From Candidatus Latescibacterota bacterium (lineage in GTDB: Bacteria > Latescibacterota > UBA2968 > UBA8231), in assembly GCA_022820485.1 (NCBI GenBank), contig JAJEFJ010000104.1, forward strand, positions 52,968-116,967: 64,000 bases of DNA, in the 5' to 3' direction. Positions 1 to 64,000 of this stretch are shown one piece after another. Numbering within the stretch: position 1 is the first letter of the stretch; each line of letters begins with the position of its first letter. Position numbers and translations under genes: made by a program. The notes under the pieces were generated by a model that saw nothing but the letters and a program-made list of their open reading frames with translations, was not told where the DNA came from and did not search any database.

Positions 1-1192
1 GAAACACAACGCCGAGTCTGGGCGGCATGGTTGGCTGCGCCTGACCCCGGCCTACTCGCTCAAAATGGTCGACGAAATTCTGCTAGCTTACGAAGGCATC
101 TCCAAAATCAATGTTTTCGATCCTTTTTGCGGGACCGGGACGACCGCTCTCTGCGCGGCGTATCGCGGTCACTCCGCCGTCACTGTAGAAATCAATCCCT
201 TTCTCGCTTGGTTCAGTCGCGCCAAGACCGACACTTATTCTACACAGGTGATTTCCGAACTGACTCAGGTCGGTCATGCGATGTCTGACGACATTCGCCA
301 CGGCAGGACACCGAGCGCGTCGATACCGCGTATGCACAACATTGAACGGTGGTGGAACGCTACCACACTCGATTTCCTTTGCGCCCTAAAAGGTTCCATA
401 GATGCCAGATTCACCCAACAGAGCCGGCAACGTTCTTTGCTTTTAGCCGCGTTCTGTCGGACATTGATCCATCTCTCCAATGCCGCCTTTAATCACCAGT
501 CCATGTCCTTTAAGTCGGGCGTTCAGGCGACCTTTGATTTCGATATCGACTTGTGCGGAATTTTTATCAAAAACCTGAACTTTGTTCTGGGGGGAGCGAG
601 GAAAAATCCAGCGGGGCGGGTACGCGTCCACCTCGCCGACTCTCGCCGGCTTAAAAAAAAAGATACCGACTTAGTCGATTGCGTCATTACTTCGCCTCCG
701 TACGCTAACCGGATGTCGTATATCCGCGAGCTTCGTCCATACATGTACTGGCTCGGATATCTCATGGATGGCCGAGATGCCGGAGAAATGGATTGGGAAG
801 CCATTGGAGGAACTTGGGGGATTGCTACCAGCAGACTAGGAAAATGGATGGCGCCATCGCACGGGTTCCAATCTGAACTTCTGAGCAATGCAGTAGAAGG
901 AATCAGAACAGCAGAAAACAAGAATGGCGAACTTTTGGCAAACTACGTGTCGAAATACTTCAGCGATATGTGGAGCCACTTTCAATCGCTGATCGGCGTA
1001 CTCAACAATGGAGCGAGAATTCACTACATTGTCGGCAATTCAACGTTCTATGGAGTTTTAGTCCCAGTCGAGCAAATCTACGCGGAGATGTTGTCCCAAC
1101 TCGGATTCTCCAATGTGGAGTGCATTCCCGTCAGGAAGCGCAATTCCAAGAAGGAACTGATCGAGTTCGATGTAAGGGCGCGTTGGAAGTAA
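1..1192 (+). CDS. DNA methyltransferase, probably Dam-like alpha-class N6-adenine (5' end truncated at the window edge)
   Basis: The reading frame is open from base 2 into the ORF at 65, so the gene continues upstream. Motif I DPFCGTGTT lies near the N-terminus and the catalytic SPPY motif (ITSPPYANR) ~190 aa downstream, with a TRD-sized gap between them. That order is typical of the alpha class. Confidence 0.7.
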   Translation, partial: KHNAESGRHGWLRLTPAYSLKMVDEILLAYEGISKINVFDPFCGTGTTALCAAYRGHSAVTVEINPFLAWFSRAKTDTYSTQVISELTQVGHAMSDDIRHGRTPSASIPRMHNIERWWNATTLDFLCALKGSIDARFTQQSRQRSLLLAAFCRTLIHLSNAAFNHQSMSFKSGVQATFDFDIDLCGIFIKNLNFVLGGARKNPAGRVRVHLADSRRLKKKDTDLVDCVITSPPYANRMSYIRELRPYMYWLGYLMDGRDAGEMDWEAIGGTWGIATSRLGKWMAPSHGFQSELLSNAVEGIRTAENKNGELLANYVSKYFSDMWSHFQSLIGVLNNGARIHYIVGNSTFYGVLVPVEQIYAEMLSQLGFSNVECIPVRKRNSKKELIEFDVRARWK

Positions 1193-1223
1193 TCCGATTT
1201 TTTAGCGAGCCGTCGCCAAATCC

Positions 1224-2462
1224 CTACGCCCGCTCCAGCACGATCCCTTCGCGCTCAATCCGGCTGAACATCGCCCGGTACTCCTCCGTCCCGTCGTCGT
1301 CCCAATACTCGGTCTCAATGGGCGCGGCATAGCTCATGGGCATCAGGCGGTTGCGGTCGGGCCGCACCATGAAAATCGAGTTGGCCGGGTCGGCGATGTT
1401 GTACATGCGGGTACCGTTTTTGAAGCGCGATTTGATGATCCACTTGTCTTGTGCGGGCAACTCTAGCGCTTTCAGCCGCTCCAGTTCTTTCCGGTCCAAA
1501 GTCAGCCCCAGCCCCGGCTTTTCCGGCACCCGCACCAAGCCGTTGATCGGATCCAGTCGCTCTGCTACCACGTCGCTCTGCCAGACCTCGTAATCGTTGT
1601 GGCAGTGGAAGGTGGCCGTGGGCGCGGCGGCCATCATGTGCACGACCATGGCGCGAGTGATGGCACCGCCGACGTTTTGCAGCATGAAGGGCTTGCCGGC
1701 CGCGGCAAACAAGCCAGCGCGGCGCATGGCATCGCCGATTTTTGCGTGCCCGAGCATGTAGATATCGGCCGGTTCCATCAGCACCTCATAGGTGGCTCCC
1801 AGCGGAAAGTGGTGCAAGACGACGGGCCGCTTGGCCCGCTTGCGCAGGTCGATGTAGCCCTCGATGTCCCCGGGCGGCAATGGGTCCTCAAAGCAACCGG
1901 CAATCGGATACTCAGCTAGTTTTTCCACCAGCTCGGGCATGTGGTCGTCCGTGCCGTGCATGGTGAAGTCGTAGTGGATTTTGAAGCCGGGCGGCGCGAC
2001 CTTTTGCATGGCCTCGGTCTGGTCAAAGACGTTTTCAAAGGGCGAGAGGTGATACTTCAGCCACGTGTAGCCCTGCTCCGCGTAGCGGGTTACGGCCTCG
2101 GCCATGTGTTCGGGATAGGTCGATACCGTCCAAGCACCCACGGGCACAAACGACCGATACTTCTGGCCGAACAGCTTATAAACGGGAACGCCAGCGGCTT
2201 GTCCCATCAGGTCGTACATGGCCGTGCCCAACCCCAGCGAAGTCTCGTCGCCGATCCAGTCAAAGGGGTTGCTGCCGATGTATTGGTCGATGGTCTCCTG
2301 CGGCTCGGTGCTCCCGCTCTCGCCGAGGCCAATCCGGCCATCGTCGGTGTGGGCGATATAGATCGTGCGGCTCGCGGGGCCGTAGTAGTGGTTGAGCGGG
2401 TAGGCGATCCAGTCGTGATAGGCCAGCGCGATCTCGTGGACTTCGATTTGGGTAACTTGCAT
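1224..2462 (-). CDS. Mandelate racemase/muconate lactonizing enzyme (enolase superfamily) protein, likely a sugar-acid dehydratase
   Basis: 412 aa with no internal stops in high-GC context. The enolase-superfamily barrel region is recognisable (KIHYDFTMHG...AGCFEDPLPPGD). It ends with Val/His-rich motifs like those of D-galactarate/altronate-type dehydratases. Confidence 0.7.
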   Translation of the reverse strand: MQVTQIEVHEIALAYHDWIAYPLNHYYGPASRTIYIAHTDDGRIGLGESGSTEPQETIDQYIGSNPFDWIGDETSLGLGTAMYDLMGQAAGVPVYKLFGQKYRSFVPVGAWTVSTYPEHMAEAVTRYAEQGYTWLKYHLSPFENVFDQTEAMQKVAPPGFKIHYDFTMHGTDDHMPELVEKLAEYPIAGCFEDPLPPGDIEGYIDLRKRAKRPVVLHHFPLGATYEVLMEPADIYMLGHAKIGDAMRRAGLFAAAGKPFMLQNVGGAITRAMVVHMMAAAPTATFHCHNDYEVWQSDVVAERLDPINGLVRVPEKPGLGLTLDRKELERLKALELPAQDKWIIKSRFKNGTRMYNIADPANSIFMVRPDRNRLMPMSYAAPIETEYWDDDGTEEYRAMFSRIEREGIVLERA

Positions 2463-2485
2463 GATGGATGCCTTTCTGCTCAGCG

Positions 2486-3454
2486 TCAGGGAAACTTGAG
2501 CACGACCTTTAGGGCTTGGTGCGGCTCGGGATCGTCGAAGGCCATGGCAAAGGCTTGCTGGATCTCGGCAAAGGGCAGGACGTGGCTGACGATCGGAGCC
2601 ACGTCGATGCGCCCTTGGACGATCCAGTCGAGCGCCGGCCGGTAGTCTCGCTCGGGATTGGGGCCGATCGAGAAAATCAGGCGCAGTTCCTGGCGCAACA
2701 GGTCCAACATCTTGACCGTCATCAAGCCTTCGACGTGGGCCTTATCGGGTACGCCGAAGCAGACCACTTCCGCGTTGCGGCAGCAGAGATCAGGCACGAG
2801 ACCCAGAGTCTCGGCCACGCCCACGGCCTCGACTGCGAGATCGGCCATGGCACCACCCGTAATTTCGGCGACTGCGGCAACCGGGTCTTGGGATGCCGAG
2901 CAAATCGCATGCGTGGCCCCCATCTGGCGGCCCACCTCCAAGCGGTAGGGCAGCGGATCAATCGCCATGATGCGGCGCGCGCCGAGGTTGCGCAGCACTG
3001 CGTTAAACAGCAGCCCCACCGGCCCTTGACCGATCACCACCACATCGCGGTCAATGATGTTGCCCAGCTTGTAGAAGCTGTGGATCACCGTGCCCAAAAG
3101 CTGGCTCATCAGCACCTTTTCCTCGGGCAAATCGCCGGGCAGGCGGATGCAGCCGCCATCGTCCTTGGCCAAGACGTACTCTTGAAAAAGCCCGCGATCA
3201 AACCCCCACAACAGCACCCGTTCCCCCTCCCGATAGCGCCCCGACGGGCAGACTTCGACCACGCCCATGCCTTCGTGCCCAGTGGCCCCGGGCGGCTGCG
3301 GATACCGCTTGTGGGGGCCGCAAAACGGCGGCTTGTCGCTGCCGCAGACCGCGACCCGCTCCATTTTCACCAGCATCCGGTCGCCGACTGGCTCGGGTTT
3401 GTCCGTCTCGATGATTTCCCACTGACGCGGGGCGACTAGTTGGGCCGCACGCAT
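2486..3454 (-). CDS. Zinc-dependent alcohol dehydrogenase family (MDR) protein, sorbitol/idonate dehydrogenase-like
   Basis: It has the GHEGMG Zn-ligand motif, CGSD, and the Rossmann motif VVVIGQGPVGL. The likely true start is the internal ATG at 3454 (MRAAQLV), which is preceded by GGAAAGG. The ORF-track start at 3565 gives an implausible N-terminal extension. Confidence 0.75.
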   Translation of the reverse strand: MRAAQLVAPRQWEIIETDKPEPVGDRMLVKMERVAVCGSDKPPFCGPHKRYPQPPGATGHEGMGVVEVCPSGRYREGERVLLWGFDRGLFQEYVLAKDDGGCIRLPGDLPEEKVLMSQLLGTVIHSFYKLGNIIDRDVVVIGQGPVGLLFNAVLRNLGARRIMAIDPLPYRLEVGRQMGATHAICSASQDPVAAVAEITGGAMADLAVEAVGVAETLGLVPDLCCRNAEVVCFGVPDKAHVEGLMTVKMLDLLRQELRLIFSIGPNPERDYRPALDWIVQGRIDVAPIVSHVLPFAEIQQAFAMAFDDPEPHQALKVVLKFP

Positions 3455-3480
3455 ACCTTTCCTTTCTACTCTATATCTAT

Positions 3481-3572
3481 AACTGACATTACGCATTGTA
3501 GGGGCAACCCTTGTGGTTGCCCGCCGACTGAATGCGCCGGATAGTTGGGCACCCACAAGGGGCACCCCTACA
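3481..3572. repeat. Palindromic intergenic element, copy 1 (MITE/REP-like)
   Basis: It begins with aactgacattacgcat. The arm gtaggggcaacccttgtggttgccc (3498-3522) is the imperfect reverse complement of gggcacccacaaggggcacccctac (3547-3571). Related copies lie at 8660-8786 and 25862-25934. Confidence 0.55.
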
Positions 3573-4787
3573 CTAATCGAAAAAGTCGGCGTCTTCTTCG
3601 CGCAAATAGCGCCGCGCTTCTTCGGCGATTAAATCAACGCCCATCCCGGGCGCATCCCAAACGTCGATGTGACTATCGACCACAATCGGGTCGGGCAAGC
3701 CCGTGACGATGTCGTACCACCACTCGGGGTGGCCGGTCGGATATTCAAACGCAATGTAGTTTTGCGGCAGCGTCGCCGCGACTTGGACTAAGGCCGCCAA
3801 ACCCAACAGGCCGTCGAGCACGCCGTGGGGGGCCATGAGGATGCCGTGCATATCGGCGTATTCAGCCACCCATTTTAGCTCGGCGATGCCGCCGATGTCG
3901 CACGGATCCGGGCCAATGACATCCACGGCGCGCTTCTCAATCAGGTCTTGAAAATTGTGCCGCAAATAGATCTGCTCGCCCGTGTGGATCGGCGTCGAGG
4001 TGCTCTGCGTAACCTCGCGGTAGTGATCCGCTGACACGTAAGGCACGTAATCGCCGGTCAGCATGTCCTCTAGCCACGCCACGTTGAGGTCTTCGACCGC
4101 TTGGGCGAGACGGCGCGCATCCGGCACGAGAAAGCCCGGTCCCAAGTCCAGCGCCAAGCCAACCTCGTCGCCGCAGACTTCCTTCATCGCGCGGATGCAA
4201 TCGACGATATAGTTGAGGCCGCGTTCGCTCAAAGGGCCGCGATTAGCGTGGCCCGGGCCGGCTTGATGGGTGCCGTAGAAATGTTTAGGCGACTCGGTGA
4301 TCCCTCCGCCGTGGAAGGCGAGACCCTGCTTGATGATGCTGAACTTCTGCGGCGCGTCTATCATGCGCTGCATGTTGTCCGCGTAGTCCTCGGGCGGGCG
4401 GCCACCCTCCGCGGGCGAGCGGGCGGGCGCCATGGGGAAGCGCACCGCGCCATTGTACACCCGCACGCGATCGCGGATTTTGCCGCCGAGCAGCTTGTAC
4501 ACCGGCACGTCCGCGGCCTTACCGGCAATGTCCCACAGCGCCATCTCAATCGCGCTGACCGCACTGCCCCAGGGCTTGAAGCTGCCCAAGCGCCGGATAT
4601 TGAGCATCACCCGCTCGACATCGGTCGGGTCCTGGCCGAGGATGCGGTCTTTGTAGAACAGCACGTGGGGCTTGAGATAGGACTTGCTCGCTTCGACTTC
4701 TCCGAGGCCGTAAATGCCCTCGTCGGTATTGATGCGCACGACCGGGTTGTTGCCGATGACCGCGCATTTGAGATCCGTGATTTTCAT
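3573..4787 (-). CDS. Enolase-superfamily dehydratase (mannonate/galactonate dehydratase-like, MR/MLE family)
   Basis: The N-terminus MKITDLKCAVIGNNPVVRINTDEGIYGLGE is typical of ManD-like enolase-superfamily members. The protein is 404 aa and a poly-T/RBS region lies upstream of the ATG at 4787. Confidence 0.75.
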   Translation of the reverse strand: MKITDLKCAVIGNNPVVRINTDEGIYGLGEVEASKSYLKPHVLFYKDRILGQDPTDVERVMLNIRRLGSFKPWGSAVSAIEMALWDIAGKAADVPVYKLLGGKIRDRVRVYNGAVRFPMAPARSPAEGGRPPEDYADNMQRMIDAPQKFSIIKQGLAFHGGGITESPKHFYGTHQAGPGHANRGPLSERGLNYIVDCIRAMKEVCGDEVGLALDLGPGFLVPDARRLAQAVEDLNVAWLEDMLTGDYVPYVSADHYREVTQSTSTPIHTGEQIYLRHNFQDLIEKRAVDVIGPDPCDIGGIAELKWVAEYADMHGILMAPHGVLDGLLGLAALVQVAATLPQNYIAFEYPTGHPEWWYDIVTGLPDPIVVDSHIDVWDAPGMGVDLIAEEARRYLREEDADFFD

Positions 4788-4820
4788 ATTTTTCCTTTTT
4801 TGCGTTCGATGGACTTGTCC
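4736..4820. repeat. ~85-bp duplicated leader plus 5' coding segment (copy A); copy B is at 7822-7904
   Basis: A 55-bp block is identical between 4736-4790 and 7822-7876: gcacgaccgggttgttgccgatgaccgcgcatttgagatccgtgattttcatatt. ~30 bp of diverged upstream sequence includes a GGAC-NN-GTCC palindrome in both copies. Confidence 0.7.
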
Positions 4821-4823
4821 ACC

Positions 4824-6563
4824 TTAATGATTCTGTCGAGACCGCACCGGCCGGTGCAGCGATCTGCCCTCGCCCATAGTCTCCATGGTCATGAGTTGGA
4901 TGATGTCGCTGTTGGTGACCGCGCCCAAAAACTTTTCCGCATCCCTTTCCACAACGGGCATGACGGAAAGAGAATTCTCTGACATGCGGTGCAGCACGTC
5001 TTCGACTTGCTCATCGGGATAGGCCAATGGGGTTTGGCGGCGGACCACAGCGTCGAGTTGGGTCTTGCCCCAAGCGTCCTTAGGCAGGTAGCGGAGCATC
5101 TCCAAGGACACGATCCCGACCAGCGCTTCCCTATCTGCCACGACGTAGTGGGGCTGGTGCGGGACGATCCACTGCTCGGTGAAATCGCGCACGGTGACCG
5201 AAGGCGCAGGATGCCGACGCGAGCGGTCCAGAATGTCATCAATCTTGATGTCTTCCAGCGCGAAGCGGACTATGCCCAACGGAATGTCGTCAAGTTGCGC
5301 TGGCAGGTCGGTCCGGCGGCTGGCCCGGCTCACCGCGAAGCTGATCACCGACGGCATGAACAAGATGTAGCAGAACATGACCAGCACCAAGAACGAGAAA
5401 ACCACCTCGTCAATGATTCCAGAATTCCACATAACCAGCAGCAGCGCGATTTCAGCCACGCCCTTCCCCATCAGCCCGGTGGCCACGGCGTAGGGAACGG
5501 CGAGACGAGACACGTACGCGCCGATGAAAGCGCCGGTGAAGTTGCCGAGCAATGGGATCAGCGCCAAACCCGCCATGGCCCCCAGCGGCAAGGTTGCGAA
5601 GGTAAAGCTGAAGCTCAATCCGGCGGAAGCAAAAAACAGCGGCACGAAAAACCCCTCAGCCACGCTGCGAATCCCCGGGATGATCTCCCGCTGCACTTGG
5701 TAGGGAAGACTCGACAGCGACGCCCCGAACAGTAAAGCTCCCAGTGAGCCGTGCAGTCCCACTGCTTCCGCGCCGTACACGATCAGGAAGAGCATGCCAA
5801 GCAGCAAACCCAAGGAAAGTTGCGGCACCTGGATCACCCGCTGCAACAGCGCCACCAACGGCGGCAACACCCGCGACGACAATACCCAAGTCACCACCGA
5901 AAAACCGGCCACTTTGCCCAGCAAAATCAGGATGCCGACCAGCGAAACTTGGTGGGCGTGTTCGCCGATGCTGAAGCCGATCAGCAGCAGGGCAATCAAC
6001 TCGGCGATGATCACCACCGTGAAAATTTGCAGTCCAACCGGCTGTTTCAGGTAGCCGCCGTCGGTCAGCACTTTGGCCACGATGCCCAGACTGGTCATCG
6101 ACAGCACACCGGCCAACGCCAGCGACTCGGTGAAATTCAGTTTCAGTCCGAAATCGAAAACCAAATCGGTGGTGACCAGCATCGAAATGCTTAGCGACAC
6201 GGTCACGGAGAGTACGGCGGCGAGGAAGTAATGGCCTTTGAGAGACGCCATGAAACTGGAAATATCCACTTCGTCTAGGCCGATCAGGAAAAAAAATATG
6301 AACACCCCCAGTGCCAAAACCAACTCGAGGTGCAGCGAAGACTCAATCCACCAGACGCCGGTCAGTTCCATGACCGGCCCAAGCAACATACCGGTCGCCG
6401 CATAGGCGATGATGGCGTTCAAGCGCAGCCGGCGAAAAACGCCCTCGGCCAACTTGGCGACGATGATGAGCATCCCGAGCGTCAACAGCGATTGGTGTAG
6501 TTCGTGCGCGTGCTCACCGAATCTAAACAGATCCACTATCGCTTGGAGCGAGAAGCCTTCCAT
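4824..6563 (-). CDS. Cation:proton antiporter (CPA1/NhaP-type Na+/H+ exchanger) with a C-terminal CBS-domain pair
   Basis: 579 aa. The N-terminal ~400 aa are multi-pass hydrophobic with the Na_H_Exchanger pattern. The C-terminal ~150 aa carry two CBS-like repeats (VVADREALVGIVSLEML..., VMPVVERDAEKFLGAVTNSDII). Confidence 0.7.
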   Translation of the reverse strand: MEGFSLQAIVDLFRFGEHAHELHQSLLTLGMLIIVAKLAEGVFRRLRLNAIIAYAATGMLLGPVMELTGVWWIESSLHLELVLALGVFIFFFLIGLDEVDISSFMASLKGHYFLAAVLSVTVSLSISMLVTTDLVFDFGLKLNFTESLALAGVLSMTSLGIVAKVLTDGGYLKQPVGLQIFTVVIIAELIALLLIGFSIGEHAHQVSLVGILILLGKVAGFSVVTWVLSSRVLPPLVALLQRVIQVPQLSLGLLLGMLFLIVYGAEAVGLHGSLGALLFGASLSSLPYQVQREIIPGIRSVAEGFFVPLFFASAGLSFSFTFATLPLGAMAGLALIPLLGNFTGAFIGAYVSRLAVPYAVATGLMGKGVAEIALLLVMWNSGIIDEVVFSFLVLVMFCYILFMPSVISFAVSRASRRTDLPAQLDDIPLGIVRFALEDIKIDDILDRSRRHPAPSVTVRDFTEQWIVPHQPHYVVADREALVGIVSLEMLRYLPKDAWGKTQLDAVVRRQTPLAYPDEQVEDVLHRMSENSLSVMPVVERDAEKFLGAVTNSDIIQLMTMETMGEGRSLHRPVRSRQNH

Positions 6564-6601
6564 GGTCTTGAGATTCTCCGTAGGTGTCGTTTGGGGGGTC
6601 T

Positions 6602-7912
6602 TTAGTACGGGCCTTTTAGTTTTTCGACCCCGTGGTACTTGCCGTCCGGACCAATCACGGTCAAGAACACAGCGTCGGATCCCTGGTTATCGTCCGGCCC
6701 GTATTTGAGCTGCAGGCCGTCAATTTCTATGGTGCCGGTATCTCGCACCGCGTGGAGCAGGCACGCTCGACTCAGGTCGGGGCCACAGGCTTTGAGACCG
6801 GCGACGGCCAAGCGTCCGGCCAGATAACCTTCCAACGAAACGAACCCGGGTTCCGCTTGGGGGTCGTACTCGGAGAGGGCGCTGTGGTATCGAGCCACCA
6901 CCGGGATGTTTTCGTCAGCAGGGAGAGGAACTACTTGCGTAACGTACACGCCGGCCCCGGCGGGCCCCAACTCGTTGGCCAAAGCGTTGCTCCCCACGAA
7001 GGAGACCGTCATGAATACCGGGTCCAACTCCCGCCGCACCAACTCTATGGTCTTGACCACCGGATTGTACGAGCCAATCATGATCACTGCTTGCGGCTTG
7101 GCCGCGGCGATTTTGAGCGCGGCTCCCTTCACAGCTCGGGTATTGCGTGGGTAGTGCGAGGCCGCTATCGGCTTTAGGCCCCGGCGCTCCAGTGCCAATC
7201 GCGTGCCCTCCAGCCCGTTCAAGCCGAAGGAATCATCCTGATAGAGGACGGCAACGCGGGTGATCCCCAAATCCTCGGTGAGCCGCGCCACCATCTCCTC
7301 GGTCTCCTGGTAGTACGATGCCCGGACGTTGAGCACATGGTCCAACTCCCGGTCGCGCAAGAACTCGGCCCCGGTGAACGGAGCGAGGAAGGGCACCCCG
7401 GCAGCTTGGGCCAGCGGTGATGCAGCGCGGGACGTGGGTGTGCCCACCGCGCCGATCAGCGCGAATACCCTTTCATTCTCAATCAACCGTTGCGTGTTGG
7501 AAGCGGCAAAGTCGGTTTCGTAGCCGTCATCCAACGCCTTGAGCTTGAGTTCGCGGCCATGGACGCCTCCTGCCTGATTGGCCTCGTGGAATGCCGCCTC
7601 AATTCCGAGGCGCATCGCCTTGCCCAATTCCCGGGCCGGCCCGGTGAACGCGGCGGATTGACCAAAAAGGACGTGGTCGGCGGAAAACCCGAGGTCCTCG
7701 TGGCCTGCTTCCTGCGCTGTTGCCGGGTGCGGCGTTCCGCCGTCATTTGCCTCGGGGGCGTCCTGCCCGCCCCCACAGGCCATGGTCGCCAGCAGCAACC
7801 CTGCAATCATCACAAGGGGGGGCACGACCGGGTTGTTGCCGATGACCGCGCATTTGAGATCCGTGATTTTCATATTCCCTTTTTGTACTCGATAGGACCT
7901 GTCCGTGCCCAC
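6602..7912 (-). CDS. ABC transporter substrate-binding protein, LivK/branched-chain amino acid-binding family, lipoprotein
   Basis: Its own start is the ATG at 7810 (MIAGLLLATMACGGG, with lipobox ATMAC). The ORF extends in-frame upstream to 7873/7912 through a duplicated MKITDLKCAVIGNNPVV segment. The body matches Peripla_BP_6 (LivK-like): FALIGAVGTPTS, VAVLYQDDSFG. Confidence 0.7.
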   Translation of the reverse strand: MGTDRSYRVQKGNMKITDLKCAVIGNNPVVPPLVMIAGLLLATMACGGGQDAPEANDGGTPHPATAQEAGHEDLGFSADHVLFGQSAAFTGPARELGKAMRLGIEAAFHEANQAGGVHGRELKLKALDDGYETDFAASNTQRLIENERVFALIGAVGTPTSRAASPLAQAAGVPFLAPFTGAEFLRDRELDHVLNVRASYYQETEEMVARLTEDLGITRVAVLYQDDSFGLNGLEGTRLALERRGLKPIAASHYPRNTRAVKGAALKIAAAKPQAVIMIGSYNPVVKTIELVRRELDPVFMTVSFVGSNALANELGPAGAGVYVTQVVPLPADENIPVVARYHSALSEYDPQAEPGFVSLEGYLAGRLAVAGLKACGPDLSRACLLHAVRDTGTIEIDGLQLKYGPDDNQGSDAVFLTVIGPDGKYHGVEKLKGPY

Positions 7913-8098
7913 ACCTAGCTAATGGATTCTTTTAGCTGACAGGCATCTTCGTAAGCTAAATAACCCCAGCCTCTCCAATCAAGGACATTCGCCAGCGACG
8001 AGCCGACATCGCGTCGCATCTGCTGTCGCGTATTAAGCTCCTAGGTATTGCGCCGTAGAACTTGCTTGCTATAAATTGAACAATCCACATAAAGGAGG

Positions 8099-8641
8099 TT
8101 GATCGTGATCCGATTCATTGACAAATCCATCATCGGCTTAGCACTCGCGTTGGCGGCGAGTTGCTTGGGATGCTCCGAAGACGAGCCAACCGCGTCTGAG
8201 GCCACTCAAGCCAGCACCATCGTCAACCCCACGGAGGGCAACGAAGCCCAAGGGACGGTTGAGTTCACGCAGGAAGCCGACGGGGTGCGAGTTATAGCCA
8301 ACCTGACCGGGCTTACCGAAGGCGACCACGGATTTCACATCCACGAAAAGGGCGATTGCAGCGCAGCCGATGGCACGTCGGCGGGCGGTCACTTCAATCC
8401 CGAAGGCAAAGCCCACGGCGCACCCGATGCCGCTGAACGGCACGTCGGCGACCTTGGCAATATCACCGCCGACGCCTCTGGGCAAGCCACTTACAACCGC
8501 CTCGACACCCACCTCGACTTGGATGGCGACAACAGCATCATCGGGCTGGCAGTCATCGTTCACGCGCTCCCGGATGATTTTTCACAACCCACCGGGGCGG
8601 CCGGTGCCCGCGTCGGTTGTGGGGTCATAGAGGGTCGATAA
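8099..8641 (+). CDS. sodC: Cu/Zn superoxide dismutase, lipoprotein
   Basis: The hallmark motifs GFHIHEKGDC, GGHFNP, HVGDLGNI and RVGCGVI are present. The signal peptide has lipobox LAASC. The RBS AAAGGAGG lies at 8091-8098, so the likely start is the GTG at 8105 rather than the TTG at 8099. Confidence 0.85.
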   Translation: MIVIRFIDKSIIGLALALAASCLGCSEDEPTASEATQASTIVNPTEGNEAQGTVEFTQEADGVRVIANLTGLTEGDHGFHIHEKGDCSAADGTSAGGHFNPEGKAHGAPDAAERHVGDLGNITADASGQATYNRLDTHLDLDGDNSIIGLAVIVHALPDDFSQPTGAAGARVGCGVIEGR

Positions 8642-8659
8642 GAGAGAAATTTCTTGGAC

Positions 8660-8786
8660 AACTGACGTTACGCATCTGCGCCGAAGCGATAGATGTAGGG
8701 GCGTCCCTTGTGGGTGCCCAGGCAACAGCCAGCCAGACCTACGAGGGCAACCACAAGGGTTGCCCCTACCATGCGTAACATCAGTT
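8660..8786. repeat. Palindromic intergenic element, copy 2 (MITE-like, with 14-16 bp terminal inverted repeats)
   Basis: The termini aactgacgttacgcat and atgcgtaacatcagtt are inverted repeats. The internal arms gtaggggcgtcccttgtgggtgccc and gggcaaccacaagggttgcccctac are reverse complements of the copy-1 arms. The element sits between the convergent sodC and helicase genes. Confidence 0.6.
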
Positions 8787-8792
8787 AGATAA

Positions 8793-11732
8793 TTATCGGC
8801 GGGCGACCAATTCTTCTAGCTGCCAGTCGAGCGGGATGCGCATCCGCCCCTCGTTGCGGCGGTCGAAGAGCAGGTAGTTTTCGCGCAACCCGAAGTAGAA
8901 CAAGTCGCGGGTCAGTTCCACGTCCTTTTGGCAGTACTCGGCAATCAAATCCAGCCGCCCCTCTTTGAACCACCGCAGCGCGTCCAACCCGTCGGCGCTC
9001 TTGGCGGCGTCGAGCGTGGCCCGGCCCAGCGAATCGAGGCTCACCCGGTAGCGCAGCCGCTGGTGGATTTCGCGCAGCATGTCGAGCGTGTTGAGCGTGC
9101 GGAAGTCATAAGGGCTGTACCCGCGCAAGACCGAATAATCAAAGCCGATGATGTTGAAGCCGACGACCAAGTCGGCCGCCTGGAGGTGCTCTAAGAGCCG
9201 GTCGATGTCTTCCTCAAAATACTTGGTGCAGGCCTGTTGGCGGCTGTCCCACACCACGCCGACCGACATGCCCATCATGTGCGCTTTATTCCAGCCGCCG
9301 ACCTCGGCAGCCGAGCGCTGGGTTTCGAGGTCAAACACCACCACGTGTGGACCTTGTTCGGGCGGCATTTCTTTTACCTCCTCCTCCTCTTCCCACTCGG
9401 CAAAAATCGGCGCGTCCTCTGCGCTCTCGGACTTCGGCGAGCTCAGTCGAGCCGCTGTGGACGCGGTGCACTCGATGGCCCGGTGGCCCGTGAGCGCGCC
9501 GAGCAGGTGGATCGCGCCAGCCTTGTCAAGGGGGACGTTGCCCGCGCCGCACGTGGGGAAATGGATGCAAGACGGGCAGCCGAGCAAGCAATCGCAGGTT
9601 TCGACCATGGACAGCGTCATGTCCAAAAGGCGATCGAGTTGGGCAAAGCCCTTTTCCGCCAAGCCAATGCCGCCGGGGTGATAGTCGTACACGAAAATCG
9701 CGCCCTTGCCGAGCTGGGGATGCTGTGGATAGCAAATCCCGCCGACGTCCGTGCGGTCGCACAGGGCTAGCAGCGGGAAGAGCGACTTCATGGCGTGTTC
9801 AATGGCGTGGATCGAACCCATGTAGTGGTGCTGGTGGCGGCTGAGATCGGCCTTGAAATGGGCGTCCAGCTCAATCCAGAAGCCAATCGTCTCAAAGTGC
9901 TCCACCGGCGACTCCAGCTCGTGTTTGCTGAGCACGACTTGGTCGCCGACGCGGATCTTTTCGTAGCCCACCACCTGCGAGCTGACCTTGAGCCGGCCCA
10001 ACCGCGCCATAAAGCCCTGCAAGGGCCGCGAGCGCAACTCCTCCAAGGTCTCGGTGTCCTTTGCCGTGCGGGCGCACGTGAAGTACGCCACATCCACTTC
10101 CTCGGCGTAGATCTGGCCCCGCTCGGGGTTGCGGTCGCCGATCTCGTACTGGCGGCCGCGGTGCAAGTAAATCGCGCCTTTGTAGCACTCGCCATACACC
10201 TGACCGCCACTGACCGTGCCAATCTGGTTGTCGCCGCGACCGACGATGCGATACGACTCGCCGATGGTGCGCATGTTGACCAAGCGGTGCGGCTGCTTGC
10301 GCGCGGCAAACCAAGCGTCGCCCTCGGCGTTCTGCAGCAGCATCCCCTCCTCGGTCAACGCATCAATCGCCGCCTGATAGTTGGGCAGTGCGTATTCTGG
10401 TTCGCTAGCTACGAGGGGCAGCTCGCGCGCCGCACACGTGAGGTGATTTTTGAGGATGTACTGATTCGTCGGATCCACCACCGCGTCCTCTAAATCGCGC
10501 ACAAAAAAGTCCCCCGGATGCCGCATAAAGTACTGATCGAGCGCATCGGGAGAGGCGATGAGGAGGATGAGCGACTCGCGGCCGGCGCGGCCCACGCGGC
10601 CAGCGCGCTGCCAAGTGTTGATGATCGAACCCGGATAGCCGACCAACACGCAGATGTCCAAGCCGCCGATGTCAATGCCCAGTTCCAAGGCCGACGTGGC
10701 CACCACGCCCTTGAGCTCGCCGCCGTTGAGGGCCTGTTCGATCTGGCGGCGCTCGGTCGGCAAATAGCCGGCGCGATACGAGGAGATTCGCTCCCGCAAG
10801 TCCGGGCGGCTCTGGGTGGCCCAGCGGTACACCAGTTCGGTGGTGATGCGGGCGCGGGTGAAGACAATCGTGCGATAGTCTTGGAGCACGCTGGCGCGCA
10901 GCAGGTGGGCCGCGAGGGTGTTGGGGCTTTCGCTCGGGTTGACGAACACGAAGTGGCGCGCCGCAGCCGGAGCGCCGTGATCTTCAATCGCGTAAAAGGA
11001 GCGGTTGAGCAGTTCCCCCGCCAGCTCACGAGGATTGCCCATCGTCGCCGAGCTGGTGATGTACACCGGATCGGACCCGTAGTGCGCGCAGATGCGGTTC
11101 AAGCGGCGAAAAAGGTGCAGGACGTGGGAGCCAAACACGCCGCTGTACGCGTGCAACTCGTCGATGACCACGTAGCGCAGGCGAGCGAAAAAACCGGCCC
11201 AAGCCTCGTGGAAGGCGAGGATGCCCGAGTGCAGCATGTCCGGCGTGGTGAACAGCACCTGCGGTGGCTTATTGCGAATTTGCCGACGGCGATGGCTCGT
11301 GGTGTCGCCGTCGTAAATGGCCGCTTGCAGCGTGCCGCCTAAGCCCTGCATCAGGCCGCTTAGCTCGTCGAACTGATCCTGCTCCAGCGCCTTGAGCGGA
11401 AACACGTAGAGCGCGTGCGCCTCTGGGTCGTCGAGCAGCGTGGCCAGCACGGGCGCGTTGTACACCAAGGTCTTGCCCGAGGCCGTGGGCGTGGCAATGG
11501 CCAAGTGCTGACCCTCCAGCACTTTTTGGATGCCCTCGGCTTGGTGCGTATAGAGCGCGGGAATGCGGGCGATTTCGAGGATGCGGGCCATGGCCGGAGG
11601 CAAACCAGCCAAGTCGCGGACTAGACGCGCCGGGCGCGCGGGCAAGGTCTGGTGATGGACGACCTCGTTGCCCAAGATGCGGCGTTTGAGAAAGCGAATG
11701 TGCTCGGCGATGCTCTCGGCGTCGCTGATCAA
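8793..11732 (-). CDS. YprA/MrfA-like DEXH-box helicase with a DUF1998 zinc module, fused to a C-terminal DEDDy 3'-5' exonuclease domain
   Basis: Motif I TPTASGKT, motif II VVIDELH, then the helicase C-terminal domain. The DUF1998 Cys cluster is CDCLLGCPSC...CG. After the linker ...TAARLSSPKSESAED the ORF continues ~200 aa with Exo I VVFDLET, Exo II GFNIIGFDYSVL and Exo III YCQKD. Confidence 0.8.
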   Translation of the reverse strand: MISDAESIAEHIRFLKRRILGNEVVHHQTLPARPARLVRDLAGLPPAMARILEIARIPALYTHQAEGIQKVLEGQHLAIATPTASGKTLVYNAPVLATLLDDPEAHALYVFPLKALEQDQFDELSGLMQGLGGTLQAAIYDGDTTSHRRRQIRNKPPQVLFTTPDMLHSGILAFHEAWAGFFARLRYVVIDELHAYSGVFGSHVLHLFRRLNRICAHYGSDPVYITSSATMGNPRELAGELLNRSFYAIEDHGAPAAARHFVFVNPSESPNTLAAHLLRASVLQDYRTIVFTRARITTELVYRWATQSRPDLRERISSYRAGYLPTERRQIEQALNGGELKGVVATSALELGIDIGGLDICVLVGYPGSIINTWQRAGRVGRAGRESLILLIASPDALDQYFMRHPGDFFVRDLEDAVVDPTNQYILKNHLTCAARELPLVASEPEYALPNYQAAIDALTEEGMLLQNAEGDAWFAARKQPHRLVNMRTIGESYRIVGRGDNQIGTVSGGQVYGECYKGAIYLHRGRQYEIGDRNPERGQIYAEEVDVAYFTCARTAKDTETLEELRSRPLQGFMARLGRLKVSSQVVGYEKIRVGDQVVLSKHELESPVEHFETIGFWIELDAHFKADLSRHQHHYMGSIHAIEHAMKSLFPLLALCDRTDVGGICYPQHPQLGKGAIFVYDYHPGGIGLAEKGFAQLDRLLDMTLSMVETCDCLLGCPSCIHFPTCGAGNVPLDKAGAIHLLGALTGHRAIECTASTAARLSSPKSESAEDAPIFAEWEEEEEVKEMPPEQGPHVVVFDLETQRSAAEVGGWNKAHMMGMSVGVVWDSRQQACTKYFEEDIDRLLEHLQAADLVVGFNIIGFDYSVLRGYSPYDFRTLNTLDMLREIHQRLRYRVSLDSLGRATLDAAKSADGLDALRWFKEGRLDLIAEYCQKDVELTRDLFYFGLRENYLLFDRRNEGRMRIPLDWQLEELVARR

Positions 11733-12015
11733 GGCTCAATTTCCTGAAGCGGTGTGCGGCGGAGACGAACGGGGATCACGGGGAGGAAAAGAGAATAGCT
11801 AAGCCGTTGGGCTAGGGCAAGGCGAGAGGGGGAAAACTTCTGTACCGTTAGAACGTCCACCGCCTTGACAGAAAAAGAAAAAAAGGGTCTTTAATTGGAA
11901 TAATCTCTGATTTATCATCCTGACGAGCTTTTTCCTTGGCGGCACCGAGTTACTATAAAAAACAAAAAGAGGAGGTAATCGCGGTGCATCAGTTCAGTTT
12001 CTCCGACCTAGCAGA

Positions 12016-14216
12016 GTGAAATCCTTACTGCAAAATTTTACGTCCGAGCTTCGCGCCGACATCCTGTCTGCGAAGGCCGTTCCAGCGCTGTCAGCCGGCT
12101 TCACCTCGGGCCTAGGCCTGCTCGTCTCCCAGATTGCCTTCGGGAGCTTCATATTCTCGGGGCCGTTGGCCTCCTATTCCTCCCAAGGCGTCGGCCTAGT
12201 GCTGTTCGGGAACTTCGCGGCGTGCCTGATCATCGCCCTCGCGGGCGGCTACCTCGGCGCGATTGCGGGGTTGTCTCCCGCGCTGGTGATCGTCATGGCC
12301 ACGGTCGGCTTCACAATGAGCGCCGAGGGCGACGCGCTGTTCGTCACCACCGCGGTCGCGCTCATCATCAGTGCCGTCGCCACTGGCGCGTGCTGTCTCC
12401 TGATCGGGCGATTCCGGCTCGCCAATCTAGTCCGCTTCATCCCCTATCCAGTGACGGGTGGGTTTGTAGCTGGGATCGGGGGAGCCGTGTGCTTGGCGGC
12501 CATGTCGTTGATGGGAGCCAAACCAGATTGGCGGGCGATTCCCGCACTCTTTGAACCCTCTGTGCTGTGGAAGTGGAGCCCGGGTGCGGCGTATGGGATC
12601 GCCTTGTACCTCGCGATTAAGCGCTGGGGCAATCCGCTGATCTTGCCGGTGAGCGTCGCACTGGCCGGCGCTGCGTACCATCTCGTACTCGCCAGCCTCG
12701 GCATTTCGGTTGAAGCGGCGCGGGCGGAGGGCCTGCTGCTTACGAGCACCGCGGACGGGAGCCTGTGGCCAGCTTTGTTCCCTGCCGATCTGGTGCACGT
12801 GCAATGGGCCTCAATGGCCGAGCAGGCTCCCTACATGCTGACGCTGATCTTGGTCGCTTTCATCTGCGTAATCATGAATTTTGCCGGTCTCGAATTGGCG
12901 ACGAACAGGAGTTGGACTGGGACCGGGAGTTCCGGGTGACGGGCGTCGCGAGTATGGTCGCTGGTCTAGGTGGCGGCACAGTGGCGACCTTTGTCGTACC
13001 GGCTTCCCTGCGCAGCAAGCTGCTTGGAGCCACAACAAGGTTGACTGGGGTGGTTTCCGCCCTCGTGATCGGAGTCGCATTGTTCCTCGGCGACGGAATA
13101 CTGGGATTCGTCCCTGCTTCACTCGTAGGAGGAGGCATCCTGATCTTTGCCGGACTCGGCATGTTAGACGAAGGTCTCGTGAAAAGCCGCAAGCGGCTCC
13201 CTTGGTCGGAGTACGGCATCATTCTGTTGATTTTTATTGCGATCCTGTCCTTCGGACTGATCGAGGGTGTGGGCGTTGGGATGCTGGCCACCCTCGTGTT
13301 CTTTGCCGTGCGACTCAGCCGCGTGGACCCAATCGCATCACAGTTCACCGCGCACGAGCGCGAGAGCAACAAGACCCGTCCCGTTCCCGATCTCGCCATC
13401 CTACTGGAGGAGGGCGAGCGGGTGCAGGCATACCAACTGCGCGGCTACCTCTTTTTTGGCAGCGTGTGCCCCCTCGCCGATCATCTCAGGCAGTCCCTGA
13501 GCGGCGCTTCGCATCCTACTTGTCTGATACTGGACTTCAGTGCCGTTTCCGGCTTCGATTTTTCGGCAGTGAACGTCCTGAGCAGGTTTCTGCAAACGGC
13601 ACACGCTGCTGGTGTACGAGTAGCTCTGAGCGCATTGTCCGAGGGATTGCGGACCGGATTTGAACACAACCTTCCGCCTGCCGCATATGCCGAGTTGCTG
13701 GTGGAGCCGGATGCGGACCGCGCCCTCGAGCGCTGTGAGGACATCGTCATTGCGGAATGGAGGACGAACGTGGACATGGCGGACGAGCGTCGCGCTTCGC
13801 TGATGGAACACACCGTCGATGATCTAGAGCGCTACCTAGAGCGACAAATTGATTTCGAAAATCTGCTGGAGGAACTCCGACCTTGGCTGAATTCGCGCCA
13901 GTACGCTGCCGGCGAGGCTCTCGTAGGACCGGATGCGCCGCAAGAAGGTCTGCAATTGCTGCTTGCGGGCCGGGCTTCCGGCTACGATTCCGCGGGTACG
14001 CGCCTGTTTCAATGCGGCCCGGGCGATGCGATATGGCCGATGGGCGCGTCGGACCAGAAAGCAGCCTCTGTGGTTGCAGACGACTCCTGCCAAACGATGG
14101 TGCTGACCCCGGCCGACCTAGGCTGGCTGGAGCAGCACGAAGAGCGGCTTACCTTCAAGCTGTATCGCTACCTCTTCGCCGGGCGGCTCCAATCCGGATC
14201 GGGAGCGGAGCAATAG
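12016..14216 (+). pseudogene. SulP/SLC26 family anion (sulfate) permease with STAS and a C-terminal cNMP-binding-like domain; reading frame interrupted near 12893-12935
   Basis: The GTG at 12016 opens a SulP N-terminus (frame 1) ending NFAGLELATNRSWTGTGSSG* at 12939. The SulP signature continues in frame 0 (DWDREFRVTGVASMVAGLGGG...) through a STAS domain (YQLRGYLFFGSV...ILDFSAVSGFD) and a cNMP-binding-like tail to 14216. This is a single-nucleotide frameshift, real or a sequencing error. Confidence 0.5.
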
Positions 14217-14328
14217 CAAGCGGACTTCCGCAGCTAGATGGAATCGACTTTGTTTTTCACACGAAAGCTGATTCACGCCCTATCGACATGTTCTTGACAT
14301 CATATGTTGTTAAAGACATATTTTTCAC

Positions 14329-14691
14329 ATGACTTGGACAGTCGAGATCGCCGACGAGTTTGAGCCGGAATTCGACAGTCTGCATGAGGATGTGCAAACC
14401 GAGATCCTAGCGCTGTCGCGTCTGTTGCAGCAGTTCGGGCCGCAACTAGGACGGCCCCGAGTAGACACGCTGAACGGCTCCCGCCACGCGAACATGAAGG
14501 AGATGCGGTTCAGCGCTGCAGATGGGGAATGGCGTGTAGCGTTTGCCTTCGATCCGACGCGCAAGGCCGTCCTGCTCGTCGCGGGCGACAAGTCTGGAGT
14601 CAACACCAGACGGTTCTACCGTGCGCTCATCCGCAAGGCTGACGAGCGATTCAATCGACATTTAGCCTCGCTCGCGAAGGAAGGAGATTGA
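14329..14691 (+). CDS. Type II toxin-antitoxin system toxin, RelE/HigB (Gp49-like) family
   Basis: 120 aa with the pattern ...LGRPRVDTLNGSRHANMKEMRF...WRVAFAFDPTRKAVLLVAGDKSG. It is immediately followed, with overlap, by an HTH gene. Confidence 0.65.
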   Translation: MTWTVEIADEFEPEFDSLHEDVQTEILALSRLLQQFGPQLGRPRVDTLNGSRHANMKEMRFSAADGEWRVAFAFDPTRKAVLLVAGDKSGVNTRRFYRALIRKADERFNRHLASLAKEGD

Positions 14692-14693
14692 TG

Positions 14694-15020
14694 ATGGCTT
14701 TGAACGTAGAAGACAAGATTGCGACGCTGGACCCCGCTCGGCGACGCAAGGTCGAGGATCGGGCGGCAGAACTCATTGCCGAGGAGATGACTCTGCGCGA
14801 ACTGCGCAAGGCCCGGCAACTCACCCAGGCGCGCGTCGCGCACCAACTCGGTATCTCGCAGGACGGCGTCTCGCGGCTCGAGCAACGAAGCGATCTGTTG
14901 CTCTCGACGTTGCGCAAGACGGTGGAGGCCATGGGCGGCAGTCTTGCGCTCATCGCTAGATTCCCCGACCGTCCGCCGGTCGAACTGTCAGGCATTGCCG
15001 ACAGCGATCTCCGCGATTGA
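14694..15020 (+). CDS. XRE-family HTH antitoxin (HigA-like)
   Basis: The helix-turn-helix is LRELRKARQLTQARVAHQLGISQDGVSRLE. The RBS GAAGGAAGGAG is 6 nt upstream of the ATG at 14694. The upstream toxin's stop overlaps the alternative start at 14688/14691. Confidence 0.65.
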   Translation: MALNVEDKIATLDPARRRKVEDRAAELIAEEMTLRELRKARQLTQARVAHQLGISQDGVSRLEQRSDLLLSTLRKTVEAMGGSLALIARFPDRPPVELSGIADSDLRD

Positions 15021-15048
15021 CGCCCGAGGTGACGTGAACTCTGCTCGC

Positions 15049-15753
15049 ATGGGTATTAAGGCCCTGACTGTCGATGTCTTTGGCACGGTCACCGACTGGT
15101 ACTCTACTATTGTGCGCGAGGGTGAGCGATTAGGCTGCAACAAGCGGCTTACCGTGGACTGGGCACGCTTTGCCACGGCTTGGCGCAGAGGCTATGAACC
15201 CGCTATGGGTCGCGTGCGGCGCGGCGAATTGCCTTGGACGACAATAGACGCACTCCACCGAATGATTCTCGACGACATTCTGCAAGACTTTGCGATTCCC
15301 GAGTTGTCCGAGGACGAGCGCAGTCATTTCAATCGAGTCTGGCACAGACTGGATCCGTGGCCCGATGTGGTCGGCGGCATGTTGCGGTTGAAATCCAAAT
15401 ACATTGTTGCCGCGCTTTCCAATGGCAACATGTCGTTGCTGACCAACATGGCCAAGCACGCCGGTATTCCGTGGGACTGTATCTTGTCAGCAGAGCTTGC
15501 GCGGCATTACAAGCCGGACCGGGAAGTGTACGAGACCGCGGCGCAGCTTCTCGATTTGGAGCCGCCTTCAATCCTGATGGTCGCGGCGCATCGCCACGAC
15601 CTAGAGGGAGCTAGAGCCGCTGGATTCAGAACGGCCTTCATTCCACGGCCGCTTGAATGGGGACCGGAGGGCCAAGCGGACGCAGCGCAAGACGGAGATT
15701 TTGACATAATCGCGCAAGATTTCCACGACCTTGCGGCGCAGCTTGGAGTTTAA
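15049..15753 (+). CDS. Haloacid dehalogenase, type II (HAD superfamily hydrolase)
   Basis: HAD motif I is DVFGTV(T)D with the pattern LTVDVFGTVTDW. L-2-haloacid dehalogenase-like core motifs follow. The start is set at the internal ATG 15049 (MGIKALTVDVFG), not the ORF-track 14944, which overlaps the antitoxin. Confidence 0.7.
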   Translation: MGIKALTVDVFGTVTDWYSTIVREGERLGCNKRLTVDWARFATAWRRGYEPAMGRVRRGELPWTTIDALHRMILDDILQDFAIPELSEDERSHFNRVWHRLDPWPDVVGGMLRLKSKYIVAALSNGNMSLLTNMAKHAGIPWDCILSAELARHYKPDREVYETAAQLLDLEPPSILMVAAHRHDLEGARAAGFRTAFIPRPLEWGPEGQADAAQDGDFDIIAQDFHDLAAQLGV

Positions 15754-15799
15754 TTGCCGTGGGAAGCGAATCGGAGACCTTGAGGAGTTTGGCCTGTAG

Positions 15800-17389
15800 A
15801 TGACGAAAGCCATGACAAAGCGGGAAGATCGTCGGATCGCGGTCCAGGCTGAACTGGATGCGGCCAAGGACCAGCCCGAACGCAACAGGATGGGGCAGTT
15901 TGCAACTCCAACGGAACTTGCCGTACAGATCCTTGAGTATGCTAAAGGGCAACTGAATGAGACTGAGGCGGTGCAGTTTATCGACCCGGCCATCGGAACC
16001 GGCGCGTTCTACTCAGTATTGCTCAAGGTCTTCCCGACAGACCGCCTGACACGCGCCGTCGGCTATGAAGTCGACCCCCATTACGGCGAACCTGCGGCGA
16101 GGCTGTGGAAGGGTACGATGCTAGATGTCCGCCTGGAGGACTTTACACGGGCCGCACTCCCATCAGACAAAGAGAAGTTCAACCTATTGGTCTGCAATCC
16201 GCCCTATGTCCGCCATCACCATATCGCCAGCGAGGAGAAACGACGCCTGAAGGCCCTCACAAGGGAGGCTTGCGGCATTGAGGTAAACGGGCTTGCCGGT
16301 CTGTACTGTTACTTCCTCGGCTTGTCTCACCAATGGATGGCGGCAGGCGGGTTGGCGGGTTGGCTGATACCGAGCGAATTCATGGACGTCAACTACGGCG
16401 CGTCGGTAAAGTGCTGCTTGCTCGACAAGGTTACGTTGCTACACATCCACCGCTTCGACCCAAAAGAAGTGCAATTCGGGGATGCGCTAGTGTCCTCTGC
16501 GGTAGTTTGGTTCAGTAAGAAAGAGCCGCCCACCCATCACAAAGTGCGTATGACCTATGGCGGTTCACTACTGCGACCGAGTCTGGAACGACTAGTCTCG
16601 GTCGATACGCTCCGACGCGACCCGAAATGGACGCTGTACCCAATGAAAGAGAGCCACGAGGAGTCGCCCACGCCAGTGCTCGCGGACTTCTTCACAATCA
16701 AGCGCGGGCTGGCGACTGGCGGCAACAGGTACTTCATCCTGCCAACGGAGGAAATAGAAGAGCGGGAGCTTCCTGCCGAGGTATTCCGACCTATACTTCC
16801 AAGCCCTCGTTACGTGCCGGATAACGAAATTCTGGCGGACCGCGCTGGCAACCCTGTATTGGAACGGCAGTTGTTCCTCCTAGACTGCCGGTTGCCAGAA
16901 GAGAAGATCAAGGAGCGACATCCGACGCTGGGAGCCTACCTTGAAGAAGGTAAGGCGCAAGGCATAGCCGAACGCTATATATGTCGGCATCGGTCGCCCT
17001 GGTATGCACAAGAGCGCCGACCGGCTGCGCCATTCCTCTGCACCTACCTCGGTCGCAGCGACAATAAGAACGGGCGGCCATTTCGATTTATACTGAACCA
17101 CTCCAATGCGACCGCCCCCAATGTCTATCTGATGCTGTATCCGAGGAGAGTCCTTGACAGGGCGATTGCAGGATCTCCCCAGTTGAAGCGGCAAGTGTGG
17201 GACTTCCTGAATGGCATAAGCCCAAAGGAGATGCTGAATGAGGGGAGAGTTTATGGGGGAGGGCTACACAAGCTGGAGCCGAAAGAGTTGGGCAGAGTTC
17301 CGGCGGCTGCGCTTGCAGACCTACTGCCGGAAACAGAGTGGCAGGACAAGCCGAAGCAACTGGAATTGTTTGATGTTGTGTCTGTTTAG
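15800..17389 (+). CDS. Eco57I/TaqI-family gamma-class N6-adenine DNA methyltransferase
   Basis: Motif X GQFATP, motif I FIDPAIGTGAF and motif IV NPPY (LLVCNPPYV) occur in gamma order. The 529-aa length is consistent with an attached TRD. Confidence 0.75.
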   Translation: MTKAMTKREDRRIAVQAELDAAKDQPERNRMGQFATPTELAVQILEYAKGQLNETEAVQFIDPAIGTGAFYSVLLKVFPTDRLTRAVGYEVDPHYGEPAARLWKGTMLDVRLEDFTRAALPSDKEKFNLLVCNPPYVRHHHIASEEKRRLKALTREACGIEVNGLAGLYCYFLGLSHQWMAAGGLAGWLIPSEFMDVNYGASVKCCLLDKVTLLHIHRFDPKEVQFGDALVSSAVVWFSKKEPPTHHKVRMTYGGSLLRPSLERLVSVDTLRRDPKWTLYPMKESHEESPTPVLADFFTIKRGLATGGNRYFILPTEEIEERELPAEVFRPILPSPRYVPDNEILADRAGNPVLERQLFLLDCRLPEEKIKERHPTLGAYLEEGKAQGIAERYICRHRSPWYAQERRPAAPFLCTYLGRSDNKNGRPFRFILNHSNATAPNVYLMLYPRRVLDRAIAGSPQLKRQVWDFLNGISPKEMLNEGRVYGGGLHKLEPKELGRVPAAALADLLPETEWQDKPKQLELFDVVSV

Positions 17390-17557
17390 AAGGGAGTCCG
17401 AAAGCGGCTGCATGTGGCTACGCGAATCGTGGGTACTGACCGGCGGGGACTCGAACGATTATGCCACTACGTAGCCCGACCAACCCTAGCCTCGGAGCGG
17501 TCAAGCTCGCTGGCGAGTTTGACGTGCTGGGCTTCGCCGCCGGTCAGTCTGTATGGG

Positions 17558-19222
17558 TTATCCCTCGACGTCGTTCCAGTCCAGTAATCGGTCGACAGCA
17601 GAATCCGTAACCCTCTCCCCATCCAGAAACACGTTGGGAATTCCCCCCCCATAGAAGCGGACATGTTCCTTGTCGAACAGCTCCTGTGCCGCCTTCAGAG
17701 TTACTCTTGCGCTACATTCTATGCTTCCTAGGTCACATAACTCTGAGGGACCGAGCCAGCGCTGGTCACCTTTCGTACCGACAACAACGCTGCACTTGAC
17801 GGGCCGTTCATATCCTCGGCTGCGACGAGCGGCGAAAAAGGCACGATAGTCTACGTCGTCCGGAGGCAGCGAATAGCCCATGAACACAATATGATTGGCT
17901 TCCTGGACAACGGAGCGTAGGTCGCGCTGGATTTCTTCGATAAACGGCGGCGGCGCACCTTTGAAATTGCTCTGCAGCACGATCTGGGTATGGTGAGCAT
18001 AAGTTAGTGTATCGCAATTCACGCACTCACGAGCATCGACGATGCCTCTCTCACATTCCTCGATTTCCTTTTTGTTTTCGTAATGTGGAAACTTCACATC
18101 CTCCGGGACGAAACTCTTGAGTGGCGGCGGTAAAATCAGGACGGACGAATCCTTTTCCCACTGATCTCCTAGATAAGACGACAGCTTTCCGCAATCGGGG
18201 CATTCGCGCCACGTCACGCAGCCGTGAGGATAAAGAAACTTGCTGATCCGGATACGGTCGCTGGCACCATGATCGGGGTCGTTCAATCGCTGCGCCGCCG
18301 CTTCGTTCATCGGATGCCAGCGGGTCCCTGGATTTCTTGCACTGATTCGCGTCGAGGGTATTAAATGCCCAAGGTCATGGAAAATCTGTAGCCTGTGAGC
18401 CGGGATTCCGACATGGGGTACGGCCGGGCTCTGGTTCAAATTGCGATTGGCAATGGACTGAAGCCACAGGGCGATGGGATCGTAGTTCAGGCTGGCAAAG
18501 CTGACGTCGCCCATATAGAATTTTCGACTATCGTGAGGGTGATTTGCCTTTTCCAAACCCTGCCGTTGCATGCGCCTGCCGAGCGCTTCGGCAAAGTCAT
18601 AGTGGCGTTCCAGTTCCTGCTTTTTTCCCCCATCTTGCCGAAGCACCTGCCAATCGATGTAGAACATCGCCAGGATCAATAACTTCAGGGCATTGCGAGC
18701 TACCGTCACTCGTTGAGGGGTCAGGAATTCGTTTTCTTTAACGCGGAATCCATGGCCGCTTCGACCGTGTATATCCAGAATGTTGAAAAGGTCCGTGAGA
18801 AAATGGGCACCCGCACCATCCGCTCCTTGCTCAACCGGAGAGACCTTGATGACATCCTTCAGGGCAGGCCAGTCATACAACGTGCGCAAGGTCAGGATGC
18901 GGTCCCGAATCTCGTCATCATCAGCCCCGACGGACCAGTTGCGGCGCATGGCGTCCATTTGCTGATCGGTGACCATTGTGAGTTGGGTGTGATGTTCTTC
19001 GTTCTCATCACCGAGGATGGTCAGCAGATCGACAAGCGCCGAAATCCAAGGTTCCGCCCCATCGCCCACTGCATTGGCAACACGTTGTCTTAATGGCGGC
19101 GAACCTTTCTCACCGCTTGCAAGATCGTACAGAAAATCTCCCTGCTGCTCGGTTAGCCGCATGCCGAGCGTTGCGGTCGCACCAGCCCCCCAGAAGATGA
19201 CCGTGCGGGTATCTTGGGTCAT
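17558..19222 (-). CDS. SIR2 (sirtuin)-like family protein with large insertions
   Basis: The start is taken at the internal ATG (MTQDTRTVIFWGAGAT) abutting the upstream small gene. The sirtuin landmarks occur in order: GAGAT, SLNYDP (TQNID/NYD-like), HG followed by CPDC...CVNC (catalytic His plus the Zn ribbon Cx2C...Cx2C), and IVFMGYSLPPDD (GTSL-like). This is a domain-level call with no close full-length homologue recognised. Confidence 0.55.
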   Translation of the reverse strand: MTQDTRTVIFWGAGATATLGMRLTEQQGDFLYDLASGEKGSPPLRQRVANAVGDGAEPWISALVDLLTILGDENEEHHTQLTMVTDQQMDAMRRNWSVGADDDEIRDRILTLRTLYDWPALKDVIKVSPVEQGADGAGAHFLTDLFNILDIHGRSGHGFRVKENEFLTPQRVTVARNALKLLILAMFYIDWQVLRQDGGKKQELERHYDFAEALGRRMQRQGLEKANHPHDSRKFYMGDVSFASLNYDPIALWLQSIANRNLNQSPAVPHVGIPAHRLQIFHDLGHLIPSTRISARNPGTRWHPMNEAAAQRLNDPDHGASDRIRISKFLYPHGCVTWRECPDCGKLSSYLGDQWEKDSSVLILPPPLKSFVPEDVKFPHYENKKEIEECERGIVDARECVNCDTLTYAHHTQIVLQSNFKGAPPPFIEEIQRDLRSVVQEANHIVFMGYSLPPDDVDYRAFFAARRSRGYERPVKCSVVVGTKGDQRWLGPSELCDLGSIECSARVTLKAAQELFDKEHVRFYGGGIPNVFLDGERVTDSAVDRLLDWNDVEG

Positions 19223-19576
19223 TTGACAGACAGAGCCGGTACCGTAATGCCGATCAACTTCAACTTCAACTTCTTGCCATCTTTTTTGCATTTCACTTTC
19301 ACGTCAACTGCGCTCCCTTTCGTGGCAGTATCCAACAATGCGGTGTTCATCTTGGAATTATTTAATTTTAGCTTAACTGAATTCAGACATTTTTTGATGG
19401 CTAGAACCTTAACGGCATTGCGTGACTTGGTCTTACGACCCTTGGAAAGAAATACAGCATACTCCTTCCCTTGGTGATTCACGCAATGATCTTTATCAGG
19501 AACAAAAAATACAACCCCTTTTCTTTTTTCTTGAATTTTGAGATGAATAATTCCTGTTGATTCGTAACGTTTAGAC
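19219..19576 (-). CDS. Small Lys-rich basic hypothetical protein (~119 aa), very low GC
   Basis: AAAGGAG lies 7 nt upstream of the ATG at 19576 (MSKRYESTG...). The C-terminal tail is K-rich (KVKCKKDGKKLKLKL). Its stop abuts the SIR2-like start, so the two are likely co-transcribed. GC is ~38% against the ~60% backbone. Confidence 0.4.
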
Positions 19577-19787
19577 ATGGATTCTCTCCTTTCTGGAACG
19601 AGCCTGATGCGCATCTTAACCTTAATTAGTATCTCCGATTGGCGCAAAAAGGCATGCTAAGGTCGTCTCAGCGAACTCGGTGACGCCGAGGACTAGTGGA
19701 GAAGCTGACGGCTCTGGTCCCCACCTCGGCTCTATTTCCTTTCATATTGAGCGGGCATCAGCGTTTCGCAAAATGAGAAGGCACTAG

Positions 19788-19991
19788 GTGTTCGAAGGGG
19801 TGAATCCGTACGACTACCTGATGGAGCAGCATCCGGCTGACGCCGTGCGGATGTCCGCGCTCCTCATCAGTCTGTGCGAGATCAACTATGACAAATGTCG
19901 GGACTTGGGATTTGCCTTTACTATGGGAATTATACATGTTACCAAGTCCATACTTTTCAACTATATAGGAGCCTTTAAGGGCGGCGATTGA
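19788..19991 (+). CDS. Hypothetical small protein (67 aa), uncertain
   Basis: This ORF lies directly upstream of, and stop/start coupled with, the type IIG gene. It has no recognisable motifs and could be a leader ORF or not expressed. Confidence 0.2.
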   Translation: MFEGVNPYDYLMEQHPADAVRMSALLISLCEINYDKCRDLGFAFTMGIIHVTKSILFNYIGAFKGGD

Positions 19992-19993
19992 CT

Positions 19994-22900
19994 ATGTATC
20001 AAATAGATTACAACGATCCGAAATACCAAGCAGCAGCGGCGGCGATTCTGCAACGGCACGACAATAATGAACCCGAGGCTAATATCACTAGTGCGGTGCG
20101 GGACTTTTTGCTCTGCACGGGATTGGTTGATGCAAATAAAGTCGCCGAGGAAGTGTCGCCATCGGACCGCTCGGTGCGCGCTGTGGATTTGAGGGCGTCA
20201 AATACGTTTATCGAAATCAAGAAGCGCATCGGCACGACCGGAGGCTTTAATCCCAATGAAATCTATGTGAAGCAGTTGGATGAATACTTGGCGGAATCCA
20301 TGACGTACGGGCGGAGAGCGCGGATGGGTGTCCTCACAGACGGGAGGTACTGGCTCCTACGCTGGCCGAATGCCGGCAAGGTCAAAACGACTAGGCCCTA
20401 TGCTTTTACCCTAGAATCGGCGGCTGACTGGCTGCTTTTGTACGAGTGGCTACGCGACAAGGTCATCGGTACGCAGGACGAAATTCCAGCTCAGCGCACT
20501 GAGGTCGAGCAGAACTTTGGGCCCAACAGCCCGTTGTATCGATGGGATATTGACGGCCTTAACGTGCTCTACCAAGGGGCGAAGGACCGCGAAACCGTCC
20601 GAGTCAAGTGCCGTCTATGGGAAACCTTGTTGCGAGCGGCATTGGGCGAGATCGCTCAGACGCCCGACGAGCTAGACGATCTGTTTGTCCGACACACGTA
20701 CCTAAGCATGGTCATCGGCATGGTGGTACAGGCGTACTTTGGCATAGATATTCGGGAACGGGCTGCTAATGATCCAACGGACTTGCTCTACGGACGGCAG
20801 TTCCGCGATGACACCGGCCTACAAGACATTATTGAGTCCGATTTCTTTACGTGGCCTGCCGAAGTGGGTGGGGAATCGCTCATTGAGCGGATGGCTGAGC
20901 ATGTAGCCCGCTTTAACTGGAAGGAAGCACCCCCCGACATCGCCGCTACTTTATATGAAGCGATTATTCCTCCGGATGAGCGCCGCCAGTTGGGCGAGTA
21001 TTATACCCCAGAATGGCTGGCGCAGGAGATGGTACAGGAGGTAGTAACGGACCCGCTCCGCCAACGGGTTCTCGACCCGTCTTGTGGCTCCGGCACGTTT
21101 GTCGCCGTTTCGGTGCGCCACTTTGTCGAAGCGGCCACAGAAGAGGCGTTGGAGCGACTGCGCGAGGCGGTGATGGGTATTGACGTGCATCCGGTAGCGG
21201 TACGGCTGGCCCGCACGGCTTGGGTGATGGCAGCGCGGCCCCTCCTTGAGGCGGCCGCCGAGGCCGGGTATGAGGGGAACGTGGCGATACCCGTGTATTT
21301 GGGAGACGCCTTGCAGTTGCACTACCAAACCGGTGACTTGTTTGTCGGCGGGGATATAGGCATTGAGGTGGAGGGCGATGAGTTCGACAAAAGGCTAATT
21401 TTCCCGATTCGTTTGGTGGAGCAAGCCGACACGTTTGATCGGCTGATGAGCGACGTTGCCGATGCGATTGAGCGCGGCCATGATCCGCTAGTTGCGCTGG
21501 ACGACCACGGGATTACGGACCCGGACCAGCGACAGACGCTGGCGACGACGATCGCGATCATGCAGGATTTACACGCCGAAGGGCGCAATCACATCTGGGC
21601 GTATTACACGCGCAATTTGGTCCGTCCGGTGGCGTTAAGCCGCCACAAGGTCGATGTGATTGTCGGCAACCCGCCGTGGCTGAACTATCGCAATACCGCT
21701 AGCGTGCTGCGCGACAAGCTGGTGCAGCAGAGCAAGGAGCTGTATCACATCTGGCAGGGGGGGCGCTATGCAACGCATCAAGATGTCGCCGGACTTTTCT
21801 TTGCCCGTAGCGTCGCGCTCTACCTGAAAGCTGGCGGCACTATCTCCATGGTGTTGCCACACAGCGCATTGCAAACCGGGCAATATGCCAAGTGGCGCAC
21901 GGGACGATGGGGCGATTTGGCGGTGAATTTCGGCTGCAAAACGGCGTGGGATCTGGAAAAACTCGAACCCAACACGTTTTTTCCGGTCGCATCGTGTGTC
22001 GTGTTTGCCGAGCGGATGGATGAATTGGCCCCAGCGACACCCTTGACCGGCGAGGTCGAGCAATGGCAAGGGACGACCGGGGCGAAGGATGTGTGGCGGG
22101 AGCGGATGGCCATTACCGACACGTCGGTTAGTGGAACATCGCCATACGCGGATCGCTTTCGGCAGGGCGCTTCCATCGTGCCGCGCTGTCTTTTCTTTGT
22201 CCATGAAGTCGAAGGCACTACCCTTGTTAGAGCCGCGCAAACCGTTAAGGTGGAGCCACGCCGAGGTCGCAATGACAAAGCACCGTGGAAGACGCTTGAT
22301 CTGACCGCCATCACCGGGCAGACGATAGAGAAAGCGCACTTATTTGACGTTCACTTGGGAGAGACGGTGGTGCCCTACGCGACCTTACCCCCGCTGAAAG
22401 CCCTGTTGCCCTTAAAACGAAACGACAATGAACTGCCTGTGGATCCCAATGGGACGGGAGGCATTCATCTCGGTGGGTTGGAACAGCGGATGCGGGGACG
22501 GTGGCAGCAGGTCAGTGCATTATGGGAGTTGCATAAAGGGGCTAATAACTCCAAGAGCTTGCTACATTGGTTGGACTATCATGGCAAACTCTCGGCGCAA
22601 CTCGAATGGCGAAAGAATGACAAGGGCACTCCTATTCGCGTGGTGTACACCTCAGCAGGGGAACCTACGGCTGCGATTATTGCTGACAGGGACACCATTA
22701 TTGACTACAAGTTATTCTGGATAACTTGTAAGGACATGCAGGAGGCTCACTACTTACTCGCCATCATTAACAGCCGCACCCTATATGAAGCGGCTCAACC
22801 GTTGATGTCCAAGGGTCAGTTTGGAGCGCGTGATTTACAGAAGCATCTGTGGAAATTGCCGATACCAGAATACGATGAAACGAACCGCTTGCATCAGGAG

Positions 22901-23077
22901 ATAGCGATGGCCGGTCAAGCAGCCGCCAGCGAGGCCGCCCAGCAATTGCAAAACCTATACAAGCAACGCGGCGATGCGGTCAGCACGACCGTCGTTCGCC
23001 GCGAATTGCGCGGGTGGCTCGCCCAATCGGACGAAGGCAAGCAAGTAGAGACGCTAGTAAAACGACTATTGGCGTAA
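19994..23077 (+). CDS. Type IIG/IIL restriction-modification enzyme (MmeI-like: N-terminal PD-(D/E)xK nuclease + gamma N6A-methyltransferase + C-terminal TRD)
   Basis: The N-terminal segment VDLRASNTFIEIKK carries a D...ExK motif. The methyltransferase motifs are GEYYTPEWLAQEMV (motif X), VLDPSCGSGTFV (motif I) and VIVGNPPWLNY (motif IV). ~350 aa of C-terminal TRD follow. The start is at ATG 19994 or TTG 19988. Confidence 0.7.
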   Translation: MYQIDYNDPKYQAAAAAILQRHDNNEPEANITSAVRDFLLCTGLVDANKVAEEVSPSDRSVRAVDLRASNTFIEIKKRIGTTGGFNPNEIYVKQLDEYLAESMTYGRRARMGVLTDGRYWLLRWPNAGKVKTTRPYAFTLESAADWLLLYEWLRDKVIGTQDEIPAQRTEVEQNFGPNSPLYRWDIDGLNVLYQGAKDRETVRVKCRLWETLLRAALGEIAQTPDELDDLFVRHTYLSMVIGMVVQAYFGIDIRERAANDPTDLLYGRQFRDDTGLQDIIESDFFTWPAEVGGESLIERMAEHVARFNWKEAPPDIAATLYEAIIPPDERRQLGEYYTPEWLAQEMVQEVVTDPLRQRVLDPSCGSGTFVAVSVRHFVEAATEEALERLREAVMGIDVHPVAVRLARTAWVMAARPLLEAAAEAGYEGNVAIPVYLGDALQLHYQTGDLFVGGDIGIEVEGDEFDKRLIFPIRLVEQADTFDRLMSDVADAIERGHDPLVALDDHGITDPDQRQTLATTIAIMQDLHAEGRNHIWAYYTRNLVRPVALSRHKVDVIVGNPPWLNYRNTASVLRDKLVQQSKELYHIWQGGRYATHQDVAGLFFARSVALYLKAGGTISMVLPHSALQTGQYAKWRTGRWGDLAVNFGCKTAWDLEKLEPNTFFPVASCVVFAERMDELAPATPLTGEVEQWQGTTGAKDVWRERMAITDTSVSGTSPYADRFRQGASIVPRCLFFVHEVEGTTLVRAAQTVKVEPRRGRNDKAPWKTLDLTAITGQTIEKAHLFDVHLGETVVPYATLPPLKALLPLKRNDNELPVDPNGTGGIHLGGLEQRMRGRWQQVSALWELHKGANNSKSLLHWLDYHGKLSAQLEWRKNDKGTPIRVVYTSAGEPTAAIIADRDTIIDYKLFWITCKDMQEAHYLLAIINSRTLYEAAQPLMSKGQFGARDLQKHLWKLPIPEYDETNRLHQEIAMAGQAAASEAAQQLQNLYKQRGDAVSTTVVRRELRGWLAQSDEGKQVETLVKRLLA

Positions 23078-23114
23078 TCCGATTATATTTCTACTCATAC
23101 AACAAGGCTTGTGA

Positions 23115-23519
23115 ATGCCGATACCTTTCGAGTTGATTTTGGAACAGGCTCCGGTGTCTTCCCAAACCCGCCGCAGGCAGAGATTCCACGAGTGGCGACA
23201 AGATTTGGAAAGGGCCACCAGACTGGTCTGGGATACGGAGGCACCTGTTGCCGTTCCGGTATCGGTCACAATCACTTACTTCTTTGACGACACGCCAGTT
23301 GATGTTGATAATATCCCGAAACCTATCCTCGACGCTTTGAAAGGATTGGTATTTCGGGATGATTCTCAGGTGTACGACCTACTTTGTCGCAAGAGAAATA
23401 GAGCTGATAACTTGCGGATCGAAGGGCCATCGCAAGGCTTGCTCGCTGCTCTCGACAATTCTAGGCAAGTACTTCACATTAAAGGGACCGCCGCCCAGAA
23501 TCAGGAGATAGCATTTTGA
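23115..23519 (+). CDS. RusA-family Holliday junction resolvase-like endonuclease
   Basis: 134 aa. The signature is FFDDTPVDVDNIPKPILDALKGLVFRDDSQVYDL (D-x-D-N, K, DAL, DD). Its stop overlaps the next gene's start as ATGA. Confidence 0.65.
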   Translation: MPIPFELILEQAPVSSQTRRRQRFHEWRQDLERATRLVWDTEAPVAVPVSVTITYFFDDTPVDVDNIPKPILDALKGLVFRDDSQVYDLLCRKRNRADNLRIEGPSQGLLAALDNSRQVLHIKGTAAQNQEIAF

Positions 23520-24187
23520 TAAGCAATGCAACCAATGCTGAATACCTTCTTGCTCTTAAAACAGCACAGGAATATCGGAGCAAAGGCTACGATGTTTCGA
23601 CAGAGGTGCTTCTCGACTTCTTTCCCAACTTCCAAGCTGACCTAGTTGTACGGAAGGGCGACGAGTCGAAGATAATTGAGGTGAGGTCTCGGTCCTCACT
23701 GGCCGCGGACCGTAGAATCAGCGAATTGGCAAATATCATAGACTCAAAGCCGGGTTGGACCTTCGAATTGATTCTGGTGAGTGAGCCTGAGAGTCGTGAT
23801 GCACCTGCTGGTGCGAGGTCTTTCGAAAGCGAAAGCATCCTCCAACGAATTGAACAAGCCGAGAAAGCCCTGCAATCAGATATTCCCGAAGCGGCTTTCA
23901 TGCTTGCGTGGTCAGCTTGTGAGGCTGCGATTCGAGCATTGGTGTCAAACGAAGGAGTTTCAAAGCCGGGTATCACCTCGGCGAGTTACGTCCTTGACCA
24001 AGCGCGTTACTTGGGGGTTATCTCAAAGGACGAGTATCTCAAGCTGACTGACTTGCATAAATATAGAAACGCGATTGCCCACGGGTTTAGCCACGACGAC
24101 TTGGGTATCGAGATGGTTTTGGAATTGATCGAGACTGCTCGTAGATTGACGAACGAGCAGAGCACAGAGGAATATGCCCAAACTTGA
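23516..24187 (+). CDS. Two-domain protein: N-terminal restriction-endonuclease-like (Mrr_cat/Hjc-like) domain + C-terminal HEPN domain
   Basis: The N-terminus has KGYDV...QADLVVRKGDESKIIEVRS...TFELILVSE, a D...E-x-K/R pattern like Mrr_cat. The C-terminus has KYRNAIAHG, which matches the HEPN R-x4-H motif in a helical context. It is coupled to RusA by a 4-bp overlap. Confidence 0.5.
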   Translation: MISNATNAEYLLALKTAQEYRSKGYDVSTEVLLDFFPNFQADLVVRKGDESKIIEVRSRSSLAADRRISELANIIDSKPGWTFELILVSEPESRDAPAGARSFESESILQRIEQAEKALQSDIPEAAFMLAWSACEAAIRALVSNEGVSKPGITSASYVLDQARYLGVISKDEYLKLTDLHKYRNAIAHGFSHDDLGIEMVLELIETARRLTNEQSTEEYAQT

Positions 24188-25865
24188 ATCCCCCACCGGC
24201 ATCGACCGCAACCTAACCCACTACGCCGACCCCGGCTTTAGCCGCTACCTACGCCGCGCTTTCCTCGCGTCGGCTGGCTACGACGAGGCCGATTTAGAGC
24301 GGCCCGTCGTCGGCATCGCCGATACCTCATCCGACTACACCACCTGCCATCGCGCCATGCCCCAGCTCGTAGAAGCCGTCAAACGCGGCGTGCTAGAAGC
24401 GGGCGGCCTACCCCTCGTCTTTCCAACCCTTTCCCTCGGCGAAATCCTCCTCTCCCCCACCGCCATGCTCTACCGCAACCTCATGGCCATGGCGACCGAG
24501 GAAATGATCACCGCCCAGCCCATGGACGCGGTCGTGCTACTCGGCGGCTGCGACAAAACACTGCCAGCCCAACTCATGGCCTCGGCTTCCGCGTCCGTGC
24601 CCGCCATCCACCTCGTCGCCGGGCCAATGCTGGCCGGAGACTGGCGCGGCGAGCGCTTGGGTGCCTGCACGGATTGCCGCCGCTACTGGGCACAGCACCG
24701 GGCCGGTGCGCTCGACGCCGAAGAAATCGCCGCTGTCGAGCAGAATCTGTGTCCAACCGCCGGAACCTGCATGGTCATGGGCACGGCCTCAACCATGGCC
24801 TGCGTGACCGAAGCCCTCGGGCTAATGCTGCCGGGCGCAGCTACCCCACCCGCAGTCTCCGGCCAGCGCCTGCGGCTCGGAGTCGCCACAGGCCGCCGGG
24901 CCGTAGCCTTAGCCGCCGACGGCCGCTCGGCGCGAGACATACTAACGCCAGCAGCCTTTGCCAACGCGCTCAAGGTGCTGGCTGCACTAAGCGGCTCGAC
25001 GAATGCGGTCGTGCATTTGCTCGCCATTGCGCGCCGGGCCGGTGTGGATCTGTCGCTAGACGACTTCCACACCACAGCCCAACAAGTGCCGCTGCTGGTC
25101 GATTGCAAGCCAGCGGGCACTGGGTACATGGAGGATTTCGACAAGGCCGGCGGCGTGCCCGTCCTGCTCAAGGCACTGGAGCCGATGCTTGACCTCGATA
25201 CAATAGGCGTCAGCGGCCAAACCCTCGGCGCACTCTTGCAGGACGTGGCCGCGCCCGGCGATTGGCAAACCGCGATCCGCACCTTGGACGCGCCGCTGGG
25301 GCCAGCGTCGTCTCTCGTAGTGCTAAAAGGCTCGCTCGCGCCAGACGGAGCCGTCTTGAAAAAGGCCACCTCTTCCCCACACTTGCACAAGCACCGAGGG
25401 CCAGCCATCGTATTCGAGGGGCCAGACGATGCCGCGCGCGTTGACGACCCCGCCTTGGGCATTACGCCGGAACACGTGCTGGTGCTGCGCGGAGCCGGGC
25501 CGGTCGCCCTCGGAATGCCCGAAGCTGGGTCCATGCCCTTGCCCAAGCACCTCGCCGCCCAAGGAGTCACGGACATGGTGCGCATCTCCGATGGACGGAT
25601 GAGCGGCACGGCGTATGGAACGGTCGCTTTGCACGTAGCGCCGGAAGCGACCGTCGGCGGGCCGCTGGCACTCGTCCGCGACGGCGACCTGATCGAGTTG
25701 GACGTAGAAGCCGGGCGCTTAGATTTGTTAGTCCCCGAAGAAACCCTCGCCCACCGGCGGGCCGAATGGGTCGCACCCGCTGCGCCCGCCCGTGGATGGC
25801 GGCAGCTGTACGCCGAGCGCGTATTGCAGGCGAACTTGGGGGCGGATTTGGATTTTATGCCGTAG
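24174..25865 (+). CDS. IlvD/EDD-family dehydratase (dihydroxy-acid / sugar-acid dehydratase)
   Basis: 563 aa. The Fe-S ligand motifs CDKTLPAQ and CPTAGTC are present, along with GGCDK and a C-terminal SDGRMSG-like pattern. Confidence 0.8.
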   Translation: MPKLESPTGIDRNLTHYADPGFSRYLRRAFLASAGYDEADLERPVVGIADTSSDYTTCHRAMPQLVEAVKRGVLEAGGLPLVFPTLSLGEILLSPTAMLYRNLMAMATEEMITAQPMDAVVLLGGCDKTLPAQLMASASASVPAIHLVAGPMLAGDWRGERLGACTDCRRYWAQHRAGALDAEEIAAVEQNLCPTAGTCMVMGTASTMACVTEALGLMLPGAATPPAVSGQRLRLGVATGRRAVALAADGRSARDILTPAAFANALKVLAALSGSTNAVVHLLAIARRAGVDLSLDDFHTTAQQVPLLVDCKPAGTGYMEDFDKAGGVPVLLKALEPMLDLDTIGVSGQTLGALLQDVAAPGDWQTAIRTLDAPLGPASSLVVLKGSLAPDGAVLKKATSSPHLHKHRGPAIVFEGPDDAARVDDPALGITPEHVLVLRGAGPVALGMPEAGSMPLPKHLAAQGVTDMVRISDGRMSGTAYGTVALHVAPEATVGGPLALVRDGDLIELDVEAGRLDLLVPEETLAHRRAEWVAPAAPARGWRQLYAERVLQANLGADLDFMP

Positions 25866-25934
25866 GGGCAACCCTCGTGGTTGCCCTTTCTTTGCACCCA
25901 ACGGGTATCGGGCATCCACAAGAGATGCCCCTAC
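25862..25934. repeat. Palindromic intergenic element, copy 3 (degenerate, lacks the terminal TTACGCAT repeats)
   Basis: gtaggggcaaccctcgtggttgccc (25862-25886) and gggcatccacaagagatgcccctac (25910-25934) are related to the arms of copies 1 and 2. The element overlaps the IlvD-family gene's stop codon and probably acts as its terminator hairpin. Confidence 0.4.
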
Positions 25935-25997
25935 ATATACCGGCACATGGCCTGTCCTTACGAGGTCGTAGCATCTAAACAACGCAAGGAGGAATAC

Positions 25998-27344
25998 ATG
26001 CTTAGCGCATTGCTCGCCGAGCGCGAGCGGCAAGGTAAACCCATCCGCGTCGGCATCATCGGCGCGGGAAAATTCGGCGGCGGGTTGGTCGCGCAGATCG
26101 CTCAGATGCAGGGCATGGTCGTCTCGGCCATTGCCGACATCGACCTAGCGCGCGCCCGTTACGCATACACAGCGGGGTACGGAGACGTTGCCGTTGGAAC
26201 GGCAGATAGCCCGCAGGCATTGTCAGAGGCCATTCACGCGGGAAAATTCACCGCCGTTGAAGACGGGCTGTTAGTCGCGCAGGCCGAGGGTTTGGACGTG
26301 GTAGTGGAAGCGACCGGCTCGACCTCGGTCGGAGCCAGCATGGCCAGCGCGGCAATCGCCAGCGGCAACCACCTCGTGATGGTCAACGTCGAAACGGACG
26401 TAACTATCGGCTCCCTACTCAAGCGCAAGGCCGACAGCGCAGGCGTGGTGTACTCCCTCGTCGATGGCGATCAGCCCGGAGTGACCATGAACATCATCGA
26501 ATGGGCGTGGTCTCTCGGCTTGGAGGTCGTGGCCGCAGGTCGCGGCACCATACTCTTCGCCGACGATCCCCAAGGCACACCCGACAACACAGCGGCACGC
26601 TTCGGGTTTGACGAAGAGACCTTGCAGCGGCGCAACATCAGCTTGAAGATGTACAACTCCTTCCGCGACGGCACCAAAGCCCAAGTCGAGGCCACGGCCA
26701 TCGCCAACATGGCCGGACTAGTCCCCGACATAAGAGGGATGCACGAACCGTCGTGCAATTTGGCGGACATTCCGCAAAAATTTAGCTTAGTAGAAGAAGG
26801 AGGGCTGCTGAGCCAGCGCGGAGTCATCGAGCTAGCCAACAGCGTCGCCGAGGACGGCAAGACCCAGCTCGCCAACCCGCTGGGCATGGGCGTCTTCGTC
26901 GTCGCCCGCAGCGAGCACCCCTTTACCGTCGAAGACCTCGCCACCTACGACCTGCATCCGGGCGGCGACGGCAAAAACTTCCTCCTCTACCGCCCCTATC
27001 ACTTGGTGGCAGTTGAAGCCCCAATCACCATCGCCAAAGTCGCGCTCTACGGCCTGCCAACCGGTGCTCCGCGCTCCGTACCCACCGCCGATGTAATCGC
27101 CGTAGCCAAGCGAGACCTCAAAGCCGGCGAGACCCTCGACGGAGGAGGAGGCTACACCGTATTGGGACAGAGCGAAAAGGCCACCGTGGCGCGCGAGGAA
27201 GGACTGTTGCCGTTAGGACTGTCAGGTGGGGCGGTGCTCAAACAAGACGTGCAGCAAGGCTACGCCATCGGCTACGCCATGGTCGATTTGCCAGATTCGC
27301 TCACGTTGCAACTGCGGCGCGAGCAGGACGCTATATGCGAATGA
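25998..27344 (+). CDS. NAD(P)-binding oxidoreductase with a C-terminal SAF domain (predicted homoserine-dehydrogenase-like, COG4091-type)
   Basis: The Rossmann motif is VGIIGAGKFGGG. The start is taken at ATG 25998 (MLSALLAER), preceded by AAGGAGG. The ORF-track start at 25881 adds an implausible Cys-rich extension. Confidence 0.6.
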   Translation: MLSALLAERERQGKPIRVGIIGAGKFGGGLVAQIAQMQGMVVSAIADIDLARARYAYTAGYGDVAVGTADSPQALSEAIHAGKFTAVEDGLLVAQAEGLDVVVEATGSTSVGASMASAAIASGNHLVMVNVETDVTIGSLLKRKADSAGVVYSLVDGDQPGVTMNIIEWAWSLGLEVVAAGRGTILFADDPQGTPDNTAARFGFDEETLQRRNISLKMYNSFRDGTKAQVEATAIANMAGLVPDIRGMHEPSCNLADIPQKFSLVEEGGLLSQRGVIELANSVAEDGKTQLANPLGMGVFVVARSEHPFTVEDLATYDLHPGGDGKNFLLYRPYHLVAVEAPITIAKVALYGLPTGAPRSVPTADVIAVAKRDLKAGETLDGGGGYTVLGQSEKATVAREEGLLPLGLSGGAVLKQDVQQGYAIGYAMVDLPDSLTLQLRREQDAICE

Positions 27345-27365
27345 ACTTGAAGCAAAGATTGGAAA

Positions 27366-27698
27366 ATGTCCGAATATCAAGAAGCTAAGAGAATAATCGT
27401 CTCTATCCTAGAACTCTCAAAAGACTCAATCCATATGCACGTAGGATTGATCGTGTTTTTTCTGGCTGTAGTCCTTTGGAAGAAAGGCTCAATTGAAGCG
27501 CGATGCTTGATCCCCGTCGTAATTGTAGCATCCTTGATGGAGATTCTCGATCTAAGATATGATTATGTCTCTCTCGGTTACTTTCGCCTGAATGCAATAA
27601 CTGCCAGCATACACGATTTAATCAATACGACGTTTTGGCCGGTGGTCATCGTAGTACTTGCTCGGATGGGCAAACTAAATAATGCTCGGAAGGCGTAA
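27366..27698 (+). CDS. Hypothetical small membrane protein (low GC)
   Basis: 110 aa with 2-3 predicted TM helices (LIVFFLAVVLW, IPVVIVASLMEIL, FWPVVIVVLA). It lies in the AT-rich islet at 27.35-28.33 kb. Confidence 0.35.
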   Translation: MSEYQEAKRIIVSILELSKDSIHMHVGLIVFFLAVVLWKKGSIEARCLIPVVIVASLMEILDLRYDYVSLGYFRLNAITASIHDLINTTFWPVVIVVLARMGKLNNARKA

Positions 27699-27778
27699 CA
27701 TCGCCCGTACTCCTTGAGACCGTCGCTGCAAAGACATATGATTTATGAATATATTTCTGGCAAAAAGGAGAGATAACC

Positions 27779-28123
27779 ATGCTCCAGATTAAAATTCACG
27801 CACCCGACCTTGAAAAAGAGATAAACGCCCTGATTGATGTGGGGCTTTATGCCGACTCGCAGGCGTTGCTGACCGATGCTCTTGAAAAATTGGTCACTAC
27901 GAAGAAGGAATCTCGCCTTGATGCCGCAATTTTACTCTATCAACACGATGAGGTAACGCTCTCTAGAGCGGCGGAATTGGCTGGAATCCACCGTTTTGAA
28001 TTTGAAGCGGGACTGGAAGCGAAAGGCATCTCGAAAACAGTCGAAGTCGATGAAGCCTTGCAAGCGGGCGTTTCGCGCATCAAGCGACAACAGCAATCAA
28101 ACGACAACACCAACGGGGCCTAG
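27779..28123 (+). CDS. UPF0175-family protein (antitoxin-like; usual partner is a DUF3368 PIN-like toxin)
   Basis: The typical UPF0175 pattern is present: MLQIKIHAPDLEKEI...LYQHDEVTLSRAAELAGIHRFEFEAGLEAKGI. No intact downstream partner is found. A 58-codon ORF tail (28128-28301) could be a toxin remnant. Confidence 0.55.
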   Translation: MLQIKIHAPDLEKEINALIDVGLYADSQALLTDALEKLVTTKKESRLDAAILLYQHDEVTLSRAAELAGIHRFEFEAGLEAKGISKTVEVDEALQAGVSRIKRQQQSNDNTNGA

Positions 28124-28351
28124 GTGTGGTTTTCATCACTGCCGGGAAAACGGGGTAGATTGCGTCAACCTAGCCGAAATTTTGCGTGCGCTATGGGAAC
28201 TTGGGATTTTGCCGCAAGCCGACGTGAGGAACATCATCACTGAGATCCGAACAAAAGACAACCTCGAATTTCGAACAACGGACTCGATTTTCAAATTTTA
28301 AAAAAAGGGGAAGGGCACGAGGCCCTTCCCCTTTTGCGCGTCTAAGGCTGG

Positions 28352-28813
28352 CTAGCCGGTCTTGACTTCGACCTGACGGACGACCTTTTTCGCCTCCTCC
28401 TTCTTGGGCAGGTGGAGGGTGAGGACGCCGTTTTTGAACTGGGCTTCGATAGCGTCGTCCTGCACGCCATCGGGCAGGTGGAAGGCGCGCTCGAAGCGGC
28501 CGTAGATGCGCTCCTGGCGGAAGTACTTGCCTTCCTTTTCCTCGCTAGCCGTGCTCTTTTCGCCCCGCAGCACGAGCGTTCCGTCATCAACGGTGATCTC
28601 GATGTCCTTCTCCTCCAACCCCGGCAGTTCGGCCGAGATTTCGAAGGAGGCGTCGTCTTCCTTGACGTCGATGCGCGGGCTGAAAGCCGCGTTGCCAGTC
28701 AAAACGGGCAGGCGCGAGTCCTCGCCAAAAAAGGCATCCACGAGGTTGTCGAACGGGCTGCGCCACGGGCGATGGCTGACGCGAGCGGTGGGTAGTAAAG
28801 TCTTGATGGCCAT
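28352..28813 (-). CDS. Hsp20/alpha-crystallin family small heat-shock protein
   Basis: It contains the alpha-crystallin domain (PRIDVKEDDASFEISAELPGLEEKDIEITVDDGTLVLRGEK...GVLTLHLPK). AAGGAG lies 8 nt upstream of the ATG at 28813. Confidence 0.85.
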   Translation of the reverse strand: MAIKTLLPTARVSHRPWRSPFDNLVDAFFGEDSRLPVLTGNAAFSPRIDVKEDDASFEISAELPGLEEKDIEITVDDGTLVLRGEKSTASEEKEGKYFRQERIYGRFERAFHLPDGVQDDAIEAQFKNGVLTLHLPKKEEAKKVVRQVEVKTG

Positions 28814-28866
28814 GATCTTTCTCCTTGTTAAGGGGTTGTTGGTTTGTCTGGCCTTCGCCCACTGTA

Positions 28867-28883
28867 TTGCAAAAGCCGTGCCA
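28867..28883 (-). promoter_or_regulatory. Sigma-54 (RpoN) -24/-12 promoter driving hsp20
   Basis: The minus strand reads TTGGCACGgcttTTGCA, a perfect match to TGGCAC-N5-TTGC(A/T). The GC element ends ~57 nt upstream of the hsp20 ATG. An AT-rich region that could bend DNA lies further upstream (28890-28950). Confidence 0.5.
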
Positions 28884-29078
28884 ACATGTTAAAATTTTAC
28901 ATATCTCGTTGTTATATATAGAGTTGAGATTTTTTCTTCCAAAAGGGGCATTGTCCGTATTGTCAGCACGGTCTGGAAAAATTGGCAGGCGTCATGCGAA
29001 ATTGGCTGAAGTTCGTGCCGTTATTGCACTATATTGTAGGGACAGGTCCCTGTTAATTTGGCAAGAGGAGTTAAGCAC

Positions 29079-29453
29079 ATGGGAACCTTTCAGGTCGAAC
29101 TGGAAATAGGTGATCCGCAAGGGCAGCACTTTGAGTCTGTTGATGCGCTGGTAGATTCCGGTGCGACCTACACCACGCTGCCTGAAGCCCTTCTGCGAAG
29201 ATTAGGAGTGGTCCCTCTCAGCAGAGCCAATTTTGTACTTGCCGACGGCAGCAGAATGGAGCGCGGAATCGGTCAAACTTGGATGAGATTAGAGGGTGAA
29301 GAATTCATAGTACCCGTCGTCTTTGGACCGGAAGCCACTCAGCCCCTGTTAGGAGCAGTAACTTTAGAGATTTTCCGGCTGGGGATAGACCCCGTAAGGC
29401 AACGGCTGATTCCCGTTGACGGGCTACTGTTGGTCAATAAGGAACCATTGTGA
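29079..29453 (+). CDS. Retropepsin-like aspartyl protease (clan AA) family protein
   Basis: The active-site motif is ALVDSGATYTTLP (D-S-G-A). The start is ATG 29079, with AGGAG 8 nt upstream. The ORF-track start at 29058 lacks an RBS. Confidence 0.6.
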   Translation: MGTFQVELEIGDPQGQHFESVDALVDSGATYTTLPEALLRRLGVVPLSRANFVLADGSRMERGIGQTWMRLEGEEFIVPVVFGPEATQPLLGAVTLEIFRLGIDPVRQRLIPVDGLLLVNKEPL

Positions 29454-30799
29454 TCGACTGGGAAGCTGTGCGCGCCGAAGTAACCGGGTATTTGCAGGCC
29501 CTCATCCGCATCGACACCACCAACCCCCCGGGCAACGAAAGCAAAGCCGCGTGCTATCTAGAAGGAATACTGCGGCAGGAGGGCTTTGATCCCCTCTTCG
29601 TCGAGTCCGCACCCGAGCGAGGCAACGTCCTCGCACGGCTGCCCGGCGGCGACGAACCACCGCTCATGCTCTTGGGACATACCGACGTGGTAGCCGCCGA
29701 GCCGGAGCACTGGACCCACCCGCCCTTTTCCGGCGCACTAGCCGACGGCTGCGTGTGGGGACGAGGCGCGTTGGATATGAAGAACATGGTCGCAACGAAT
29801 CTAATGGTGTTACTCCTGTTGCAACGGGGAGGCGTCCAACTCAACCGCGACATCGTCTTCGCCGCCACTGCCGACGAGGAGGCTGGCAAGGGCAACCACG
29901 GGCCGGGGTGGATCATCGACAATCGACCCGAACTGTGGGACGCGCCCTTGATCATCACCGAAGGCGGCGGCAGCGACTTCGCAGTCGGCGAGCAGCGGTT
30001 TTACACCTGCCAGACCGGGCAAAAGGGACTGTGCCGGTTGCGCCTGATCGCCCGCGGAACCCCCGGGCACGGCTCCATGCCGCACGGCGACAACGCAATC
30101 GTCAAACTGTCCAAAGCCCTCGCTGGCTTGGAAGGAGCCGTATTTCCCGCACACGTATCCGCGAGCGTGCGCCGCTTTGTCGAGGGAATTGCCAGCCGCC
30201 GTCCAGCCGCCGAAGCCGCCCTGTGGCAACAAGTGCTCGATCCAACGACCTCGGATGCCGCACTGCGCGACCTGCCCATCGGCAACACCTTGCGCCGCGA
30301 GTTGGGCGCAGTGCTGCACAACACGGCCTCGGCGACCATGGTGCAGGCTGGTTCCAAGATCAACGTAATTCCGGGAGAGGCAACAGCTTGGATTGATGGG
30401 CGCTTAGTGCCCGGTCAGACGGCCGAGAGCTTCGCGGCCGAGTTGCGTGCATTTGTCGGCGAAGAGGTCGCCATTGAGATCGATCAGTACACGCCGCCGT
30501 TGGAGGCATCGTCCGATACCCCGCTTTTTCAGACGATCGTCGAGGTGATGCAAGAGCGCGAGCCAGACGCGCCAGTACTCCCCTATCTGATGCCAGCCGG
30601 CACCGACGCCAAGCACATTGTGCCGCGCCGTCCCGAGACCCAGATCTACGGCTTTATGCCCTATCGCCAGCAGCCGGGCGAGGAGGAAATGGCCCTGATC
30701 CACGGCCACGATGAGCGCACCCCCGTGAAAGAACTACTCTTTGCAACGCAGGTGCTCTACGAAATCGTCTGTCGCTTTGGAGGGATGGAGGACTGCTAG
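29450..30799 (+). CDS. M20-family metallopeptidase (ArgE/DapE/CPG2-like)
   Basis: Conserved motifs HTDVV (metal ligand), GRGALDMK and ADEE are present, with a C-terminal HGHDE. 449 aa. Confidence 0.8.
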   Translation: MIDWEAVRAEVTGYLQALIRIDTTNPPGNESKAACYLEGILRQEGFDPLFVESAPERGNVLARLPGGDEPPLMLLGHTDVVAAEPEHWTHPPFSGALADGCVWGRGALDMKNMVATNLMVLLLLQRGGVQLNRDIVFAATADEEAGKGNHGPGWIIDNRPELWDAPLIITEGGGSDFAVGEQRFYTCQTGQKGLCRLRLIARGTPGHGSMPHGDNAIVKLSKALAGLEGAVFPAHVSASVRRFVEGIASRRPAAEAALWQQVLDPTTSDAALRDLPIGNTLRRELGAVLHNTASATMVQAGSKINVIPGEATAWIDGRLVPGQTAESFAAELRAFVGEEVAIEIDQYTPPLEASSDTPLFQTIVEVMQEREPDAPVLPYLMPAGTDAKHIVPRRPETQIYGFMPYRQQPGEEEMALIHGHDERTPVKELLFATQVLYEIVCRFGGMEDC

Positions 30800-30858
30800 C
30801 TTGAATTGACGACTACGACAGTAGGGGCGGTTCGCGAACCGCCCCTACTAGAACGTCG

Positions 30859-31358
30859 TTAGCTCGAATCGACGACCGCGACGCCATCGTCGATTTCGAG
30901 AACCAAAACCTTATCGCCGGGGTTGAGGGGGTCTTGGGCGTTGGCCCGGCGCGCCAACAGTTCGATGGTGCGGCCTTGGACGGTAGCGGAAATTTTGCCA
31001 GTGCTGCCACTGGCGATGGGGACGGTGACTTCAGCTTCGAGGCCGATCAAGTCGTCACCCGCCAGCGAACTGTCGGCGCTTGATCCGCTCAATCGGCCCA
31101 GCATCCAGTCGCCCACAAAGGCGCAGACCACACCGCTACCCAGCGCCGTAAACAACGCAGCACTCGGGTCCATCAGCAGGCTGCCGAGCATCCCGGCCAA
31201 ACCAAAGAAGAAGGCAAAAAAGAAGAACAGCCGCAGCCGCAAAACAGCCAGCGCTTGCAGGCCGTCGCCCACACCATCGCCGTCCCCGCCAAACAGCGAG
31301 GCCCCAACGGCGATCCCCCCAACGATCAGCCCGCTCAAGTACAGATAAAAGAGATCCA
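30859..31358 (-). CDS. NfeD-like membrane protein (C-terminal OB-fold), flotillin-associated
   Basis: The GTG start at 31358 (VDLFYLYLSGLIVGG...) lies 3 nt after the flotillin stop. It has TM helices and then a C-terminal beta-rich segment (TVQGRTIELLARRANAQDPLNPGDKVLVLEIDDGVAVV). The ORF-track start at 31542 overlaps the flotillin gene. Confidence 0.55.
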
Positions 31359-31360
31359 CG

Positions 31361-32641
31361 CTACCCTGCCTGCGGCGGAACCTGCCCGTCGGTCTTGTCG
31401 GCGATGACCGAGGCCAGATCGACGCCAGTGGTAGCCTTGATGCTCTCGAAGAGCGCAGGAGCCAGCGTCCCGATTTGATTGACGACCGCCGGCAGACCGC
31501 TCTGACCGCCATTGCCAGAATCGACGACGGCGAGGTGATCAATTTTGATGTCCTTGGCCATGGCGGTGATTTGCTCGACTAAGCTCGGCAGCATCTGGAT
31601 CAACAACAGCTCCTTGCCATTGGGGCCGGCGATAGTCCAGACCTCGTTCTTCTGCTTGAGGACCTCAATCTCGGCGAGACCGTTTTCGAGGATGTTGGCC
31701 GCCTCGCCCTTGGCGCGCAGTTCGGCCGCGTCGCGGTCGGCGCGGGCCGGCTCAATGACCTCAATCTCCAACTGGCGTCTCTGCAGCGCCAAGCGCTCCT
31801 GTTCGACCTCCTGCTCAGCCTGGACTTCGGCTTTGCGGGCGACCTGCGCGGCGCGTTTCTCCGCGGCCAAGCCCTCGCCTTCCAAATCGGCAGTGCGAAC
31901 TCGGAGCGTGTTTTGCGCATCGACGATTTCCACCTGCGCCTCGGCGTCGGCGACCTCGCCGCGGCGACGGGCCTCGGCGGATTTCTCCTGTGATTCGGCG
32001 CGGTTTTCAGCCTCGGCGATTTCGGCTTCCTTGAGGACTGCGGCCGTGCTCTTGCGGCCGATAGCGTCGAGATAGCCAACATCGTCGGAGACGTTCTGGA
32101 TTTTGAGCGTGTCGAGCACGAGGCCCAGCTTCTGCAGATCGACATCCGCCTCGCCGATGAGCGATTGGGCGAATTTGAGGCGATCCTCGTTGACCTCTTC
32201 GGGGGTCAGCGTGGCGAGGACGCCGCGCAGGTTGCCTTCGAGCGTATCTTTGGCAATGTCTTGGACTTCGGCGAGCGCGATGCCCAAGAATCGCTCTAGC
32301 GCGTTGCCGAGCAGCGGCTCGTCGCCGGCGATCTTGATATTGGCGATGCCTTGCACCGACAGCGGGATGCCGCCTTTGGAGTACGCATTATTGATCGATA
32401 CTTCGAGGGGAATCGTGCGCAAGTCGAGGCGATCGACCTTTTCGAGGAGCGGGATGCGAAAGGCGCGGCCCCCCTTAATCACGCGGTACCCCACCGCGCG
32501 ACCGTCGGCCGTCTGGCGTTTGCGGCCCGAGAAGATGATGACCTCGTTGGGCTGGCAGATAAAGAGGTTCAGCCGGACGATGCTGATCACCACGACCAGC
32601 AACACCGCGAAAACTAGGGCGAAGGTAAAAAACATTTCCAT
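31361..32641 (-). CDS. SPFH/band-7 flotillin-like protein
   Basis: It has an N-terminal TM anchor, then the SPFH domain, then a long Ala/Glu-rich coiled coil (AEAENRAESQEKSAEARRRGE...), a flotillin-type architecture. Confidence 0.75.
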   Translation of the reverse strand: MEMFFTFALVFAVLLVVVISIVRLNLFICQPNEVIIFSGRKRQTADGRAVGYRVIKGGRAFRIPLLEKVDRLDLRTIPLEVSINNAYSKGGIPLSVQGIANIKIAGDEPLLGNALERFLGIALAEVQDIAKDTLEGNLRGVLATLTPEEVNEDRLKFAQSLIGEADVDLQKLGLVLDTLKIQNVSDDVGYLDAIGRKSTAAVLKEAEIAEAENRAESQEKSAEARRRGEVADAEAQVEIVDAQNTLRVRTADLEGEGLAAEKRAAQVARKAEVQAEQEVEQERLALQRRQLEIEVIEPARADRDAAELRAKGEAANILENGLAEIEVLKQKNEVWTIAGPNGKELLLIQMLPSLVEQITAMAKDIKIDHLAVVDSGNGGQSGLPAVVNQIGTLAPALFESIKATTGVDLASVIADKTDGQVPPQAG

Positions 32642-32716
32642 ATAGCACCTCCTGAGGCGTTTGCGGCGTAATATACGGAAAGAAACCGCTAAACCCTACG
32701 AAGTTTCCTCGCCCAT

Positions 32717-34177
32717 TCAATACGCCCCCTTAATCCGCCCAAACCACCCGCGCAACGGGTCGCCCAATTCCTCCATGTAGCGATTCATCCGCCCCATCAG
32801 GTCTTGGCGCACGGCCTCGTACGCCGGATCGCCATACACGTTGTCGAGCTGATAGGGATCGCGTTGCAAATCGTACAACTCGCCCGGGTCGCCCGAATTA
32901 AAGGTAAACTGATGGGTACGGGTGCGGACCATGCGCTGGTTGACGACTGTAAAATGGCGGTCGAACACGCAGTACACTTCCTCGCGGCCGTTCGCAAACG
33001 GGCGTCCTTCGATGGCCGGGAGAAAGGACTGCCCGTCGAGATCGGCGGGAACTTCAAGACCAGCGGCGTCGAGCGACGAGAGCATGATTTCGTGCAAATA
33101 GACGAACTCGTCGCAGGCCGTGCCGGGAGCTTGGCAGTCGGGATGGGCAATGACGAGCGGAATGCGGTAGATCTCGTCGTACATAAACTCGCCCTTCTCG
33201 ATCAACTTGTGCGCGCCGAGACAATCGCCGTGGTCTGAGGTATAGACAATAATGGTGTCGTCGAGAACTCCCAGTCGTTCCAAGTGAGCCACCACCCGAC
33301 CCACCATGTCGTCAATCAGCGTGCAATGCCCAAAGTAGCGCGCGGCGATTTCCTGAAACCCCTCCCAGCCGTAGTCGCCCAATCCCCATAGCTTTTCGAT
33401 TAACTGCTGACGATAGGGCTTTTTCTCAAACGTCTCGGCGTACCCCGGATGTTCGGGAATGGCCTTTGGATCGTACATAGAAAAGTACGGCTCCGGCACC
33501 AGCGACGGACTGTGCGGCCCCCAAAAGTTGGCCCACAAGAAGAAGGGCTGCTCATCGGTAGCCACTTCGTCGAGCACGCGAATGGCTTCCTTGGCGACGA
33601 AATACTCAATGCACGACTCGACCGGCCCCTCGTGCAATGCGAACATCTCCTGAGCCTGATTCGAGGGATTGGTGCCGACAAAGCGGTGCGACACCGTCGG
33701 CGGCGGGTCAAAGCCGCACTCCTTGAGATAGTCGGCATACGGGTTGTGTCCGCGTGGTTTAGCCCCGAACTGCAAACCGGGCAACAGGCCAGACCCCGGA
33801 AAGGCATAGCCCATAAAATCCTGTCCCGCGAACCCGTAGCCCGTCGGGCCAGTCTGCTCATCCACGTGCCACTTGCCGGCGTACCCGCAGCGATAGCCGA
33901 CCTCGTCCAGATAGTGATTTAACCCGCGCACGCCCTCGCGCAAACACAGGCCATTGGCCGTAACCCCGTGCTTGTGCGGATAGAGGCCCGTGTGAAAGGA
34001 AGCGCGGGCCGGTGAGCAGATCGCAGTCGGCGTAAACGCCGAGTCAAAGCGAACGCCACGCGCAGCCAAGGCGTCGATGTGCGGCGTCAGGCACACCTCG
34101 TTCAACCCGTAGCAACTCACCGTGTCGAGCCGCTGCTGATCGGACATCAGGACGACGACATTAGGTTGCTTAGCCAT
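32717..34177 (-). CDS. Sulfatase (arylsulfatase family; formylglycine-dependent)
   Basis: The motif is CSPARASFHTG (C-x-P-x-R), with VVVLMSDQQR at the N-terminus and GKWH. 486 aa. Confidence 0.8.
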   Translation of the reverse strand: MAKQPNVVVLMSDQQRLDTVSCYGLNEVCLTPHIDALAARGVRFDSAFTPTAICSPARASFHTGLYPHKHGVTANGLCLREGVRGLNHYLDEVGYRCGYAGKWHVDEQTGPTGYGFAGQDFMGYAFPGSGLLPGLQFGAKPRGHNPYADYLKECGFDPPPTVSHRFVGTNPSNQAQEMFALHEGPVESCIEYFVAKEAIRVLDEVATDEQPFFLWANFWGPHSPSLVPEPYFSMYDPKAIPEHPGYAETFEKKPYRQQLIEKLWGLGDYGWEGFQEIAARYFGHCTLIDDMVGRVVAHLERLGVLDDTIIVYTSDHGDCLGAHKLIEKGEFMYDEIYRIPLVIAHPDCQAPGTACDEFVYLHEIMLSSLDAAGLEVPADLDGQSFLPAIEGRPFANGREEVYCVFDRHFTVVNQRMVRTRTHQFTFNSGDPGELYDLQRDPYQLDNVYGDPAYEAVRQDLMGRMNRYMEELGDPLRGWFGRIKGAY

Positions 34178-34178
34178 G

Positions 34179-35195
34179 TTAGCGCTCCCTCGGCTGAGCT
34201 CGGGACTTCGGCGAGCTCAGTCGAGTCGTCGAAGCCTCGCTCCGCAAATCCAGCCACGCCATCTCCGCCTCAGTGAGCGGATTGTCGAGAGCCTGCTCAT
34301 TGGCCGCGATCTCATCGCCGCTCATGCTGCCGACCAAGGCGTAGATGTCGAGCGGATAGCTGAGCACGTACGACAAGGCTACCTGCGGCACTGACAGCCC
34401 TTTTTCTTCCGCCAGTGCCCACGCGCGGTCGAGCCGTGTGAAGTTGTCCTCGCAGTAGTACGATTTGGGCATAGTGCCGTCGAATTGGTCGCGCACTTGC
34501 TCGGCGTTGGCGCGGGTGACTTTGCCTGAGAAGAAACCGCGGGCCACGCTAGACCAAGTAAAAAGCGGCATATCGTTTTCGGCGTACCATTCGCGGGCGG
34601 CAGCTTGGCCGGGCCCCGCAATCGACAGGCAATCCTTCCACGGCTCGGCGATCTGATCCGCCAAGCTAAAGTTCGGGCTGGAGGCGGCGAACGGCACGAG
34701 CCCGCGTTTGTCTGCGTATTCATTGGCCTCGGCCAAGCGCTCCGGCGTCCAATTCGAGCCGCCAAAAGCGTGGATGCGGCCAGCCGCGTGATGCTCATTG
34801 AGCGCCTCGACGATGGGGCCGACCGGGACCGCCGGATCGTCGCGGTGCAGCAGGTAGAGGTCGATGTAGTCGGAGCGCAGGCGCACGAGCGAGTCGGCCA
34901 TGTCCGAGGCGATGTCGTAGGGGGTGACGCGGTTGCGGTCTTGGTTGAGATGGGCGCCCTTGCCGATGATGACGATTTCATCGCGATTGCCCCTTGCCTC
35001 CATCCACAGCCCCAGCATGCGATCCACTTCCCCGCCGCCGTAGCCGTGAGCCGAATCGTAGGTCGTGATGCCGGCCTGCCAAGCAGCGTCGAGCAGAGCA
35101 AAGCCTTCTTCCTTGTTACTGCGATTGAGCATGATGGAGCCTTGAACTATGCGCGAGATTTTCTTTTCGATGCCTTGTACGTTGCCGTATTGCAC
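34179..35195 (-). CDS. Aldo/keto reductase
   Basis: AKR landmarks are present (DSAHGYGGGE, IIGKGAHL, YLLHRDDP...). The C-terminal tail ...[17 protein letters not shown] is atypical. It is encoded by a 23-bp segment identical to 9428-9450. Confidence 0.8.
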   Translation of the reverse strand: MQYGNVQGIEKKISRIVQGSIMLNRSNKEEGFALLDAAWQAGITTYDSAHGYGGGEVDRMLGLWMEARGNRDEIVIIGKGAHLNQDRNRVTPYDIASDMADSLVRLRSDYIDLYLLHRDDPAVPVGPIVEALNEHHAAGRIHAFGGSNWTPERLAEANEYADKRGLVPFAASSPNFSLADQIAEPWKDCLSIAGPGQAAAREWYAENDMPLFTWSSVARGFFSGKVTRANAEQVRDQFDGTMPKSYYCEDNFTRLDRAWALAEEKGLSVPQVALSYVLSYPLDIYALVGSMSGDEIAANEQALDNPLTEAEMAWLDLRSEASTTRLSSPKSRAQPRER

Positions 35196-35209
35196 GAGTG
35201 CGTTCCTTT

Positions 35210-36193
35210 CTATTCCATTGGGTATTTTAAGCCGATCTGGGCGCGGATTTCGTCGAGGATCCGCATCAGCGCCACAGTTTCGTCGAGCGACATGACCGCG
35301 CTCTCCGCCAGACCTTCGCCGAGACAGCGAGCGACTTCTTGCGCCTCGTAATTGTAGCCATTGCCCGCCAAGGGCAATTCAATGCGCTCCTCGCGGTCCC
35401 CAGCTTTGAGCGAGACACTTTCACCCTTCCACCACGACGGGTCAATGACAATCGTCCCCTCGCTGCCGACGATGCGGGCCTCGTGCGAGGTCGAAGCGCG
35501 AATAGCACAAGAGAGGTTGGCGATGGCACCGCCGCTATAGCGGAGCACGATGCCGGTTTGCTCGTCAACGCCAGTCTCGCCGAGGTGCGCGGCCGCAGCA
35601 ATCTGCGCTGGTTGCGAGCCAAGCACCATCGCCGCAAAGGAGACGACGTAGATACCGATGTCGAGCAAGGCACCGCCGCCCAAATCGAGGTTAAAAAGTC
35701 GGCCATCGGGATTGACGCCCGCACGGAAACCGAAGTCGGCGCTGACCATCAGCGGCTCGCCAATGGCCCCATCGTCGAGCCATTGGCGCACCTGCACCAT
35801 AATGGGCAAGTAGCGAGACCACATGGCCTCCATCAGAAAGACGCCATTGGCGCGGGCACAGGCGACTACGGCTTCGGCCTCGGCCGCGTTGATGGTAAAG
35901 GGCTTCTCGCAGAGCACGGCCTTGCCGGCTTCGAGACAGAGAATCGAATTGTCTTTGTGGAAAGGATGAGGGGTGGCCACGTACACCGCGTCGATATCGG
36001 GATCGGCGCAGAGGGCCTCGTACGAGGCGTGGCGGTTGGGGGCACCGTACTGGTCGGCAAAGGCGTCGGCGCGCTGTTGGTCGCGCGAACCAACGGCGAC
36101 TAACTCCCCTTCGGAAATGGCTTGGAGGCCGACGGCAAATTTGTGGGCAATGCTGCCCGGGCCGAGGATGCCCCAGCGGATGGGTGCGGTCAT
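35210..36193 (-). CDS. Gfo/Idh/MocA-family NAD(P)-dependent oxidoreductase
   Basis: The Rossmann motif is WGILGPGSIAHKF, with EKP (CEKPF) and the family C-terminal domain. 327 aa. Confidence 0.8.
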   Translation of the reverse strand: MTAPIRWGILGPGSIAHKFAVGLQAISEGELVAVGSRDQQRADAFADQYGAPNRHASYEALCADPDIDAVYVATPHPFHKDNSILCLEAGKAVLCEKPFTINAAEAEAVVACARANGVFLMEAMWSRYLPIMVQVRQWLDDGAIGEPLMVSADFGFRAGVNPDGRLFNLDLGGGALLDIGIYVVSFAAMVLGSQPAQIAAAAHLGETGVDEQTGIVLRYSGGAIANLSCAIRASTSHEARIVGSEGTIVIDPSWWKGESVSLKAGDREERIELPLAGNGYNYEAQEVARCLGEGLAESAVMSLDETVALMRILDEIRAQIGLKYPME

Positions 36194-36325
36194 GGATGCT
36201 CCTAAATTGGATTGATGTGAAAGGGTTATAGTTTGGCTGAGTGTAGAGTAGGCGTCAAGGATTGGCGGGTTGAGGCCCCCCTTATGGTTGCCCCAATGCT
36301 ACCCCTCGTTATCTTCTTACTTGTT

Positions 36326-36634
36326 ATGTACGATGTCCTGCTAACGTCCGAATTTACCGAATGGATGGACGCACTGGATCCTATGACGGCTGACCGGATT
36401 TCCAGTGTCCTCGACCGCATGGCAGAAGGCAATTGGGGAGACTACAAAGCTTTATCGGGTGTACGCGGCATTTTCGAGCGCCGCCTGATGGGGAAAGGAC
36501 CTGGCATTCGGTTGTATTTCTGTCGGCGAGGCAGTGATGCAGTGATGATATTAACCGCTGGCGACAAAGCCTCCCAACAGCGCGGAGACATCGCTAGAGC
36601 CCAGCGTCTCAGGGAACGCTACTTACAAAATTAG
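36326..36634 (+). CDS. Type II TA toxin, HigB/plasmid-killer (RelE superfamily, addiction-module killer TIGR02683-like)
   Basis: The start is at ATG 36326 (MYDVLLTSEF). The pattern is ...GNWGDYKALSGVRGIFERRL.GKGPGIRLYFCRRGSDAVMILTAGDKASQQRGDIARAQ. Confidence 0.65.
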   Translation: MYDVLLTSEFTEWMDALDPMTADRISSVLDRMAEGNWGDYKALSGVRGIFERRLMGKGPGIRLYFCRRGSDAVMILTAGDKASQQRGDIARAQRLRERYLQN

Positions 36635-36643
36635 GAGGGCATT

Positions 36644-36847
36644 ATGGCGCTCACCAAACACGATGACTACGCTCGCCTGCGAGCGAAGCGAGATCCAGAA
36701 TTCGCCCGACTGCTACGTCAAAGAGCGATTGAACTTTTGGACGGCGATGAAGAGGATCGCCGGATTGCCCGACGGATACTCCACAATCAACTTGAGATCG
36801 CCACTGACGAAATCGATGTACTGGAACGGGAGAAGGCGACCGCCTGA
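36644..36847 (+). CDS. Putative cognate antitoxin (small, no clear HTH)
   Basis: This 67-aa ORF begins 10 nt after the toxin stop. It is charged and helical, and is assigned by position only. Confidence 0.4.
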   Translation: MALTKHDDYARLRAKRDPEFARLLRQRAIELLDGDEEDRRIARRILHNQLEIATDEIDVLEREKATA

Positions 36848-36881
36848 TGAGGTAAGAGGGCCGTCGCCTCATGCTAGTAGG

Positions 36882-37382
36882 CTAAAAGTTACATGCCTCA
36901 CGCAATGGACGCATCGCCTCCGCAGCACCCTTTAGCTGGAAAGTAGCAGACACCACATGTCCGACCTGTGGAATGACTCTCACATATAGCTTTTGAGCAT
37001 CTGCTATAGTGCGCGCCCAAGAGACGCCGTAATAAGCAAAAATCGCCGTACCAGAGGTGGACACAATCCAACGATCCTCTACTGCAGGGCGCTGGTCAAA
37101 ACGAGCTAAGACAGGGACATCGTATCCCGGGCGTCCCAAAACCGAATCGTAATTAATGAACACATGCGTTTCGCCTTCCATACAACGAACCACAAGCGTC
37201 GGGTGAGTCAGGCCAACTTTGTTTTTCGCCAATAAGAACATAAATACATTTCGTGAGTCATCGAGCGGCGAGACTTTTTCCTCCACTTCCCAATCGCCTG
37301 TTTTGGAATCCAGCAAACGACTGCACCCACTGGAGGCGAAAAGCAGACTACTCATACAAATAGAGAGAATTAATTGTTTCAT
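36882..37382 (-). CDS. Hypothetical lipoprotein (lower GC)
   Basis: The signal peptide has lipobox LFASSGC. 166 aa with no recognisable domain. Confidence 0.4.
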   Translation of the reverse strand: MKQLILSICMSSLLFASSGCSRLLDSKTGDWEVEEKVSPLDDSRNVFMFLLAKNKVGLTHPTLVVRCMEGETHVFINYDSVLGRPGYDVPVLARFDQRPAVEDRWIVSTSGTAIFAYYGVSWARTIADAQKLYVRVIPQVGHVVSATFQLKGAAEAMRPLREACNF

Positions 37383-37403
37383 GCTGCGGATCGCCTTTTA
37401 TAG

Positions 37404-40400
37404 TCAGCTTGCATCGGCAAAATCGCGAGCGTTCTGAAATAGCTTGAGCCAAGGGCCTTCTTCGCCCGTCCACTCCGCCGGACGCCAAGAAAGCTGAACA
37501 TTGCGGAAGACGCGCTCGGGGTGCGGCATCATAATGGTGGCGCGGCCATCGGCGCTGGTCAGAGCCGTCAACCCGCCGGGCGAACCGTTCGGGTTGAACG
37601 GATACCGTTCGGAAGGCTGACCGCAATTATCCACGTAGCGCAGACAAAGCTGATTTTGCGTCTGCACCCGTTCCATTGCCCGTTCGTCGCCAAAATGAAC
37701 GCGGCCCTCGCCGTGCGCCACCGCAATGGGCAGACGCGGCCCCTCCATGCCGCGCAAGAGTACCGAGCGGCTCTCCAGCACCTCTACGGTGGCGAGCCGC
37801 GCCTCAAACTGCTCGGAGCGGTTGCGCACAAATTGCGGCCAGTTGGCAGCGCCTGGGATCAGCTCCTTGAGGTGCGACAGCATCTGGCAGCCATTGCACA
37901 CCCCGAGGGAAAAGGTATCCGGCCGCTCGAAGAAGGCGGCGAATTGGTCGCGCAGGCGGTCGTGGAAGAGAATGGAACGCGCCCAGCCAGCCCCAGCCCC
38001 GAGCACGTCGCCGTAGCTAAAGCCGCCGCAGGCAGCCAGCCCGTGAAACGAACTCAACTCGACGCGGCCTTCTAACAGATCGGTCATGGTCACGTCAACC
38101 GCCTCGCAGGCGGCTGCGTCAAAGGCTGCGGCCATTTCCACTTGGCCGTTGATGCCTTGTTCACGCAGTATTGCCACGCGGGGCCGCGCCTTCCCTCCTA
38201 TAGTCGGAGCGGCTTCGTGCGCCAAGTGAAAGTTCAGGCCCGGATCTTGGCCGTCGGCAAGGGCCTCGTACTCCTCGCGGGCGCAGTCCGGATCGTCTCG
38301 GTGAGCCTGCATCCGATACGTCAACTCAGCCCACGCCGCGTGGAGATCGAGCAGTGGAGCGTCATAGATGATATTGGCACCGATACGAACGCGCAGATGC
38401 AAGTCGTCAACAGGCTGGCCCACGCTATGCACCAAGTTGGCGATGCCCTGATCCGCAAAGACCTTGTACACGGCTTCTTCATCCTCGGCGCGATATTGGA
38501 TCACAGCGCCCACTTCCTCGCAAAAGAGCGCGGCGAGCGGGTCGCGGCCCAGCGCGGCAATTTCTAACTCCACGCCGCAGCGGCCAGCAAATGCCATCTC
38601 CGCCACCGCAGTGAAAAGCCCTCCGTCGGACCGGTCGTGGTACGCGAGCACGAGTTCTTGGTCGAGCAAAGTCTGTACGGCCTCGTACAAGCCGCGCACA
38701 TCGCCTGCATCCACGTCCGGAGTCCCACTGCCGATTTGGTTGTACGCTTGGGCAAGACAGGAGCCGCCGAGGCGGTTTTGCCCGCGACCCAAATCCACGA
38801 GCAGCAATCGGGTGTCGCCGCTCTTTAGGTCGGGTGTGGCGTGGCGGCGTACATCGTCCACCGGCGCGAAGGCCGAGACGACCAAACTCAACGGTGCGAC
38901 CACCTTGTGCGCCGCGCCCTCGGCATCTTCCCACACCGCCCGCATGGACAGCGAGTCTTTCCCCACCGGAATCGACACCCCCAGCGCCGGGCAAAACTCC
39001 AACCCCACTGAGCGCACGGTGTCGTACAGAGCCGCATCTTCGCCCTCCTCGCCGCAGGCACACATCCAGTTACCCGACAGCTTGATGCGGTGAATCGGTC
39101 CAATGTGCGCCGCGGCAATGTTGGTGACGGCCTCGGCAATGGCCATTCGCCCGGACGCTGGCGCATCCATCAAGGCGAGGGGCGTGCGCTCGCCCATTGC
39201 CATTGCCGACCCGGTGTATCCCTGAAAGGAGTGACAAGTCAGAGCCAAATCCGCGACTGGCACCTGATAGGGACCAACCATCTGATCGCGGGCCACCAAG
39301 CCAGTAACCGTGCGGTCGGCAATAGTGATGAGGAAGGTCTTGGCCGCTACAGCCGGGAAGCGGAGTACGCGCTCAGCGGCCTCAGCTATCGAAGGCTCCC
39401 CTAAGTCGAGAGATTGCTGAACAGGCTGGCTGCGCGTCGCCCGGCGCAGCATCTTGGGCGGCTTGCCCAAAATTACCGCTAGGTCGAGGTCGTCGATGGG
39501 CTTGCCGCCGAGCAGAGAGTCGTCGAGCGACAGCGTGCCATCGCCAGTAATCTCGCCGATGACCGCAAACAGGCAGCGCTCGCGCGCGGCTAACTCGGCA
39601 AAGCGATCCAAATCGGCGCGGCCCACTACCAGCACGTAGCGCTCTTGTGCCTCATTGCTCCAAATCTGCATCGGACTCATGCCCGGATCGTCGTTGTGGA
39701 TGGCCCGCAAGTCAAAGCGCGCGCCCACGTCTGCCACCAATTCCGGGCAAGCGTTGGACAAACCACCGGCCCCCACGTCGTGAATGCTGATGATGGGATT
39801 TTCCGCACCAAGCGAGATGCAGCGGCTGATTAGCTCTTGGCAACGGCGCTGCATCTCCGGGTTGTCGCGCTGCACCGAAGCAAAATCGAGATCCTCGCTG
39901 TTGGCACCCGTGTCCATGCTAGAAGCCGCGCCCCCGCCGAGGCCGATGAGCATGGCCGGCCCTCCAAGCTGAATAACGCAATCGCCCGCAGCCGGAGTTT
40001 TCTTCTCCACATGCTCAGCGTCGATGAGGCCGACGCCACCAGCGACCATGATCGGTTTGTGATAGCCGCGCCACACCCCAGTGCTGTCATCTTCCAAGGT
40101 GCGAAACATCCCCAAGATGTTAGGTCGGCCGAATTCATTGCCAAAAGCCGCGCCGCCGATCGGCCCTTCGGTCATAATGGCGAGCGGGGTAGCCAAGCGG
40201 TCTGGGAAAGCAGCGCGCTCTTTTTCCCACGGCTGGGCAAATCCTGGCACGCGCAGATGCGAGGTGAAAAACGCGCACAGGCCCGCCTGTGACCACCCGC
40301 CGGTGCCAGCCGCTCCTTCGTCGCGGATCTCTCCCCCGACTCCCGTAGAAGCTCCGGGATAGGGCGCGATGGCGGTGGGATGGTTGTGGGTCTCGACCTT

Positions 40401-41261
40401 GATCAAGACGTGGGTCTGCCGCTGGCGGTATTCATAGCGAAAATCTTCGTCTGGACCAAAGACCGGCACATCAAATCCCTCAATCACGCCGGCGTTGTCG
40501 GAATATGCCTTAACCGTGCCTTCGGGATGGGCCGCGTGTGTGTGGCGAATCATATCGAAGAGCGACCGCGCCTCGTGCTGGCCGTCTATGATCCAGTCAG
40601 CATTGAAAATTTTGTGGCGGCAGTGCTCGGAATTGACCACCGCAAACATCATCAACTCCACGTCGGTCGGGTCGCGCCCCGCAAAGGCGTGCAGTGCGTA
40701 GTCAATCTCCTCGTCCGAAAGGGCCAAGCCCATCTCGCGATTGGCATCCACGAGCGCACACCGCCCCTCGGCCCGCACCGGGATGTGGACTAGTGGTTTG
40801 GGATCCACGCGGCGAAAGAGGGTCTCTAAGGAGTCGAGCGGGGCCTCGATCATGCGGTCGTAGAGCAGCGGCAAGACGACTCGACTGAGCTCGCCGAAGT
40901 CCGCACTGGGCACGGTGTCGGCGGCAAAGGCATACAGCGTGCCGCGCTCGACGCGACGCACGAATTCGAGGCCACAGTTTTTGAGGATGTCGGTGGCTTT
41001 GCTCGACCACGGAGACGTCGTGCCCGGCCGCGGGCCAATAGTCACCTCATTGTGCGCCCGCGTCGGCAGGGTAGCGTCCACGTCGAGAATGCGCATGAGC
41101 CGCGCCATCTCATCGTCAGCTAAGGCGCGTGTGCATTGCACGGCATAGAAGTACGTGGCACTCAGATCTTCAACTTTGGGCGCGCAACGCTGGCAGCGCG
41201 CTAGCAGCGACCGGCGGCGAAGAGACGACAGAGCCGGGGGGCCGACAAAGGCGAGTAGCAT
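37404..41261 (-). CDS. purL: Phosphoribosylformylglycinamidine synthase, single-chain large form
   Basis: 1285 aa. The N-terminus [20 protein letters not shown]...YFYAV parallels E. coli PurL (GSPALSAFRINKLLARFQ). The C-terminal glutaminase domain has the catalytic Cys (GVCNGCQML). Confidence 0.9.
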
Positions 41262-41409
41262 GGGATACTTTCTAACGGGAAGAGGTTACATGAAAATGTA
41301 GGTACTGCCGTGAAAACTCTCAAGGATTGCGGCAGCTCGACGAGCTTATTTTTGCACCTGTGTATATAATGTCTATTTTCAGAATCAGCCCATGGAACTG
41401 GAGGCTCCT

Positions 41410-44211
41410 ATGTCATTTGCTACGCACAGTGAAAACGCCGAGTACATTGAAGCTCTCTACGAGCAGTACCAGCGCGATCCCAACTCGGTCCCAGAAGAGT
41501 GGCAGCACTTCTTCCGCGGCTTTGAATTCGGCTTCGCGCGCTCGGCACCCGCCAGCGAACCAGACCCAGACCAAACAGCCTTGCAGTCCATAGAAGAAGC
41601 CACTGAGGGCCTTTTGGTCCTCGAAGGCGTCCAAGCTCTCGTGCAGGCCTATCGGCAAATGGGCCACTTCGTCGCCCGGCTCGACCCGCTGGGGTACAAC
41701 CGTCGGACCCTGCCGCTGTTGGATCTAGTGGAATTCGGCCTCGCCGAAGAAGACCTCGAAAAGACCGTGGGCAACGGCAGCTTCCTCGGGCGCACGGACG
41801 GGACGTTAACGGGTCTGTTGAGCAAGCTGAAAACCACGTATTCCCGCTCCATTGGCGTCGAATACATGGACATCCCAGACAAGGAGCAGCGCGACTGGCT
41901 GCAAGAGCGGATCGAGCCTTGCCTCAACAACCCCAATTTGTCCGAAGACGAGACGCGGCGGGTGCTCGCGCGCCTGATCGCCGCCGAGGAGTTTGAGCAG
42001 TTTTTGCACACGCGCTACATCGGGCAAAAGCGCTTCTCGCTCGAAGGGGCCGAGTCCATGGTGCCGCTCCTAGACGAGTTGGTTAGTACCGGCTCCCAGC
42101 TCGGCGTCGAAGAGGTGGTCATCGGCATGGCCCACCGCGGTCGGCTCAACGTACTGGCTCACCTTTTGCACAAGCCCTACGAGGAAATCCTCGCCGAGTT
42201 CGAGGGCGCTGATCGCACCGACCGCGACGACGACGAGGGCGACGTCAAATATCACAAAGGCTATTCCCATGACCACGTCACCGAGGAGGGACGCAAGGTC
42301 CATCTCTCGCTCAGTTTTAATCCCAGCCACCTAGAGCTAGTTGATCCGGTCATCGAGGGCATCGTCTATGCCAAGCAGGCCTACTTGCACGATGCGGAAG
42401 GAGAGCGGGTGGTCCCGGTGCTCATCCACGGAGAGGCCGCTTTTACCGGCCAAGGGATCGTCTCGGAAACCCTCAATCTCTCCGAACTGCCCGGCTACCG
42501 CACTGGCGGCTCCGTCCACATCATCATCAACAACCAGCTCGGCTACACCGCCCAAGCTGACGAGACGCGCTTTACCCCCTATCCGACCGACATAGCTAAG
42601 GAGATTCAGGCACCGGTCTTTCACGTCAACGCCGACGATCCCGAAGCCGTAATGCAAGCGGCGCGGGTGGCGATGGAGTTTAGGCACCGTTTCAAAGTGG
42701 ATGTGTTTATCGATTTGTGGTGTTATCGCCGCCACGGCCACAACGAGGCCGACGACCCGACCCTGACCCAGCCGCTGATGTACAAGAAAATCGCCGAACA
42801 TCCGACGATCCTCCATCTCTATTCCTTCCAACTCATTGCCCAAAATAAAATTTCCCAAGAGGAAGCCGACGATATTCGCGCGCGGATTCGCACCCGGCTC
42901 GAAGAAGCCCAGCAAATCGCCCGCCGCCTGCAAGTCCAGCCCCAAATTTCGTCCTTCGGGGGCGTCTGGCAGGGCCTGACTTGGGCACCCGATGACTGGA
43001 GCGCCCACACGGCCGTCGATGCCAAAATCCTGCAGCGGATCGTCGAGCGGGCGACCCAAATCCCCGAGGGCTTCTCGCTGCACCGCACAATCCAACGAAT
43101 GGTCGAAGCGCGCCGCGCCATGGCCGCTGGCCAAGCACCCATCGACTGGGGCTGCAGCGAGGTGATGGCCTTCGGCTCGTTGCTGCGGGAGGGCGTGGCA
43201 GTGCGCCTGACTGGCCAAGATACCCAGCGCGGCACCTTTGCCCACCGCCACGCCGTCTGGCACGACACCGAAACGGGCGCAGAGCACGTCCCCTTGCAGT
43301 GCTTGGAGCGCGATCAGGCCGACTTCGTCGTGATCAACACCATGCTATCGGAGCTAGCAGTACTCGGCTTTGAGTACGGAATCAGCTCGGCGGACCCGAG
43401 GCGCTTGGTCTTGTGGGAGGCCCAATTCGGCGATTTCGTCAATGGCGCGCAAATGATCATCGACCAATTCCTCTCCAGTGGCGAAGCCAAGTGGCAGCGA
43501 ATGAGTGGCTTGGTGCTGCTGTTGCCACACGGGTACGAGGGCATGGGGCCAGAGCACTCGAGTGCGCGGCTGGAGCGCTTCTTGCAACTGTGCGCCAAAA
43601 ACAACATGCAAGTGGCTTATCCAACCACGCCGGCGCAACTTTTTCACATCTTGCGCCGGCAGATCCACCGCAACTTCCGCAAGCCACTGGTGCTGATGAC
43701 CCCCAAGAGCCTCCTGCGGCACAAGCAATGCGTCTCAGAGCTAGCAGAGTTTTCCACTGGAACGTTCCAGCGGGTCATCGACGACGCACACGTCGCCGAT
43801 CCAGCCACCGTCAGCCGGGTGGTGCTCTGCACCGGCAAGATCTACTACGACTTGGTTGCTGCCCGCGGCGAGCAAAATGGCGGCGACGAGGTGGCGCTGC
43901 TGCGCGTCGAGGAACTCTATCCGTTCCCGGCTGCTGAACTCCAAGCCGCGTTCGAGCGCTATCCCGCGGCCGAGCAGTTCTACTGGGTGCAGGAAGAATC
44001 GCAGAACATGGGCGCTTGGTCCTTTGTCCAGCCCCTCTTAGACGAACTACTGCCCGCGCACTGCAAGCTGAACTACGTGGGCCGCGACGAAGCGGCCAGC
44101 CCGGCCACTGGCTCCGGGCACCTTCACGAAACCGAGCAACGGGAAATCGTCGAGCAGGCACTAGGCCAAGGCCGTGAAATGGTGCTGCATCAGCGGCGGC
44201 AATCTGGTTAG
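41410..44211 (+). CDS. sucA: 2-oxoglutarate dehydrogenase E1 component
   Basis: It carries ~930 aa of E1o landmarks (N-terminal [16 protein letters not shown], ThDP-binding region, [10 protein letters not shown]-terminal transketolase-like domain). The start is ATG 41410 (MSFATHS), or 41392. Confidence 0.9.
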
Positions 44212-44221
44212 GAGCATTTGT

Positions 44222-45481
44222 ATGTCAGTACAAGTCGAAATACCGAGCATGGGCGAATCCGTCAGCGAGGTCATTCTCCTCGAATGGCTCAAGAGCAACG
44301 GCGAGCGCGTCGAGCAGGACGAGCCGCTCTGCGTGTTAGAAACCGACAAGGCCAATGTCGAACTGCCGTCCCCAGCCAGCGGCGCTCTCAAACACCTACA
44401 ATCCACCGACACCACGCTAGCCATAGGAGCGATAATCGCGGAGATAGATGAATCAGCACAAGCTGCCGCTCCGGCCCCGGCGTCCAAACCCGAACCCGCT
44501 GCGCCCAAACCCGAATCCACCCTAAGCCCAGCCGTGCGCCGTTTAGTTGAAGAACACGAGTTGGATCCAACTGCCATTGAGGGTACGGGCAAGGACGGGC
44601 GGCTGACAAAAAAGGACGTGCTCGCCCACCTAGAGACGCTATCCGCGCCCGAACCCGCTCAACCGCCGCCTGCACCTGCACCTGCTCAACCACCGCCTGT
44701 ACCCAAACCCGCTCCGCCGCCTGAGCCTGAATCCACTCCTGCGCCCGAACCGGCTCAATCGTCTCCTGCGCCCGCTAGTCCCGGCCTCACCCGTCGCGAG
44801 CCAATGAGTCGGCTCCGCCAGCGCATTGCCGAACACTTGGTCGCCGCCCAGCACAACGCGGCCATGCTGACGACTTTCAACGAAATCGACATGAGCGGAG
44901 TTATGCAGCTTCGGGCCAAGTACAAGGAGCGCTTTGCCCAAGTCCACGGCTCATCGCTGGGGCTGATGTCGTTCTTTTCGCGAGCTGCCGTCCTCGCGCT
45001 CAGCGAGTTTCCGGCGATCAACGCGCAGATCGACGACACGCACATTGTGTATCACGACTTCGTCAATCTGGGGATCGCCGTGAGCACGGAGCGCGGTCTA
45101 GTCGTGCCTGTCTTGCACCGCGCCGATCAAATGTCCATCGCCCAGCTCGAAAGCAACATCAAGCGCCTCGCACTAAGCGCTCGCGACAACAAGCTGGCCA
45201 TGGACGAACTAAGCGGCGGCACCTTTACCATCACCAACGGCGGAGTCTTCGGCTCGCTGCTTTCCACGCCGATTCTAAACGCACCACAAAGTGGAATTCT
45301 GGGAATGCACGCGATCCAAGAGCGGCCCGTAGCTGTCGAAGGTCAAATGGTGATTAGGCCGATGATGTACGTAGCGCTGTCCTACGATCATCGGCTCGTC
45401 GATGGCCAGCAATCGGTCTCGTTTTTGGTGCGGTTGAAAGAGCTTGTCGAGGACCCAGCGCGGCTGCTGTTAGAGGTCTAG
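44222..45481 (+). CDS. sucB: Dihydrolipoyllysine-residue succinyltransferase (E2o)
   Basis: The lipoyl domain is [46 protein letters not shown] Pro/Ala-rich linker, a PSBD and the catalytic domain (SYDHRLVDG) follow. The start is ATG 44222. Confidence 0.9.
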
Positions 45482-45517
45482 TGGAAGGCTATCGCTGGTC
45501 ATAGTGGAGAAACACCA

Positions 45518-46471
45518 ATGCCCAAAAAAGTTAAAAAACGCAATCAAGAGAATCCGCTTAAGTTCGAGTTTTCTATGGTTGGCAAACAGCTAGCGACAAA
45601 AAATGAGTCGAAATTTTGTGAGATATATAGGCATCCTCACGGTTCTCTTTTTCAGGGGGATTCCATCGAGTGGCTCAAGAGCTTGGACACGGAAAGCGTA
45701 GATCTTATCTTTGCCGATCCCCCTTATAATATCAACAAAGCCGAATGGGATAGATTTGAGAACCAAGAACAGTACATTGAATGGTCAATGCAATGGATTA
45801 GAGAAGCACATCGCGTTCTAAAGAAAACAGGGACGATGTATCTCTGTGGATTCTCTGAGATACTTGCCGATATAAAGCAGCCGTCTATGAAGTGTTTTAG
45901 ATCGTGCAAGTGGCTGGTGTGGTACTATAAAAACAAAGCCAATATGGGAAGTGACTGGGGAAGGTCGCATGAGAGCATTCTTCACTTGCGTAAATCCAAG
46001 AAACAGACATTTAATATCGATGACATTAGAATCCCCTATGGCAATCATACGCTAAAGTACCCATCTCATCCACAAGCAGAGTCAAGTCAGTACGGAAACG
46101 GAGCGAATCAAAAAAATGTTTGGACGCCGCATCCGGGAGGGGCAAAGCCACGAGATGTTATAGAAGTGCCGACCACGTGTAATGGAATGAATGAAAAAAC
46201 ACCTCATCCTACACAAAAACCAGAAGAACTCGTTCGGAAGTTTGTCCTAGCCTCGTCAAAAGAAGGCGATCTTGTTATTGATCCGTTCTCAGGATCGGGG
46301 ACAACGTTAGTCGTTTCTGAACAACTCGCACGAAGATGGGCTGGTTGTGAAATCAATCCCGAATACAATAAATGGGCGATAGACAGGATAGAAAATGTGA
46401 TTCGCAGATCAAAAGATGGATGGATCGCACTTGATAAAGAAAATGAAAAAAGAAGGAGTTCAATCCGTTGA
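45518..46471 (+). CDS. Beta-class DNA methyltransferase (N6-adenine or N4-cytosine), low GC
   Basis: Motif IV comes first (LIFADPPYNI) and motif I later (VIDPFSGSGTTL), which is the beta-class order. GC is ~38-40%. The downstream gene overlaps as ATGA. Confidence 0.75.
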   Translation: MPKKVKKRNQENPLKFEFSMVGKQLATKNESKFCEIYRHPHGSLFQGDSIEWLKSLDTESVDLIFADPPYNINKAEWDRFENQEQYIEWSMQWIREAHRVLKKTGTMYLCGFSEILADIKQPSMKCFRSCKWLVWYYKNKANMGSDWGRSHESILHLRKSKKQTFNIDDIRIPYGNHTLKYPSHPQAESSQYGNGANQKNVWTPHPGGAKPRDVIEVPTTCNGMNEKTPHPTQKPEELVRKFVLASSKEGDLVIDPFSGSGTTLVVSEQLARRWAGCEINPEYNKWAIDRIENVIRRSKDGWIALDKENEKRRSSIR

Positions 46472-47367
46472 ACTTGGAAAGACTGGTAAGTATCGCCTGC
46501 GATAAAGACTATTTTCGCGACATTGATAGGTACTGCGACTTTGCAAAGGCGTATCTTGAATTCATCAAAGACAATCTACAAGCTGTAATTGTATCGAGAA
46601 ATGAGAACAATTATCAATTTTTTCAATACAAAGATGATGGGACATACAATGTAACAAGACCAATTAACTCCAAATTGATGTATTCATTAGAAGATATGGA
46701 GGCTGCTATTGACCCTTTTAAAGAAATTCTTTTGGATATTCAAGGCGAGGATGATAGTACTGATAATTCGTCTAACCGAGAGATCATTAATAGAAGCATT
46801 TATACAGCGCAACAATGTATTGGAGCTACTCTTGATGCCTTGCCTGCTAATAAGTCAAATACGGCAAGAAAGATAAATGGCGATCTGTTTGAAAGATTCA
46901 TACGTCTCATTATAGGCAAAGTAGGAGTTTATGTCACGCAAGGGACAGTGCAAGTTCCGGTGAAAATAGATGGAAAAGTCGAATTTACTATGAATTATCA
47001 GCACGATCTTATTGTGAAAGAACTTGAAGAAGTACGTGCGATAGGGTCTGTAAAAACATCGAGCAAGGACCGTCTAGCTAAAATATTTGTCGATAAATTC
47101 CTATATAATCGCTTGACAGATAGAGACACACCCCATTTCGCTATTTTTCTAAACGATGTGCAAAGAAAAGGCAGGGACGGCAACTACGGTATCAATACAA
47201 CTTTTCTTTCAGGGCACTTTAAGGGCTATACAGTTAAACTAAATCCATTAGATGGAGTATATTATTTTGACATACGTCCTGACATGCAGATAAAGGATAT
47301 TTTGAAGGATCACATAAAAACCTTCGACCATTTTCTATTTGGCGATATTTGGAAGCTCGTCAGGTAA
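46468..47367 (+). CDS. Putative type II restriction endonuclease (partner of the upstream methyltransferase); no recognisable family
   Basis: It is translationally coupled to the methyltransferase and has the same low GC. 299 aa with no motif match, so it is assigned by context. Confidence 0.4.
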   Translation: MNLERLVSIACDKDYFRDIDRYCDFAKAYLEFIKDNLQAVIVSRNENNYQFFQYKDDGTYNVTRPINSKLMYSLEDMEAAIDPFKEILLDIQGEDDSTDNSSNREIINRSIYTAQQCIGATLDALPANKSNTARKINGDLFERFIRLIIGKVGVYVTQGTVQVPVKIDGKVEFTMNYQHDLIVKELEEVRAIGSVKTSSKDRLAKIFVDKFLYNRLTDRDTPHFAIFLNDVQRKGRDGNYGINTTFLSGHFKGYTVKLNPLDGVYYFDIRPDMQIKDILKDHIKTFDHFLFGDIWKLVR

Positions 47368-47401
47368 CTGTCTGATAAGGAGCCAGCAGACGTTCTAACG
47401 T

Positions 47402-48814
47402 GTGCTGCTAATTACGCAAAAAGGAACAACTGTGAGCGACACTACATTCGACTTAGTGGTTATCGGCGCAGGACCAGGCGGCTACGTGGCCGCGAGCAAG
47501 GCGGCACAGCTCGGCATGAAGGTGGCCTGCATCGACAAAAGCTACCTCGGCGGCACCTGTCTCAATGTCGGCTGCATCCCCAGCAAGGCGTTGCTAGAGT
47601 CGAGTGATTTATTCTACAGAGCCAAGAAAGGGTTAGGACACCACGGAATCGGACAGGGCGAAGTGGGCTTGGACCTGCAGGCCATGATGGCGCGAAAAGA
47701 AAAAATCGTGCAGACCATGACCAAAGGTATTGAGGGGCTGTTTAAGGGCCGGGGGGTGACGCATTTCGTCGGCACAGGCCAAGTTCGCGCCCCGGGAAGC
47801 GTGGCGGTGCAAGGTTCAGACGGCGAGCAAGTGCTATCTGCCAAGCACATCCTGTTGGCCACGGGGAGCGTACCCGTGGAGTTGTCGAATCTGCCCTTTG
47901 ATGGAAAACACATAATCAGTTCGACCGAGGCCCTAACCTTAGAAAAGGTGCCCGAGCAACTCGTCGTCATCGGCGGCGGTGCCATTGGATTGGAACTGGG
48001 GTCCGTGTGGGCACGGTTGGGTGCCCAAGTGCTCGTAATAGAGGCCATGAATCAGATTTTGCCAGAGATGGACCAAGAGATGGCCCGGCAGCTAGAACGG
48101 CTGCTCAAACGACAGGGACTAAAGTTCCTGCTCGGAGCCAAGGCGCAATCCGCTGCGATCAAAAAAGGCCAAGTGACGCTGACTATTGCGGCTGGCGATC
48201 AAGAACGCGTCGAGACGTGCGATCTGGTGTTGGTGGCCGTGGGACGCAAACCATGCAGCGCCGGGTTGGGGCTGGAAGACGTGGGTGTAGCGACCAACGA
48301 ACGTGGACAAGTCTTAGTTGACACACAGGGCCGCACCAACGTCGAGGGCATCTGGGCTATCGGCGACCTCGTGCCCGGACCGATGCTAGCCCACAAGGCC
48401 GAGGCCGAAGGAATCGCCGTCGCCGAGCGAATGGCCGGACATGCCGGGCAGGTCAACTACGAGGCCATACCCTCGGTCGTGTACACCCACCCAGAGCTAG
48501 CCTCCGTAGGCGCGAGTGAAGAAGACGCCACAGCGGCCGGTCACGAGGTCGCCATCGGCAAGCACCAATTTCGCAGCAATGCCCGCGCCCACTGCATGGA
48601 CGACATCGACGGCCTAGTCAAGGTCGTCGCCGATGCGCGCACCGACCAGCTCTTGGGGATGCACATCCTAGGGCCGCAGGCTTCGCACCTGATCGCCGAA
48701 GGCGTCTTGGCCCTAGAGTTCGGCGCGAGTGCCGAGGATGTGGCCCGCACCGTCCACGCGCATCCAGCACTGTCAGAAGTCGTGGGCGAGGCAGCGCGGG
48801 ACACAGTATCGTGA
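47402..48814 (+). CDS. lpdA: Dihydrolipoyl dehydrogenase (E3)
   Basis: The FAD-binding motif is DLVVIGAGPGGY, the redox disulfide is GGTCLNVGCIPSK, and the C-terminal motif is HAHPALSE. The true start is probably the GTG at ~47435 (VSDTTFDLVVIG), after AAAGGAA. Confidence 0.9.
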   Translation: MLLITQKGTTVSDTTFDLVVIGAGPGGYVAASKAAQLGMKVACIDKSYLGGTCLNVGCIPSKALLESSDLFYRAKKGLGHHGIGQGEVGLDLQAMMARKEKIVQTMTKGIEGLFKGRGVTHFVGTGQVRAPGSVAVQGSDGEQVLSAKHILLATGSVPVELSNLPFDGKHIISSTEALTLEKVPEQLVVIGGGAIGLELGSVWARLGAQVLVIEAMNQILPEMDQEMARQLERLLKRQGLKFLLGAKAQSAAIKKGQVTLTIAAGDQERVETCDLVLVAVGRKPCSAGLGLEDVGVATNERGQVLVDTQGRTNVEGIWAIGDLVPGPMLAHKAEAEGIAVAERMAGHAGQVNYEAIPSVVYTHPELASVGASEEDATAAGHEVAIGKHQFRSNARAHCMDDIDGLVKVVADARTDQLLGMHILGPQASHLIAEGVLALEFGASAEDVARTVHAHPALSEVVGEAARDTVS

Positions 48815-49584
48815 GGCTCGCCGACAAAGTCGTCCTCATCACCGGCGCTGGCTCGGGCATCGGCCGCCAAACCGCGCTGCTCTGCGCCCGTGAAGGCGCG
48901 CACATTGCAGCCGTTGACATCAACGCGACCACGGCCGAAGAAACGGCCGCCACCATCGCCGCCGACAACGGCCAAGCCATCGCCATCGCGGCCGACGTGT
49001 CCCGCGCCGCCGACTGCGAGCACATGGTGCAGCAAGCCGAAGCCGCTTATGGCCGCCTCGACGTGCTGTTCAACAATGCCGGCATCTCCCACCACGCCGA
49101 CGCCGACGCCATCGACACCGAAGAAGAGGTCTGGGACCTGACCATGGCCGTCAATCTCAAGGGCGTCTTTTTGGGTTGCAAATACGGCATTCCGGCCCTG
49201 CGCCGCGCCGGCGGTGGTTCCATCGTCAACACCGCCTCTTTTGTCGCCTTGCTCGGCGCGGCCACGCCCCAATTGGCCTATACCGCCAGCAAGGGCGGCG
49301 TCCTCGCCCTAACGCGCGAACTAGCCGTCATCCACGCCCGCGAAAACATCCGCGTCAACGCACTCTGCCCCGGCCCATTGCGCACCGAGCTGTTGATGAA
49401 ATACCTCGACAGCGAAGAGAAGCGCCAGCGCCGCTTAGTCCACATTCCCATGGGCCGTTTCGGCGAGGCTGAGGAAATCGCCCGCACGGTCGTCTTCTTG
49501 GCCTCGGACGATGCCTCCTTTATCACGGGCTCGACCTTCGTCGTCGATGGCGGCATCACCGCTGCCTACGTGACGCCAGAGTGA
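48811..49584 (+). CDS. SDR-family short-chain dehydrogenase/reductase
   Basis: TGAGSGIGR (TGxxxGIG), NNAG and the catalytic YTASK are present. The start overlaps the lpdA stop (GTGA). Confidence 0.8.
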   Translation: MRLADKVVLITGAGSGIGRQTALLCAREGAHIAAVDINATTAEETAATIAADNGQAIAIAADVSRAADCEHMVQQAEAAYGRLDVLFNNAGISHHADADAIDTEEEVWDLTMAVNLKGVFLGCKYGIPALRRAGGGSIVNTASFVALLGAATPQLAYTASKGGVLALTRELAVIHARENIRVNALCPGPLRTELLMKYLDSEEKRQRRLVHIPMGRFGEAEEIARTVVFLASDDASFITGSTFVVDGGITAAYVTPE

Positions 49585-49699
49585 GGCCGCCCATGCGCTT
49601 TGCGGCCGCAGTTTTCGACCTCGACGGCGCTTTGCTCGCCGAGCCGCTGGACCTGTTGAATTTCCTGTAATCCACCGCACAACTCAGAAAGGGTAAACC

Positions 49700-51013
49700 A
49701 TGAGCGAATTTTTTAAGGGCATCGAAAAAATTGCCTACGAAGGACCGGATTCTAAAAACCCCCTCGCCTTCAAGCACTATGACGCCGAGGCGATAGTCGG
49801 CGGCAAGACCATGGCTGAGCACCTGCGCTTCTCCGTGGCCTTTTGGCACAGCTTCAAGGGCGGGGGTATCGATCCCTTCGGCCCGACTCCGGTGTACGAT
49901 CGGCCCTGGGACCGCGCCACCGATCCCATGCAGCGCGCCGAGGACACCTTGCGCGCGGCCTTTGAGTTCATCACCAAACTCGGTGCGCCGTTCTACTGCT
50001 GGCACGACCGCGACATCGCTCCCGAAGGCGAGACCCTCAAAGAGAGCAACGACCGCCTCGATCACATCGTGGGGCTGGCCGAGCAATTGCAAGCCGACAC
50101 GGGCGTCCGCTTGCTGTGGGGCACGTCCAACTGTTTCTCACACGCGCGCTTTACGCACGGGGCCGCCACCAACCCAGACGCCCACGTCTTCGCCTGGGCT
50201 GCGGCGCAGATCAAAAAAGCCATGGAATGCACCCATCGGCTCGGAGGGGCTAACTACGTGTTTTGGGGTGGACGCGAAGGGTACTCCAGCTTGCTCAACA
50301 CCAACATGGCCCACGAGCAAGACCAACTCGCGCGCTTCTTGCACATGGCCGTCGAACACAAAAAAGCAATCGGCTTTACCGGCACCCTGCTCGTCGAGCC
50401 CAAGCCCAAAGAGCCGACCAAGCACCAGTACGACTACGACGCCGCTACGGTCTTGAGCTTCCTCCGCAAATACGACCTGTTGGACGAGTTCAAGCTCAAC
50501 ATCGAAGCCAACCACGCCACCCTAGCCGGCCACACCTTTGAACACGACCTCCAGCTCGCCTCAGCCGACGGCAAACTGGGCAGCATTGACGCCAATCGCG
50601 GCGATTACCTGCTCGGCTGGGACACCGACCAATTCCCCACCGACCTCTACTCCACCACCTACGCCATGCTGGTGATCCTCAAGCAAGGCGGCATCGCTTC
50701 CGGCGGCATCAACTTCGACGCCAAGCTGCGGCGCGGCTCCTGCGACTTGGAGGATCTCTTCCACGCCCACATCGGCGGCATGGACTCATTCGCCCGCGGG
50801 CTAACGCTGGCCCAGCGCATCATCGACGACGGCGCACTCGACGCCTTTGTCGAGGCGCGCTACGCCTCGTACCGCAGCGGCATCGGCGAGAAGATCATGC
50901 GCGGCGACACCAACTTCGCCGAGCTAGAGGCATACGTCCACCAGCACGGCGAGCCAGAAAAGCGCAGCGGCCGCGAAGAAATGCTGGAGAATATCGTCAA
51001 TAGCTATCTGTAG
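49700..51013 (+). CDS. xylA: Xylose isomerase
   Basis: 437 aa. The class II xylose isomerase landmarks are present (FSVAFWH, WGGREGY, LVEPKPKEP, FHFNG-like region). Confidence 0.9.
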   Translation: MSEFFKGIEKIAYEGPDSKNPLAFKHYDAEAIVGGKTMAEHLRFSVAFWHSFKGGGIDPFGPTPVYDRPWDRATDPMQRAEDTLRAAFEFITKLGAPFYCWHDRDIAPEGETLKESNDRLDHIVGLAEQLQADTGVRLLWGTSNCFSHARFTHGAATNPDAHVFAWAAAQIKKAMECTHRLGGANYVFWGGREGYSSLLNTNMAHEQDQLARFLHMAVEHKKAIGFTGTLLVEPKPKEPTKHQYDYDAATVLSFLRKYDLLDEFKLNIEANHATLAGHTFEHDLQLASADGKLGSIDANRGDYLLGWDTDQFPTDLYSTTYAMLVILKQGGIASGGINFDAKLRRGSCDLEDLFHAHIGGMDSFARGLTLAQRIIDDGALDAFVEARYASYRSGIGEKIMRGDTNFAELEAYVHQHGEPEKRSGREEMLENIVNSYL

Positions 51014-51086
51014 CGACTGATAGCAGGAAAGGGACGTAAATCCATAAGACACGCAAGACGAGAAACGGACACACAACGGAGTTACG

Positions 51087-51980
51087 ATGATTACCGAAGA
51101 ACAAGTCGAGAACCGAAAGCACTGGATCGACGAGATAAGTCGCTCAAGCGGCGATTTTGGCGCTGATGCCGAAAGGATCGAGCAAAAGCTGGAGCAGGAA
51201 ATCCAAGCACAAGGGATTGACGCCCTGCTTGGACACCTGCGTTTATGTGGTGTAATCCCGGAATGCTATGGGCACGACACTAGCGAAGAGAAACTGTACT
51301 CCAAATATACCGATGTTGTGATTCATGCAGCATATACTGCAATGGGGTTTACGAGCTTGGTTCTTAAGGAGCGAGCGAATGTAGCTGATGTTGAGTGCGT
51401 CACCAACGACTACAGTTTTGTCGCTGATGCAAAAGCATTTAGACTGAGCCGCACAGCGAAGAATCAGAAGGATTTCAAGGTACAAGCAATGGACAACTGG
51501 AAGCATGGAAAGCCCTATGCGATGGTTGTTTGTCCAGTATATCAACTTCCATCTCTAAAAAGTCAGATATACAAACAGGCTGCTGAGAGCTCCGTTTGCA
51601 TTGCGACGTATACGCACCTAGCTGTACTTGTTCGTTATGCCCAGAAATCGACTCAGAACAAGGCAATAGAGTTGGTTCACGAGGTGTTTAGAACGGTCGA
51701 AGCGATGAATCCGTCAAAGAATGCAGTTAGCTACTGGCAGGCAGTAAACCGCAAATTTTTGGCTTTTGACGAAGTAATCGGTGCAATATGGCGGGATGAG
51801 AAACTCGCATCAAACGAGGCCATCACTATCTTAAAAGAAGAAGCACTCACTTTCCTCGCCAAGGAGCGAGAGCGAATTATGAGACTGACGTTACGCGGCG
51901 ACCCTACTCGGCGGCATCTAACAGAGGCCGAAAGGCTTCGAGGCTGGGCACCTGTATGGCCGCGCGGAACAACTGCTTGA
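51087..51980 (+). CDS. Hypothetical protein with a PD-(D/E)xK-like motif (possible orphan restriction-type nuclease), low GC
   Basis: TNDYSFVADAKAF fits D...(D/E)xK. GC is ~42% over 51087-51890. The last ~30 codons run into high-GC DNA antisense to the Rpn remnant, so the 3' end looks rearranged. Confidence 0.3.
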   Translation: MITEEQVENRKHWIDEISRSSGDFGADAERIEQKLEQEIQAQGIDALLGHLRLCGVIPECYGHDTSEEKLYSKYTDVVIHAAYTAMGFTSLVLKERANVADVECVTNDYSFVADAKAFRLSRTAKNQKDFKVQAMDNWKHGKPYAMVVCPVYQLPSLKSQIYKQAAESSVCIATYTHLAVLVRYAQKSTQNKAIELVHEVFRTVEAMNPSKNAVSYWQAVNRKFLAFDEVIGAIWRDEKLASNEAITILKEEALTFLAKERERIMRLTLRGDPTRRHLTEAERLRGWAPVWPRGTTA

Positions 51981-52167
51981 GGCGCTGCACATCGTCAATG
52001 GTCGCAATGTGGTCGGCCAACGGATCCGACGCGGCCAGCCCAAAGCGAATCGCCAGCACGTCGAGCAGGTCTTCAACGGCGCGTTCGCGGCCTCCTTGCT
52101 CAATGCCTTGCTCAATGCCTTGCTCAATGCCTTGCTCCCACGCATCGGCGCAACCACGCATCCACAT
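51904..52167 (-). pseudogene. C-terminal remnant of an Rpn/YhgA-family (PDDEXK_7 transposase-like, DUF4351) protein
   Basis: ...EQGIEQGIEQGIEQGGRERAVEDLLDVLAIRFGLAASDPLADHIATIDDVQRLKQLFRAAIQV matches the characteristic DUF4351 C-terminus. No N-terminal nuclease domain remains upstream. Confidence 0.5.
52096..52137. repeat. 12-bp tandem repeat (ttgctcaatgcc x3.5), which encodes the EQGI repeats of the Rpn remnant on the minus strand
   Basis: This repeat was read directly from the sequence. Confidence 0.8.
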
Positions 52168-52357
52168 CCATCCCGGCCGGACGACCCATCAGCGGCGTGA
52201 ACGGTAGGACGCCCACATTGCCCGACGCCAAGTGCGCCAGCCCATCCAACGCGGCCAGCCGGATCACCTTGTAGCGAGCCATCCGCAGCGGCATGGACAA
52301 GGCCGTGCTGTCGGTGGTCTGAAACTCGCAGTGAACTAACGCCTCCTCGCCAAGGAA

Positions 52358-52390
52358 TAATAAAGAAAGCCCCTGAAAAATCAGGGGCTT
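52358..52390 (-). terminator. Rho-independent terminator downstream of tRNA-Val
   Basis: On the minus strand the hairpin AAGCCCCTGAtttttCAGGGGCTT is followed by TTCTTTATTATT. Confidence 0.6.
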
Positions 52391-52396
52391 AGAAGA

Positions 52397-52473
52397 TGGT
52401 GGGCGATACTAGACTTGAACTAGTGACCTCCTGCATGTCAAGCAGGCGCTCTAGCCAGCTGAGCTAATCGCCC
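52397..52473 (-). tRNA. tRNA-Val (anticodon GAC)
   Basis: The minus strand reads GGGCGATTAGCTCAGCTGGCTAGAGCGCCTGCTTGACATGCAGGAGGTCACTAGTTCAAGTCTAGTATCGCCCACCA. It folds as a cloverleaf with an anticodon loop TTGACAT and an encoded CCA. Confidence 0.85.
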
Positions 52474-52634
52474 TTAAATATTTTGGATTTTTGTACGCTA
52501 TCCAGTATAATCTTAAATAATAACAACAGAGCATCAACGCCGTCAAGGTTAATAGGGTAGAGCGGATAGGGGCAGTGGGTCATTAAATCGACTACACAAT
52601 TTGTCCTTTACACCTTAACCCCCGAGGTGTGCTC

Positions 52635-55600
52635 ATGTTGCAGATTTTTTTGCTTCTCGTTTTAGCGGGCGTGGGATTGTCGTGTTCAGATGACCCGAAG
52701 CCGACGGCCCACGATTCTGTACCCCCCCCCCCCAGCTAGCTGCGGCTAAGGCCACAGCGACCGCGTCCTACGAGGTGCCGCAGTCGCTGATCGACCTCGT
52801 GGAGTCCTACTACGAGGCCAACAAGGCCAAGGCCAACCGCAACTACGGTGCCAACTGGTATCGCGTGTTGATCGCCTTCGGCGCGAGTTTGCCGACATGG
52901 GAAGGCGCGGGAGCGGCTCCCACCACCGCCTACACGGCTGCCGAGGCCGAGGATTCCTACGCCGTCTGGTCTGGGTGGAAGCCGATATGGGATGCTCTTA
53001 AAGAGCTGGAGAAGGTCGATGACAACGACGGCGGCACGGACGGCAGCGGCGGCACGGACGACACCACGCCACCCCCGTCCCAAGACCCGGTCATCAGCAT
53101 CGCCCCGGGCTCGGCCATCACCGAGGGCGACTTGGCTATTTTCACGCTGACGGCCACGCCCGCTCCCTCGGCGGGCCTCACCATCAAGCTGACCATCAGC
53201 GAGTCTGGTTCCTTTGTCTCGTCCGGAGCAAAAGACCAGACCTATATGAACACGAGCGGCACGGTCAGCATCACGGTCGGCACCGACGACGATAATACGT
53301 CCGAGGCGGCGGGCACCATCACGCTGACGGTCAACGACGGGTCCGGCTACACGCCTTCTAGCACCAACGGCTCGGCCACCGTCACCGTCAGCGACAACGA
53401 CGGCGGTGCCCCCCCGCCCGATCCACAGCCGGACCCGCAGCCCGATCCACAGTCCGATCCGCAGACGCTCCAAGATCTGCAGACGCAGTACAGCAGTCTG
53501 ATCAGTACGGTCGGCGATTACTACGATGCCAACAAGAACAACGCCAACCGCAACTATGGTGTGAACTGGTATCGCGTGTTGATCGCCTTTGGCGTGTCCC
53601 TGCCGACGTGGGAAGGTGCGGGAGACGCTCCCACCACTGCATACACGGCTGATGAGGCCGAGGATTCCTACGCTGTCTGGTCTGGGTGGAAGCCGATATG
53701 GGACGCCCTAATAGAATTTGAGGCCCTGCAGCCGACGTCCACCGACGAGGGCACCGTCACCGTCGATCCTGATCCGCCGGTGTTTGAGGCCCAGCGATTG
53801 CCGTCCAGAACCTACTCTTTTACGATGCAGGACGGTACATCGGTGCCTAATGGTGACAATTCTTTCACCGGTTTTCAAATTGGCACGTCTGGATCCATTA
53901 CGCTGCGCTTCACGCATAGCGACGTGGGGTCTGGTGGTGGGAAGTGCTTCAGGGGCAGGTTTGTTAATATCACAGCCCCGAAAGGGCACGACATCACCTT
54001 AGTAGCGAAGAAGAAGTCGGATGGGAGCAGCAGCACCTATAAAGGTACCCCCGGTTGGGACGACTACTCCGGCTGCAGCAGTAACGAATACCGCGAGGTT
54101 ACGATCACGTGGACACGCAACAGCGATCCGCTGCCTACCACCGACGCGGACAAGAAGCTCACCTTCTTTTATCGAGACTATGCCCATTCAGATGGTAGAT
54201 ACTACCATGGTGACGACTTCGCGTTCTATCTCACGGAGAAGCCTGTGACCCCGCCCCCGTCCCTAGCCCCAGCTAAGGTGTGGTCCCTCACTAAGCCGGA
54301 TGGCACGGCTTGGGCGGGCTTCACCGAGGGCACGTCCGGAACGCAGGAGCTGCACCTGTCGCACAACCATGACACAGACGAGGATTACTGTTCGTTCAAT
54401 GGCGACATTGAGATCGTGGGGGCTGCTAGCCGCCACAACGTCACGTTCAAGACCAAGGGCGGCAAGGTGCTCGGATGGTTCGACCCCTCCTGCGACAACA
54501 TCGACTTGCAGACCGACGGCTATCGGGCGATAGAGGTCAAGTGGAACAGCAGCTCCAACAACGCCTTCAACGCCGACGAGACGGTCAAGATATGGTTCAA
54601 AAACCGGGATAAGGGAGGAGCCGTCGCCGCGTACAAAGACACAACCGAGTGGACGTTCTCCATCCCGGACGACGGCATGTCCCCGTCGCAGGTATGGAGC
54701 CTCACCAACACGGACGGCTCGGCGTTATCTAACCCATCACTTCTGTTTGAGGAGGGTACGTCCGGGTCGAAGAAGTTACGGTTCACGCACGACCGGTTAA
54801 GCGCAAGCGACTGCTCGTTCAACGGCAACTTTGAGATTACACAGGCCGCGGCCCGTCATAAGGTTAAGTTCACGACGGACGGCACGCGGTTGGACGGTAC
54901 GCCGGGCTGGCGCGACTTCGGCTGCCACCATCTCAAAGGGTCGGGTACAAACAAGTACCGCGAGGTGACGCTCTCGTGGGACAGCACCACCGACTACCAG
55001 GGTAGCACCGACTCCTTCGTGCTGCGTTGGCATGACCGAGGGAAGACCGAGGACGGAACGCCCGTGCAATCCGTCAACTTCATTTTTGCAATCGGCCCCG
55101 ACGGCAAGGACGGCCGGGTCAATCTCATCGGTAATACCCTGACCATCCGCGAGGGCACCAAGGACAACCATACCTTTGTCTTCGACCGACCGAATGGGAC
55201 TGATCTGCGGTTCTTTCATGGCAAGGCGGAGCTTGTGTTCACCCCGTCGTCCTTGAAGGATGACATCGGCGCGACCGTCTTCGGCAACGGCAAGAACGAC
55301 GGATGCGAATGGTACTTCGATGACGACAATCCCCTGACCGATGACTTTGCCCAGCCGTCCTGCACCTTGTCGTGGGACTGGCATACTAACGGGGAAGCCG
55401 GTCCCACCGGCACGATCGCCTTGCAATGGACAGATAGGGTGCCTACCATCCTCAATTCGGGCTATACGCCCTTGCCCCAGACGGTGAACACCAACATCAA
55501 CATCGTCGATGACGGCCTAACCGAGTGTCCGCCCCGCGCACCGGTCCCGGAGAATGGGAAGTGTCGGGCCTACACAGAAGAAGAGTTAAAAGCCCAGTCC

Positions 55601-56710
55601 GCAGAGGCGTTTCAAGCAGCGATGGAAGACCGTCGGGAGGAGGTCTTGGCGCAGGCGCAGCCGTATCCATATCCGTCGGGGCCGTGTACGCCTGACCAAG
55701 ACCTCCTCGATAGGGCGGTGTACTACACCAATGCCATGTGGGTGTCCGACCGGGTGTGCGACCCCATCGCCGACATGAACTCGAACCGCTGCACCCGCTA
55801 CGGCGAGCACCTCGACTACTGGTCGGACGTGCTGGGTGGCCTGCTCGACACGCGGTCGCCCCGCATACCCTTCTTCCGGTGCTACAACAGGTGCGGGGGG
55901 GAGAACCAGTCCGCCTGTGAGAATGTGACCGGCGAGTCGCGGCCGTTAGACTACAAGCCGGAAAATTACGAGGCCATGGTTGACCGGTGCGACTGGAACC
56001 CCCGCTGGACGGCGGTCCAGAAGTTCATCGGGGCTGACTATCATCCACCGGCCACGGTGGCGTCCCTACAGGAGATGAAGGCCAACGACACGCTCAGGCT
56101 AGGGCTGTCGAACATCGCTGACCGCAGCTCCTACAGCGACGACATGGGCTTCTACGACGAGCTCATCACCGAGATCGGGTGGCTGTCCGCCTGCCGGGAC
56201 GGGCTGCGGTATGATCCCGCGTTCAGCAGTCGTAGTGGCTACCAGTCCCCTAGGGCATGGGTCGAGATCGTGGACGACGGCTTCATCCCATGGGTCGAGG
56301 GCACGGTCTATCCGGCTGGCACCTACGTCACATGGAACGGTAATTACTTCCAGGCGAAGGCCACGCAGAAGGACCATGTTGACAAGAACCCGCTCAAAGG
56401 GTCCTTTCGCGGGGCGTGGACGTACTTCTTCTTGACCGAGCACACCGCCGACGCGAAGTCAATTCGGATACGCTCTAACGTCCGCGGCTCTCACCAGGTT
56501 GAGGCCATGATTGGCAACAGCAACAGCTTCGCGGGGCACTCGCCCGTCGATCGGGTGCAGTTCGATATAGTCAACGGCATGTCCGACGTGATCGAGCTCA
56601 ACTGCTCGTCGGATGCTCATTCGGGTCGGGTGTGGCTCTATCCCGTTGCGGGTGACGTGCAGATTCCCCAGGTCACGGGAGGGTCGGTCAACCCGAAAGT
56701 CTGTCGCTAG
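52635..56710 (+). CDS. Giant (>1340 aa when in phase) repeat-rich surface lipoprotein; the signal-peptide exon (52635-52736) is currently out of frame with the body (52694-56710)
   Basis: The ATG at 52635 encodes MLQIFLLLVLAGVGLSCSDDPKPTAHDSVPPPP, a lipoprotein signal with lipobox-like VGLSC. A 12-C tract follows and a TAG stop comes 2 codons later. The -1 frame is open from 52694 through 56710. The body has two ~75-aa near-identical repeats, a Calx-beta-like domain, a (PDPQ)n linker, three ~125-aa novel beta modules, a Cys-rich region and a CBM5/12-like YVTWNGNYFQAKA motif. Confidence 0.6.
52722..52733 (+). repeat. Poly(C)12 homopolymeric tract at the junction between the signal peptide and the mature protein
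   Basis: 12 consecutive C were read directly from the sequence. 13 or 10 C would restore a single reading frame. Confidence 0.8.
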
Positions 56711-56730
56711 CAGTGATGTGGCATCGCCTC

Positions 56731-56790
56731 GGCCCGCCCTAGCCTTCTTCTTTCTTAGAGGAGCTAGGGCGGGCCTTGCTGTTTACTACT
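56731..56790 (+). terminator. Rho-independent terminator after the giant lipoprotein gene
   Basis: A perfect 13-bp inverted repeat GGCCCGCCCTAGC...GCTAGGGCGGGCC is followed by a T-rich stretch. Confidence 0.6.
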
Positions 56791-56950
56791 TACAGATGAG
56801 GCGGACTCCTGAAACTTTCCTTATCCTTATCATCATGCTCAGATGCCTATTCTGCCTTTGTCTGCGTCCATCTGCGGATTATATCGTGGATGATTTTGCT
56901 ATAGGTGCCGCAGGACCCGCTTGACAAGGTGCATCAGAAAGGAAAGCAAA

Positions 56951-58003
56951 ATGCCCACTACCTACCGAGTTGGCCTCATCGGCTGCGGGCGCATGGGTGC
57001 CACCATCGACGACGAAGTCAAAAGCGGCCCCAATGCCCAGCTTTTTCTGCCGTATTCGCACGCCGCGGCCATCGTCGCCTGCGAGCGCATGGAATTAGTC
57101 GCTGTCTGCGACCCGATCGCCGAGAAGGCCGAACGCATCCGCGACCGCTACGGTGCCCAACGAGCCTATGCCGACTACCGGGAAATGATCGAGCGCGAAA
57201 ATCTCGCCGTGGTCAGCATTGCCACCCGGCCGGGGCCGCACGCCGAGCAGGTGATTTTCGCGGCCGAAGCGGGCGTCAAAGGCATCTACTGCGAGAAATC
57301 GCTGTGCAACGCCGTACACGAAATGGACGCCATGCTGCAAGCCTGCATGCCGCGGGGCGTCAAATTCAACTACGGCACGCAGCGGCGCTATGCCGCGCTC
57401 TACCGCGATGCGCGCGCTATGATCGAGCGCGGCGACCTCGGCGAGGTACAGGCGGTCGTGGCAAACTGCGGGATCAGCGTGGCGCAATGGGGGCACACGC
57501 ACGCGGCCGACATGATGCTCTTTTTCGCGCTGGACTCGGAGGCGGAATTTGCGCAGGGGACGGTACAGGCAGAGGCCGCAGATTGGGAGGGCGATCGGCT
57601 GACTATAGATCCGAGGATCAGCAATGGATACGTGCAGTTCAAAAACGGGATTCACTCGTACTTAGTGGGTGCGCCCGGCTGGGAATTCGAAATCAGCGGC
57701 ACCGAGGGCACGCTAAGGACCTTGAGCAATGGGATGGGCTATAGCCTGCGCAAGAAAGACGAGCACGGCGAGTTGCGCCCGGTAGCTGCGCCCGAAGCGA
57801 TCATTGAAAGCGGCACGCTGCGCGGGATGGAGGACATCGTCCGGGCCATCGACGAGGACGGCGATACCCAAGGCAATCTAACGCTCGCCTGTCGCAGCCA
57901 AGAGCTAATTTTCGCAATCGTCGAATCGCATCGGCAGGGTGGGGCGCGAGTGGCCTTGCCGCTGGAGAACCGGGCCTTGTCGATTGCGCCAGATCACTAC
58001 TAG
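56951..58003 (+). CDS. Gfo/Idh/MocA-family oxidoreductase
   Basis: The Rossmann motif is VGLIGCGRMG, with the family EKP motif (CEKSL variant). The start is ATG 56951 after GAAAGGAAAG. The ORF-track start at 56921 is unlikely. Confidence 0.75.
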   Translation: MPTTYRVGLIGCGRMGATIDDEVKSGPNAQLFLPYSHAAAIVACERMELVAVCDPIAEKAERIRDRYGAQRAYADYREMIERENLAVVSIATRPGPHAEQVIFAAEAGVKGIYCEKSLCNAVHEMDAMLQACMPRGVKFNYGTQRRYAALYRDARAMIERGDLGEVQAVVANCGISVAQWGHTHAADMMLFFALDSEAEFAQGTVQAEAADWEGDRLTIDPRISNGYVQFKNGIHSYLVGAPGWEFEISGTEGTLRTLSNGMGYSLRKKDEHGELRPVAAPEAIIESGTLRGMEDIVRAIDEDGDTQGNLTLACRSQELIFAIVESHRQGGARVALPLENRALSIAPDHY

Positions 58004-58008
58004 CGCCG

Positions 58009-58437
58009 ATGCAGATCAGCATTGTTTCCTACGAGAAACATCGCAACTCGGCACTAGAAGCCGCCGAGCAGGAGTATATCAAGCGGCTCTCGCGGCAGGC
58101 GCGAGTCGCGCTGTGCCCGCAAAAAGGTAAGGCACGGGGCGGCCTGCCGGACCGGCTGTTGAAAGGGACGTATGTCGTCGGTCTGTACGTGGAGGGAAAG
58201 CCGTTTACCTCTGAGCAGTTGGCGCAGCAGCTTCAGCGGCTGATGAACCAAGGTCATTCACATTTAGTGCTGGTAATAGGAGGAGCCGAGGGAATGCCGG
58301 CGGGGGTAGAATCTCAAATACGAGAGCAGTGGTCGCTGTCGCCGCTGACTTTTTCTCACCAGCTAGCGCGCCTGCTGTTGTTGGAAGCTTTGTATCGGTC
58401 CTTTGACATTCTAAGCGGCGGGCGGTACCACAAATAG
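58009..58437 (+). CDS. rlmH: 23S rRNA (pseudouridine1915-N3)-methyltransferase (SPOUT family)
   Basis: ~142 aa with LVIGGAEG and the C-terminal SLSPLTFSHQLARLLLLEALYRSF...GGRYHK, typical of RlmH. Confidence 0.8.
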   Translation: MQISIVSYEKHRNSALEAAEQEYIKRLSRQARVALCPQKGKARGGLPDRLLKGTYVVGLYVEGKPFTSEQLAQQLQRLMNQGHSHLVLVIGGAEGMPAGVESQIREQWSLSPLTFSHQLARLLLLEALYRSFDILSGGRYHK

Positions 58438-58441
58438 CCGC

Positions 58442-59572
58442 TTAGAAGTACGTCATCAGTTTGTCCCACAGCCCCATGCGGCCGATGCTCTTTTCAGCGT
58501 GGATGGGCACCACGGCCAGTAGGCTATCGCCCAGCGAGACTCGCAACTTGCCCAGTTCAGTTCCGGCGACGATCGGGGCTGGAAATTCCTCGGGCAGCTC
58601 TAGGTGGTGGACGAGTTGTTTCTCCTGTTCGGGGGTAAGCACGGCGACTATGGTGTCTTGGGCCAAGGCGCCTACCTCTGGCTCTATGCCCCAATTGAGT
58701 ACGACCTTGCCCATCCGTTGGCCGGTTTCGACGAGGGGCACGCGCGAGAAGTTGTTAAAGCCCCAGCTTAGTAGGCGGCGGGTCTCCCGGTCGCGGACGC
58801 GCGTGGAGGGGGCTCCCAAGATCACAGAGATTAGGCGCATGTTGCGGCGCGAGGCTGTGGAGACGAGGCAGGAGCCGGCGCGGCGCGTATAGCCGGTTTT
58901 TAGCCCATCAAGCCCTTGGAACCGCCCCAGCAGCCTGTTGGTGGCGCGAAGCGTGAAGTTGCCGTTGCGGAAAGGCTTGCGGCGGGTAGATGACCATTCT
59001 AGGGTCTCCGGGTGGCCCAAGATGAGCTCGCGGGCGACTTTGGAGAGGTCGTAGGCCGTGCTTAGGTTGCCCTTGCCGCGTGGCGTGTTGTCGAGGCCGT
59101 GGACATTGACAACACGCGTGTCGTGCATCCCGAGGCTTCGGGCGCGCTTGTTCATCAGACGGACAAAACCGGCGGTTGAGCCGCTGATGTGCTCGGCGAT
59201 GGCAACACAGGCATCGTTGGCCGAGGAAATGGCCACCGCCTCCATCAGTTGCCCCAGCGTAAAGACTTCACCCCGCTTTAAGAAAACCTGAGAGCCGCCG
59301 GTGCGTGCGGCGCGACGGGAGACCCAGACCGAGTCCTCGAATGAGATTTCGCCAGCTTTGACCATCTCCAAGACCACCAGTTCGAGCACCAGCTTCTGGG
59401 TGCTGGCTGGCGAGCGCTGCACGTCTGGGCGGTGGGCAAAGAGCACGGTACCGCTCTCGGCTTCGAGCAAGAGGGCAGCGGCATACGGCGGCCTCGGGCC
59501 GGGGTTGAAGTCGGCGGCTTGAAGCGGTACACACGACAAACATACAGCGACGCACAGCGAACGAATGTACAT
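58442..59572 (-). CDS. D-alanyl-D-alanine carboxypeptidase (serine-type, PBP5/DacA-like)
   Basis: It has a signal peptide, then SxxK (ASTQK), SxN (SSAND) and KTG (KTGYT) motifs at the right spacing. 376 aa. Confidence 0.8.
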   Translation of the reverse strand: MYIRSLCVAVCLSCVPLQAADFNPGPRPPYAAALLLEAESGTVLFAHRPDVQRSPASTQKLVLELVVLEMVKAGEISFEDSVWVSRRAARTGGSQVFLKRGEVFTLGQLMEAVAISSANDACVAIAEHISGSTAGFVRLMNKRARSLGMHDTRVVNVHGLDNTPRGKGNLSTAYDLSKVARELILGHPETLEWSSTRRKPFRNGNFTLRATNRLLGRFQGLDGLKTGYTRRAGSCLVSTASRRNMRLISVILGAPSTRVRDRETRRLLSWGFNNFSRVPLVETGQRMGKVVLNWGIEPEVGALAQDTIVAVLTPEQEKQLVHHLELPEEFPAPIVAGTELGKLRVSLGDSLLAVVPIHAEKSIGRMGLWDKLMTYF

Positions 59573-59752
59573 TGTTTCTCTCGCTCAGAAAGCCAAGGGG
59601 CGTTACGGGGGATGGGCCTAAATGTAATAATTAAGGCACGTTAGGTCAATCAGGTATTGCACCGCCCATTCGCGCGACCTCTGCCCGTTTGGTCGGCGGG
59701 TGTTTCCTTACGAGGACCAGCAGTGTAATTTTAGAGATGGAAAGGACGGCCT

Positions 59753-60736
59753 ATGACTGCGGCAACCATACCTCAACTCACGTATAGTGGCAAGCCGATC
59801 GCGATGGAGCAGGTGGGCGAACTCCGCCGCTCGGATGATGTAATCGGCGATCGGGACGCGCTGTGGGAGCGGATGGAAGAAGACGGGTATTTATTTTTGC
59901 CGGAGTATTTGGACCGGCGCGAAGTGTTGGCGGCGCGGGCCGAATTGTGCGATCGCCTCTTCAAGGCTGGGGTACTAGACCCGACGCGGCCGCCCATGGA
60001 AGGCATAGTGGCCACGGGCAAGACGGTCAATCCAGCGGCCACTGGCCCATTTATGCCCGTTTTAGCGCGCAACAACCCGCCGCTGGACAAGGTCCTTCAC
60101 GACGGCCCGATGATGGACTTTTACGAATTTTTCTTGGGCGGTCCGGTCCGGCATTACGACTACACGTGGTTCCGCGCCAAGCAGCCGGGCACCAACACGG
60201 CGACGACCCCGCATTGCGACATCGTCTATATGGGCCGAGGCACCAAGGCGCTCTACACCTCGTGGACGCCCTTCAGCGACGTGCCCTACGAGATGGGGGG
60301 GCTGATGGTGTTGGAGGGGTCGCACAAGAACGAAGCCCTAAAGCAAGGCTACGGCCAGACCGATGTGGATGCGTTTTGCGAAAACGACGGCCCCACCGCG
60401 CGCCAAATCGTCGCGTCCGCGCAGCAGCAGGGCCGCGAACTGACACGCGAAGAACGCGAGCAAATTCGCTGGAACTCGTCCGGGGCCTACTCGCACGACG
60501 CGATTGCCGTGCGCGAGGAGCTACAGGGCCGCTGGCTGACGGCCGAGTACCAGATGGGGGATTTGCTGGTCTTCTGCATGTACCTGTTGCACGCCAGCTC
60601 AGACAACCAAACGGACCGCATTCGCCTGTCTTCCGATACGCGCTACCAGCGCTCACACGAGCTAATAGACGATCGCTGGATCGGCGACGACCCGCCCACG
60701 CACGGCATCCGCGCCAAGCGGGGCATGGTGTGCTGA
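59753..60736 (+). CDS. Phytanoyl-CoA dioxygenase (PhyH) family Fe(II)/2-oxoglutarate-dependent oxygenase
   Basis: The H-x-D iron-binding motif (TPHCDIV), a distal His (LLHASSDN) and the R of RIRLS are present. 327 aa. Confidence 0.65.
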   Translation: MTAATIPQLTYSGKPIAMEQVGELRRSDDVIGDRDALWERMEEDGYLFLPEYLDRREVLAARAELCDRLFKAGVLDPTRPPMEGIVATGKTVNPAATGPFMPVLARNNPPLDKVLHDGPMMDFYEFFLGGPVRHYDYTWFRAKQPGTNTATTPHCDIVYMGRGTKALYTSWTPFSDVPYEMGGLMVLEGSHKNEALKQGYGQTDVDAFCENDGPTARQIVASAQQQGRELTREEREQIRWNSSGAYSHDAIAVREELQGRWLTAEYQMGDLLVFCMYLLHASSDNQTDRIRLSSDTRYQRSHELIDDRWIGDDPPTHGIRAKRGMVC

Positions 60737-61327
60737 TTAGTTGACGGATGGATCTGCGGGAAATACGGAGAGGGGGCGATATTTACCCCCCATGGAGTGG
60801 AGCACTGCTTGCCACATGGTTTCGGGGGTGGGCGCTAGGACCATCTCGGGGTCGCCTGGGGCCAAAAACCAAGTGCCAGCACTAATCTCGGATTCGAGCT
60901 GGCCCGGCTCCCAGCCAGCATAGCCCAAGTAGAACCGCAACCGCGGCGCGTCGGCCCGGAGTACTTCGTCCTCGGCGTACTTGGTATCGAGGTTGCCGCC
61001 CAGATAGAGGCCGTCGAGAATTTTCGTCCCCCCTTCGACTAATCCGTCGAGCCGGTGCAAAAAGAAAAGATAGCGCTGGTGTACTGGCCCGCCTTGGTAG
61101 AATATCCGTCCCAACTCTGCACACGCATCTTCACCACCTGCGAGCTGTTGTAGGGAATCAGCCGCATAGCGCCGGACTCGCTCGCCGAGGGGCTGGTTGA
61201 TCACCAAGCCCATGGTGAGGTCTGTTTCGCTGTAGTGGGTAATGAGCACGACCGCGCGGTCGAAGTCGAGCGAGTCGAGTGCGGGAGTAGCGACCAACAG
61301 GGTGCCGGTTTGGAGCGGTGCGGGCAT
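60737..61327 (-). CDS. YqgE/AlgH-family protein (UPF0301)
   Basis: The family pattern is GTLLVATPAL.D..F.RAVVLI..H...GA.GLVINQP, with C-terminal GYAGWEPGQLE. The start is taken at the internal ATG 61327. Confidence 0.7.
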   Translation of the reverse strand: MPAPLQTGTLLVATPALDSLDFDRAVVLITHYSETDLTMGLVINQPLGERVRRYAADSLQQLAGGEDACAELGRIFYQGGPVHQRYLFFLHRLDGLVEGGTKILDGLYLGGNLDTKYAEDEVLRADAPRLRFYLGYAGWEPGQLESEISAGTWFLAPGDPEMVLAPTPETMWQAVLHSMGGKYRPLSVFPADPSVN

Positions 61328-61395
61328 GACAGGTATCTGGTGTAGCGAGTGTCGCTGTGAACGATAATAAAGATCGCGCGGCGAGACAACCTCGC

Positions 61396-62553
61396 TCAAG
61401 AGTACGCCAAGTAGCGGCGGCGAATAGCGTCAAAGGCTTGGCACGCCTCGTCCCAAGCGGCCTGCAACTCGGCGACGGCCGTGCCCGCGTCGAGGGCGCA
61501 GCGGATCTGGTCGGTGCCGGCGAGGCGATCGAAGTTGTGGATGCCACCGGCGGGTACGCGCCAGGCAAATTCGCTCGGGTAGAGCCGACGCACGGCCGCG
61601 ACCGCCTCAAAACCAACGACGACAGGCTCGAAGGCTGCGCGGTTGAGGACGTGGACTTGAACCCCCTCGCAGGTCTCGCCCGCGTACTTACCGGCCGTTG
61701 GTTGAAAAAACACCGGGCGGAAGCCCACCCCAGGCAGCGCTCGGCTGTTGAGCGCGTCGGCTAGGCGCGCCCCGTCGATAAACGGCGCGCCAAACTGCTC
61801 AAAAGGCTTGGTCGTCCCCCGTCCTTCAGACACGTTGGTCCCTTCGAAGAAACAGGTTCCCGGATAGATCACCGCGGTCTCTGGACTAGGCATGTTGGGC
61901 GATGGCGGCACCCACGGCAGGCCGGTGTCCTCCCAGTAAAAGGAGCGTTGCCAACCCTTCATGGCGACGATGTGTAGTTCTGCGCCGATTCCGTACTCCT
62001 CGTTGAAAAGCCGGGCGAGTTCGCCGATGGTCAGGCCGTAGCGCACCGGAATTGGGTACTGCCCAACGAAAGAGGCAAACGCCGGGTCGAGACAATTTCC
62101 GGCGATAGCTTGGCCGCCAATGGGATTGGGGCGGTCGAGGACGAGAAAGGGAATGCCCGCTTGGGCGCAGGCGGCCATGCTCAGGCTCATGGTGTAGAGA
62201 TAGGTGTAAAAGCGCGCGCCGACGTCTTGGATGTCAAAGAGCATCAGCTCGACGCCGGTGAGCATGGCGGCATCCGGTGCGCGCACTTGGCCATAGAGAC
62301 TGTAGGTTGGTACGCCGGTGCGGTGGTCGGTAGAATGGGCGATGTGCTCGCCGTCTTGGGCTGCACCGCGGATTCCGTGCTCTGGCCCGTACAAGGCGAC
62401 GAGTGTACAGAGATCGGATTGATGCAGCCGGTCGGCGGTGGATTGTAGGTGCGCATCAACGCCTGAGTGATTAGTAATCAGGCCGACGCGCCGGCCGCGG
62501 ATCAGGTCGGCATCTGCAAGCAGGCATTCGCAGCCGAGGACGACGCGGCTCAT
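61396..62553 (-). CDS. DUF1343-domain protein (NamZ-like exo-beta-N-acetylmuramidase family)
   Basis: The DUF1343 landmarks are present (VGLITNHSG, YGPEHG, DIQDVGARFYTY, LDRPNP). The true start is ATG 62553 (MSRVVLG), which overlaps the upstream GT2 stop (ATGA). The ORF-track start at 62982 is an artefactual extension. Confidence 0.7.
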   Translation of the reverse strand: MSRVVLGCECLLADADLIRGRRVGLITNHSGVDAHLQSTADRLHQSDLCTLVALYGPEHGIRGAAQDGEHIAHSTDHRTGVPTYSLYGQVRAPDAAMLTGVELMLFDIQDVGARFYTYLYTMSLSMAACAQAGIPFLVLDRPNPIGGQAIAGNCLDPAFASFVGQYPIPVRYGLTIGELARLFNEEYGIGAELHIVAMKGWQRSFYWEDTGLPWVPPSPNMPSPETAVIYPGTCFFEGTNVSEGRGTTKPFEQFGAPFIDGARLADALNSRALPGVGFRPVFFQPTAGKYAGETCEGVQVHVLNRAAFEPVVVGFEAVAAVRRLYPSEFAWRVPAGGIHNFDRLAGTDQIRCALDAGTAVAELQAAWDEACQAFDAIRRRYLAYS

Positions 62554-63578
62554 GGCTCGGGCACGAGCGCGGAGGCGCGCTGAACGCGCCGCGCAAAATA
62601 CTGGTAGAGAATGCTGCCCGCATAGACGCCATCGCGTGCGACTGCTGCGCCGGGGATGGCTTGGCTTTGGCGGCGGCGGCGATAGATGTTGCGCGGATGC
62701 GCGAGGCACCAGAGCAAGGCCGCACAAGGGGCCGAGGCACTGGACCACTGGCCTCGGCGGAGGTAGTAGAGCACGGCCAACACCTCCAACCACAGGCGCA
62801 AGGGCAGCAGCCACAGTAGGCGGCCCAGTCCCGCATTTTTGCACAGCGTGATGAGGCTGTTGCGGTGGTTGAAGTACGTTTTGCGGAAGGTGGCCGGAGG
62901 CTGGGAAAAGCCCGAGTGATGAAAAACCACCGACTGCGGCACAGCGCGGATTTGGTAGCCAGCGAGTTGGAGACGCCAGCACAAGTCGATTTCCTCAAAG
63001 TGCATGAAGTACTCGGGGTCGAAAAAACCGACTTGGCGGGCCGCAGCGACGCGGAGAAAGAGGGCTGCGCCGCAAGCCCAAAAGAGCGGCACGGACGCAT
63101 CGTATTGGCCCTCGTCGCGCTCGCAGCAGTCGAAGAGCCGCCCCCGACAAAAAGCGTAGCCCAAAGCGTCAATATAGCCGCCAGCTCCGCCTCCATAATC
63201 AAAGCGGTCGGGCGCACTGGCCGAGCGCAGCTTGGGCTGGCAGGCGGCGATCCGGGGCTCGCTGTCGGCCATGGCGACGAGGGGAGCAAGCCAGTTCGGC
63301 TCGACGCGGGTGTCGTCGTTGAGCAGCACGGCGTAGCGGGTGCGGACGGCCGCCAAGCCGCGGTTGCAGGCTGCGGCAAACCCTAAATTGCGCTCGTTGG
63401 GCAAGACCTCTAACGCGGGAAAGGCGGCTTTGGCCCGCTGCAAGCTAGGCGCGTTGCCCCCGTCGTCAACGACGAGCACACAGACGGGGTAATTGCTGTG
63501 GGCATAGACCGAGGCCACGCAGTCGTAGAGCACGTCTGCGCGGTAGTGCGGGATGACGACGGTAACGGCCTCGGTCAT
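62550..63578 (-). CDS. Family 2 glycosyltransferase
   Basis: The pattern is VVIPHYRADVLYDCVASV...VLVVDDGG, with DxD (LNDDT). 342 aa. Confidence 0.75.
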   Translation of the reverse strand: MTEAVTVVIPHYRADVLYDCVASVYAHSNYPVCVLVVDDGGNAPSLQRAKAAFPALEVLPNERNLGFAAACNRGLAAVRTRYAVLLNDDTRVEPNWLAPLVAMADSEPRIAACQPKLRSASAPDRFDYGGGAGGYIDALGYAFCRGRLFDCCERDEGQYDASVPLFWACGAALFLRVAAARQVGFFDPEYFMHFEEIDLCWRLQLAGYQIRAVPQSVVFHHSGFSQPPATFRKTYFNHRNSLITLCKNAGLGRLLWLLPLRLWLEVLAVLYYLRRGQWSSASAPCAALLWCLAHPRNIYRRRRQSQAIPGAAVARDGVYAGSILYQYFARRVQRASALVPEP

Positions 63579-64000
63579 GGAGAGGCGGACTGGCGGAGGA
63601 TGCGATCGGCCTCGACCAATTCCGACCGCTCGCCGTACTGCTCTTTGTATTGCTGGAGAACGGCCAGTGCCCCGGCAACATCGCCCTTGGCTTGGAGGGT
63701 GGCAGCCAATTCGTAGTAGCCCTCCCAGCGTTTCGGTGCGAGGGCGATGGCTTGGTGATAGAGGCCCACGGCGCGGTCGTAGGCCGAGTAGGGTTCTTGG
63801 ATCAGCACGCCGGTCAGGGCGATGATATTGTCGTAGGTGGCGGCTGGCTCAACATCGACGCGCTCGATGAGGAACAGCACGGCGTCGTGGATGTGATCGA
63901 TTGCGATGTCGTGTTGGCCGAGGGTGCTGAAGTAATCGGCCGCGGCATAGTGGTTCTCCCAACTCATGTAGATGTTGTCGCGTGCCCACTGCATGAGTTG
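63575..64000 (-). CDS. TPR-repeat protein (5' part lies beyond the window end)
   Basis: Three TPR-like repeats are present (AAADYFSTLGQHDIAIDH; AYDRAVGLYHQAIALAP; GYYELAATLQAKGDVAGALAV). The ORF is still open at base 64000 on the minus strand. Confidence 0.5.
   Translation of the reverse strand, partial: QLMQWARDNIYMSWENHYAAADYFSTLGQHDIAIDHIHDAVLFLIERVDVEPAATYDNIIALTGVLIQEPYSAYDRAVGLYHQAIALAPKRWEGYYELAATLQAKGDVAGALAVLQQYKEQYGERSELVEADRILRQSASP

What the first reader, a model, noticed from the sequence alone, without database searches (positions are those of the whole stretch)
8793..11732. MrfA/YprA-like DEXH helicase + DUF1998 fused in one polypeptide to a DEDDy 3'-5' exonuclease domain
Residues 1 to ~760 are a YprA/MrfA-type helicase. 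Motif I is TPTASGKT and motif II is VVIDELH. The DUF1998 four-Cys cluster is CDCLLGCPSC...CG. After a short acidic linker (...SAEDAPIFAEWEEEEEVKEMPPEQ) the same ORF continues for ~200 aa with all three exonuclease motifs in order: Exo I VVFDLET, Exo II GFNIIGFDYSVL and Exo III YCQKD (a DEDDy-type RNase D/WRN-like proofreading fold). In Bacillus the helicase MrfA works with a separately encoded exonuclease (MrfB) in nucleotide-excision-independent repair of mitomycin-C adducts. Here the two activities are a single Rosetta-stone fusion. The linker codons include a 23-bp segment that recurs elsewhere (see separate finding), which hints at how the fusion arose.
Basis: partly seen in the sequence, partly recalled or inferred. 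Interest (0 to 1): 0.65.

Follow-up and report, generated by a model that had tools for sequence, protein, structure and literature searches.

The report
MrfA helicase fused to DEDDy exonuclease
One real, conserved gene joins a DNA-repair helicase of the MrfA/YprA family to a proofreading-type 3'-5' exonuclease, but this architecture is common in uncultured bacteria and has been mentioned in the literature, so it is a solid find rather than a new kind of thing.

Summary
Window 8793-11732 (-) is one uninterrupted 979-aa ORF. Residues 24-724 align end to end with B. subtilis MrfA/YprA (PDB 6znp, E 2.7e-146). They carry DEAD, Helicase_C, WHD_HRQ1 and MZB/DUF1998 domains. After a ~30-residue disordered acidic tether, residues ~796-979 form a DEDD exonuclease fold (AF2 pLDDT 90). 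Its best structural matches are the T7 and family-B polymerase proofreading domains, and it matches phrog_403 "DNA polymerase exonuclease subunit" at E 1.4e-16. D801, E803, D865, Y933 and D937 are invariant in 60 full-length homologs.

The fusion is not an artefact. The exact protein is in NCBI, ENA and Logan, and all 120 best homologs (61-95% identity; Gemmatimonadota, Latescibacterota, Tectomicrobia, Handelsmanbacteria, Myxococcota) are fused.

It is not new. Burby & Simmons and Bell et al. mention MrfA fused to MrfB homologs.

The exonuclease is only a remote relative of MrfB. Both have PF13482 and phrog_403 as best families, but this one is DEDDy rather than DEDDh, lacks the TPR domain, and shows no significant direct profile match.

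The 23-bp linker repeat is real. It lies in a 24-nt in-frame insertion found only in this sequence, and it is a copy of a mini-element seen in at least 120 metagenome contigs. It says nothing about how the fusion arose.

The parts
8793..11732 (-). Whole ORF, 979 aa: MrfA/YprA-type helicase, flexible linker and DEDDy exonuclease (stop codon 8793-8795)
   Evidence: The exact protein is in public collections.
9561..11663 (-). Residues 24-724: region aligning in one stretch with B. subtilis MrfA/YprA (PDB 6znp residues 21-731)
   Evidence: E 2.7e-146, 492 bits, single stretch, no large insertions.
11031..11549 (-). RecA1 / DEAD domain (res 62-234). Motif I TPTASGKT is at 11469-11492 and motif II VVIDELH (DExH) at 11151-11171.
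   Evidence: (PF00270, 103.9 bits). K87, D191, E192 and H194 are invariant in 60 homologs.
10581..10901 (-). RecA2 / Helicase_C (res 278-384), including motif VI QRAGRVGRAG at 10581-10610
   Evidence: PF00271, 52.9 bits. Q375, R376, G378 and R379 are invariant.
10263..10478 (-). Winged-helix domain of the HRQ1/MrfA type (res 419-490)
   Evidence: PF22982, 40.7 bits.
9564..9803 (-). MZB / DUF1998 zinc-binding domain (res 644-723). The four-Cys cluster CDCLLGCPSC is at 9567-9596.
   Evidence: PF09369, 77.7 bits. C713, C715, C719 and C722 are invariant.
9357..9446 (-). Disordered acidic tether (res 763-792) between the MZB domain and the exonuclease
   Evidence: In the full-length AF2 model, pLDDT is below 50 for residues 763-792, while both flanking domains are confident.
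9390..9413 (-). Conserved linker motif APIFAEWE (family consensus D-E-P-P-[IL]-F-A-x-W-E)
   Evidence: Conserved in about 50 of 60 full-length homologs. Not ordered in the AF2 model. Function unknown.
9431..9454 (-). 24-nt in-frame insertion (about ARLSSPKS, res 761-768) found only in this sequence. It carries the repeated 23-mer (9429-9451 on the + strand).
   Evidence: DNA alignment to the closest relative L004. Absent from 15 other close relatives. The 23-mer occurs 3 times in the window and in at least 120 metagenome contigs.
8796..9347 (-). DEDDy 3'-5' exonuclease domain (res 796-979). Exo I VVFDLET is at 9321-9341, Exo II GFNIIGFDYSVL at 9126-9161 and Exo III YCQKD at 8922-8936.

Best explanation
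This is a single-chain helicase-nuclease for DNA repair or genome maintenance.

Shown:
- The N-terminal 750 residues are a complete MrfA/YprA-type SF2 DNA helicase (RecA1, RecA2, winged helix, OB/CON region and 4-Cys MZB domain) with every ATPase and helicase motif intact.
- A flexible acidic tether of about 30 residues follows.
- It joins the helicase to a compact DEDDy DnaQ-like domain of the polymerase-proofreading type, with all five catalytic residues intact.

Inferred:
- By analogy with B. subtilis MrfA (a 3'-5' helicase) and MrfB (a 3'-5' exonuclease), the helicase loads on a 3' single-stranded region or a nick and translocates 3'->5'. This peels the damaged strand off its template.
- The tethered exonuclease then digests the freed single strand from its 3' end. 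Together they remove a lesion-containing stretch independently of UvrABC.
- Covalent tethering replaces the non-covalent MrfA-MrfB contact.

The exonuclease is a remote relative of MrfB, in a different subfamily that is closer to phage polymerase exonuclease subunits. It is not an MrfB ortholog. The gene is monocistronic and has no conserved partners.
For: - Helicase identity: Pfam DEAD, Helicase_C, WHD_HRQ1 and MZB. phmmer to MrfA 6znp gives E 2.7e-146 over res 24-724. The best NCBIfam is TIGR03817 at 672 bits.
- Helicase integrity: motif I, II and VI residues and the 4 Cys are invariant in 60 homologs at 41-95% identity.
- Exonuclease integrity: D, E, D, Y and D are invariant in 50 domain homologs and 60 full-length homologs.
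- Link to MrfB: both have PF13482 as best Pfam family and phrog_403 as best PHROG. HHalign puts Exo I and Exo II in register.
- Same pairing as two genes: in L207 a 761-aa MrfA-type ORF is followed in the same orientation by a gene of this exonuclease family.
- Tether: residues 763-792 have pLDDT below 50 in a full-length model with pLDDT 87.8 and pTM 0.85.
- Conservation of the fusion.
- Established knowledge: MrfA is a 3'-5' helicase, MrfB is a 3'-5' exonuclease, and the two are epistatic and interact (10.1101/426304, PMC7797055, PMC11194089).
Against: - There is no experimental data for any member of this fused family.
- The substrate (DNA or RNA; type of lesion) is inferred only by homology.
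- Burby & Simmons found that distant MrfAB homologs (P. aeruginosa) do not complement B. subtilis mutants. They suggested these homologs are 'adapted to other uses'.
- The gene neighbourhood (Cu/Zn SOD, periplasmic binding protein, SulP) gives no functional hint and is not conserved in the closest relative.
- The geometry of helicase-exonuclease cooperation was not tested. The tool returns no inter-domain confidence.
Confidence: 0.65

Rival explanations
1. Anti-phage or mobile-element defence effector. YprA-family helicases are the core of DISARM, Dpd, Druantia, ARMADA and TALON, and many of these carry C-terminal nuclease domains. On this reading the protein would unwind and degrade invading DNA.
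For: - PADLOC models of BrxHI, SngC, DruE, DpdF/J and DrmA hit the helicase core.
- The literature describes C-terminal nuclease fusions in defence YprA clades.
- The exonuclease subfamily is shared with phages. It matches phrog_403, occurs in fusions to Sipho_Gp157/Gam-like domains, and has a close phage structural match.
Against: - The PADLOC hits cover only the generic RecA core (about res 50-390) at no more than 155 bits, against 492 bits end to end to MrfA.
- There are no BrxA-like or beta-barrel insertions, because the alignment to MrfA is continuous.
- There are no methyltransferase, NERD, TPR-CSD, PLD or other defence partners nearby, and the neighbours differ in the closest relative.
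- TALON's RNase H-fold domain is inactivated, whereas this one is intact.
Confidence: 0.12
2. RNA-processing machine. On this reading a DExH helicase is coupled to an RNase D-like DEDDy exoribonuclease for 3' trimming or decay of structured RNA, analogous to Mtr4-Rrp6.
For: - Some homologs weakly hit PF01612.
- NCBIfam lists weak hits to RNA helicases.
Against: - The helicase is full-length MrfA-like, with the OB-CON-MZB canopy that binds ssDNA in MrfA structures (PMC7797055).
- The best exonuclease matches are DNA-polymerase proofreading domains and phage polymerase exonuclease subunits, not RNases.
- The RNA-helicase NCBIfam hits score at most 33 bits.
Confidence: 0.08
3. The C-terminal domain is a non-catalytic structural or recruiting module, or the fusion is an assembly or frameshift artefact that joins two genes.
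For: - The Pfam hit is marginal (18.9 bits in the full protein, 23.1 bits alone).
- Short 'standalone' gene calls exist among close homologs (P0003, P0016).
Against: - All five catalytic residues are invariant down to 41% identity.
- PHROG (E 1.4e-16) and the fold matches are strong.
- The exact protein has been assembled independently (NCBI, ENA, Logan).
- All 120 best homologs are fused.
- P0003 lies at the end of a 3x-coverage contig with overlapping calls.
Confidence: 0.02

Closest known systems
B. subtilis MrfA (YprA) helicase, PDB 6znp/6znq/6zns
   Same: Same domain order (NTR, RecA1, RecA2, WH, OB/CON, 4-Cys MZB). It aligns in one stretch over about 700 residues at E 2.7e-146, and all motifs are conserved.
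   Different: MrfA ends about 20 residues after the zinc cluster (751 aa). Here the chain continues for about 255 residues (tether plus exonuclease).
B. subtilis MrfB (YprB) exonuclease, PDB 8UN9
   Same: It is a 3'-5' DnaQ-superfamily exonuclease that works with an MrfA-type helicase. The best Pfam family (PF13482) and best PHROG (403) are the same. Its Exo II motif is of the PolB type (NxxxFD), and its structure is PolB-exo-like (PMC11194089). MrfB also has an N-terminal I-P-[FLY]-x-x-x-W motif (W in 70 of 71 sequences), which resembles the fused linker's P-P-[IL]-F-A-x-W-E.
MrfA-MrfB fusions mentioned in the literature (Burby & Simmons 2018/2019, Fig. 6 legend; Bell et al. [quoted passage not shown]
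   Same: Same concept: a YprA/MrfA helicase and a MrfB-like exonuclease in one polypeptide.
   Different: These are only passing mentions. The organism and the exonuclease subtype are not given in the accessible text, so I could not verify that they refer to this DEDDy, TPR-less family. No biochemistry exists.
Proofreading exonuclease domains of family-B and T7 DNA polymerases, and phage 'DNA polymerase exonuclease subunit' (phrog_403)
   Same: These are the best structural and profile matches, and they share the DEDDy catalytic set.
   Different: No polymerase domain is attached. The partner here is a helicase.
WRN (RecQ helicase + DEDDy exonuclease) and S. aureus DinG (exonuclease + XPD-like helicase)
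   Different: The helicase families are different (RecQ; SF2 XPD/DinG with 5'-3' polarity). In both, the exonuclease is N-terminal rather than C-terminal.
TALON YprA helicases (C-terminal inactivated RNase H-fold domain)
   Same: A YprA-family helicase with a C-terminal RNase H-fold domain.
   Different: TALON is largely confined to Chloroflexota. Its helicase is ARMADA-like, with BrxA-like and zinc beta-barrel insertions. Its RNase H domain is inactivated. Its operon encodes NERD, TPR-CSD and TBP. None of these features applies here.

Membership tests
MrfA/YprA family SF2 helicase | SF2 RecA1/RecA2 core with motif I (GKT), motif II DExH and motif VI QxxGRxGR | tested here: met
   Pfam DEAD 103.9 bits and Helicase_C 52.9 bits. 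The motifs are located. K87, D191, E192, H194, Q375, R376, G378 and R379 are invariant.
MrfA/YprA family SF2 helicase | HRQ1/MrfA-type winged helix followed by the OB-CON-MZB (DUF1998) module with a 4-Cys zinc site | tested here: met
   PF22982 40.7 bits and PF09369 77.7 bits. C713, C715, C719 and C722 are invariant. The beta-rich region at res 493-622 in the AF2 model is consistent with OB/CON.
MrfA/YprA family SF2 helicase | End-to-end similarity to the solved MrfA structure, without the insertions typical of defence clades | tested here: met
   Res 24-724 align with 6znp res 21-731 in one stretch, E 2.7e-146.
MrfA/YprA family SF2 helicase | 3'-5' DNA helicase activity and a role in mitomycin C repair | not testable with these tools
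   Requires biochemistry and genetics.
MrfB/YprB exonuclease | PF13482 (YprB RNase H-like) exonuclease domain | tested here: inconclusive
   The window domain scores 23.1 bits alone and 18.9 bits in the full protein (cutoff 22). Relatives score 25-34 bits. True MrfB scores 136-142 bits. PF13482 is the best family for both, but this domain is peripheral in it.
MrfB/YprB exonuclease | DEDDh catalytic set (His four residues before the last Asp) | tested here: not met
   Exo III is YCQKD. Y933 and D937 are invariant in the family. Bacillus MrfB has HNEID (PMC11194089).
MrfB/YprB exonuclease | C-terminal TPR domain | tested here: not met
   The protein ends 42 residues after Exo III and has no TPR hit. 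Bacillus MrfB shows TPR hits.
MrfB/YprB exonuclease | Direct sequence or profile similarity to bona fide MrfB | tested here: not met
   phmmer and hmmsearch against the PDB miss 8UN9 at E<=10. The A1 HMM against 71 MrfB sequences gives a best E of 0.066. HHalign gives P 0.08 and probability below 1%, although Exo I and II are in register.
MrfB/YprB exonuclease | Physical or genetic coupling to an MrfA-type helicase | tested here: met
   It is covalently fused here and in all 120 best homologs. It is adjacent as a separate gene in L207.
DEDDy (DnaQ-like, polymerase-proofreading type) 3'-5' exonuclease | RNase H-like alpha/beta fold of the DnaQ superfamily | tested here: met
DEDDy (DnaQ-like, polymerase-proofreading type) 3'-5' exonuclease | Exo I DxE, Exo II D and Exo III Yx3D, all present and conserved | tested here: met
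   D801, E803, D865, Y933 and D937 are invariant in 50 domain homologs and 60 full-length homologs.
DEDDy (DnaQ-like, polymerase-proofreading type) 3'-5' exonuclease | Significant profile match to a curated exonuclease family | tested here: met
   phrog_403 'DNA polymerase exonuclease subunit' at E 1.4e-16 and 61 bits. phrog_17 'DNA polymerase' at E 4.4e-12.
TALON defence system YprA helicase | ARMADA-like helicase with BrxA-like and beta-barrel insertions, an inactivated C-terminal RNase H domain, and NERD, TPR-CSD and TBP neighbours | tested here: not met
   The alignment to MrfA is continuous. The catalytic residues are intact. The neighbours are SOD, Peripla_BP_6, SulP, Gp49/HTH and HAD.

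The most novel reading that the evidence does not exclude
The fused family is not a joined-up MrfAB operon. It would instead be an independent, convergent recruitment of a phage or polymerase-type DEDDy proofreading exonuclease to an MrfA helicase. The conserved acidic linker peptide (D-E-P-P-[IL]-F-A-x-W-E) resembles the I-P-F-x-x-x-W motif in the N-terminal region of MrfB, the region that Burby & Simmons found to be required for MrfA binding. On this reading it would be a shared docking or recruitment peptide that explains how MrfA-type helicases engage their nucleases.
Probability: 0.25. Interest if true: 0.45.

Novelty: new member of a known kind. Interest (0 to 1): 0.3.

Why it matters
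The pairing of an MrfA-type helicase with a 3'-5' exonuclease is already established genetically and by two-hybrid assay in Bacillus. [quoted passage not shown] A natural single-chain version is conserved across at least five named bacterial groups. Both of its domains and its short tether are predicted with confidence. That makes it a convenient target for cryo-EM and single-molecule work on coupled unwinding and degradation. It also shows that selection has kept the two activities together repeatedly. Thousands of database entries now labelled only 'DEAD/DEAH box helicase' could be given a more informative annotation. Beyond that, the finding confirms existing knowledge and does not open a new question.

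Tried and rejected
1. Searching the C-terminal domain directly against the PDB, by single-sequence phmmer and by family profile, gave no meaningful hit. Sequence-only searches against the PDB are too insensitive for this domain.
2. The afdb50 fold library was unavailable.
3. A strict regex for the linker motif matched MrfB sequences only in the B. subtilis/pumilus group. Only the looser I-P-x-x-x-x-W version, with a near-invariant W, holds across Bacillales. The motif link is therefore suggestive only.
4. I tested intramolecular docking of the linker motif with a full-length AF2 model. The motif stays disordered (pLDDT below 50), so docking is not supported.
5. The idea that the 23-bp repeat explains the fusion is rejected.
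6. TALON and defence-system membership is rejected.
7. The fusion as an artefact is rejected.
8. Rfam found nothing for the 23-mer element, and the literature search for its sequence found nothing.
9. Comparing PurL and the aldo/keto reductase with distant solved homologs could not decide whether their 23-mer copies are insertions.
10. The supplements of the two key papers gave no list of fused organisms.
Full report
**Observation.**

The window contains one uninterrupted minus-strand ORF, 8793..11732, of 979 aa with a TTG start.
- TPTASGKT at residues 81-88
- VVIDELH at 188-194
- CDCLLGCPSC at 713-722
- VVFDLET at 798-804
- GFNIIGFDYSVL at 858-869
- YCQKD at 933-937

There is no stop or frameshift in the linker. 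The exact 979-aa sequence is on record in NCBI, ENA and the independently assembled Logan collection. Profile searches detect the exonuclease clearly (see below).

**Helicase part.**

Pfam finds DEAD (res 62-234), Helicase_C (278-384), the HRQ1/MrfA winged helix (419-490) and the MrfA zinc-binding domain MZB/DUF1998 (644-723). phmmer against the PDB aligns residues 24-724 in a single stretch with B. subtilis YprA/MrfA (6znp) at E 2.7e-146. The next best hits (Lhr-like helicases, Hel308, RecQ) have E values of 1e-21 or weaker. An alignment of 60 full-length homologs at 41-95% identity has these invariant residues:
- the Walker A lysine K87
- D191, E192 and H194
- Q375, R376, G378 and R379
- the four zinc cysteines

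This is a complete and presumably active MrfA/YprA-type helicase.

**Exonuclease part.**

Pfam alone is marginal: PF13482 RNase_H_2 scores 23.1 bits against a cutoff of 22 when the domain is scanned by itself. Three independent lines settle the question.
1. In 50 homologs of the domain, D38/E40, D102 and Y170/D174 are invariant. These correspond to D801/E803, D865 and Y933/D937 in the full protein, and they are invariant again in the 60 full-length proteins.
2. An AlphaFold2 model of the last 216 residues is confident (pLDDT 90, pTM 0.82).
   - Foldseek matches it at probability 1.0 to the proofreading domains of archaeal PolB, HSV Pol, Pol epsilon, RB69 and T7 polymerase.
   - In the viral library the best hit is a standalone 214-aa phage protein (E 6.6e-13, TM 0.72).
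3. PHROGs gives a significant profile match to phrog_403 'DNA polymerase exonuclease subunit' (E 1.4e-16) and to phrog_17 'DNA polymerase' (E 4.4e-12).

The domain is therefore a DEDDy exonuclease of the polymerase-proofreading type. RNase D and WRN are more distant members of the same superfamily.

**The fusion is real, old and common.**

The 120 best full-length homologs are 61-95% identical and 895-1136 aa long. All 120 contain FD[LIV]ET downstream of the zinc cluster. In the 118 where both CPSC and FD[LIV]ET were found, the spacing between them is usually 78-84 residues. Source names place them in Gemmatimonadota (the >=90% identity cluster of the window protein), Latescibacterota, Candidatus Handelsmanbacteria, Tectomicrobia/Entotheonella (including RefSeq WP_089937185.1) and Myxococcota. 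All are annotated only as 'DEAD/DEAH box helicase'.

A profile of the exonuclease domain finds 3977 50%-identity clusters at E<=1e-3 and 594 at E<=1e-30. Among the top 150:
- about thirty are full-length proteins with the domain at the extreme C-terminus
- many are fragments
- some are ~180-230-aa proteins that appear to be standalone

The apparently split near-identical relative P0003 lies at the end of a 3x-coverage contig with overlapping gene calls. P0018 is a truncated remnant among transposases.

**Split versus fused.**

The standalone ~210-220-aa homologs from Nitrospinae sit in a conserved FliD/FliS neighbourhood with no helicase nearby. In one metagenomic contig (L207) a 761-aa MrfA-type ORF is followed in the same orientation by a separate gene of this exonuclease family. 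That is an mrfAB-like two-gene arrangement, although I cannot exclude a sequencing frameshift there. The same exonuclease subfamily is also found fused to phage Sipho_Gp157/Gam-like domains.

**Relation to MrfB.**

I retrieved 80 Bacillales mrfA loci, extracted 74 candidate downstream mrfB genes, and kept the 71 of 380-600 aa for the comparisons. Bona fide MrfB:
- scores 136-142 bits on PF13482 and has TPR hits
- carries the DEDDh motif HNEID

The window's domain differs:
- it is DEDDy and has no TPR domain
- it is not detected by an HMM built from its own family when that HMM is searched against MrfB (best E 0.066 among 71 sequences)
- in HHalign it reaches only P 0.08, although Exo I and Exo II align in register

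Both proteins do share the same best Pfam family (PF13482) and the same best PHROG (403; MrfB scores 29-30 bits). I conclude that they are remote homologs within the PolB-type exonuclease clade but belong to different subfamilies. The protein works like a covalent MrfAB, but its exonuclease should not be filed as an MrfB ortholog.

**Linker.**

The full-length AF2 model is confident overall (pLDDT 87.8, pTM 0.85), but residues 763-792 fall below pLDDT 50. The two modules are therefore joined by a flexible acidic tether of about 30 residues. Within it, the motif D-E-P-P-[IL]-F-A-x-W-E is conserved in about 50 of 60 homologs.

Bacillales MrfB has I-P-[FLY]-x-x-x-W (W in 70 of 71 sequences) in the N-terminal region. 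Burby & Simmons found that region necessary for MrfA binding. The resemblance is suggestive but short. AF2 does not dock the motif onto the helicase, so its role remains an inference.

**The 23-bp repeat.**

The repeat is real: there are three exact copies in the window, at 9429+, 34203+ and 40880-, with none expected by chance. DNA alignment with the closest relative's gene (91% identical over the gapped alignment) shows a clean 24-nt in-frame insertion at about 9431-9454 that carries it. Among the 16 close relatives whose linker could be read, only the window's own sequence has the resulting ARLSSPKS insert. Because the fusion is conserved down to 41% identity, the repeat cannot bear on how the fusion arose.

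The 23-mer is found exactly in at least 120 JGI metagenome contigs from many environments, where it has these properties:
- it is followed by YCGC
- it folds as a small hairpin
- it is embedded in several different larger repeats, sometimes as inverted pairs
- it lies mostly outside long ORFs
- it has no Rfam match and no literature match

It looks like a widespread miniature REP/MITE-like element. The tolerant linker has absorbed one copy in frame.

**Context and function.**

The gene is monocistronic. It converges on a Cu/Zn superoxide dismutase gene and diverges from a SulP transporter gene. The closest relative has different neighbours on one side. No defence genes are nearby. The PADLOC hits cover only the generic RecA core. 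The definition of TALON, the one YprA clade described as having a C-terminal RNase H-fold domain, is not met.

The best-supported reading is a housekeeping repair enzyme. A 3'-5' helicase peels a damaged or nicked strand off its template, and the tethered 3'-5' exonuclease digests that strand from its 3' end, as proposed for MrfAB. The polarity, substrate and lesion specificity are inferred, not shown.

**Prior knowledge and verdict.**

[quoted passage not shown] Bell et al. [quoted passage not shown] The architecture is thus known in outline. It is abundant in databases but uncharacterised biochemically. I rate it a new member of a known kind, with modest interest as a structural or biochemical model. 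The DEDDy, TPR-less, phage-like nature of the exonuclease and the conserved tether motif are the only features not already described.

Noticed in passing
window 9429-9451 (+), 34203-34225 (+), 40880-40902 (-); loci L085-L164: The exact 23-mer GGACTTCGGCGAGCTCAGTCGAG, usually followed by YCGC, occurs 3 times in the window. All three copies lie inside coding regions: the helicase linker, the C-terminal tail of an aldo/keto reductase, and the N-terminal domain of PurL. Its core folds as a hairpin (GCG-A-GCTC / AGTC / GAGC-CGC). The flanks vary, fall into several larger repeat families, and sometimes form inverted pairs 80-200 bp apart. In metagenomes it lies mostly outside long ORFs. There is no Rfam hit and no literature hit. 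It looks like a widespread miniature REP/MITE-like element that can insert in frame into genes.
   Followed up: partly
window ~12906 (SulP gene, ORFs 12016-12939 and 12765-14216, +): The sulfate-permease/STAS gene is split into two overlapping ORFs by a single-base deletion, relative to the intact 733-aa gene of the closest relative (L004). It is either a pseudogene or a sequencing error.
   Followed up: partly
window 9390-9413 (-); MrfB genes in L005-L084: The conserved linker motif D-E-P-P-[IL]-F-A-x-W-E of the fused family resembles I-P-[FLY]-x-x-x-W (W in 70 of 71 sequences) in the N-terminal region of Bacillales MrfB, the region reported to be needed for MrfA binding. Standalone Nitrospinae homologs start with M-[SA]-E-Q-[FL]-x-L-F. 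AF2 does not order the motif in the full-length model.
   Followed up: partly
window 8793-8860 (-) vs L004 12898-12940: The window protein ends ...LEELVARR, whereas most close relatives end ...LVSGGGRDCPQDG. The window lacks 24 nt near its 3' end. By coincidence this offsets the 24-nt linker insertion, so both proteins are 979 aa.
   Followed up: no
L002 8001-8666; L205 6001-6639; L206 6001-6636: Standalone ~210-220-aa homologs of the exonuclease domain in Nitrospinae-type genomes share a conserved position next to fliD/fliS, with no helicase nearby. NCBI names some of them 'DEAD/DEAH box helicase', apparently by transfer from the fused proteins.
   Followed up: partly
L207 3564-5849 and 5713/6001-6534: This is a possible genuine two-gene version. 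A 761-aa MrfA-type helicase ORF is followed in the same orientation by a separate gene of the same DEDDy exonuclease family, and there is no recognisable linker motif. It could also be a frameshifted fusion.
   Followed up: partly
proteins P0394, P0396: The same exonuclease subfamily occurs N-terminally fused to Sipho_Gp157 / Mu Gam-like end-protection domains. This points to a phage pool of this domain.
   Followed up: partly
L003 8001-8843: A 280-aa gene retains the tail of the MZB domain plus the exonuclease. It sits among IS66, ISL3 and mutator transposases and PDDEXK/REase genes, so it is probably a truncated remnant of a fused gene.
   Followed up: no
window 8099-8641 (+): A Cu/Zn superoxide dismutase gene with a lipoprotein-like N-terminus lies between the helicase gene and the periplasmic-binding-protein gene. 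In the closest relative (L004) those two genes are only 158 nt apart, so the SOD gene is a lineage-specific gain or loss.
   Followed up: no
window 14329-15020 (+): A Gp49/HigB-like gene (120 aa) overlaps an HTH_3/HTH_31 gene (110 aa). This is a typical HigBA-type toxin-antitoxin pair.
   Followed up: no
window 52400-52473 (-): A tRNA gene (Rfam RF00005, 69 bits) is the only Rfam gathering-level hit in the window.
   Followed up: no

What the first reader, a model, noticed from the sequence alone, without database searches (positions are those of the whole stretch)
23115..24187. Overlapping RusA-like resolvase + Mrr_cat-like/HEPN two-domain gene pair in the defence island
A 134-aa RusA-family Holliday-junction resolvase (VDVDNIPKPILDALKGLVFRDDSQV) overlaps by 4 bp (ATGA) a 223-aa protein. 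The second protein's N-terminus resembles a restriction-endonuclease (Mrr_cat/Hjc-like) fold (QADLVVRKGDESKIIEVRS). Its C-terminus carries a clean HEPN R-x4-H motif (LHKYRNAIAHG), which in Abi, Csm6 and toxin families is an RNase active site. RusA is normally a phage or prophage recombination gene, and no other phage genes are nearby. Here it is coupled to a putative HEPN RNase or nuclease directly downstream of a type IIG RM enzyme. The layout suggests a structure-sensing nuclease plus HEPN effector, a possible abortive-infection or anti-phage module. I do not know of a described system with this composition.
Basis: partly seen in the sequence, partly recalled or inferred. Interest (0 to 1): 0.65.

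Follow-up and report, generated by a model that had tools for sequence, protein, structure and literature searches.

The report
Conserved RusA plus REase-HEPN nuclease pair
Two overlapping genes, a RusA-type DNA-junction cutter and a fused DNA-nuclease/RNA-nuclease protein, form a conserved, horizontally mobile two-gene cassette found across several bacterial phyla that no paper in the searched library describes and that most likely belongs to the toxin/anti-phage class of systems.

Summary
Window 23115-23519 encodes a 134-aa RusA (Pfam, fold and catalytic residues all agree). Window 23516-24187 encodes a 223-aa fusion of an AHJR-like PD-(D/E)xK nuclease (PF18743) and a HEPN domain with an invariant RNxxxH motif. 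One detail is wrong: the overlap is TTGA with a TTG start, not ATGA.

The pair is a real module. RusA, or a remnant of it, lies directly upstream in 75 of 80 genome loci chosen by the HEPN protein. The HEPN protein lies downstream in 25 of 25 metagenome loci chosen by RusA. Only these two genes are shared across about 39 genomic contexts in five or more phyla and on Rhizobiales plasmids. No phage has a homologue of the HEPN protein, so this is not a prophage remnant. The neighbouring type IIG enzyme is not a conserved partner.

One result was unexpected. RusA is repeatedly deleted, while AHJR-HEPN stays under purifying selection (dN/dS about 0.1). AHJR-HEPN is therefore the autonomous core, and RusA cannot be its antitoxin.

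The function is inferred, not shown. The best reading is a conflict (abortive-infection or addiction) module that couples recognition of branched DNA to HEPN RNase activity. The fusion protein is a known architecture; the pairing with RusA appears undescribed.

The parts
23115..23519 (+). rusA-like gene, 134 aa: RusA-family structure-specific endonuclease, first gene of the cassette
23301..23363 (+). RusA catalytic segment: D63-V-D65-N ... K69 ... D82-D83
   Evidence: Aligns to the 1q8r segment RRRDLDNLQK...WLDDAQV. D65, N66, K69 and D83 are invariant and D63 is at least 90% conserved in 57 homologues. The equivalence to E. coli D70/D72/K76/D91 rests on my own knowledge of RusA.
23503..23507 (+). 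AGGAG ribosome-binding site for the second gene, inside the 3' end of rusA
   Evidence: Read directly from the sequence: 8-nt spacer to TTG 23516. It is retained in relatives that have deleted rusA (L005).
23516..24187 (+). AHJR-HEPN gene, 223 aa, TTG start, overlapping the rusA stop by 4 nt (TTGA)
   Evidence: 381 close homologues. 2296 clusters at 50% identity with E<=1e-3. AF2 pLDDT 79.8.
23516..23785 (+). N-terminal AHJR-like PD-(D/E)xK nuclease domain (aa 1-90), motif E19 ... D42 ... E55-V-R57
23828..24184 (+). C-terminal HEPN domain (aa 105-223)
24065..24082 (+). HEPN active-site motif R184-N-A-I-A-H189, followed by G-F191
   Evidence: Read from the sequence. R184, N185 and H189 are invariant in 55 homologues; R and H occur in 105/111 across the family. 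Position H+2 is Phe, not the Tyr that MntA AMPylates in HepT (RX4HXY, PMC7641770).
19988..23077 (+). Context only: type IIG restriction-modification enzyme, 37 nt upstream of rusA. Not a conserved partner.
   Evidence: PADLOC REase_MTase_IIG E 1.5e-62. tblastn finds no homologue of it in the loci of the six related genomes, and it is not in the conserved neighbour clusters.
24174..25865 (+). Context only: ilvD/edd-family dehydratase. Its start overlaps the last 14 nt of the AHJR-HEPN gene and marks the right edge of the variable region.
   Evidence: PF00920 E 1e-100. Syntenic in L001-L006. GC rises from about 0.50 to about 0.65 at this point.

Best explanation
This is a self-contained, horizontally mobile two-gene nuclease cassette of the conflict type (anti-phage/abortive-infection or addiction).

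Shown: the two genes are translationally coupled. Both keep their catalytic motifs. They co-occur across phyla, and the RusA subfamily occurs only with this partner.

Inferred mechanism: the AHJR-HEPN protein is the autonomous core. It probably dimerises and uses its Hjc-like PD-(D/E)xK domain to bind, and perhaps cut, branched or otherwise unusual DNA such as phage or plasmid replication and recombination intermediates. That binding licenses the composite HEPN RNase site to cleave cellular or invader RNA and arrest growth. RusA is an accessory structure-specific DNase made from the same transcript. It would act on the same branched DNA, either destroying it or producing the DNA ligand that AHJR-HEPN senses. 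RusA is useful only together with AHJR-HEPN and is readily lost.
For: Module reality. RusA or its remnant lies directly upstream on the same strand in 75/80 genome loci, usually with a 1-4 nt overlap. The HEPN protein lies downstream in 25/25 metagenome loci selected by RusA. The pairing also holds for AHJR-HEPN homologues only 25-35% identical (with RusA remnants) and on plasmids of cultured Agrobacterium, Azospirillum and Rhizobium. Only these two genes are shared among about 39 context groups.

Active enzymes. The RusA D/D/K/D residues, the PD-ExK motif D...E-x-K and the HEPN motif R-N-x3-H are all conserved family-wide, and the folds are confirmed.

Conflict-type behaviour. The phyletic spread is patchy: Latescibacterota, Chloroflexota, Acidobacteriota, Pseudomonadota and Actinomycetota. 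The pair's GC is 0.50 against about 0.63 in the flanks. Some MAGs carry two copies (L026/L029 and L072/L079). The window's locus is a variable hotspot with RM genes. In Caldilineaceae the pair sits between hsdM and hsdS together with HNH and Ymh-HEPN genes. In Rhizobium it lies next to AbiEii and IS5. About 11 of 137 immediate neighbours give strong PADLOC hits.

Core versus accessory. rusA shows deletions with three different endpoints among seven Latescibacterota genomes, and two of the deletions leave in-frame fusions that keep the rusA start in front of the HEPN ORF. AHJR-HEPN dN/dS is 0.08-0.23, including between genomes that lack RusA and share the same deletion (L003-L004: 0.076 at dS 0.28). 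RusA dN/dS is 0.30. RusA is not intact in 20/80 loci, whereas the HEPN gene is present in 25/25.

Precedents. DARNA/PD-T7-3 is an ssDNA-activated HEPN RNase defence protein (bioRxiv 10.64898/2026.02.22.705581). Prokaryotic HEPN domains are overwhelmingly conflict-associated (PMC3710099).
Against: There are no functional data of any kind. Neither protein matches a PADLOC model. Most genomic neighbours are ordinary metabolic or housekeeping genes, so the defence-island signal is modest and was not tested against a background rate. A host RusA that resolves junctions would, taken at face value, help rather than harm a phage. In the window protein the PD-ExK lysine is Arg (R57), so DNA cleavage by this copy is uncertain. 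In one context (pTi_CFBP2177) the neighbours are the DNA-repair genes imuA, a Y-family polymerase gene and ligD. Whether the two proteins interact physically was not tested. Some of the 'split' RusA cases may be frameshift errors in the MAG assemblies.
Confidence: 0.5

Rival explanations
1. A classical toxin-antitoxin (addiction) pair with no role in phage defence. RusA would be the toxin, cutting replication forks or junctions when unchecked. AHJR-HEPN would be its antidote, for example by occupying the same DNA structures or, as in type V systems, by cleaving rusA mRNA.
For: It is a small, overlapping two-gene operon scattered between housekeeping genes, even between pgk and tpiA. Some genomes hold several copies. 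The loss pattern is asymmetric: this RusA subfamily was never found without AHJR-HEPN (25/25), whereas AHJR-HEPN is often found without an intact RusA (20/80). That is the pattern expected for a toxin and its antitoxin. A phage RusA is strongly cytotoxic when expressed in M. smegmatis (PMC11373665).
Against: An antidote would not obviously need two conserved nuclease active sites. Orphan AHJR-HEPN stays under strong purifying selection long after RusA is lost, which argues that it has a function of its own. The typical member has no DNA-binding antitoxin domain; a representative carrying an N-terminal HTH domain (P0282) was seen only once among the ten long representatives scanned. TA and defence roles are also not mutually exclusive.
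Confidence: 0.2
2. A HepT-like (type VII-style) toxin-antitoxin system in which AHJR-HEPN is the RNase toxin and RusA, in the upstream 'antitoxin slot', neutralises it.
Against: rusA is deleted or truncated in many genomes while an intact AHJR-HEPN under purifying selection remains; this would be lethal if RusA were the antitoxin. RusA keeps its nuclease catalytic residues. There is no MNT partner. The AMPylated Tyr of RX4HXY is Phe in the window protein. The NCBIfam HepT_toxin score is 15.6 bits against a cutoff of 60.
Confidence: 0.05
3. An accessory DNA recombination or repair module. RusA and the Hjc-like domain would process Holliday junctions or stalled forks, and HEPN would remove associated RNA.
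For: RusA and Hjc are bona fide resolvase families. In pTi_CFBP2177 the pair follows imuA, a Y-family polymerase gene and ligD. Many copies lie among housekeeping genes.
Against: The distribution is patchy and horizontally transferred, with atypical GC. RusA is lost frequently. Prokaryotic HEPN RNases are characteristically conflict proteins (PMC3710099). Some copies are embedded in RM loci or lie next to Abi and IS genes.
Confidence: 0.12
4. An ordinary prophage remnant: a phage rusA with a neighbouring phage gene left behind after prophage decay.
For: RusA is typically a phage or prophage gene, and it matches PHROG RusA families.
Against: There are no phage genes from 8.8 to 30.8 kb. The flanking backbone is syntenic in six related genomes. 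AHJR-HEPN has no homologue in 50,697 phage genomes or in IMG/VR. This RusA subfamily matches phage RusA only weakly, at most 36% identity over about half its length. In the Pfam survey of the two genes on either side in 36 contexts, none of the 25 most frequent families is a phage structural family; only that top list was shown.
Confidence: 0.02
5. A three-component system with the upstream type IIG RM enzyme, in which the pair is an accessory of that enzyme.
For: Only 37 nt separate the type IIG stop codon from the rusA start, on the same strand. In Caldilineaceae the pair is likewise embedded in a type I RM operon, recalling PrrC.
Against: Across about 39 contexts only the two genes are conserved. 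Six sister genomes keep the pair at the same site with no homologue of the type IIG gene in the 20-kb locus. The RM types differ between lineages.
Confidence: 0.06

Closest known systems
AHJR-like REase + HEPN-M (DUF86/HepT-like) fusion proteins; Pfam PF18743, noted in Anantharaman et al. 2013, Biol Direct 8:15 (PMC3710099)
   Same: The second protein is a member. It has a strong PF18743 hit, the same N-terminal REase and C-terminal HEPN architecture, and a conserved Rx4H motif.
   Different: That description is a one-line computational note about a domain fusion. The main text has no mention of RusA, and neither does the one supplementary file held as text. No function, partner or system was proposed.
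E. coli / lambdoid-prophage RusA Holliday-junction resolvase (PDB 1q8r)
   Different: This is a distinct cellular subfamily, at most 36% identical to any phage RusA over about half its length. It is absent from phage collections. It is always coupled to AHJR-HEPN and is frequently lost.
HepT-MntA (HEPN/MNT) type VII toxin-antitoxin systems
   Same: The HEPN fold and Rx4H RNase motif match. The layout is the same: a small two-gene operon with the HEPN gene second and overlapping the first.
   Different: There is no MNT partner. The Tyr of RX4HXY is Phe. An extra PD-(D/E)xK domain is present. The upstream partner is dispensable. The score is below the NCBIfam HepT_toxin cutoff.
DARNA (PD-T7-3), an ssDNA-activated HEPN RNase anti-phage protein
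   Same: It is a working precedent for the proposed logic: a DNA structure produced during phage replication activates a HEPN RNase and causes abortive infection.
   Different: There is no homology beyond HEPN. In DARNA the HEPN domain is N-terminal, with a helical Pds5-like C-domain. It is a single-gene system and has no resolvase-type domains.
PrrC/RloC-type HEPN anticodon nucleases embedded in type I RM loci
   Same: It is a HEPN nuclease found next to or inside RM operons: type IIG in the window, and between hsdM and hsdS in L063/L065.
   Different: There is no ABC-ATPase domain. The RM association is occasional rather than the rule. It has a RusA partner.

Membership tests
RusA family (PF05866) | Profile match above the curated threshold | tested here: met
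   46 bits against a cutoff of 22.8, E 1e-11.
RusA family (PF05866) | RusA alpha/beta fold | tested here: met
RusA family (PF05866) | Catalytic acidic residues and Lys (E. coli D70, D72, K76, D91) | tested here: met
   D63, D65, K69 and D83 align to the 1q8r segment and are invariant or nearly invariant in 57 homologues.
RusA family (PF05866) | Holliday-junction cleavage as a homodimer | not testable with these tools
   Needs biochemistry.
AHJR-like REase (PF18743) / PD-(D/E)xK superfamily | Profile match above the curated threshold | tested here: met
   73.4 bits against a cutoff of 26.1, E 1.5e-20.
AHJR-like REase (PF18743) / PD-(D/E)xK superfamily | Alpha-beta-beta-beta-alpha-beta nuclease core fold | tested here: met
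AHJR-like REase (PF18743) / PD-(D/E)xK superfamily | Catalytic D ... (D/E)-x-K motif | tested here: inconclusive
   D42 and E55 are present, but the Lys position is R57 in the window protein. Family-wide it is K in 85/111 and R in 15/111. Whether the Arg variant cleaves DNA is unknown.
HEPN superfamily | Rx4-6H motif | tested here: met
   R184-NAIA-H189, invariant in close homologues and about 95% conserved family-wide.
HEPN superfamily | Four-helix up-down HEPN fold | tested here: met
HEPN superfamily | Match to a specific HEPN Pfam family above its threshold | tested here: not met
   The best hits are 15-18 bits against cutoffs of 22-28. It is a divergent HEPN-M-like domain.
HEPN superfamily | Metal-independent RNase activity | not testable with these tools
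   Needs biochemistry.
Type VII TA HepT-MntA | Adjacent MNT (GSX10DXD) nucleotidyltransferase antitoxin | tested here: not met
   The upstream gene is RusA. No nucleotidyltransferase recurs among the neighbours.
Type VII TA HepT-MntA | RX4HXY motif with the AMPylated Tyr | tested here: not met
   The window protein has RNAIAHGF. In the family, F occurs in 68, Y in 21 and L in 14 of 111. The motif definition comes from PMC7641770.
Type VII TA HepT-MntA | NCBIfam HepT_toxin equivalog score | tested here: not met
   15.6 bits against a cutoff of 60.
Catalogued anti-phage defence systems (PADLOC-DB 2.0) | Match of either protein to any system model | tested here: not met
   Zero families at E<=1 for both proteins.
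Prophage / prophage remnant | Flanking phage genes, or homologues of the pair in phage genomes | tested here: not met
PrrC-like RM-embedded HEPN nucleases | N-terminal ABC-ATPase domain and obligatory linkage to type I RM | tested here: not met
   There is no ATPase domain. RM adjacency occurs only in some lineages.

The most novel reading that the evidence does not exclude
The cassette is a previously unrecognised innate-immune sensor of recombination or replication intermediates. Two resolvase-type modules, RusA and an Hjc-like PD-(D/E)xK domain, would recognise branched DNA (Holliday junctions, D-loops, reversed forks) that accumulates during phage or plasmid replication. They would convert that recognition into HEPN RNase activation, with RusA either creating the activating DNA product or acting as a second, DNA-level effector. 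This would be a new trigger class (four-way or branched DNA) and a new use of a Holliday-junction resolvase in immunity.
Probability: 0.22. Interest if true: 0.8.

Novelty: new variant of a known kind. Interest (0 to 1): 0.62.

Why it matters
HEPN RNases are a major effector class in bacterial immunity and toxin systems, and the open problem for most of them is how they are kept off and what switches them on. This cassette offers a compact, two-protein case in which the candidate regulator or sensor parts are Holliday-junction-resolvase folds. If that reading is right, branched DNA would join free DNA ends (Shedu) and SSB-bound ssDNA (DARNA) as an infection signal.

The family is large: about 2,300 clusters at 50% identity. 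It spans at least five phyla. It also occurs on plasmids of cultured Agrobacterium, Azospirillum and Rhizobium, so it can be tested directly. The natural rusA deletions already supply a genetic result: AHJR-HEPN functions and is tolerated without RusA. If the cassette turns out to be a plain addiction module, it would still be the first toxin-antitoxin-like system built around RusA.

Tried and rejected
- **Prophage remnant.** Rejected: there are no phage genes in the flanks, and no phage or IMG/VR homologues.
- **Three-gene system with the type IIG enzyme.** Rejected as the general rule by the neighbour clustering and by the six sister genomes.
- **A third conserved gene.** After the two genes and their antisense shadow ORFs, the next neighbour cluster occurs in only 13 of 81 loci (80 fetched plus the window).
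- **RusA as antitoxin of a HepT-like toxin.** Rejected because rusA is deleted while intact AHJR-HEPN remains under selection.
- **Solved structures by sequence.** AHJR-HEPN gave nothing significant (best E 0.096). RusA gave only a weak hit to 1q8r (E 0.0066). Fold search was needed for both.
- **A shared upstream operator or promoter.** The upstream regions across loci are not conserved. The promoter and terminator scan of the window did not exceed shuffled controls.
- **Direct repeats bounding the cassette in the window.** None of note.
- **L111 128-aa upstream ORF as a divergent RusA.** hhalign probability 0.2, so it is not RusA.
- **Look-up of P0501.** Returned nothing.
- **Literature.** Searches on RusA with HEPN, with defence terms and with antitoxin found no description of the pair. 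'RusA' is absent from PMC3710099 and from its one supplementary file held as text, and from PMC7159879.
- **Not possible here.** A complex (multimer) prediction of the two proteins, and a genome-wide defence-island enrichment score.
Full report
**1. The observation**

ORF1 runs from 23115 to 23519 on the + strand, is 134 aa long and starts with ATG. ORF2 runs from 23516 to 24187 on the + strand and is 223 aa long.

One detail is wrong. ORF2 has no in-frame ATG. It starts at TTG 23516, so the 4-nt overlap reads TTGA rather than ATGA. An AGGAG at 23503-23507, inside the 3' end of ORF1, sits 8 nt before this start.

ORF1 is a RusA.
- It matches Pfam PF05866 with E 1e-11, 46 bits against a cutoff of 22.8.
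- It matches the PHROG RusA families.
- A profile of its homologues aligns to E. coli RusA (1q8r) across the segment D63-V-D65-N-I-P-K69 ... D82-D83.
- These residues are invariant or nearly so in 57 homologues.

ORF2 is a two-domain protein.
- Residues 1-~90 match PF18743 'REase_AHJR-like' with E 1.5e-20.
- The motif R184-N-A-I-A-H189 is invariant in close homologues.

The N-domain should be called AHJR/Hjc-like rather than Mrr_cat.

**2. Surroundings in the window**

The pair has GC of about 0.50, against about 0.63-0.69 in the flanking genes. The region reads as follows:

| Coordinates | Strand | Gene | Evidence |
|---|---|---|---|
| 14944-15753 | + | HAD hydrolase | |
| 15800-17389 | + | type II MTase | PADLOC E 6e-132, |
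| 17558-19291 | - | unannotated ORF, 577 aa | no hit in Pfam, PADLOC or PHROGs |
| 19219-19647 | - | unannotated ORF, 142 aa | no hit in Pfam, PADLOC or PHROGs |
| 19988-23077 | + | type IIG RM enzyme | PADLOC E 1.5e-62, |
| 23115-24187 | + | the pair | |
| 24174-25865 | + | ilvD/edd-family dehydratase | |

The dehydratase start overlaps the end of ORF2. Nothing phage-like lies between 8.8 and 30.8 kb.

The closest relatives are six 'Candidatus Latescibacterota' MAG chromosomes (L001-L006, 91-97% amino-acid identity). They share the backbone helicase, SulP, HAD ... ilvD, DRL, HSP20, M20. In every one the AHJR-HEPN gene abuts an ilvD 5' end. tblastn finds no homologue of the type IIG enzyme in any of these 20-kb loci. 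The type II MTase element sits on either side of the pair, accompanied by duplicated fragments of the ilvD 5' end or of HAD.

This locus is therefore a variable insertion hotspot. The RM adjacency in the window is specific to this genome.

**3. The pair is a conserved module**

*Loci chosen by the HEPN protein.* A scan of one genome per GTDB species with an AHJR-HEPN alignment returned 121 relatives, of which 80 were kept. Most are Dehalococcoidia or other Chloroflexota and Caldilineaceae. Latescibacterota, Vicinamibacterales, Arenicellales, Pseudomonadales and Ca. Poriferisodalis also appear. A RusA profile hits directly upstream on the same strand in 75 of the 80, typically ending 1-4 nt into the HEPN ORF.

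*Shared genes.* All-against-all clustering of the flanking ORFs shows that only these two genes are shared, apart from antisense shadow ORFs. The next cluster reaches only 13 of 81 loci. The loci fall into about 39 unrelated context groups.

*The reverse test.* A metagenome scan with the RusA alignment gave 25 loci, and all 25 have AHJR-HEPN immediately downstream.

*Depth of the coupling.* The AHJR-HEPN family is large: 2,296 clusters at 50% identity with E<=1e-3. I sampled members only 25-35% identical to the window protein.
- They carry RusA upstream in L106/L107, L108 and L110.
- They carry recognisable RusA remnants in L113-L116.
- L111/L112 show no RusA.

*Cultured carriers.* Three plasmids of cultured Alphaproteobacteria carry the same overlapping pair: pTi_CFBP2177, A. 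lipoferum 4B p4 and Rhizobium sp. T136 pT136b. RefSeq annotates them only as 'RusA family ...' plus 'HepT-like ribonuclease domain-containing protein' or 'hypothetical protein'.

**4. It is not a phage gene**

- AHJR-HEPN has no homologue in 50,697 phage genomes or in IMG/VR, and no PHROG match.
- This RusA subfamily resembles phage RusAs only weakly, at most 36% identity over about half its length. It has one marginal IMG/VR hit.
- I surveyed 137 neighbours (two genes on either side) from 36 contexts against Pfam. The list is heterogeneous and mostly metabolic or housekeeping, and none of the 25 most frequent families shown is a phage structural family.
- About 11 of those neighbours give strong PADLOC hits: type I MTase x2, SIR2-pAgo-associated x2, PtuA x2, IetA, SoFic, pVip-kinase, PDC-S01 and SduA. 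That is a modest excess, and I did not test it against a background rate.
- Two lineage-specific contexts are telling. In Caldilineaceae (L063/L065) the order is hsdM, RusA, AHJR-HEPN, a second AHJR-HEPN paralogue (65% identical), an HNH protein, an unknown, a Ymh-family HEPN and hsdS. In Rhizobium the pair lies beside AbiEii and an IS5.

**5. Catalytic competence**

Across 111 family representatives down to 25% identity, the conserved positions are:
- PD-ExK domain: D42 in 104 and E55 in 95. Position 57 is K in 85 and R in 15.
- HEPN domain: R184 in 105, N185 in 92, H189 in 105 and G190 in 107, plus W132, E136 and R140.

The window protein has R57, so DNA cleavage by this particular copy is uncertain. 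DNA binding is not in doubt on these grounds.

The residue two positions after the HEPN His is Phe. In HepT that position is the Tyr that MntA polyadenylylates (RX4HXY, PMC7641770). A HepT/MntA-type control is therefore excluded.

**6. An unexpected genetic result: RusA is the dispensable partner**

Among the seven Latescibacterota genomes, rusA is intact in the window, L002 and L006. In the others:
- L001 has an internal deletion that keeps codons 1-43 fused in frame to the HEPN ORF.
- L003 and L004 share one deletion that fuses codons 1-26 in frame.
- L005 has lost the gene completely but retains the AGGAG site and a start codon.

AHJR-HEPN remains intact in all of them. Pairwise dN/dS is 0.08-0.23. 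For L003 against L004, which share the deletion and so diverged after it, the value is 0.076 at dS 0.28. RusA gives about 0.30.

Over the 80 genome loci, RusA is intact in 60, split in 6, partial in 9 and absent in 5. Some of the split cases may be assembly errors. In the RusA-selected set, no locus lacks the HEPN gene.

Two conclusions follow. AHJR-HEPN is tolerated and functional without RusA, so RusA is not its antitoxin. This RusA subfamily seems to exist only together with AHJR-HEPN.

**7. Mechanism**

What is shown is anatomy and evolutionary behaviour. The steps below are inferred.

I consider a conflict module most likely (confidence about 0.5).
- AHJR-HEPN dimerises. HEPN active sites are composite across a dimer, and Hjc-type domains are also dimeric; both statements rest on established knowledge of these families.
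- It recognises branched or unusual DNA through the Hjc-like domain.
- That recognition licenses RNA cleavage by HEPN, giving growth arrest or RNA-level restriction.
- RusA, made by translational coupling, acts on the same DNA structures as a second effector or as the generator of the activating ligand.

A DNA-structure-triggered HEPN RNase has a direct precedent in DARNA/PD-T7-3, which is activated by ssDNA presented by phage SSB.

The main rival, at about 0.2, is a pure addiction system with RusA as toxin and AHJR-HEPN as antidote. It fits the asymmetric loss pattern, the scattering between housekeeping genes (even pgk-tpiA), the multiple copies per MAG, and the cytotoxicity of a phage RusA in M. 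smegmatis (PMC11373665). It does not explain why the 'antidote' keeps two nuclease sites and stays under selection when orphaned.

An accessory repair role (about 0.12) is suggested by the imuA / Y-family polymerase / ligD neighbours on pTi. The patchy, horizontally transferred distribution and the HEPN domain argue against it.

**8. Comparison with what is known**

- The second protein belongs to the AHJR-REase + HEPN-M fusion that Anantharaman et al. 2013 mention in one table line and that Pfam captures as PF18743.
- The first protein is a RusA by every testable criterion.
- The system is not a HepT-MntA TA. It has no MNT and no Tyr, and it scores below the NCBIfam cutoff.
- It is not PrrC-like, because it has no ATPase domain.
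- It matches no PADLOC model.
- No paper in the searchable library contains both 'RusA' and 'HEPN' as whole words.

I therefore rate it a new variant of a known kind: a HEPN-nuclease conflict module with an undescribed, resolvase-type partner.

**9. Caveats**

- Nearly all carriers are MAGs.
- The genome set was chosen by similarity to the HEPN protein, and the metagenome set by similarity to RusA.
- Defence-neighbour enrichment was not tested statistically.
- No interaction or activity data exist.
- My impression that many carriers are sponge symbionts rests on MAG names such as Poriferisodalis, not on a tool result. Contig names that look like soil metagenomes also appear among the RusA-selected loci.

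Noticed in passing
L001:9486-9707; L002:10663-10854; L004:10684-10791; L005:10678-10779 (window equivalent 24174-24420): In related Latescibacterota genomes, short duplicated copies of the ilvD 5' end (aa ~2-80) flank inserted blocks such as the Eco57I-type MTase element. L001 also has a duplicated HAD 3' fragment at 7572-7971. This looks like repeated site-specific insertion at the 5' end of ilvD, that is, a defence or cargo hotspot.
   Followed up: partly
window 17558-19291 (-) and 19219-19647 (-): Two ORFs of 577 and 142 aa lie between the type II MTase and the type IIG gene, convergent with the MTase. Neither has a Pfam, PADLOC or PHROG match. The larger one could be the cognate restriction endonuclease or a novel defence gene.
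   Followed up: partly
window 12016-12939 and 12765-14216 (+): The SulP/STAS sulfate-permease homologue is split into two overlapping ORFs in different frames. The same break appears in all relatives that carry it (L001-L005; L006 gave no SulP hit), so it is either a conserved frameshift or a genuine two-ORF arrangement rather than a sequencing error.
   Followed up: no
L063:7478-16848 and L065: In Caldilineaceae the cassette is embedded in a type I RM operon between hsdM and hsdS. It is accompanied by a second AHJR-HEPN paralogue (65% identical), an HNH_2 protein, an unknown 484-aa protein and a Ymh-family HEPN protein.
   Followed up: partly
L111:3598-4681; L113/L114:3303-4675: Distant AHJR-HEPN copies sit between pgk and tpiA of the gap-pgk-tpi glycolytic cluster. 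They have a 126-128-aa non-RusA ORF upstream; L113/L114 also keep degraded RusA fragments, whereas L111/L112 show none. That is an odd place for a putative toxin or defence gene.
   Followed up: partly
P0282 (352 aa), P0315 (663 aa), P0294 (444 aa): These are architectural variants of the family: an N-terminal XRE-type HTH fused to AHJR-HEPN, AHJR-HEPN with a second RiboL-PSP-type HEPN, and AHJR with a DUF4145/MtlR-like HEPN. The HTH fusion hints at autoregulation, as in TA systems.
   Followed up: no
window 8793-11732 (-): A large DEAD/DEAH helicase with an MrfA Zn-binding (MZB) domain matches the PADLOC BrxHI, SngC and DruE helicase models. It is conserved and syntenic in all six relatives, so it is probably the housekeeping MrfA/Lhr-type repair helicase rather than part of the island.
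   Followed up: partly
record titles (L012, L022, L037, L063-L066, L070, L078): Many carriers have MAG names typical of marine-sponge microbiome projects (Ca. Poriferisodalis, SB0662_bin, Plut_, jk18x). The close subfamily may be enriched in sponge symbionts. This reading comes from the names only.
   Followed up: no

What the first reader, a model, noticed from the sequence alone, without database searches (positions are those of the whole stretch)
52635..52780. Poly-C(12) tract separates a lipoprotein signal peptide from a 1300-aa open frame: an apparent slipped-strand phase-variation switch, currently OFF
The ATG at 52635 encodes a convincing lipoprotein signal peptide (MLQIFLLLVLAGVGLSCSDD...). 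After 29 codons a run of exactly 12 C follows, and a TAG stop comes two codons later. The -1 frame is open from 52694 (just after a TGA) and runs without stops to 56710. With 13 or 10 C, the signal peptide fuses in frame as ...SVPPPPQLAAAKATATASYEVPQSLIDL... to give one secreted lipoprotein of ~1350 aa. With 11 C translation stops after PASCG, so two of the three repeat-length phases are OFF. This is the classic contingency-locus design of Neisseria, Haemophilus and Campylobacter surface genes, here applied to a giant adhesin-like protein in a high-GC organism. A near-consensus sigma-70 promoter (TTGGAT-16-TATAAT, 52484-52511) lies ~125 bp upstream.
Basis: seen in the sequence. Interest (0 to 1): 0.85.

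Follow-up and report, generated by a model that had tools for sequence, protein, structure and literature searches.

The report
Poly-C frameshift switch in lipoprotein gene
A run of 12 cytosines just behind the export signal of a 1,350-residue surface lipoprotein gene puts the gene out of frame; one or two bases more or fewer would restore it, which is the ordinary design of a bacterial on/off "contingency" gene, here seen in an uncultured ~60 % GC bacterium and not yet proven to switch.

Summary
ATG 52635, preceded by a GAGGTG ribosome-binding site, encodes a lipobox signal peptide. C12 follows at 52722-52733, then TAG. The other frame is open from 52694 to 56710, and 13 or 10 C fuse the two.

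New evidence:
1. Three homologous genes in another metagenome encode signal peptide, linker and first domain in one frame. The fused form is therefore the ancestral, functional one.
2. Those homologues have only C5 at this position, so C12 is a lineage-specific expansion.
3. Two other assemblies of the same population match the window over about 24 kb except for two SNPs and this tract, which reads 11 C in one and 12 C in the other.
4. No assembly carries an ON length.
5. With 11 C, an internal ATG (52690) reads into the long frame without a signal peptide. That ATG comes from conserved Asp-Asp codons and is probably incidental.

Best reading (about 0.55): a hypermutable slipped-strand switch, currently OFF. 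Rivals are a homopolymer miscall, a recent non-adaptive inactivation, and ribosomal or transcriptional slippage.

This is a new member of a known kind, of moderate interest. The protein carries an unannotated helical domain and a Calx-beta fold, and about 780 residues have no detectable homologue.

The parts
52397..52473 (-). tRNA-Val(GAC), the immediate upstream neighbour. Its terminator hairpin is at 52367-52390, and a likely promoter (TTGACG-18-TATTAT) lies at 52546..52517 on the minus strand.
   Evidence: ARAGORN; Rfam tRNA, 69 bits; scan
52483..52511 (+). Candidate promoter: TTGGAT, 17-nt spacer, TATAAT. The -10 hexamer is perfect and the -35 matches 3 of 6. It lies 123 nt upstream of the ATG.
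   Evidence: Direct reading. Not called by the consensus scanner. Inference only.
52624..52629 (+). Shine-Dalgarno-like GAGGTG, 5 nt before ATG 52635.
   Evidence: Direct reading. No comparable motif lies before ATG 52690 or GTG 52775.
52635..52739 (+). Signal-peptide reading frame as it stands with 12 C: 34 codons (MLQIFLLLVLAGVGLSC|SDDPKPTAHDSVPPPPS) plus TAG. The lipobox L-S-C is at 52677-52685, with Cys17.
   Evidence: Translation; lipobox scan; homologous N-termini MLKLFFITMAVGVGMSCSDDPKP... in L086 and ...VVLSCSDDD... in L087
52722..52733 (+). C12 homopolymer, the proposed slipped-strand switch. 13 or 10 C is ON (fused lipoprotein). 12 C is OFF (TAG two codons on). 11 C is OFF for export (stop after PASCG).
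   Evidence: Reads 11 C in L002 and 12 C in L003. Homologues have C5 here.
52690..52692 (+). Internal ATG, in frame with the long ORF only at 11 or 14 C. It would give the leaderless MTRSRRPTILYPPPQLAAAK..., 1339 aa. It is created by the conserved Asp-Asp codons GAT GAC and has no ribosome-binding site.
   Evidence: The gene call on the 11-C assembly L002 is 1339 aa; sequence; variants built; the same GATGA occurs in homologues.
52694..56710 (+). Long open frame: 1338 codons plus TAG. The first possible start is GTG 52775 (1311 aa), with no signal peptide.
52784..53017 (+). Helical domain A, copy 1 (...YYEANK...NWYRVLIAFG...WSGWKPIWDAL...). It matches no Pfam or NCBIfam model here.
   Evidence: Self-comparison; homologues; four helices in the AF2 model; no Pfam or NCBIfam hit; nothing significant in the PDB by sequence (best E 0.6)
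53090..53392 (+). Beta-sandwich domain with a Calx-beta fold.
   Evidence: AF2 model, pLDDT 76.8. Top Foldseek PDB hits are NCX1 and CALX CBD1 and the integrin beta4 Calx-beta domain, E 2e-5 to 1e-3. Homologues carry PF03160.
53411..53464 (+). PPP(DPQP)n linker made of 12-nt tandem units. The L086 paralogue has (PDPQ)13 at the same place.
   Evidence: (family D6)
53495..53728 (+). Helical domain A, copy 2. It is 81-85 % identical to copy 1 in protein; the DNA repeat is 86 % identical.
   Evidence: (D1)
53801..55033 (+). Three divergent repeats of about 130-150 aa (25-46 % identity), each with a Cys pair. No homologue was found anywhere.
   Evidence: no hits
55511..56203 (+). Cys-rich region. 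Only its last part resembles P0121/L086, by eye; no alignment supports this.
   Evidence: Cys positions; P0121 sequence
56258..56677 (+). C-terminal domain, shared with the single detectable homologue P0121 (43 % identity, E 1.6e-18). It contains a sub-threshold CBM5/12-like stretch at 56291-56386.

Best explanation
One gene encodes a lipid-anchored, exported protein of about 1,358 aa. Its parts in order are a type-II signal peptide, a Pro-rich linker, helical domain A, a Calx-beta fold, domain A again, orphan repeats and a C-terminal domain.

In this lineage the short C run in the linker has expanded to a pure (CCC)4 homopolymer. In homologues the same position reads TAC CCC CAA.

A C/G tract of this length slips during replication. 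Its length therefore drifts by +/-1, and the gene toggles between three states:
- ON at 13 or 10 C, giving the signal peptide fused to the body.
- OFF at 12 C, with TAG two codons after the tract.
- OFF at 11 C, with a stop after PASCG.

The sequenced population is mostly in the 12-C OFF state, with an 11-C variant also assembled.

Shown: the anatomy, the correctness of the fused frame from homologues, and the tract as the only length-variable site between assemblies.

Inferred: that the variation is biological, that it is reversible, and that ON cells exist and are selected under some conditions.
For: - C12 is far beyond chance: 0 of 100 shuffles, and it is the only run of 10 or more bases in 64 kb.
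- All four Pro codons are CCC. Neighbouring genes use CCC for 35 % of Pro codons, and every other PP/PPP stretch in this ORF uses mixed codons.
- The fused frame matches homologues from Met1 through domain A at 54 % identity. Three genes in L086 and L087 have it in a single frame.
- A GAGGTG ribosome-binding site precedes only ATG 52635.
- Over about 24 kb, three assemblies differ by two SNPs and this one indel: 11 C in L002, 12 C in L003 and the window.
- Both OFF frames stop within 2-6 codons.
- The remaining 1,311 codons are intact.
- Literature: SSR indel variability rises by orders of magnitude between 6 and 10 bp across prokaryotes (PMC3315296). C. jejuni G/C tracts switch at 1e-4 to 1.6e-3 per division, with a bias towards deletion at G11 or longer (PMC8355987).
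Against: - No assembly has an ON length.
- 11 versus 12 C may be sequencing or PCR stutter, or an assembler's choice. L002 and L003 probably derive from the same sample, which I could not verify.
- Homologues have only C5, so the tract is not conserved.
- Only one long tract is seen in 64 kb plus 6.7 kb, so there is no evidence for a set of contingency loci.
- The organism's mismatch-repair status and habitat are unknown.
- The signal peptide lacks the usual Lys or Arg.
Confidence: 0.55

Rival explanations
1. Technical artefact. The true tract is 13 (or 10) C and the gene is simply intact. Short-read chemistry, library PCR and assemblers under-call long C/G homopolymers.
For: The 11 C (L002) versus 12 C (L003, window) disagreement between assemblies shows the length call is unstable at this site. 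Long homopolymers are a known weak point of sequencing (my own knowledge). The fused frame is clearly the functional one.
Against: Two assemblies with different SNP haplotypes agree on 12 C: the window has A at 53045 and L003 has G. None gives 13. If the truth were 13, all three would have to err in the same direction, one of them by 2 bases. The rest of the 24 kb has no indel differences at all.
Confidence: 0.15
2. Recent, non-adaptive inactivation. A Pro-linker C run expanded by neutral slippage and then frameshifted. The gene is on its way to becoming a pseudogene, and ON revertants, if any, are not selected.
For: Only OFF lengths are seen, in all three assemblies and in two SNP haplotypes. 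The tract is absent from homologues. The gene is lineage-specific: it has no synteny in the nearest xylA relative L006, and most of it has no homologue, as expected of dispensable cargo.
Against: The 1,311-codon body has no stop or second frameshift. Promoter-like elements, ribosome-binding site and signal peptide are intact. A C12 tract reverts readily, so a fixed OFF state is physically hard to keep. Long homopolymers are normally purged from coding DNA (PMC3315296).
Confidence: 0.2
3. Recoding rather than DNA switching. The 12-C (or 11-C) allele is expressed at a low level. Either the ribosome slips -1 (or +1) on CCC codons read by tRNA-Pro, or RNA polymerase slips on the tract. In that case 'OFF' would really mean 'low'.
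For: The frame change needed at 12 C is -1 and at 11 C is +1. Both are possible by re-pairing on a pure C run, and CCC-C is a known +1-prone context (my own knowledge). An in-frame stop lies two codons after the tract. The 12-C length is shared by two SNP haplotypes.
Against: There is no canonical X XXY YYZ heptamer. The downstream RNA structure is only marginal (z = -1.96, 6 of 200 shuffles fold as well). Rfam finds no element. Transcriptional slippage is documented mainly for A/T runs (my own knowledge). Homologues need no recoding.
Confidence: 0.07

Closest known systems
Intragenic poly-G/C phase variation of Neisseria surface and receptor genes (hpuA, hmbR and others)
   Same: A homopolymeric G/C tract inside the reading frame shifts the frame on and off by slipped-strand mispairing. 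The targets are surface-exposed proteins, including the lipoprotein HpuA (PMC3786947 abstract; the lipoprotein nature of HpuA is my own knowledge).
   Different: Neisseria has dozens of such loci, and switching has been measured (PMC5084427). Here there is one locus, no ON allele and no measurement. The organism is an uncultured ~60 % GC bacterium and not a known pathogen.
Campylobacter jejuni G/C-tract contingency genes
   Same: The repeat type is the same and the lengths are similar (mostly G9-G10). Two of three lengths are OFF. A bias towards deletion at G11 or longer matches the 12-to-11 variant seen here (PMC8355987).
   Different: C. jejuni lacks mismatch repair and carries about 30 such tracts in an AT-rich genome, mostly in glycan-modifying genes. 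Neither property is known for this organism.
Variable surface lipoprotein families (for example Mycoplasma Vlp/Vsa) - my own knowledge
   Same: A paralogous family has a conserved lipoprotein signal peptide and N-terminus with divergent C-terminal bodies. L086 carries three tandem paralogues. A homopolymer controls expression.
   Different: In Mycoplasma the poly-A tract sits in the promoter and the bodies are short repeats. Here the tract is in the coding linker, and only this one family member has it.
Repetitive giant proteins (about 1,200-2,400 aa) made of domain-A and Calx-beta modules, in MAGs named Ca. Poriferisocius, Acidimicrobiia and Chloroflexi
   Same: The first ~320 residues of the mature protein (A, Calx-beta, A) align module for module at 33-53 % identity.
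   Different: Those proteins repeat the module many times. They show no relationship to the remaining ~940 residues. This protein has one and a half modules, an orphan body and a lipobox.

Membership tests
SSR-mediated phase-variable (contingency) gene | Hypermutable simple repeat (a homopolymer of about 8 or more) inside the reading frame or promoter | tested here: met
   C12 at 52722-52733, within codons 30-33 of the gene
SSR-mediated phase-variable (contingency) gene | Repeat-length change switches between a full-length and a truncated product | tested here: met
   In silico: 13 or 10 C give 1358 or 1357 aa; 12 C gives 34 aa; 11 C gives 37 aa. The fused frame is validated by homologues.
SSR-mediated phase-variable (contingency) gene | Tract-length polymorphism within or between populations | tested here: inconclusive
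   11 C in L002 versus 12 C in L003 and the window, the only indel in about 24 kb. The assemblies probably share a sample, and sequencing stutter cannot be excluded.
SSR-mediated phase-variable (contingency) gene | Both ON and OFF alleles observed | tested here: not met
   Only OFF lengths occur in the three assemblies. Exact look-ups of the ON-length proteins found nothing, but the known assembled forms were not in that collection either, so the look-up is uninformative.
SSR-mediated phase-variable (contingency) gene | High-frequency reversible switching, measured | not testable with these tools
   Needs reads, cultures or a reporter construct.
SSR-mediated phase-variable (contingency) gene | Several such loci in the genome (a phasome) | tested here: inconclusive
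   Only one run of 10 or more bases in 64 kb, and no C/G run of 9 or more in the 6.7 kb beyond the window. The rest of the genome is not available.
Bacterial lipoprotein (SPase II substrate) | Lipobox [LVI][ASTVI][GAS]C with the Cys at residue 15-35 after a hydrophobic stretch | tested here: met
   ...LLLVLAGVGLS-C17. SCSDD is invariant in four family members.
Bacterial lipoprotein (SPase II substrate) | Positively charged n-region (Lys or Arg in the first ~7 residues) | tested here: not met
   The window has MLQIFLL with no Lys or Arg. Homologues have MLKLFF or MRNFLP. Other lipobox ORFs in the window have Lys or Arg.
Calx-beta domain (PF03160) | Sequence match to the Pfam model above the gathering score | tested here: not met
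   No PF03160 hit at E <= 1 on the window protein. Homologues carry precomputed PF03160 hits.
Calx-beta domain (PF03160) | Calx-beta beta-sandwich fold | tested here: met
   The AF2 model (pLDDT 76.8) has NCX1 and CALX CBD1 as top Foldseek PDB hits, with target-normalised TM 0.56-0.71.
CBM5/12 carbohydrate-binding module | Pfam PF02839 match above the gathering score | tested here: not met
   15.6 bits against a cut-off of 26.2, E 0.016, residues 1220-1251
Programmed -1 ribosomal frameshift site | Slippery heptamer plus a downstream stimulatory structure | tested here: not met
   No X XXY YYZ motif with Y = A or U. Downstream fold z = -1.96. No Rfam element.

The most novel reading that the evidence does not exclude
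The tract is more than a two-state DNA switch. The prevailing 12-C (and 11-C) alleles would be decoded at a low, tunable level by -1/+1 slippage of tRNA-Pro or of RNA polymerase on the C run. The 11/14-C phase would also yield a leaderless cytoplasmic form from ATG 52690. One homopolymer would then set three different fates (surface-anchored, trace or absent, cytoplasmic) for a 1,350-aa protein in an uncultured lineage.
Probability: 0.08. Interest if true: 0.7.

Novelty: new member of a known kind. Interest (0 to 1): 0.45.

Why it matters
Contingency loci are documented almost entirely in cultured, host-adapted pathogens and, recently, in phages. My literature search for them together with metagenome-assembled genomes found no paper containing both terms.

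A verified case in an uncultured ~60 % GC bacterium would show that bet-hedging by homopolymer slippage also works outside classical pathogens. The gene's N-terminal module is shared with proteins from MAGs named as sponge-associated.

It would also mark this otherwise orphan lipoprotein as a surface molecule under fluctuating selection, for example from a host, a phage or a grazer. The test is cheap because the reads already exist.

On the practical side, gene callers annotated this locus in two ways (1,339 aa and 1,311 aa, both without a signal peptide). None gave the biologically meaningful product.

Tried and rejected
- Exact-pattern scan of JGI metagenome contigs with the tract flanks: 0 hits.
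- Scan with the family N-terminal alignment: 600 pattern hits, none confirmed.
- GTDB species genomes searched with the C-terminal 936 aa: nothing.
- GTDB searched with the neighbouring xylA gene: best 78 % to a Ca. Handelsmanbacteria MAG (L006). It shows no synteny for this gene, so the taxon stays unresolved.
- Word-indexed protein search of the C-terminal 936 aa: no hit.
- Full HMMER search over 1.84 billion representatives: one hit, P0121.
- Exact look-up of tract-length protein variants (13C, 10C, 11C, 14C, 12C): none in the collection, not even the assembled forms, so this is uninformative.
- The 34-aa signal-peptide ORF and the window's 1311-aa ORF are not on record.
- Alternative exported start between 52694 and 52775: none.
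- ATG 52690 as a designed third state: rejected as likely incidental. It has no ribosome-binding site, and the ATG arises from conserved Asp-Asp codons also present in homologues.
- Stimulatory RNA structure or a known RNA element: marginal or none.
- Sample identity: accession and code searches found nothing. The guess that 'KELL22-1' is Kelly et al. 2022 on Ircinia sponges (PMC9531527) could not be verified in the text or supplements, and I do not rely on it.
Full report
**1. The observation**

The coordinates and sequence statements of the finding are correct.

- ATG 52635 opens MLQIFLLLVLAGVGLSCSDDPKPTAHDSV. Four CCC codons follow (C12, 52722-52733), then AGC and TAG.
- TGA at 52691-52693 closes the other frame just upstream. 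From 52694 that frame is open to the TAG at 56708-56710.
- Adding one C or removing two gives a single 1358- or 1357-aa product. Removing one C gives ...PPPPASCG*.
- C12 is the only homopolymer of 10 or more bases in the window. It occurred in none of 100 dinucleotide-preserving shuffles. No C run of 9 or more occurs in 81 other fetched loci from other bacteria.
- All four Pro codons are CCC. Neighbouring genes use CCC for 35 % of Pro codons (about 0.016 for four in a row). Every other PP/PPP stretch in the same ORF uses mixed codons.

Three corrections apply.

- The promoter-like site is TTGGAT (52483-52488), 17 nt, TATAAT (52506-52511). Its -35 hexamer matches only 3 of 6, and the consensus scanner did not call it.
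- The signal peptide has no Lys or Arg in its n-region, unlike other lipobox ORFs in the window.
- With 11 C, an internal ATG at 52690 is in frame with the long ORF.

**2. What the locus is**

A GAGGTG Shine-Dalgarno motif sits 5 nt before ATG 52635. Nothing comparable precedes ATG 52690 or GTG 52775, and no ATG, GTG or TTG exists in the long frame before 52775. The 1311-aa product from GTG 52775 has no export signal. The gene lies next to tRNA-Val(GAC) at 52397-52473 on the minus strand.

The decisive comparative evidence came from the only detectable relative of the C-terminal part, P0121 (E 1.6e-18 among 1.84 billion representatives). Its contig L086 carries tandem paralogues. Two of them begin MLKLFFITMAVGVGMSCSDDPKPTAPDAYPQQMAAKVAGYEVPQSLINKVRSYYEANK... 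or nearly the same. They are 54 % identical to the window's fused product from Met1 through domain A, all in one reading frame. A third family member, L087, also has signal peptide, lipobox (VVLSCSDDD), linker and domain A in one frame.

The signal peptide and the long frame of the window are therefore one gene, and the fused form is the functional, ancestral state.

At the DNA level the homologues read GAC GCG TAC CCC CAA CAG ATG GCG GCT AAG. The window reads GAT TCT GTA (C)12 AG CTA GCT GCG GCT AAG. The C12 tract is thus a lineage-specific expansion of a C5 run in the linker behind the lipobox.

**3. Tract length in other assemblies**

Exact-protein look-ups with neighbouring genes recovered two more assemblies of the same population. 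These are ENA ERZ23491202 scaffolds (L001, L002) and Logan SRR16351681 (L003).

Over about 24 kb they differ from the window by two SNPs (41869 and 53045) and one indel, which is the tract: 11 C in L002, 12 C in L003 and the window. The gene caller on the 11-C assembly produced a 1339-aa ORF from ATG 52690. On the 12-C assembly it produced the 1311-aa ORF from GTG 52775. No assembly has 13 or 10 C.

L003 and L002 share G at 53045 and probably come from the same sample, which I could not verify. The window has A there, so it is a slightly different haplotype or consensus.

So the tract is the one unstable site. Whether that instability is biological or comes from sequencing and PCR stutter cannot be decided without reads.

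**4. The protein**

Positions use the numbering of the fused product.

| Residues | Feature | Evidence |
|---|---|---|
| 1-17 | Lipoprotein signal peptide | |
| 18-50 | Linker including PPPP | |
| 51-128 | Helical domain A | |
| ~153-252 | Beta sandwich with Calx-beta fold | |
| ~260-277 | PPP(DPQP)n linker | |
| 288-365 | Second domain A, 81-85 % identical to the first | |
| ~390-800 | Three divergent repeats of ~130-150 aa, each with a Cys pair | |
| 960-1190 | Cys-rich region | |
| ~1209-1348 | C-terminal domain, with a sub-threshold CBM5/12-like stretch (15.6 vs 26.2 bits) | |

- An AlphaFold model of 52775-53440 (pLDDT 76.8) shows a four-helix domain followed by a beta sandwich. Its best PDB matches are the Calx-beta domains of NCX1, CALX and integrin beta4.
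- The A / Calx-beta / A module is homologous to modules repeated many times in more than 400 proteins, most of the listed ones about 2,000 aa. They come from MAGs named Ca. Poriferisocius, Acidimicrobiia and Chloroflexi.
- The central ~780 residues have no detectable homologue.
- 'Adhesin-like' is therefore a reasonable guess, not a result.

**5. Mechanism and rivals**

*Best explanation (0.55): a slipped-strand ON/OFF switch, at present OFF.* A C12 tract is intrinsically hypermutable. Across prokaryotes SSR indel variability rises by orders of magnitude between 6 and 10 bp (PMC3315296). C. jejuni G/C tracts switch at 1e-4 to 1.6e-3 per division, with a deletion bias at G11 or longer (PMC8355987). 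That bias fits the 12-to-11 variant. The position is typical of such genes: inside the 5' coding region of an exported surface protein, with quick stops in both OFF frames and an otherwise intact 1,311-codon body.

*Rival 1 (0.15): a homopolymer miscall, with a true length of 13 or 10.* Against it, two assemblies with different SNP haplotypes agree on 12 and none shows 13.

*Rival 2 (0.20): a recent non-adaptive inactivation at a neutrally expanded tract.* It is favoured by the absence of ON alleles, the absence of the tract in homologues, and the lineage-specific nature of the gene. It is disfavoured by the intact body and expression signals.

*Rival 3 (0.07): recoding by ribosomal or transcriptional slippage.* It is geometrically possible (-1 at 12 C, +1 at 11 C). 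No canonical slippery site exists, and the downstream structure is only marginal (z = -1.96).

The internal ATG 52690 is most likely incidental. It has no ribosome-binding site, and it is created by the conserved Asp-Asp codons GAT GAC, which homologues also have.

**6. Comparison with known systems**

It works like the intragenic poly-G/C contingency genes of Neisseria (hpuA, hmbR; PMC3786947), Campylobacter (PMC8355987) and Helicobacter (PMC2823697).

For membership:
- Met: a repeat in the frame, and a length-dependent frame.
- Inconclusive: length polymorphism.
- Not met: observation of both states.
- Not testable here: measured switching and a genome-wide phasome.

I therefore file it as a candidate new member of a known kind.

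**7. Verdict**

The claimed switch is still unproven.

The design is textbook, so a specialist would not be surprised. The context is less usual: an uncultured ~60 % GC bacterium of unresolved taxon, and a mostly orphan lipoprotein from a paralogous family. The test is easy because the reads exist. Interest 0.45.

Noticed in passing
window 45518-47367: A low-GC (0.40-0.50) two-gene insert sits between the E2 (44174-45481) and E3 (47402-48814) genes of the 2-oxoglutarate dehydrogenase operon. It consists of an N6/N4 DNA methyltransferase and a 299-aa ORF with no Pfam hit. It looks like a restriction-modification cassette inserted into a core metabolic operon.
   Followed up: partly
window 51087-51980: A low-GC ORF with a HindIII-type restriction endonuclease domain (PF09518, annotated on L001) lies between xylA and tRNA-Val, with no adjacent methylase. 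Its C-terminal ~30 residues look out of character. The following stretch, 51980-52320, is GC-rich and has only short ORFs.
   Followed up: no
window 52319-52332 and 52098-52133: Both short-read assemblies end or start within the same 14 bases just upstream of the tRNA-Val terminator, while the window spans the gap. This suggests a repeat or a strain-level structural variant here. Nearby, the 12-nt unit CTCAATGCCTTG occurs three times in tandem.
   Followed up: no
window 65-1192, 15800-17389, 19988-23077: Three more DNA-methylase or Eco57I-type restriction-modification genes occur in 64 kb, an unusually high density of defence genes. An A9 run (653-661) lies inside the first of these ORFs, and a C8 run (17643-17650) lies near the 3' end of an unannotated 577-aa ORF.
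   Followed up: partly
window 53801-56203 (fused residues ~390-1190): About 780 residues have no detectable homologue in a 5.8-billion-protein word search or in a full HMMER scan of 1.84 billion cluster representatives. They include three internal repeats with paired cysteines.
   Followed up: yes
L086 1-6028: A related organism carries three tandem paralogues of this lipoprotein family, with near-identical signal peptides and A domains and different bodies. One has a (PDPQ)13 linker where the window has about four units. The contig has 3x long-read coverage, and its third gene is broken by a probable sequencing frameshift.
   Followed up: partly
window 52784-53728; proteins P0001-P0120: The module of helical domain A plus Calx-beta matches no Pfam or NCBIfam model for its helical part. 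It is repeated many times in more than 400 large proteins, most of the listed ones about 2,000 aa, from MAGs whose names point to sponge symbionts (Ca. Poriferisocius, Acidimicrobiia, Chloroflexi).
   Followed up: partly
window 53045: The only SNP inside the gene between assemblies (A in the window, G in L002 and L003; Ser versus Gly) falls in a local 18-nt duplication encoding GGTDG[S/G]GGTDD. It may reflect repeat-mediated variation or a consensus choice.
   Followed up: no
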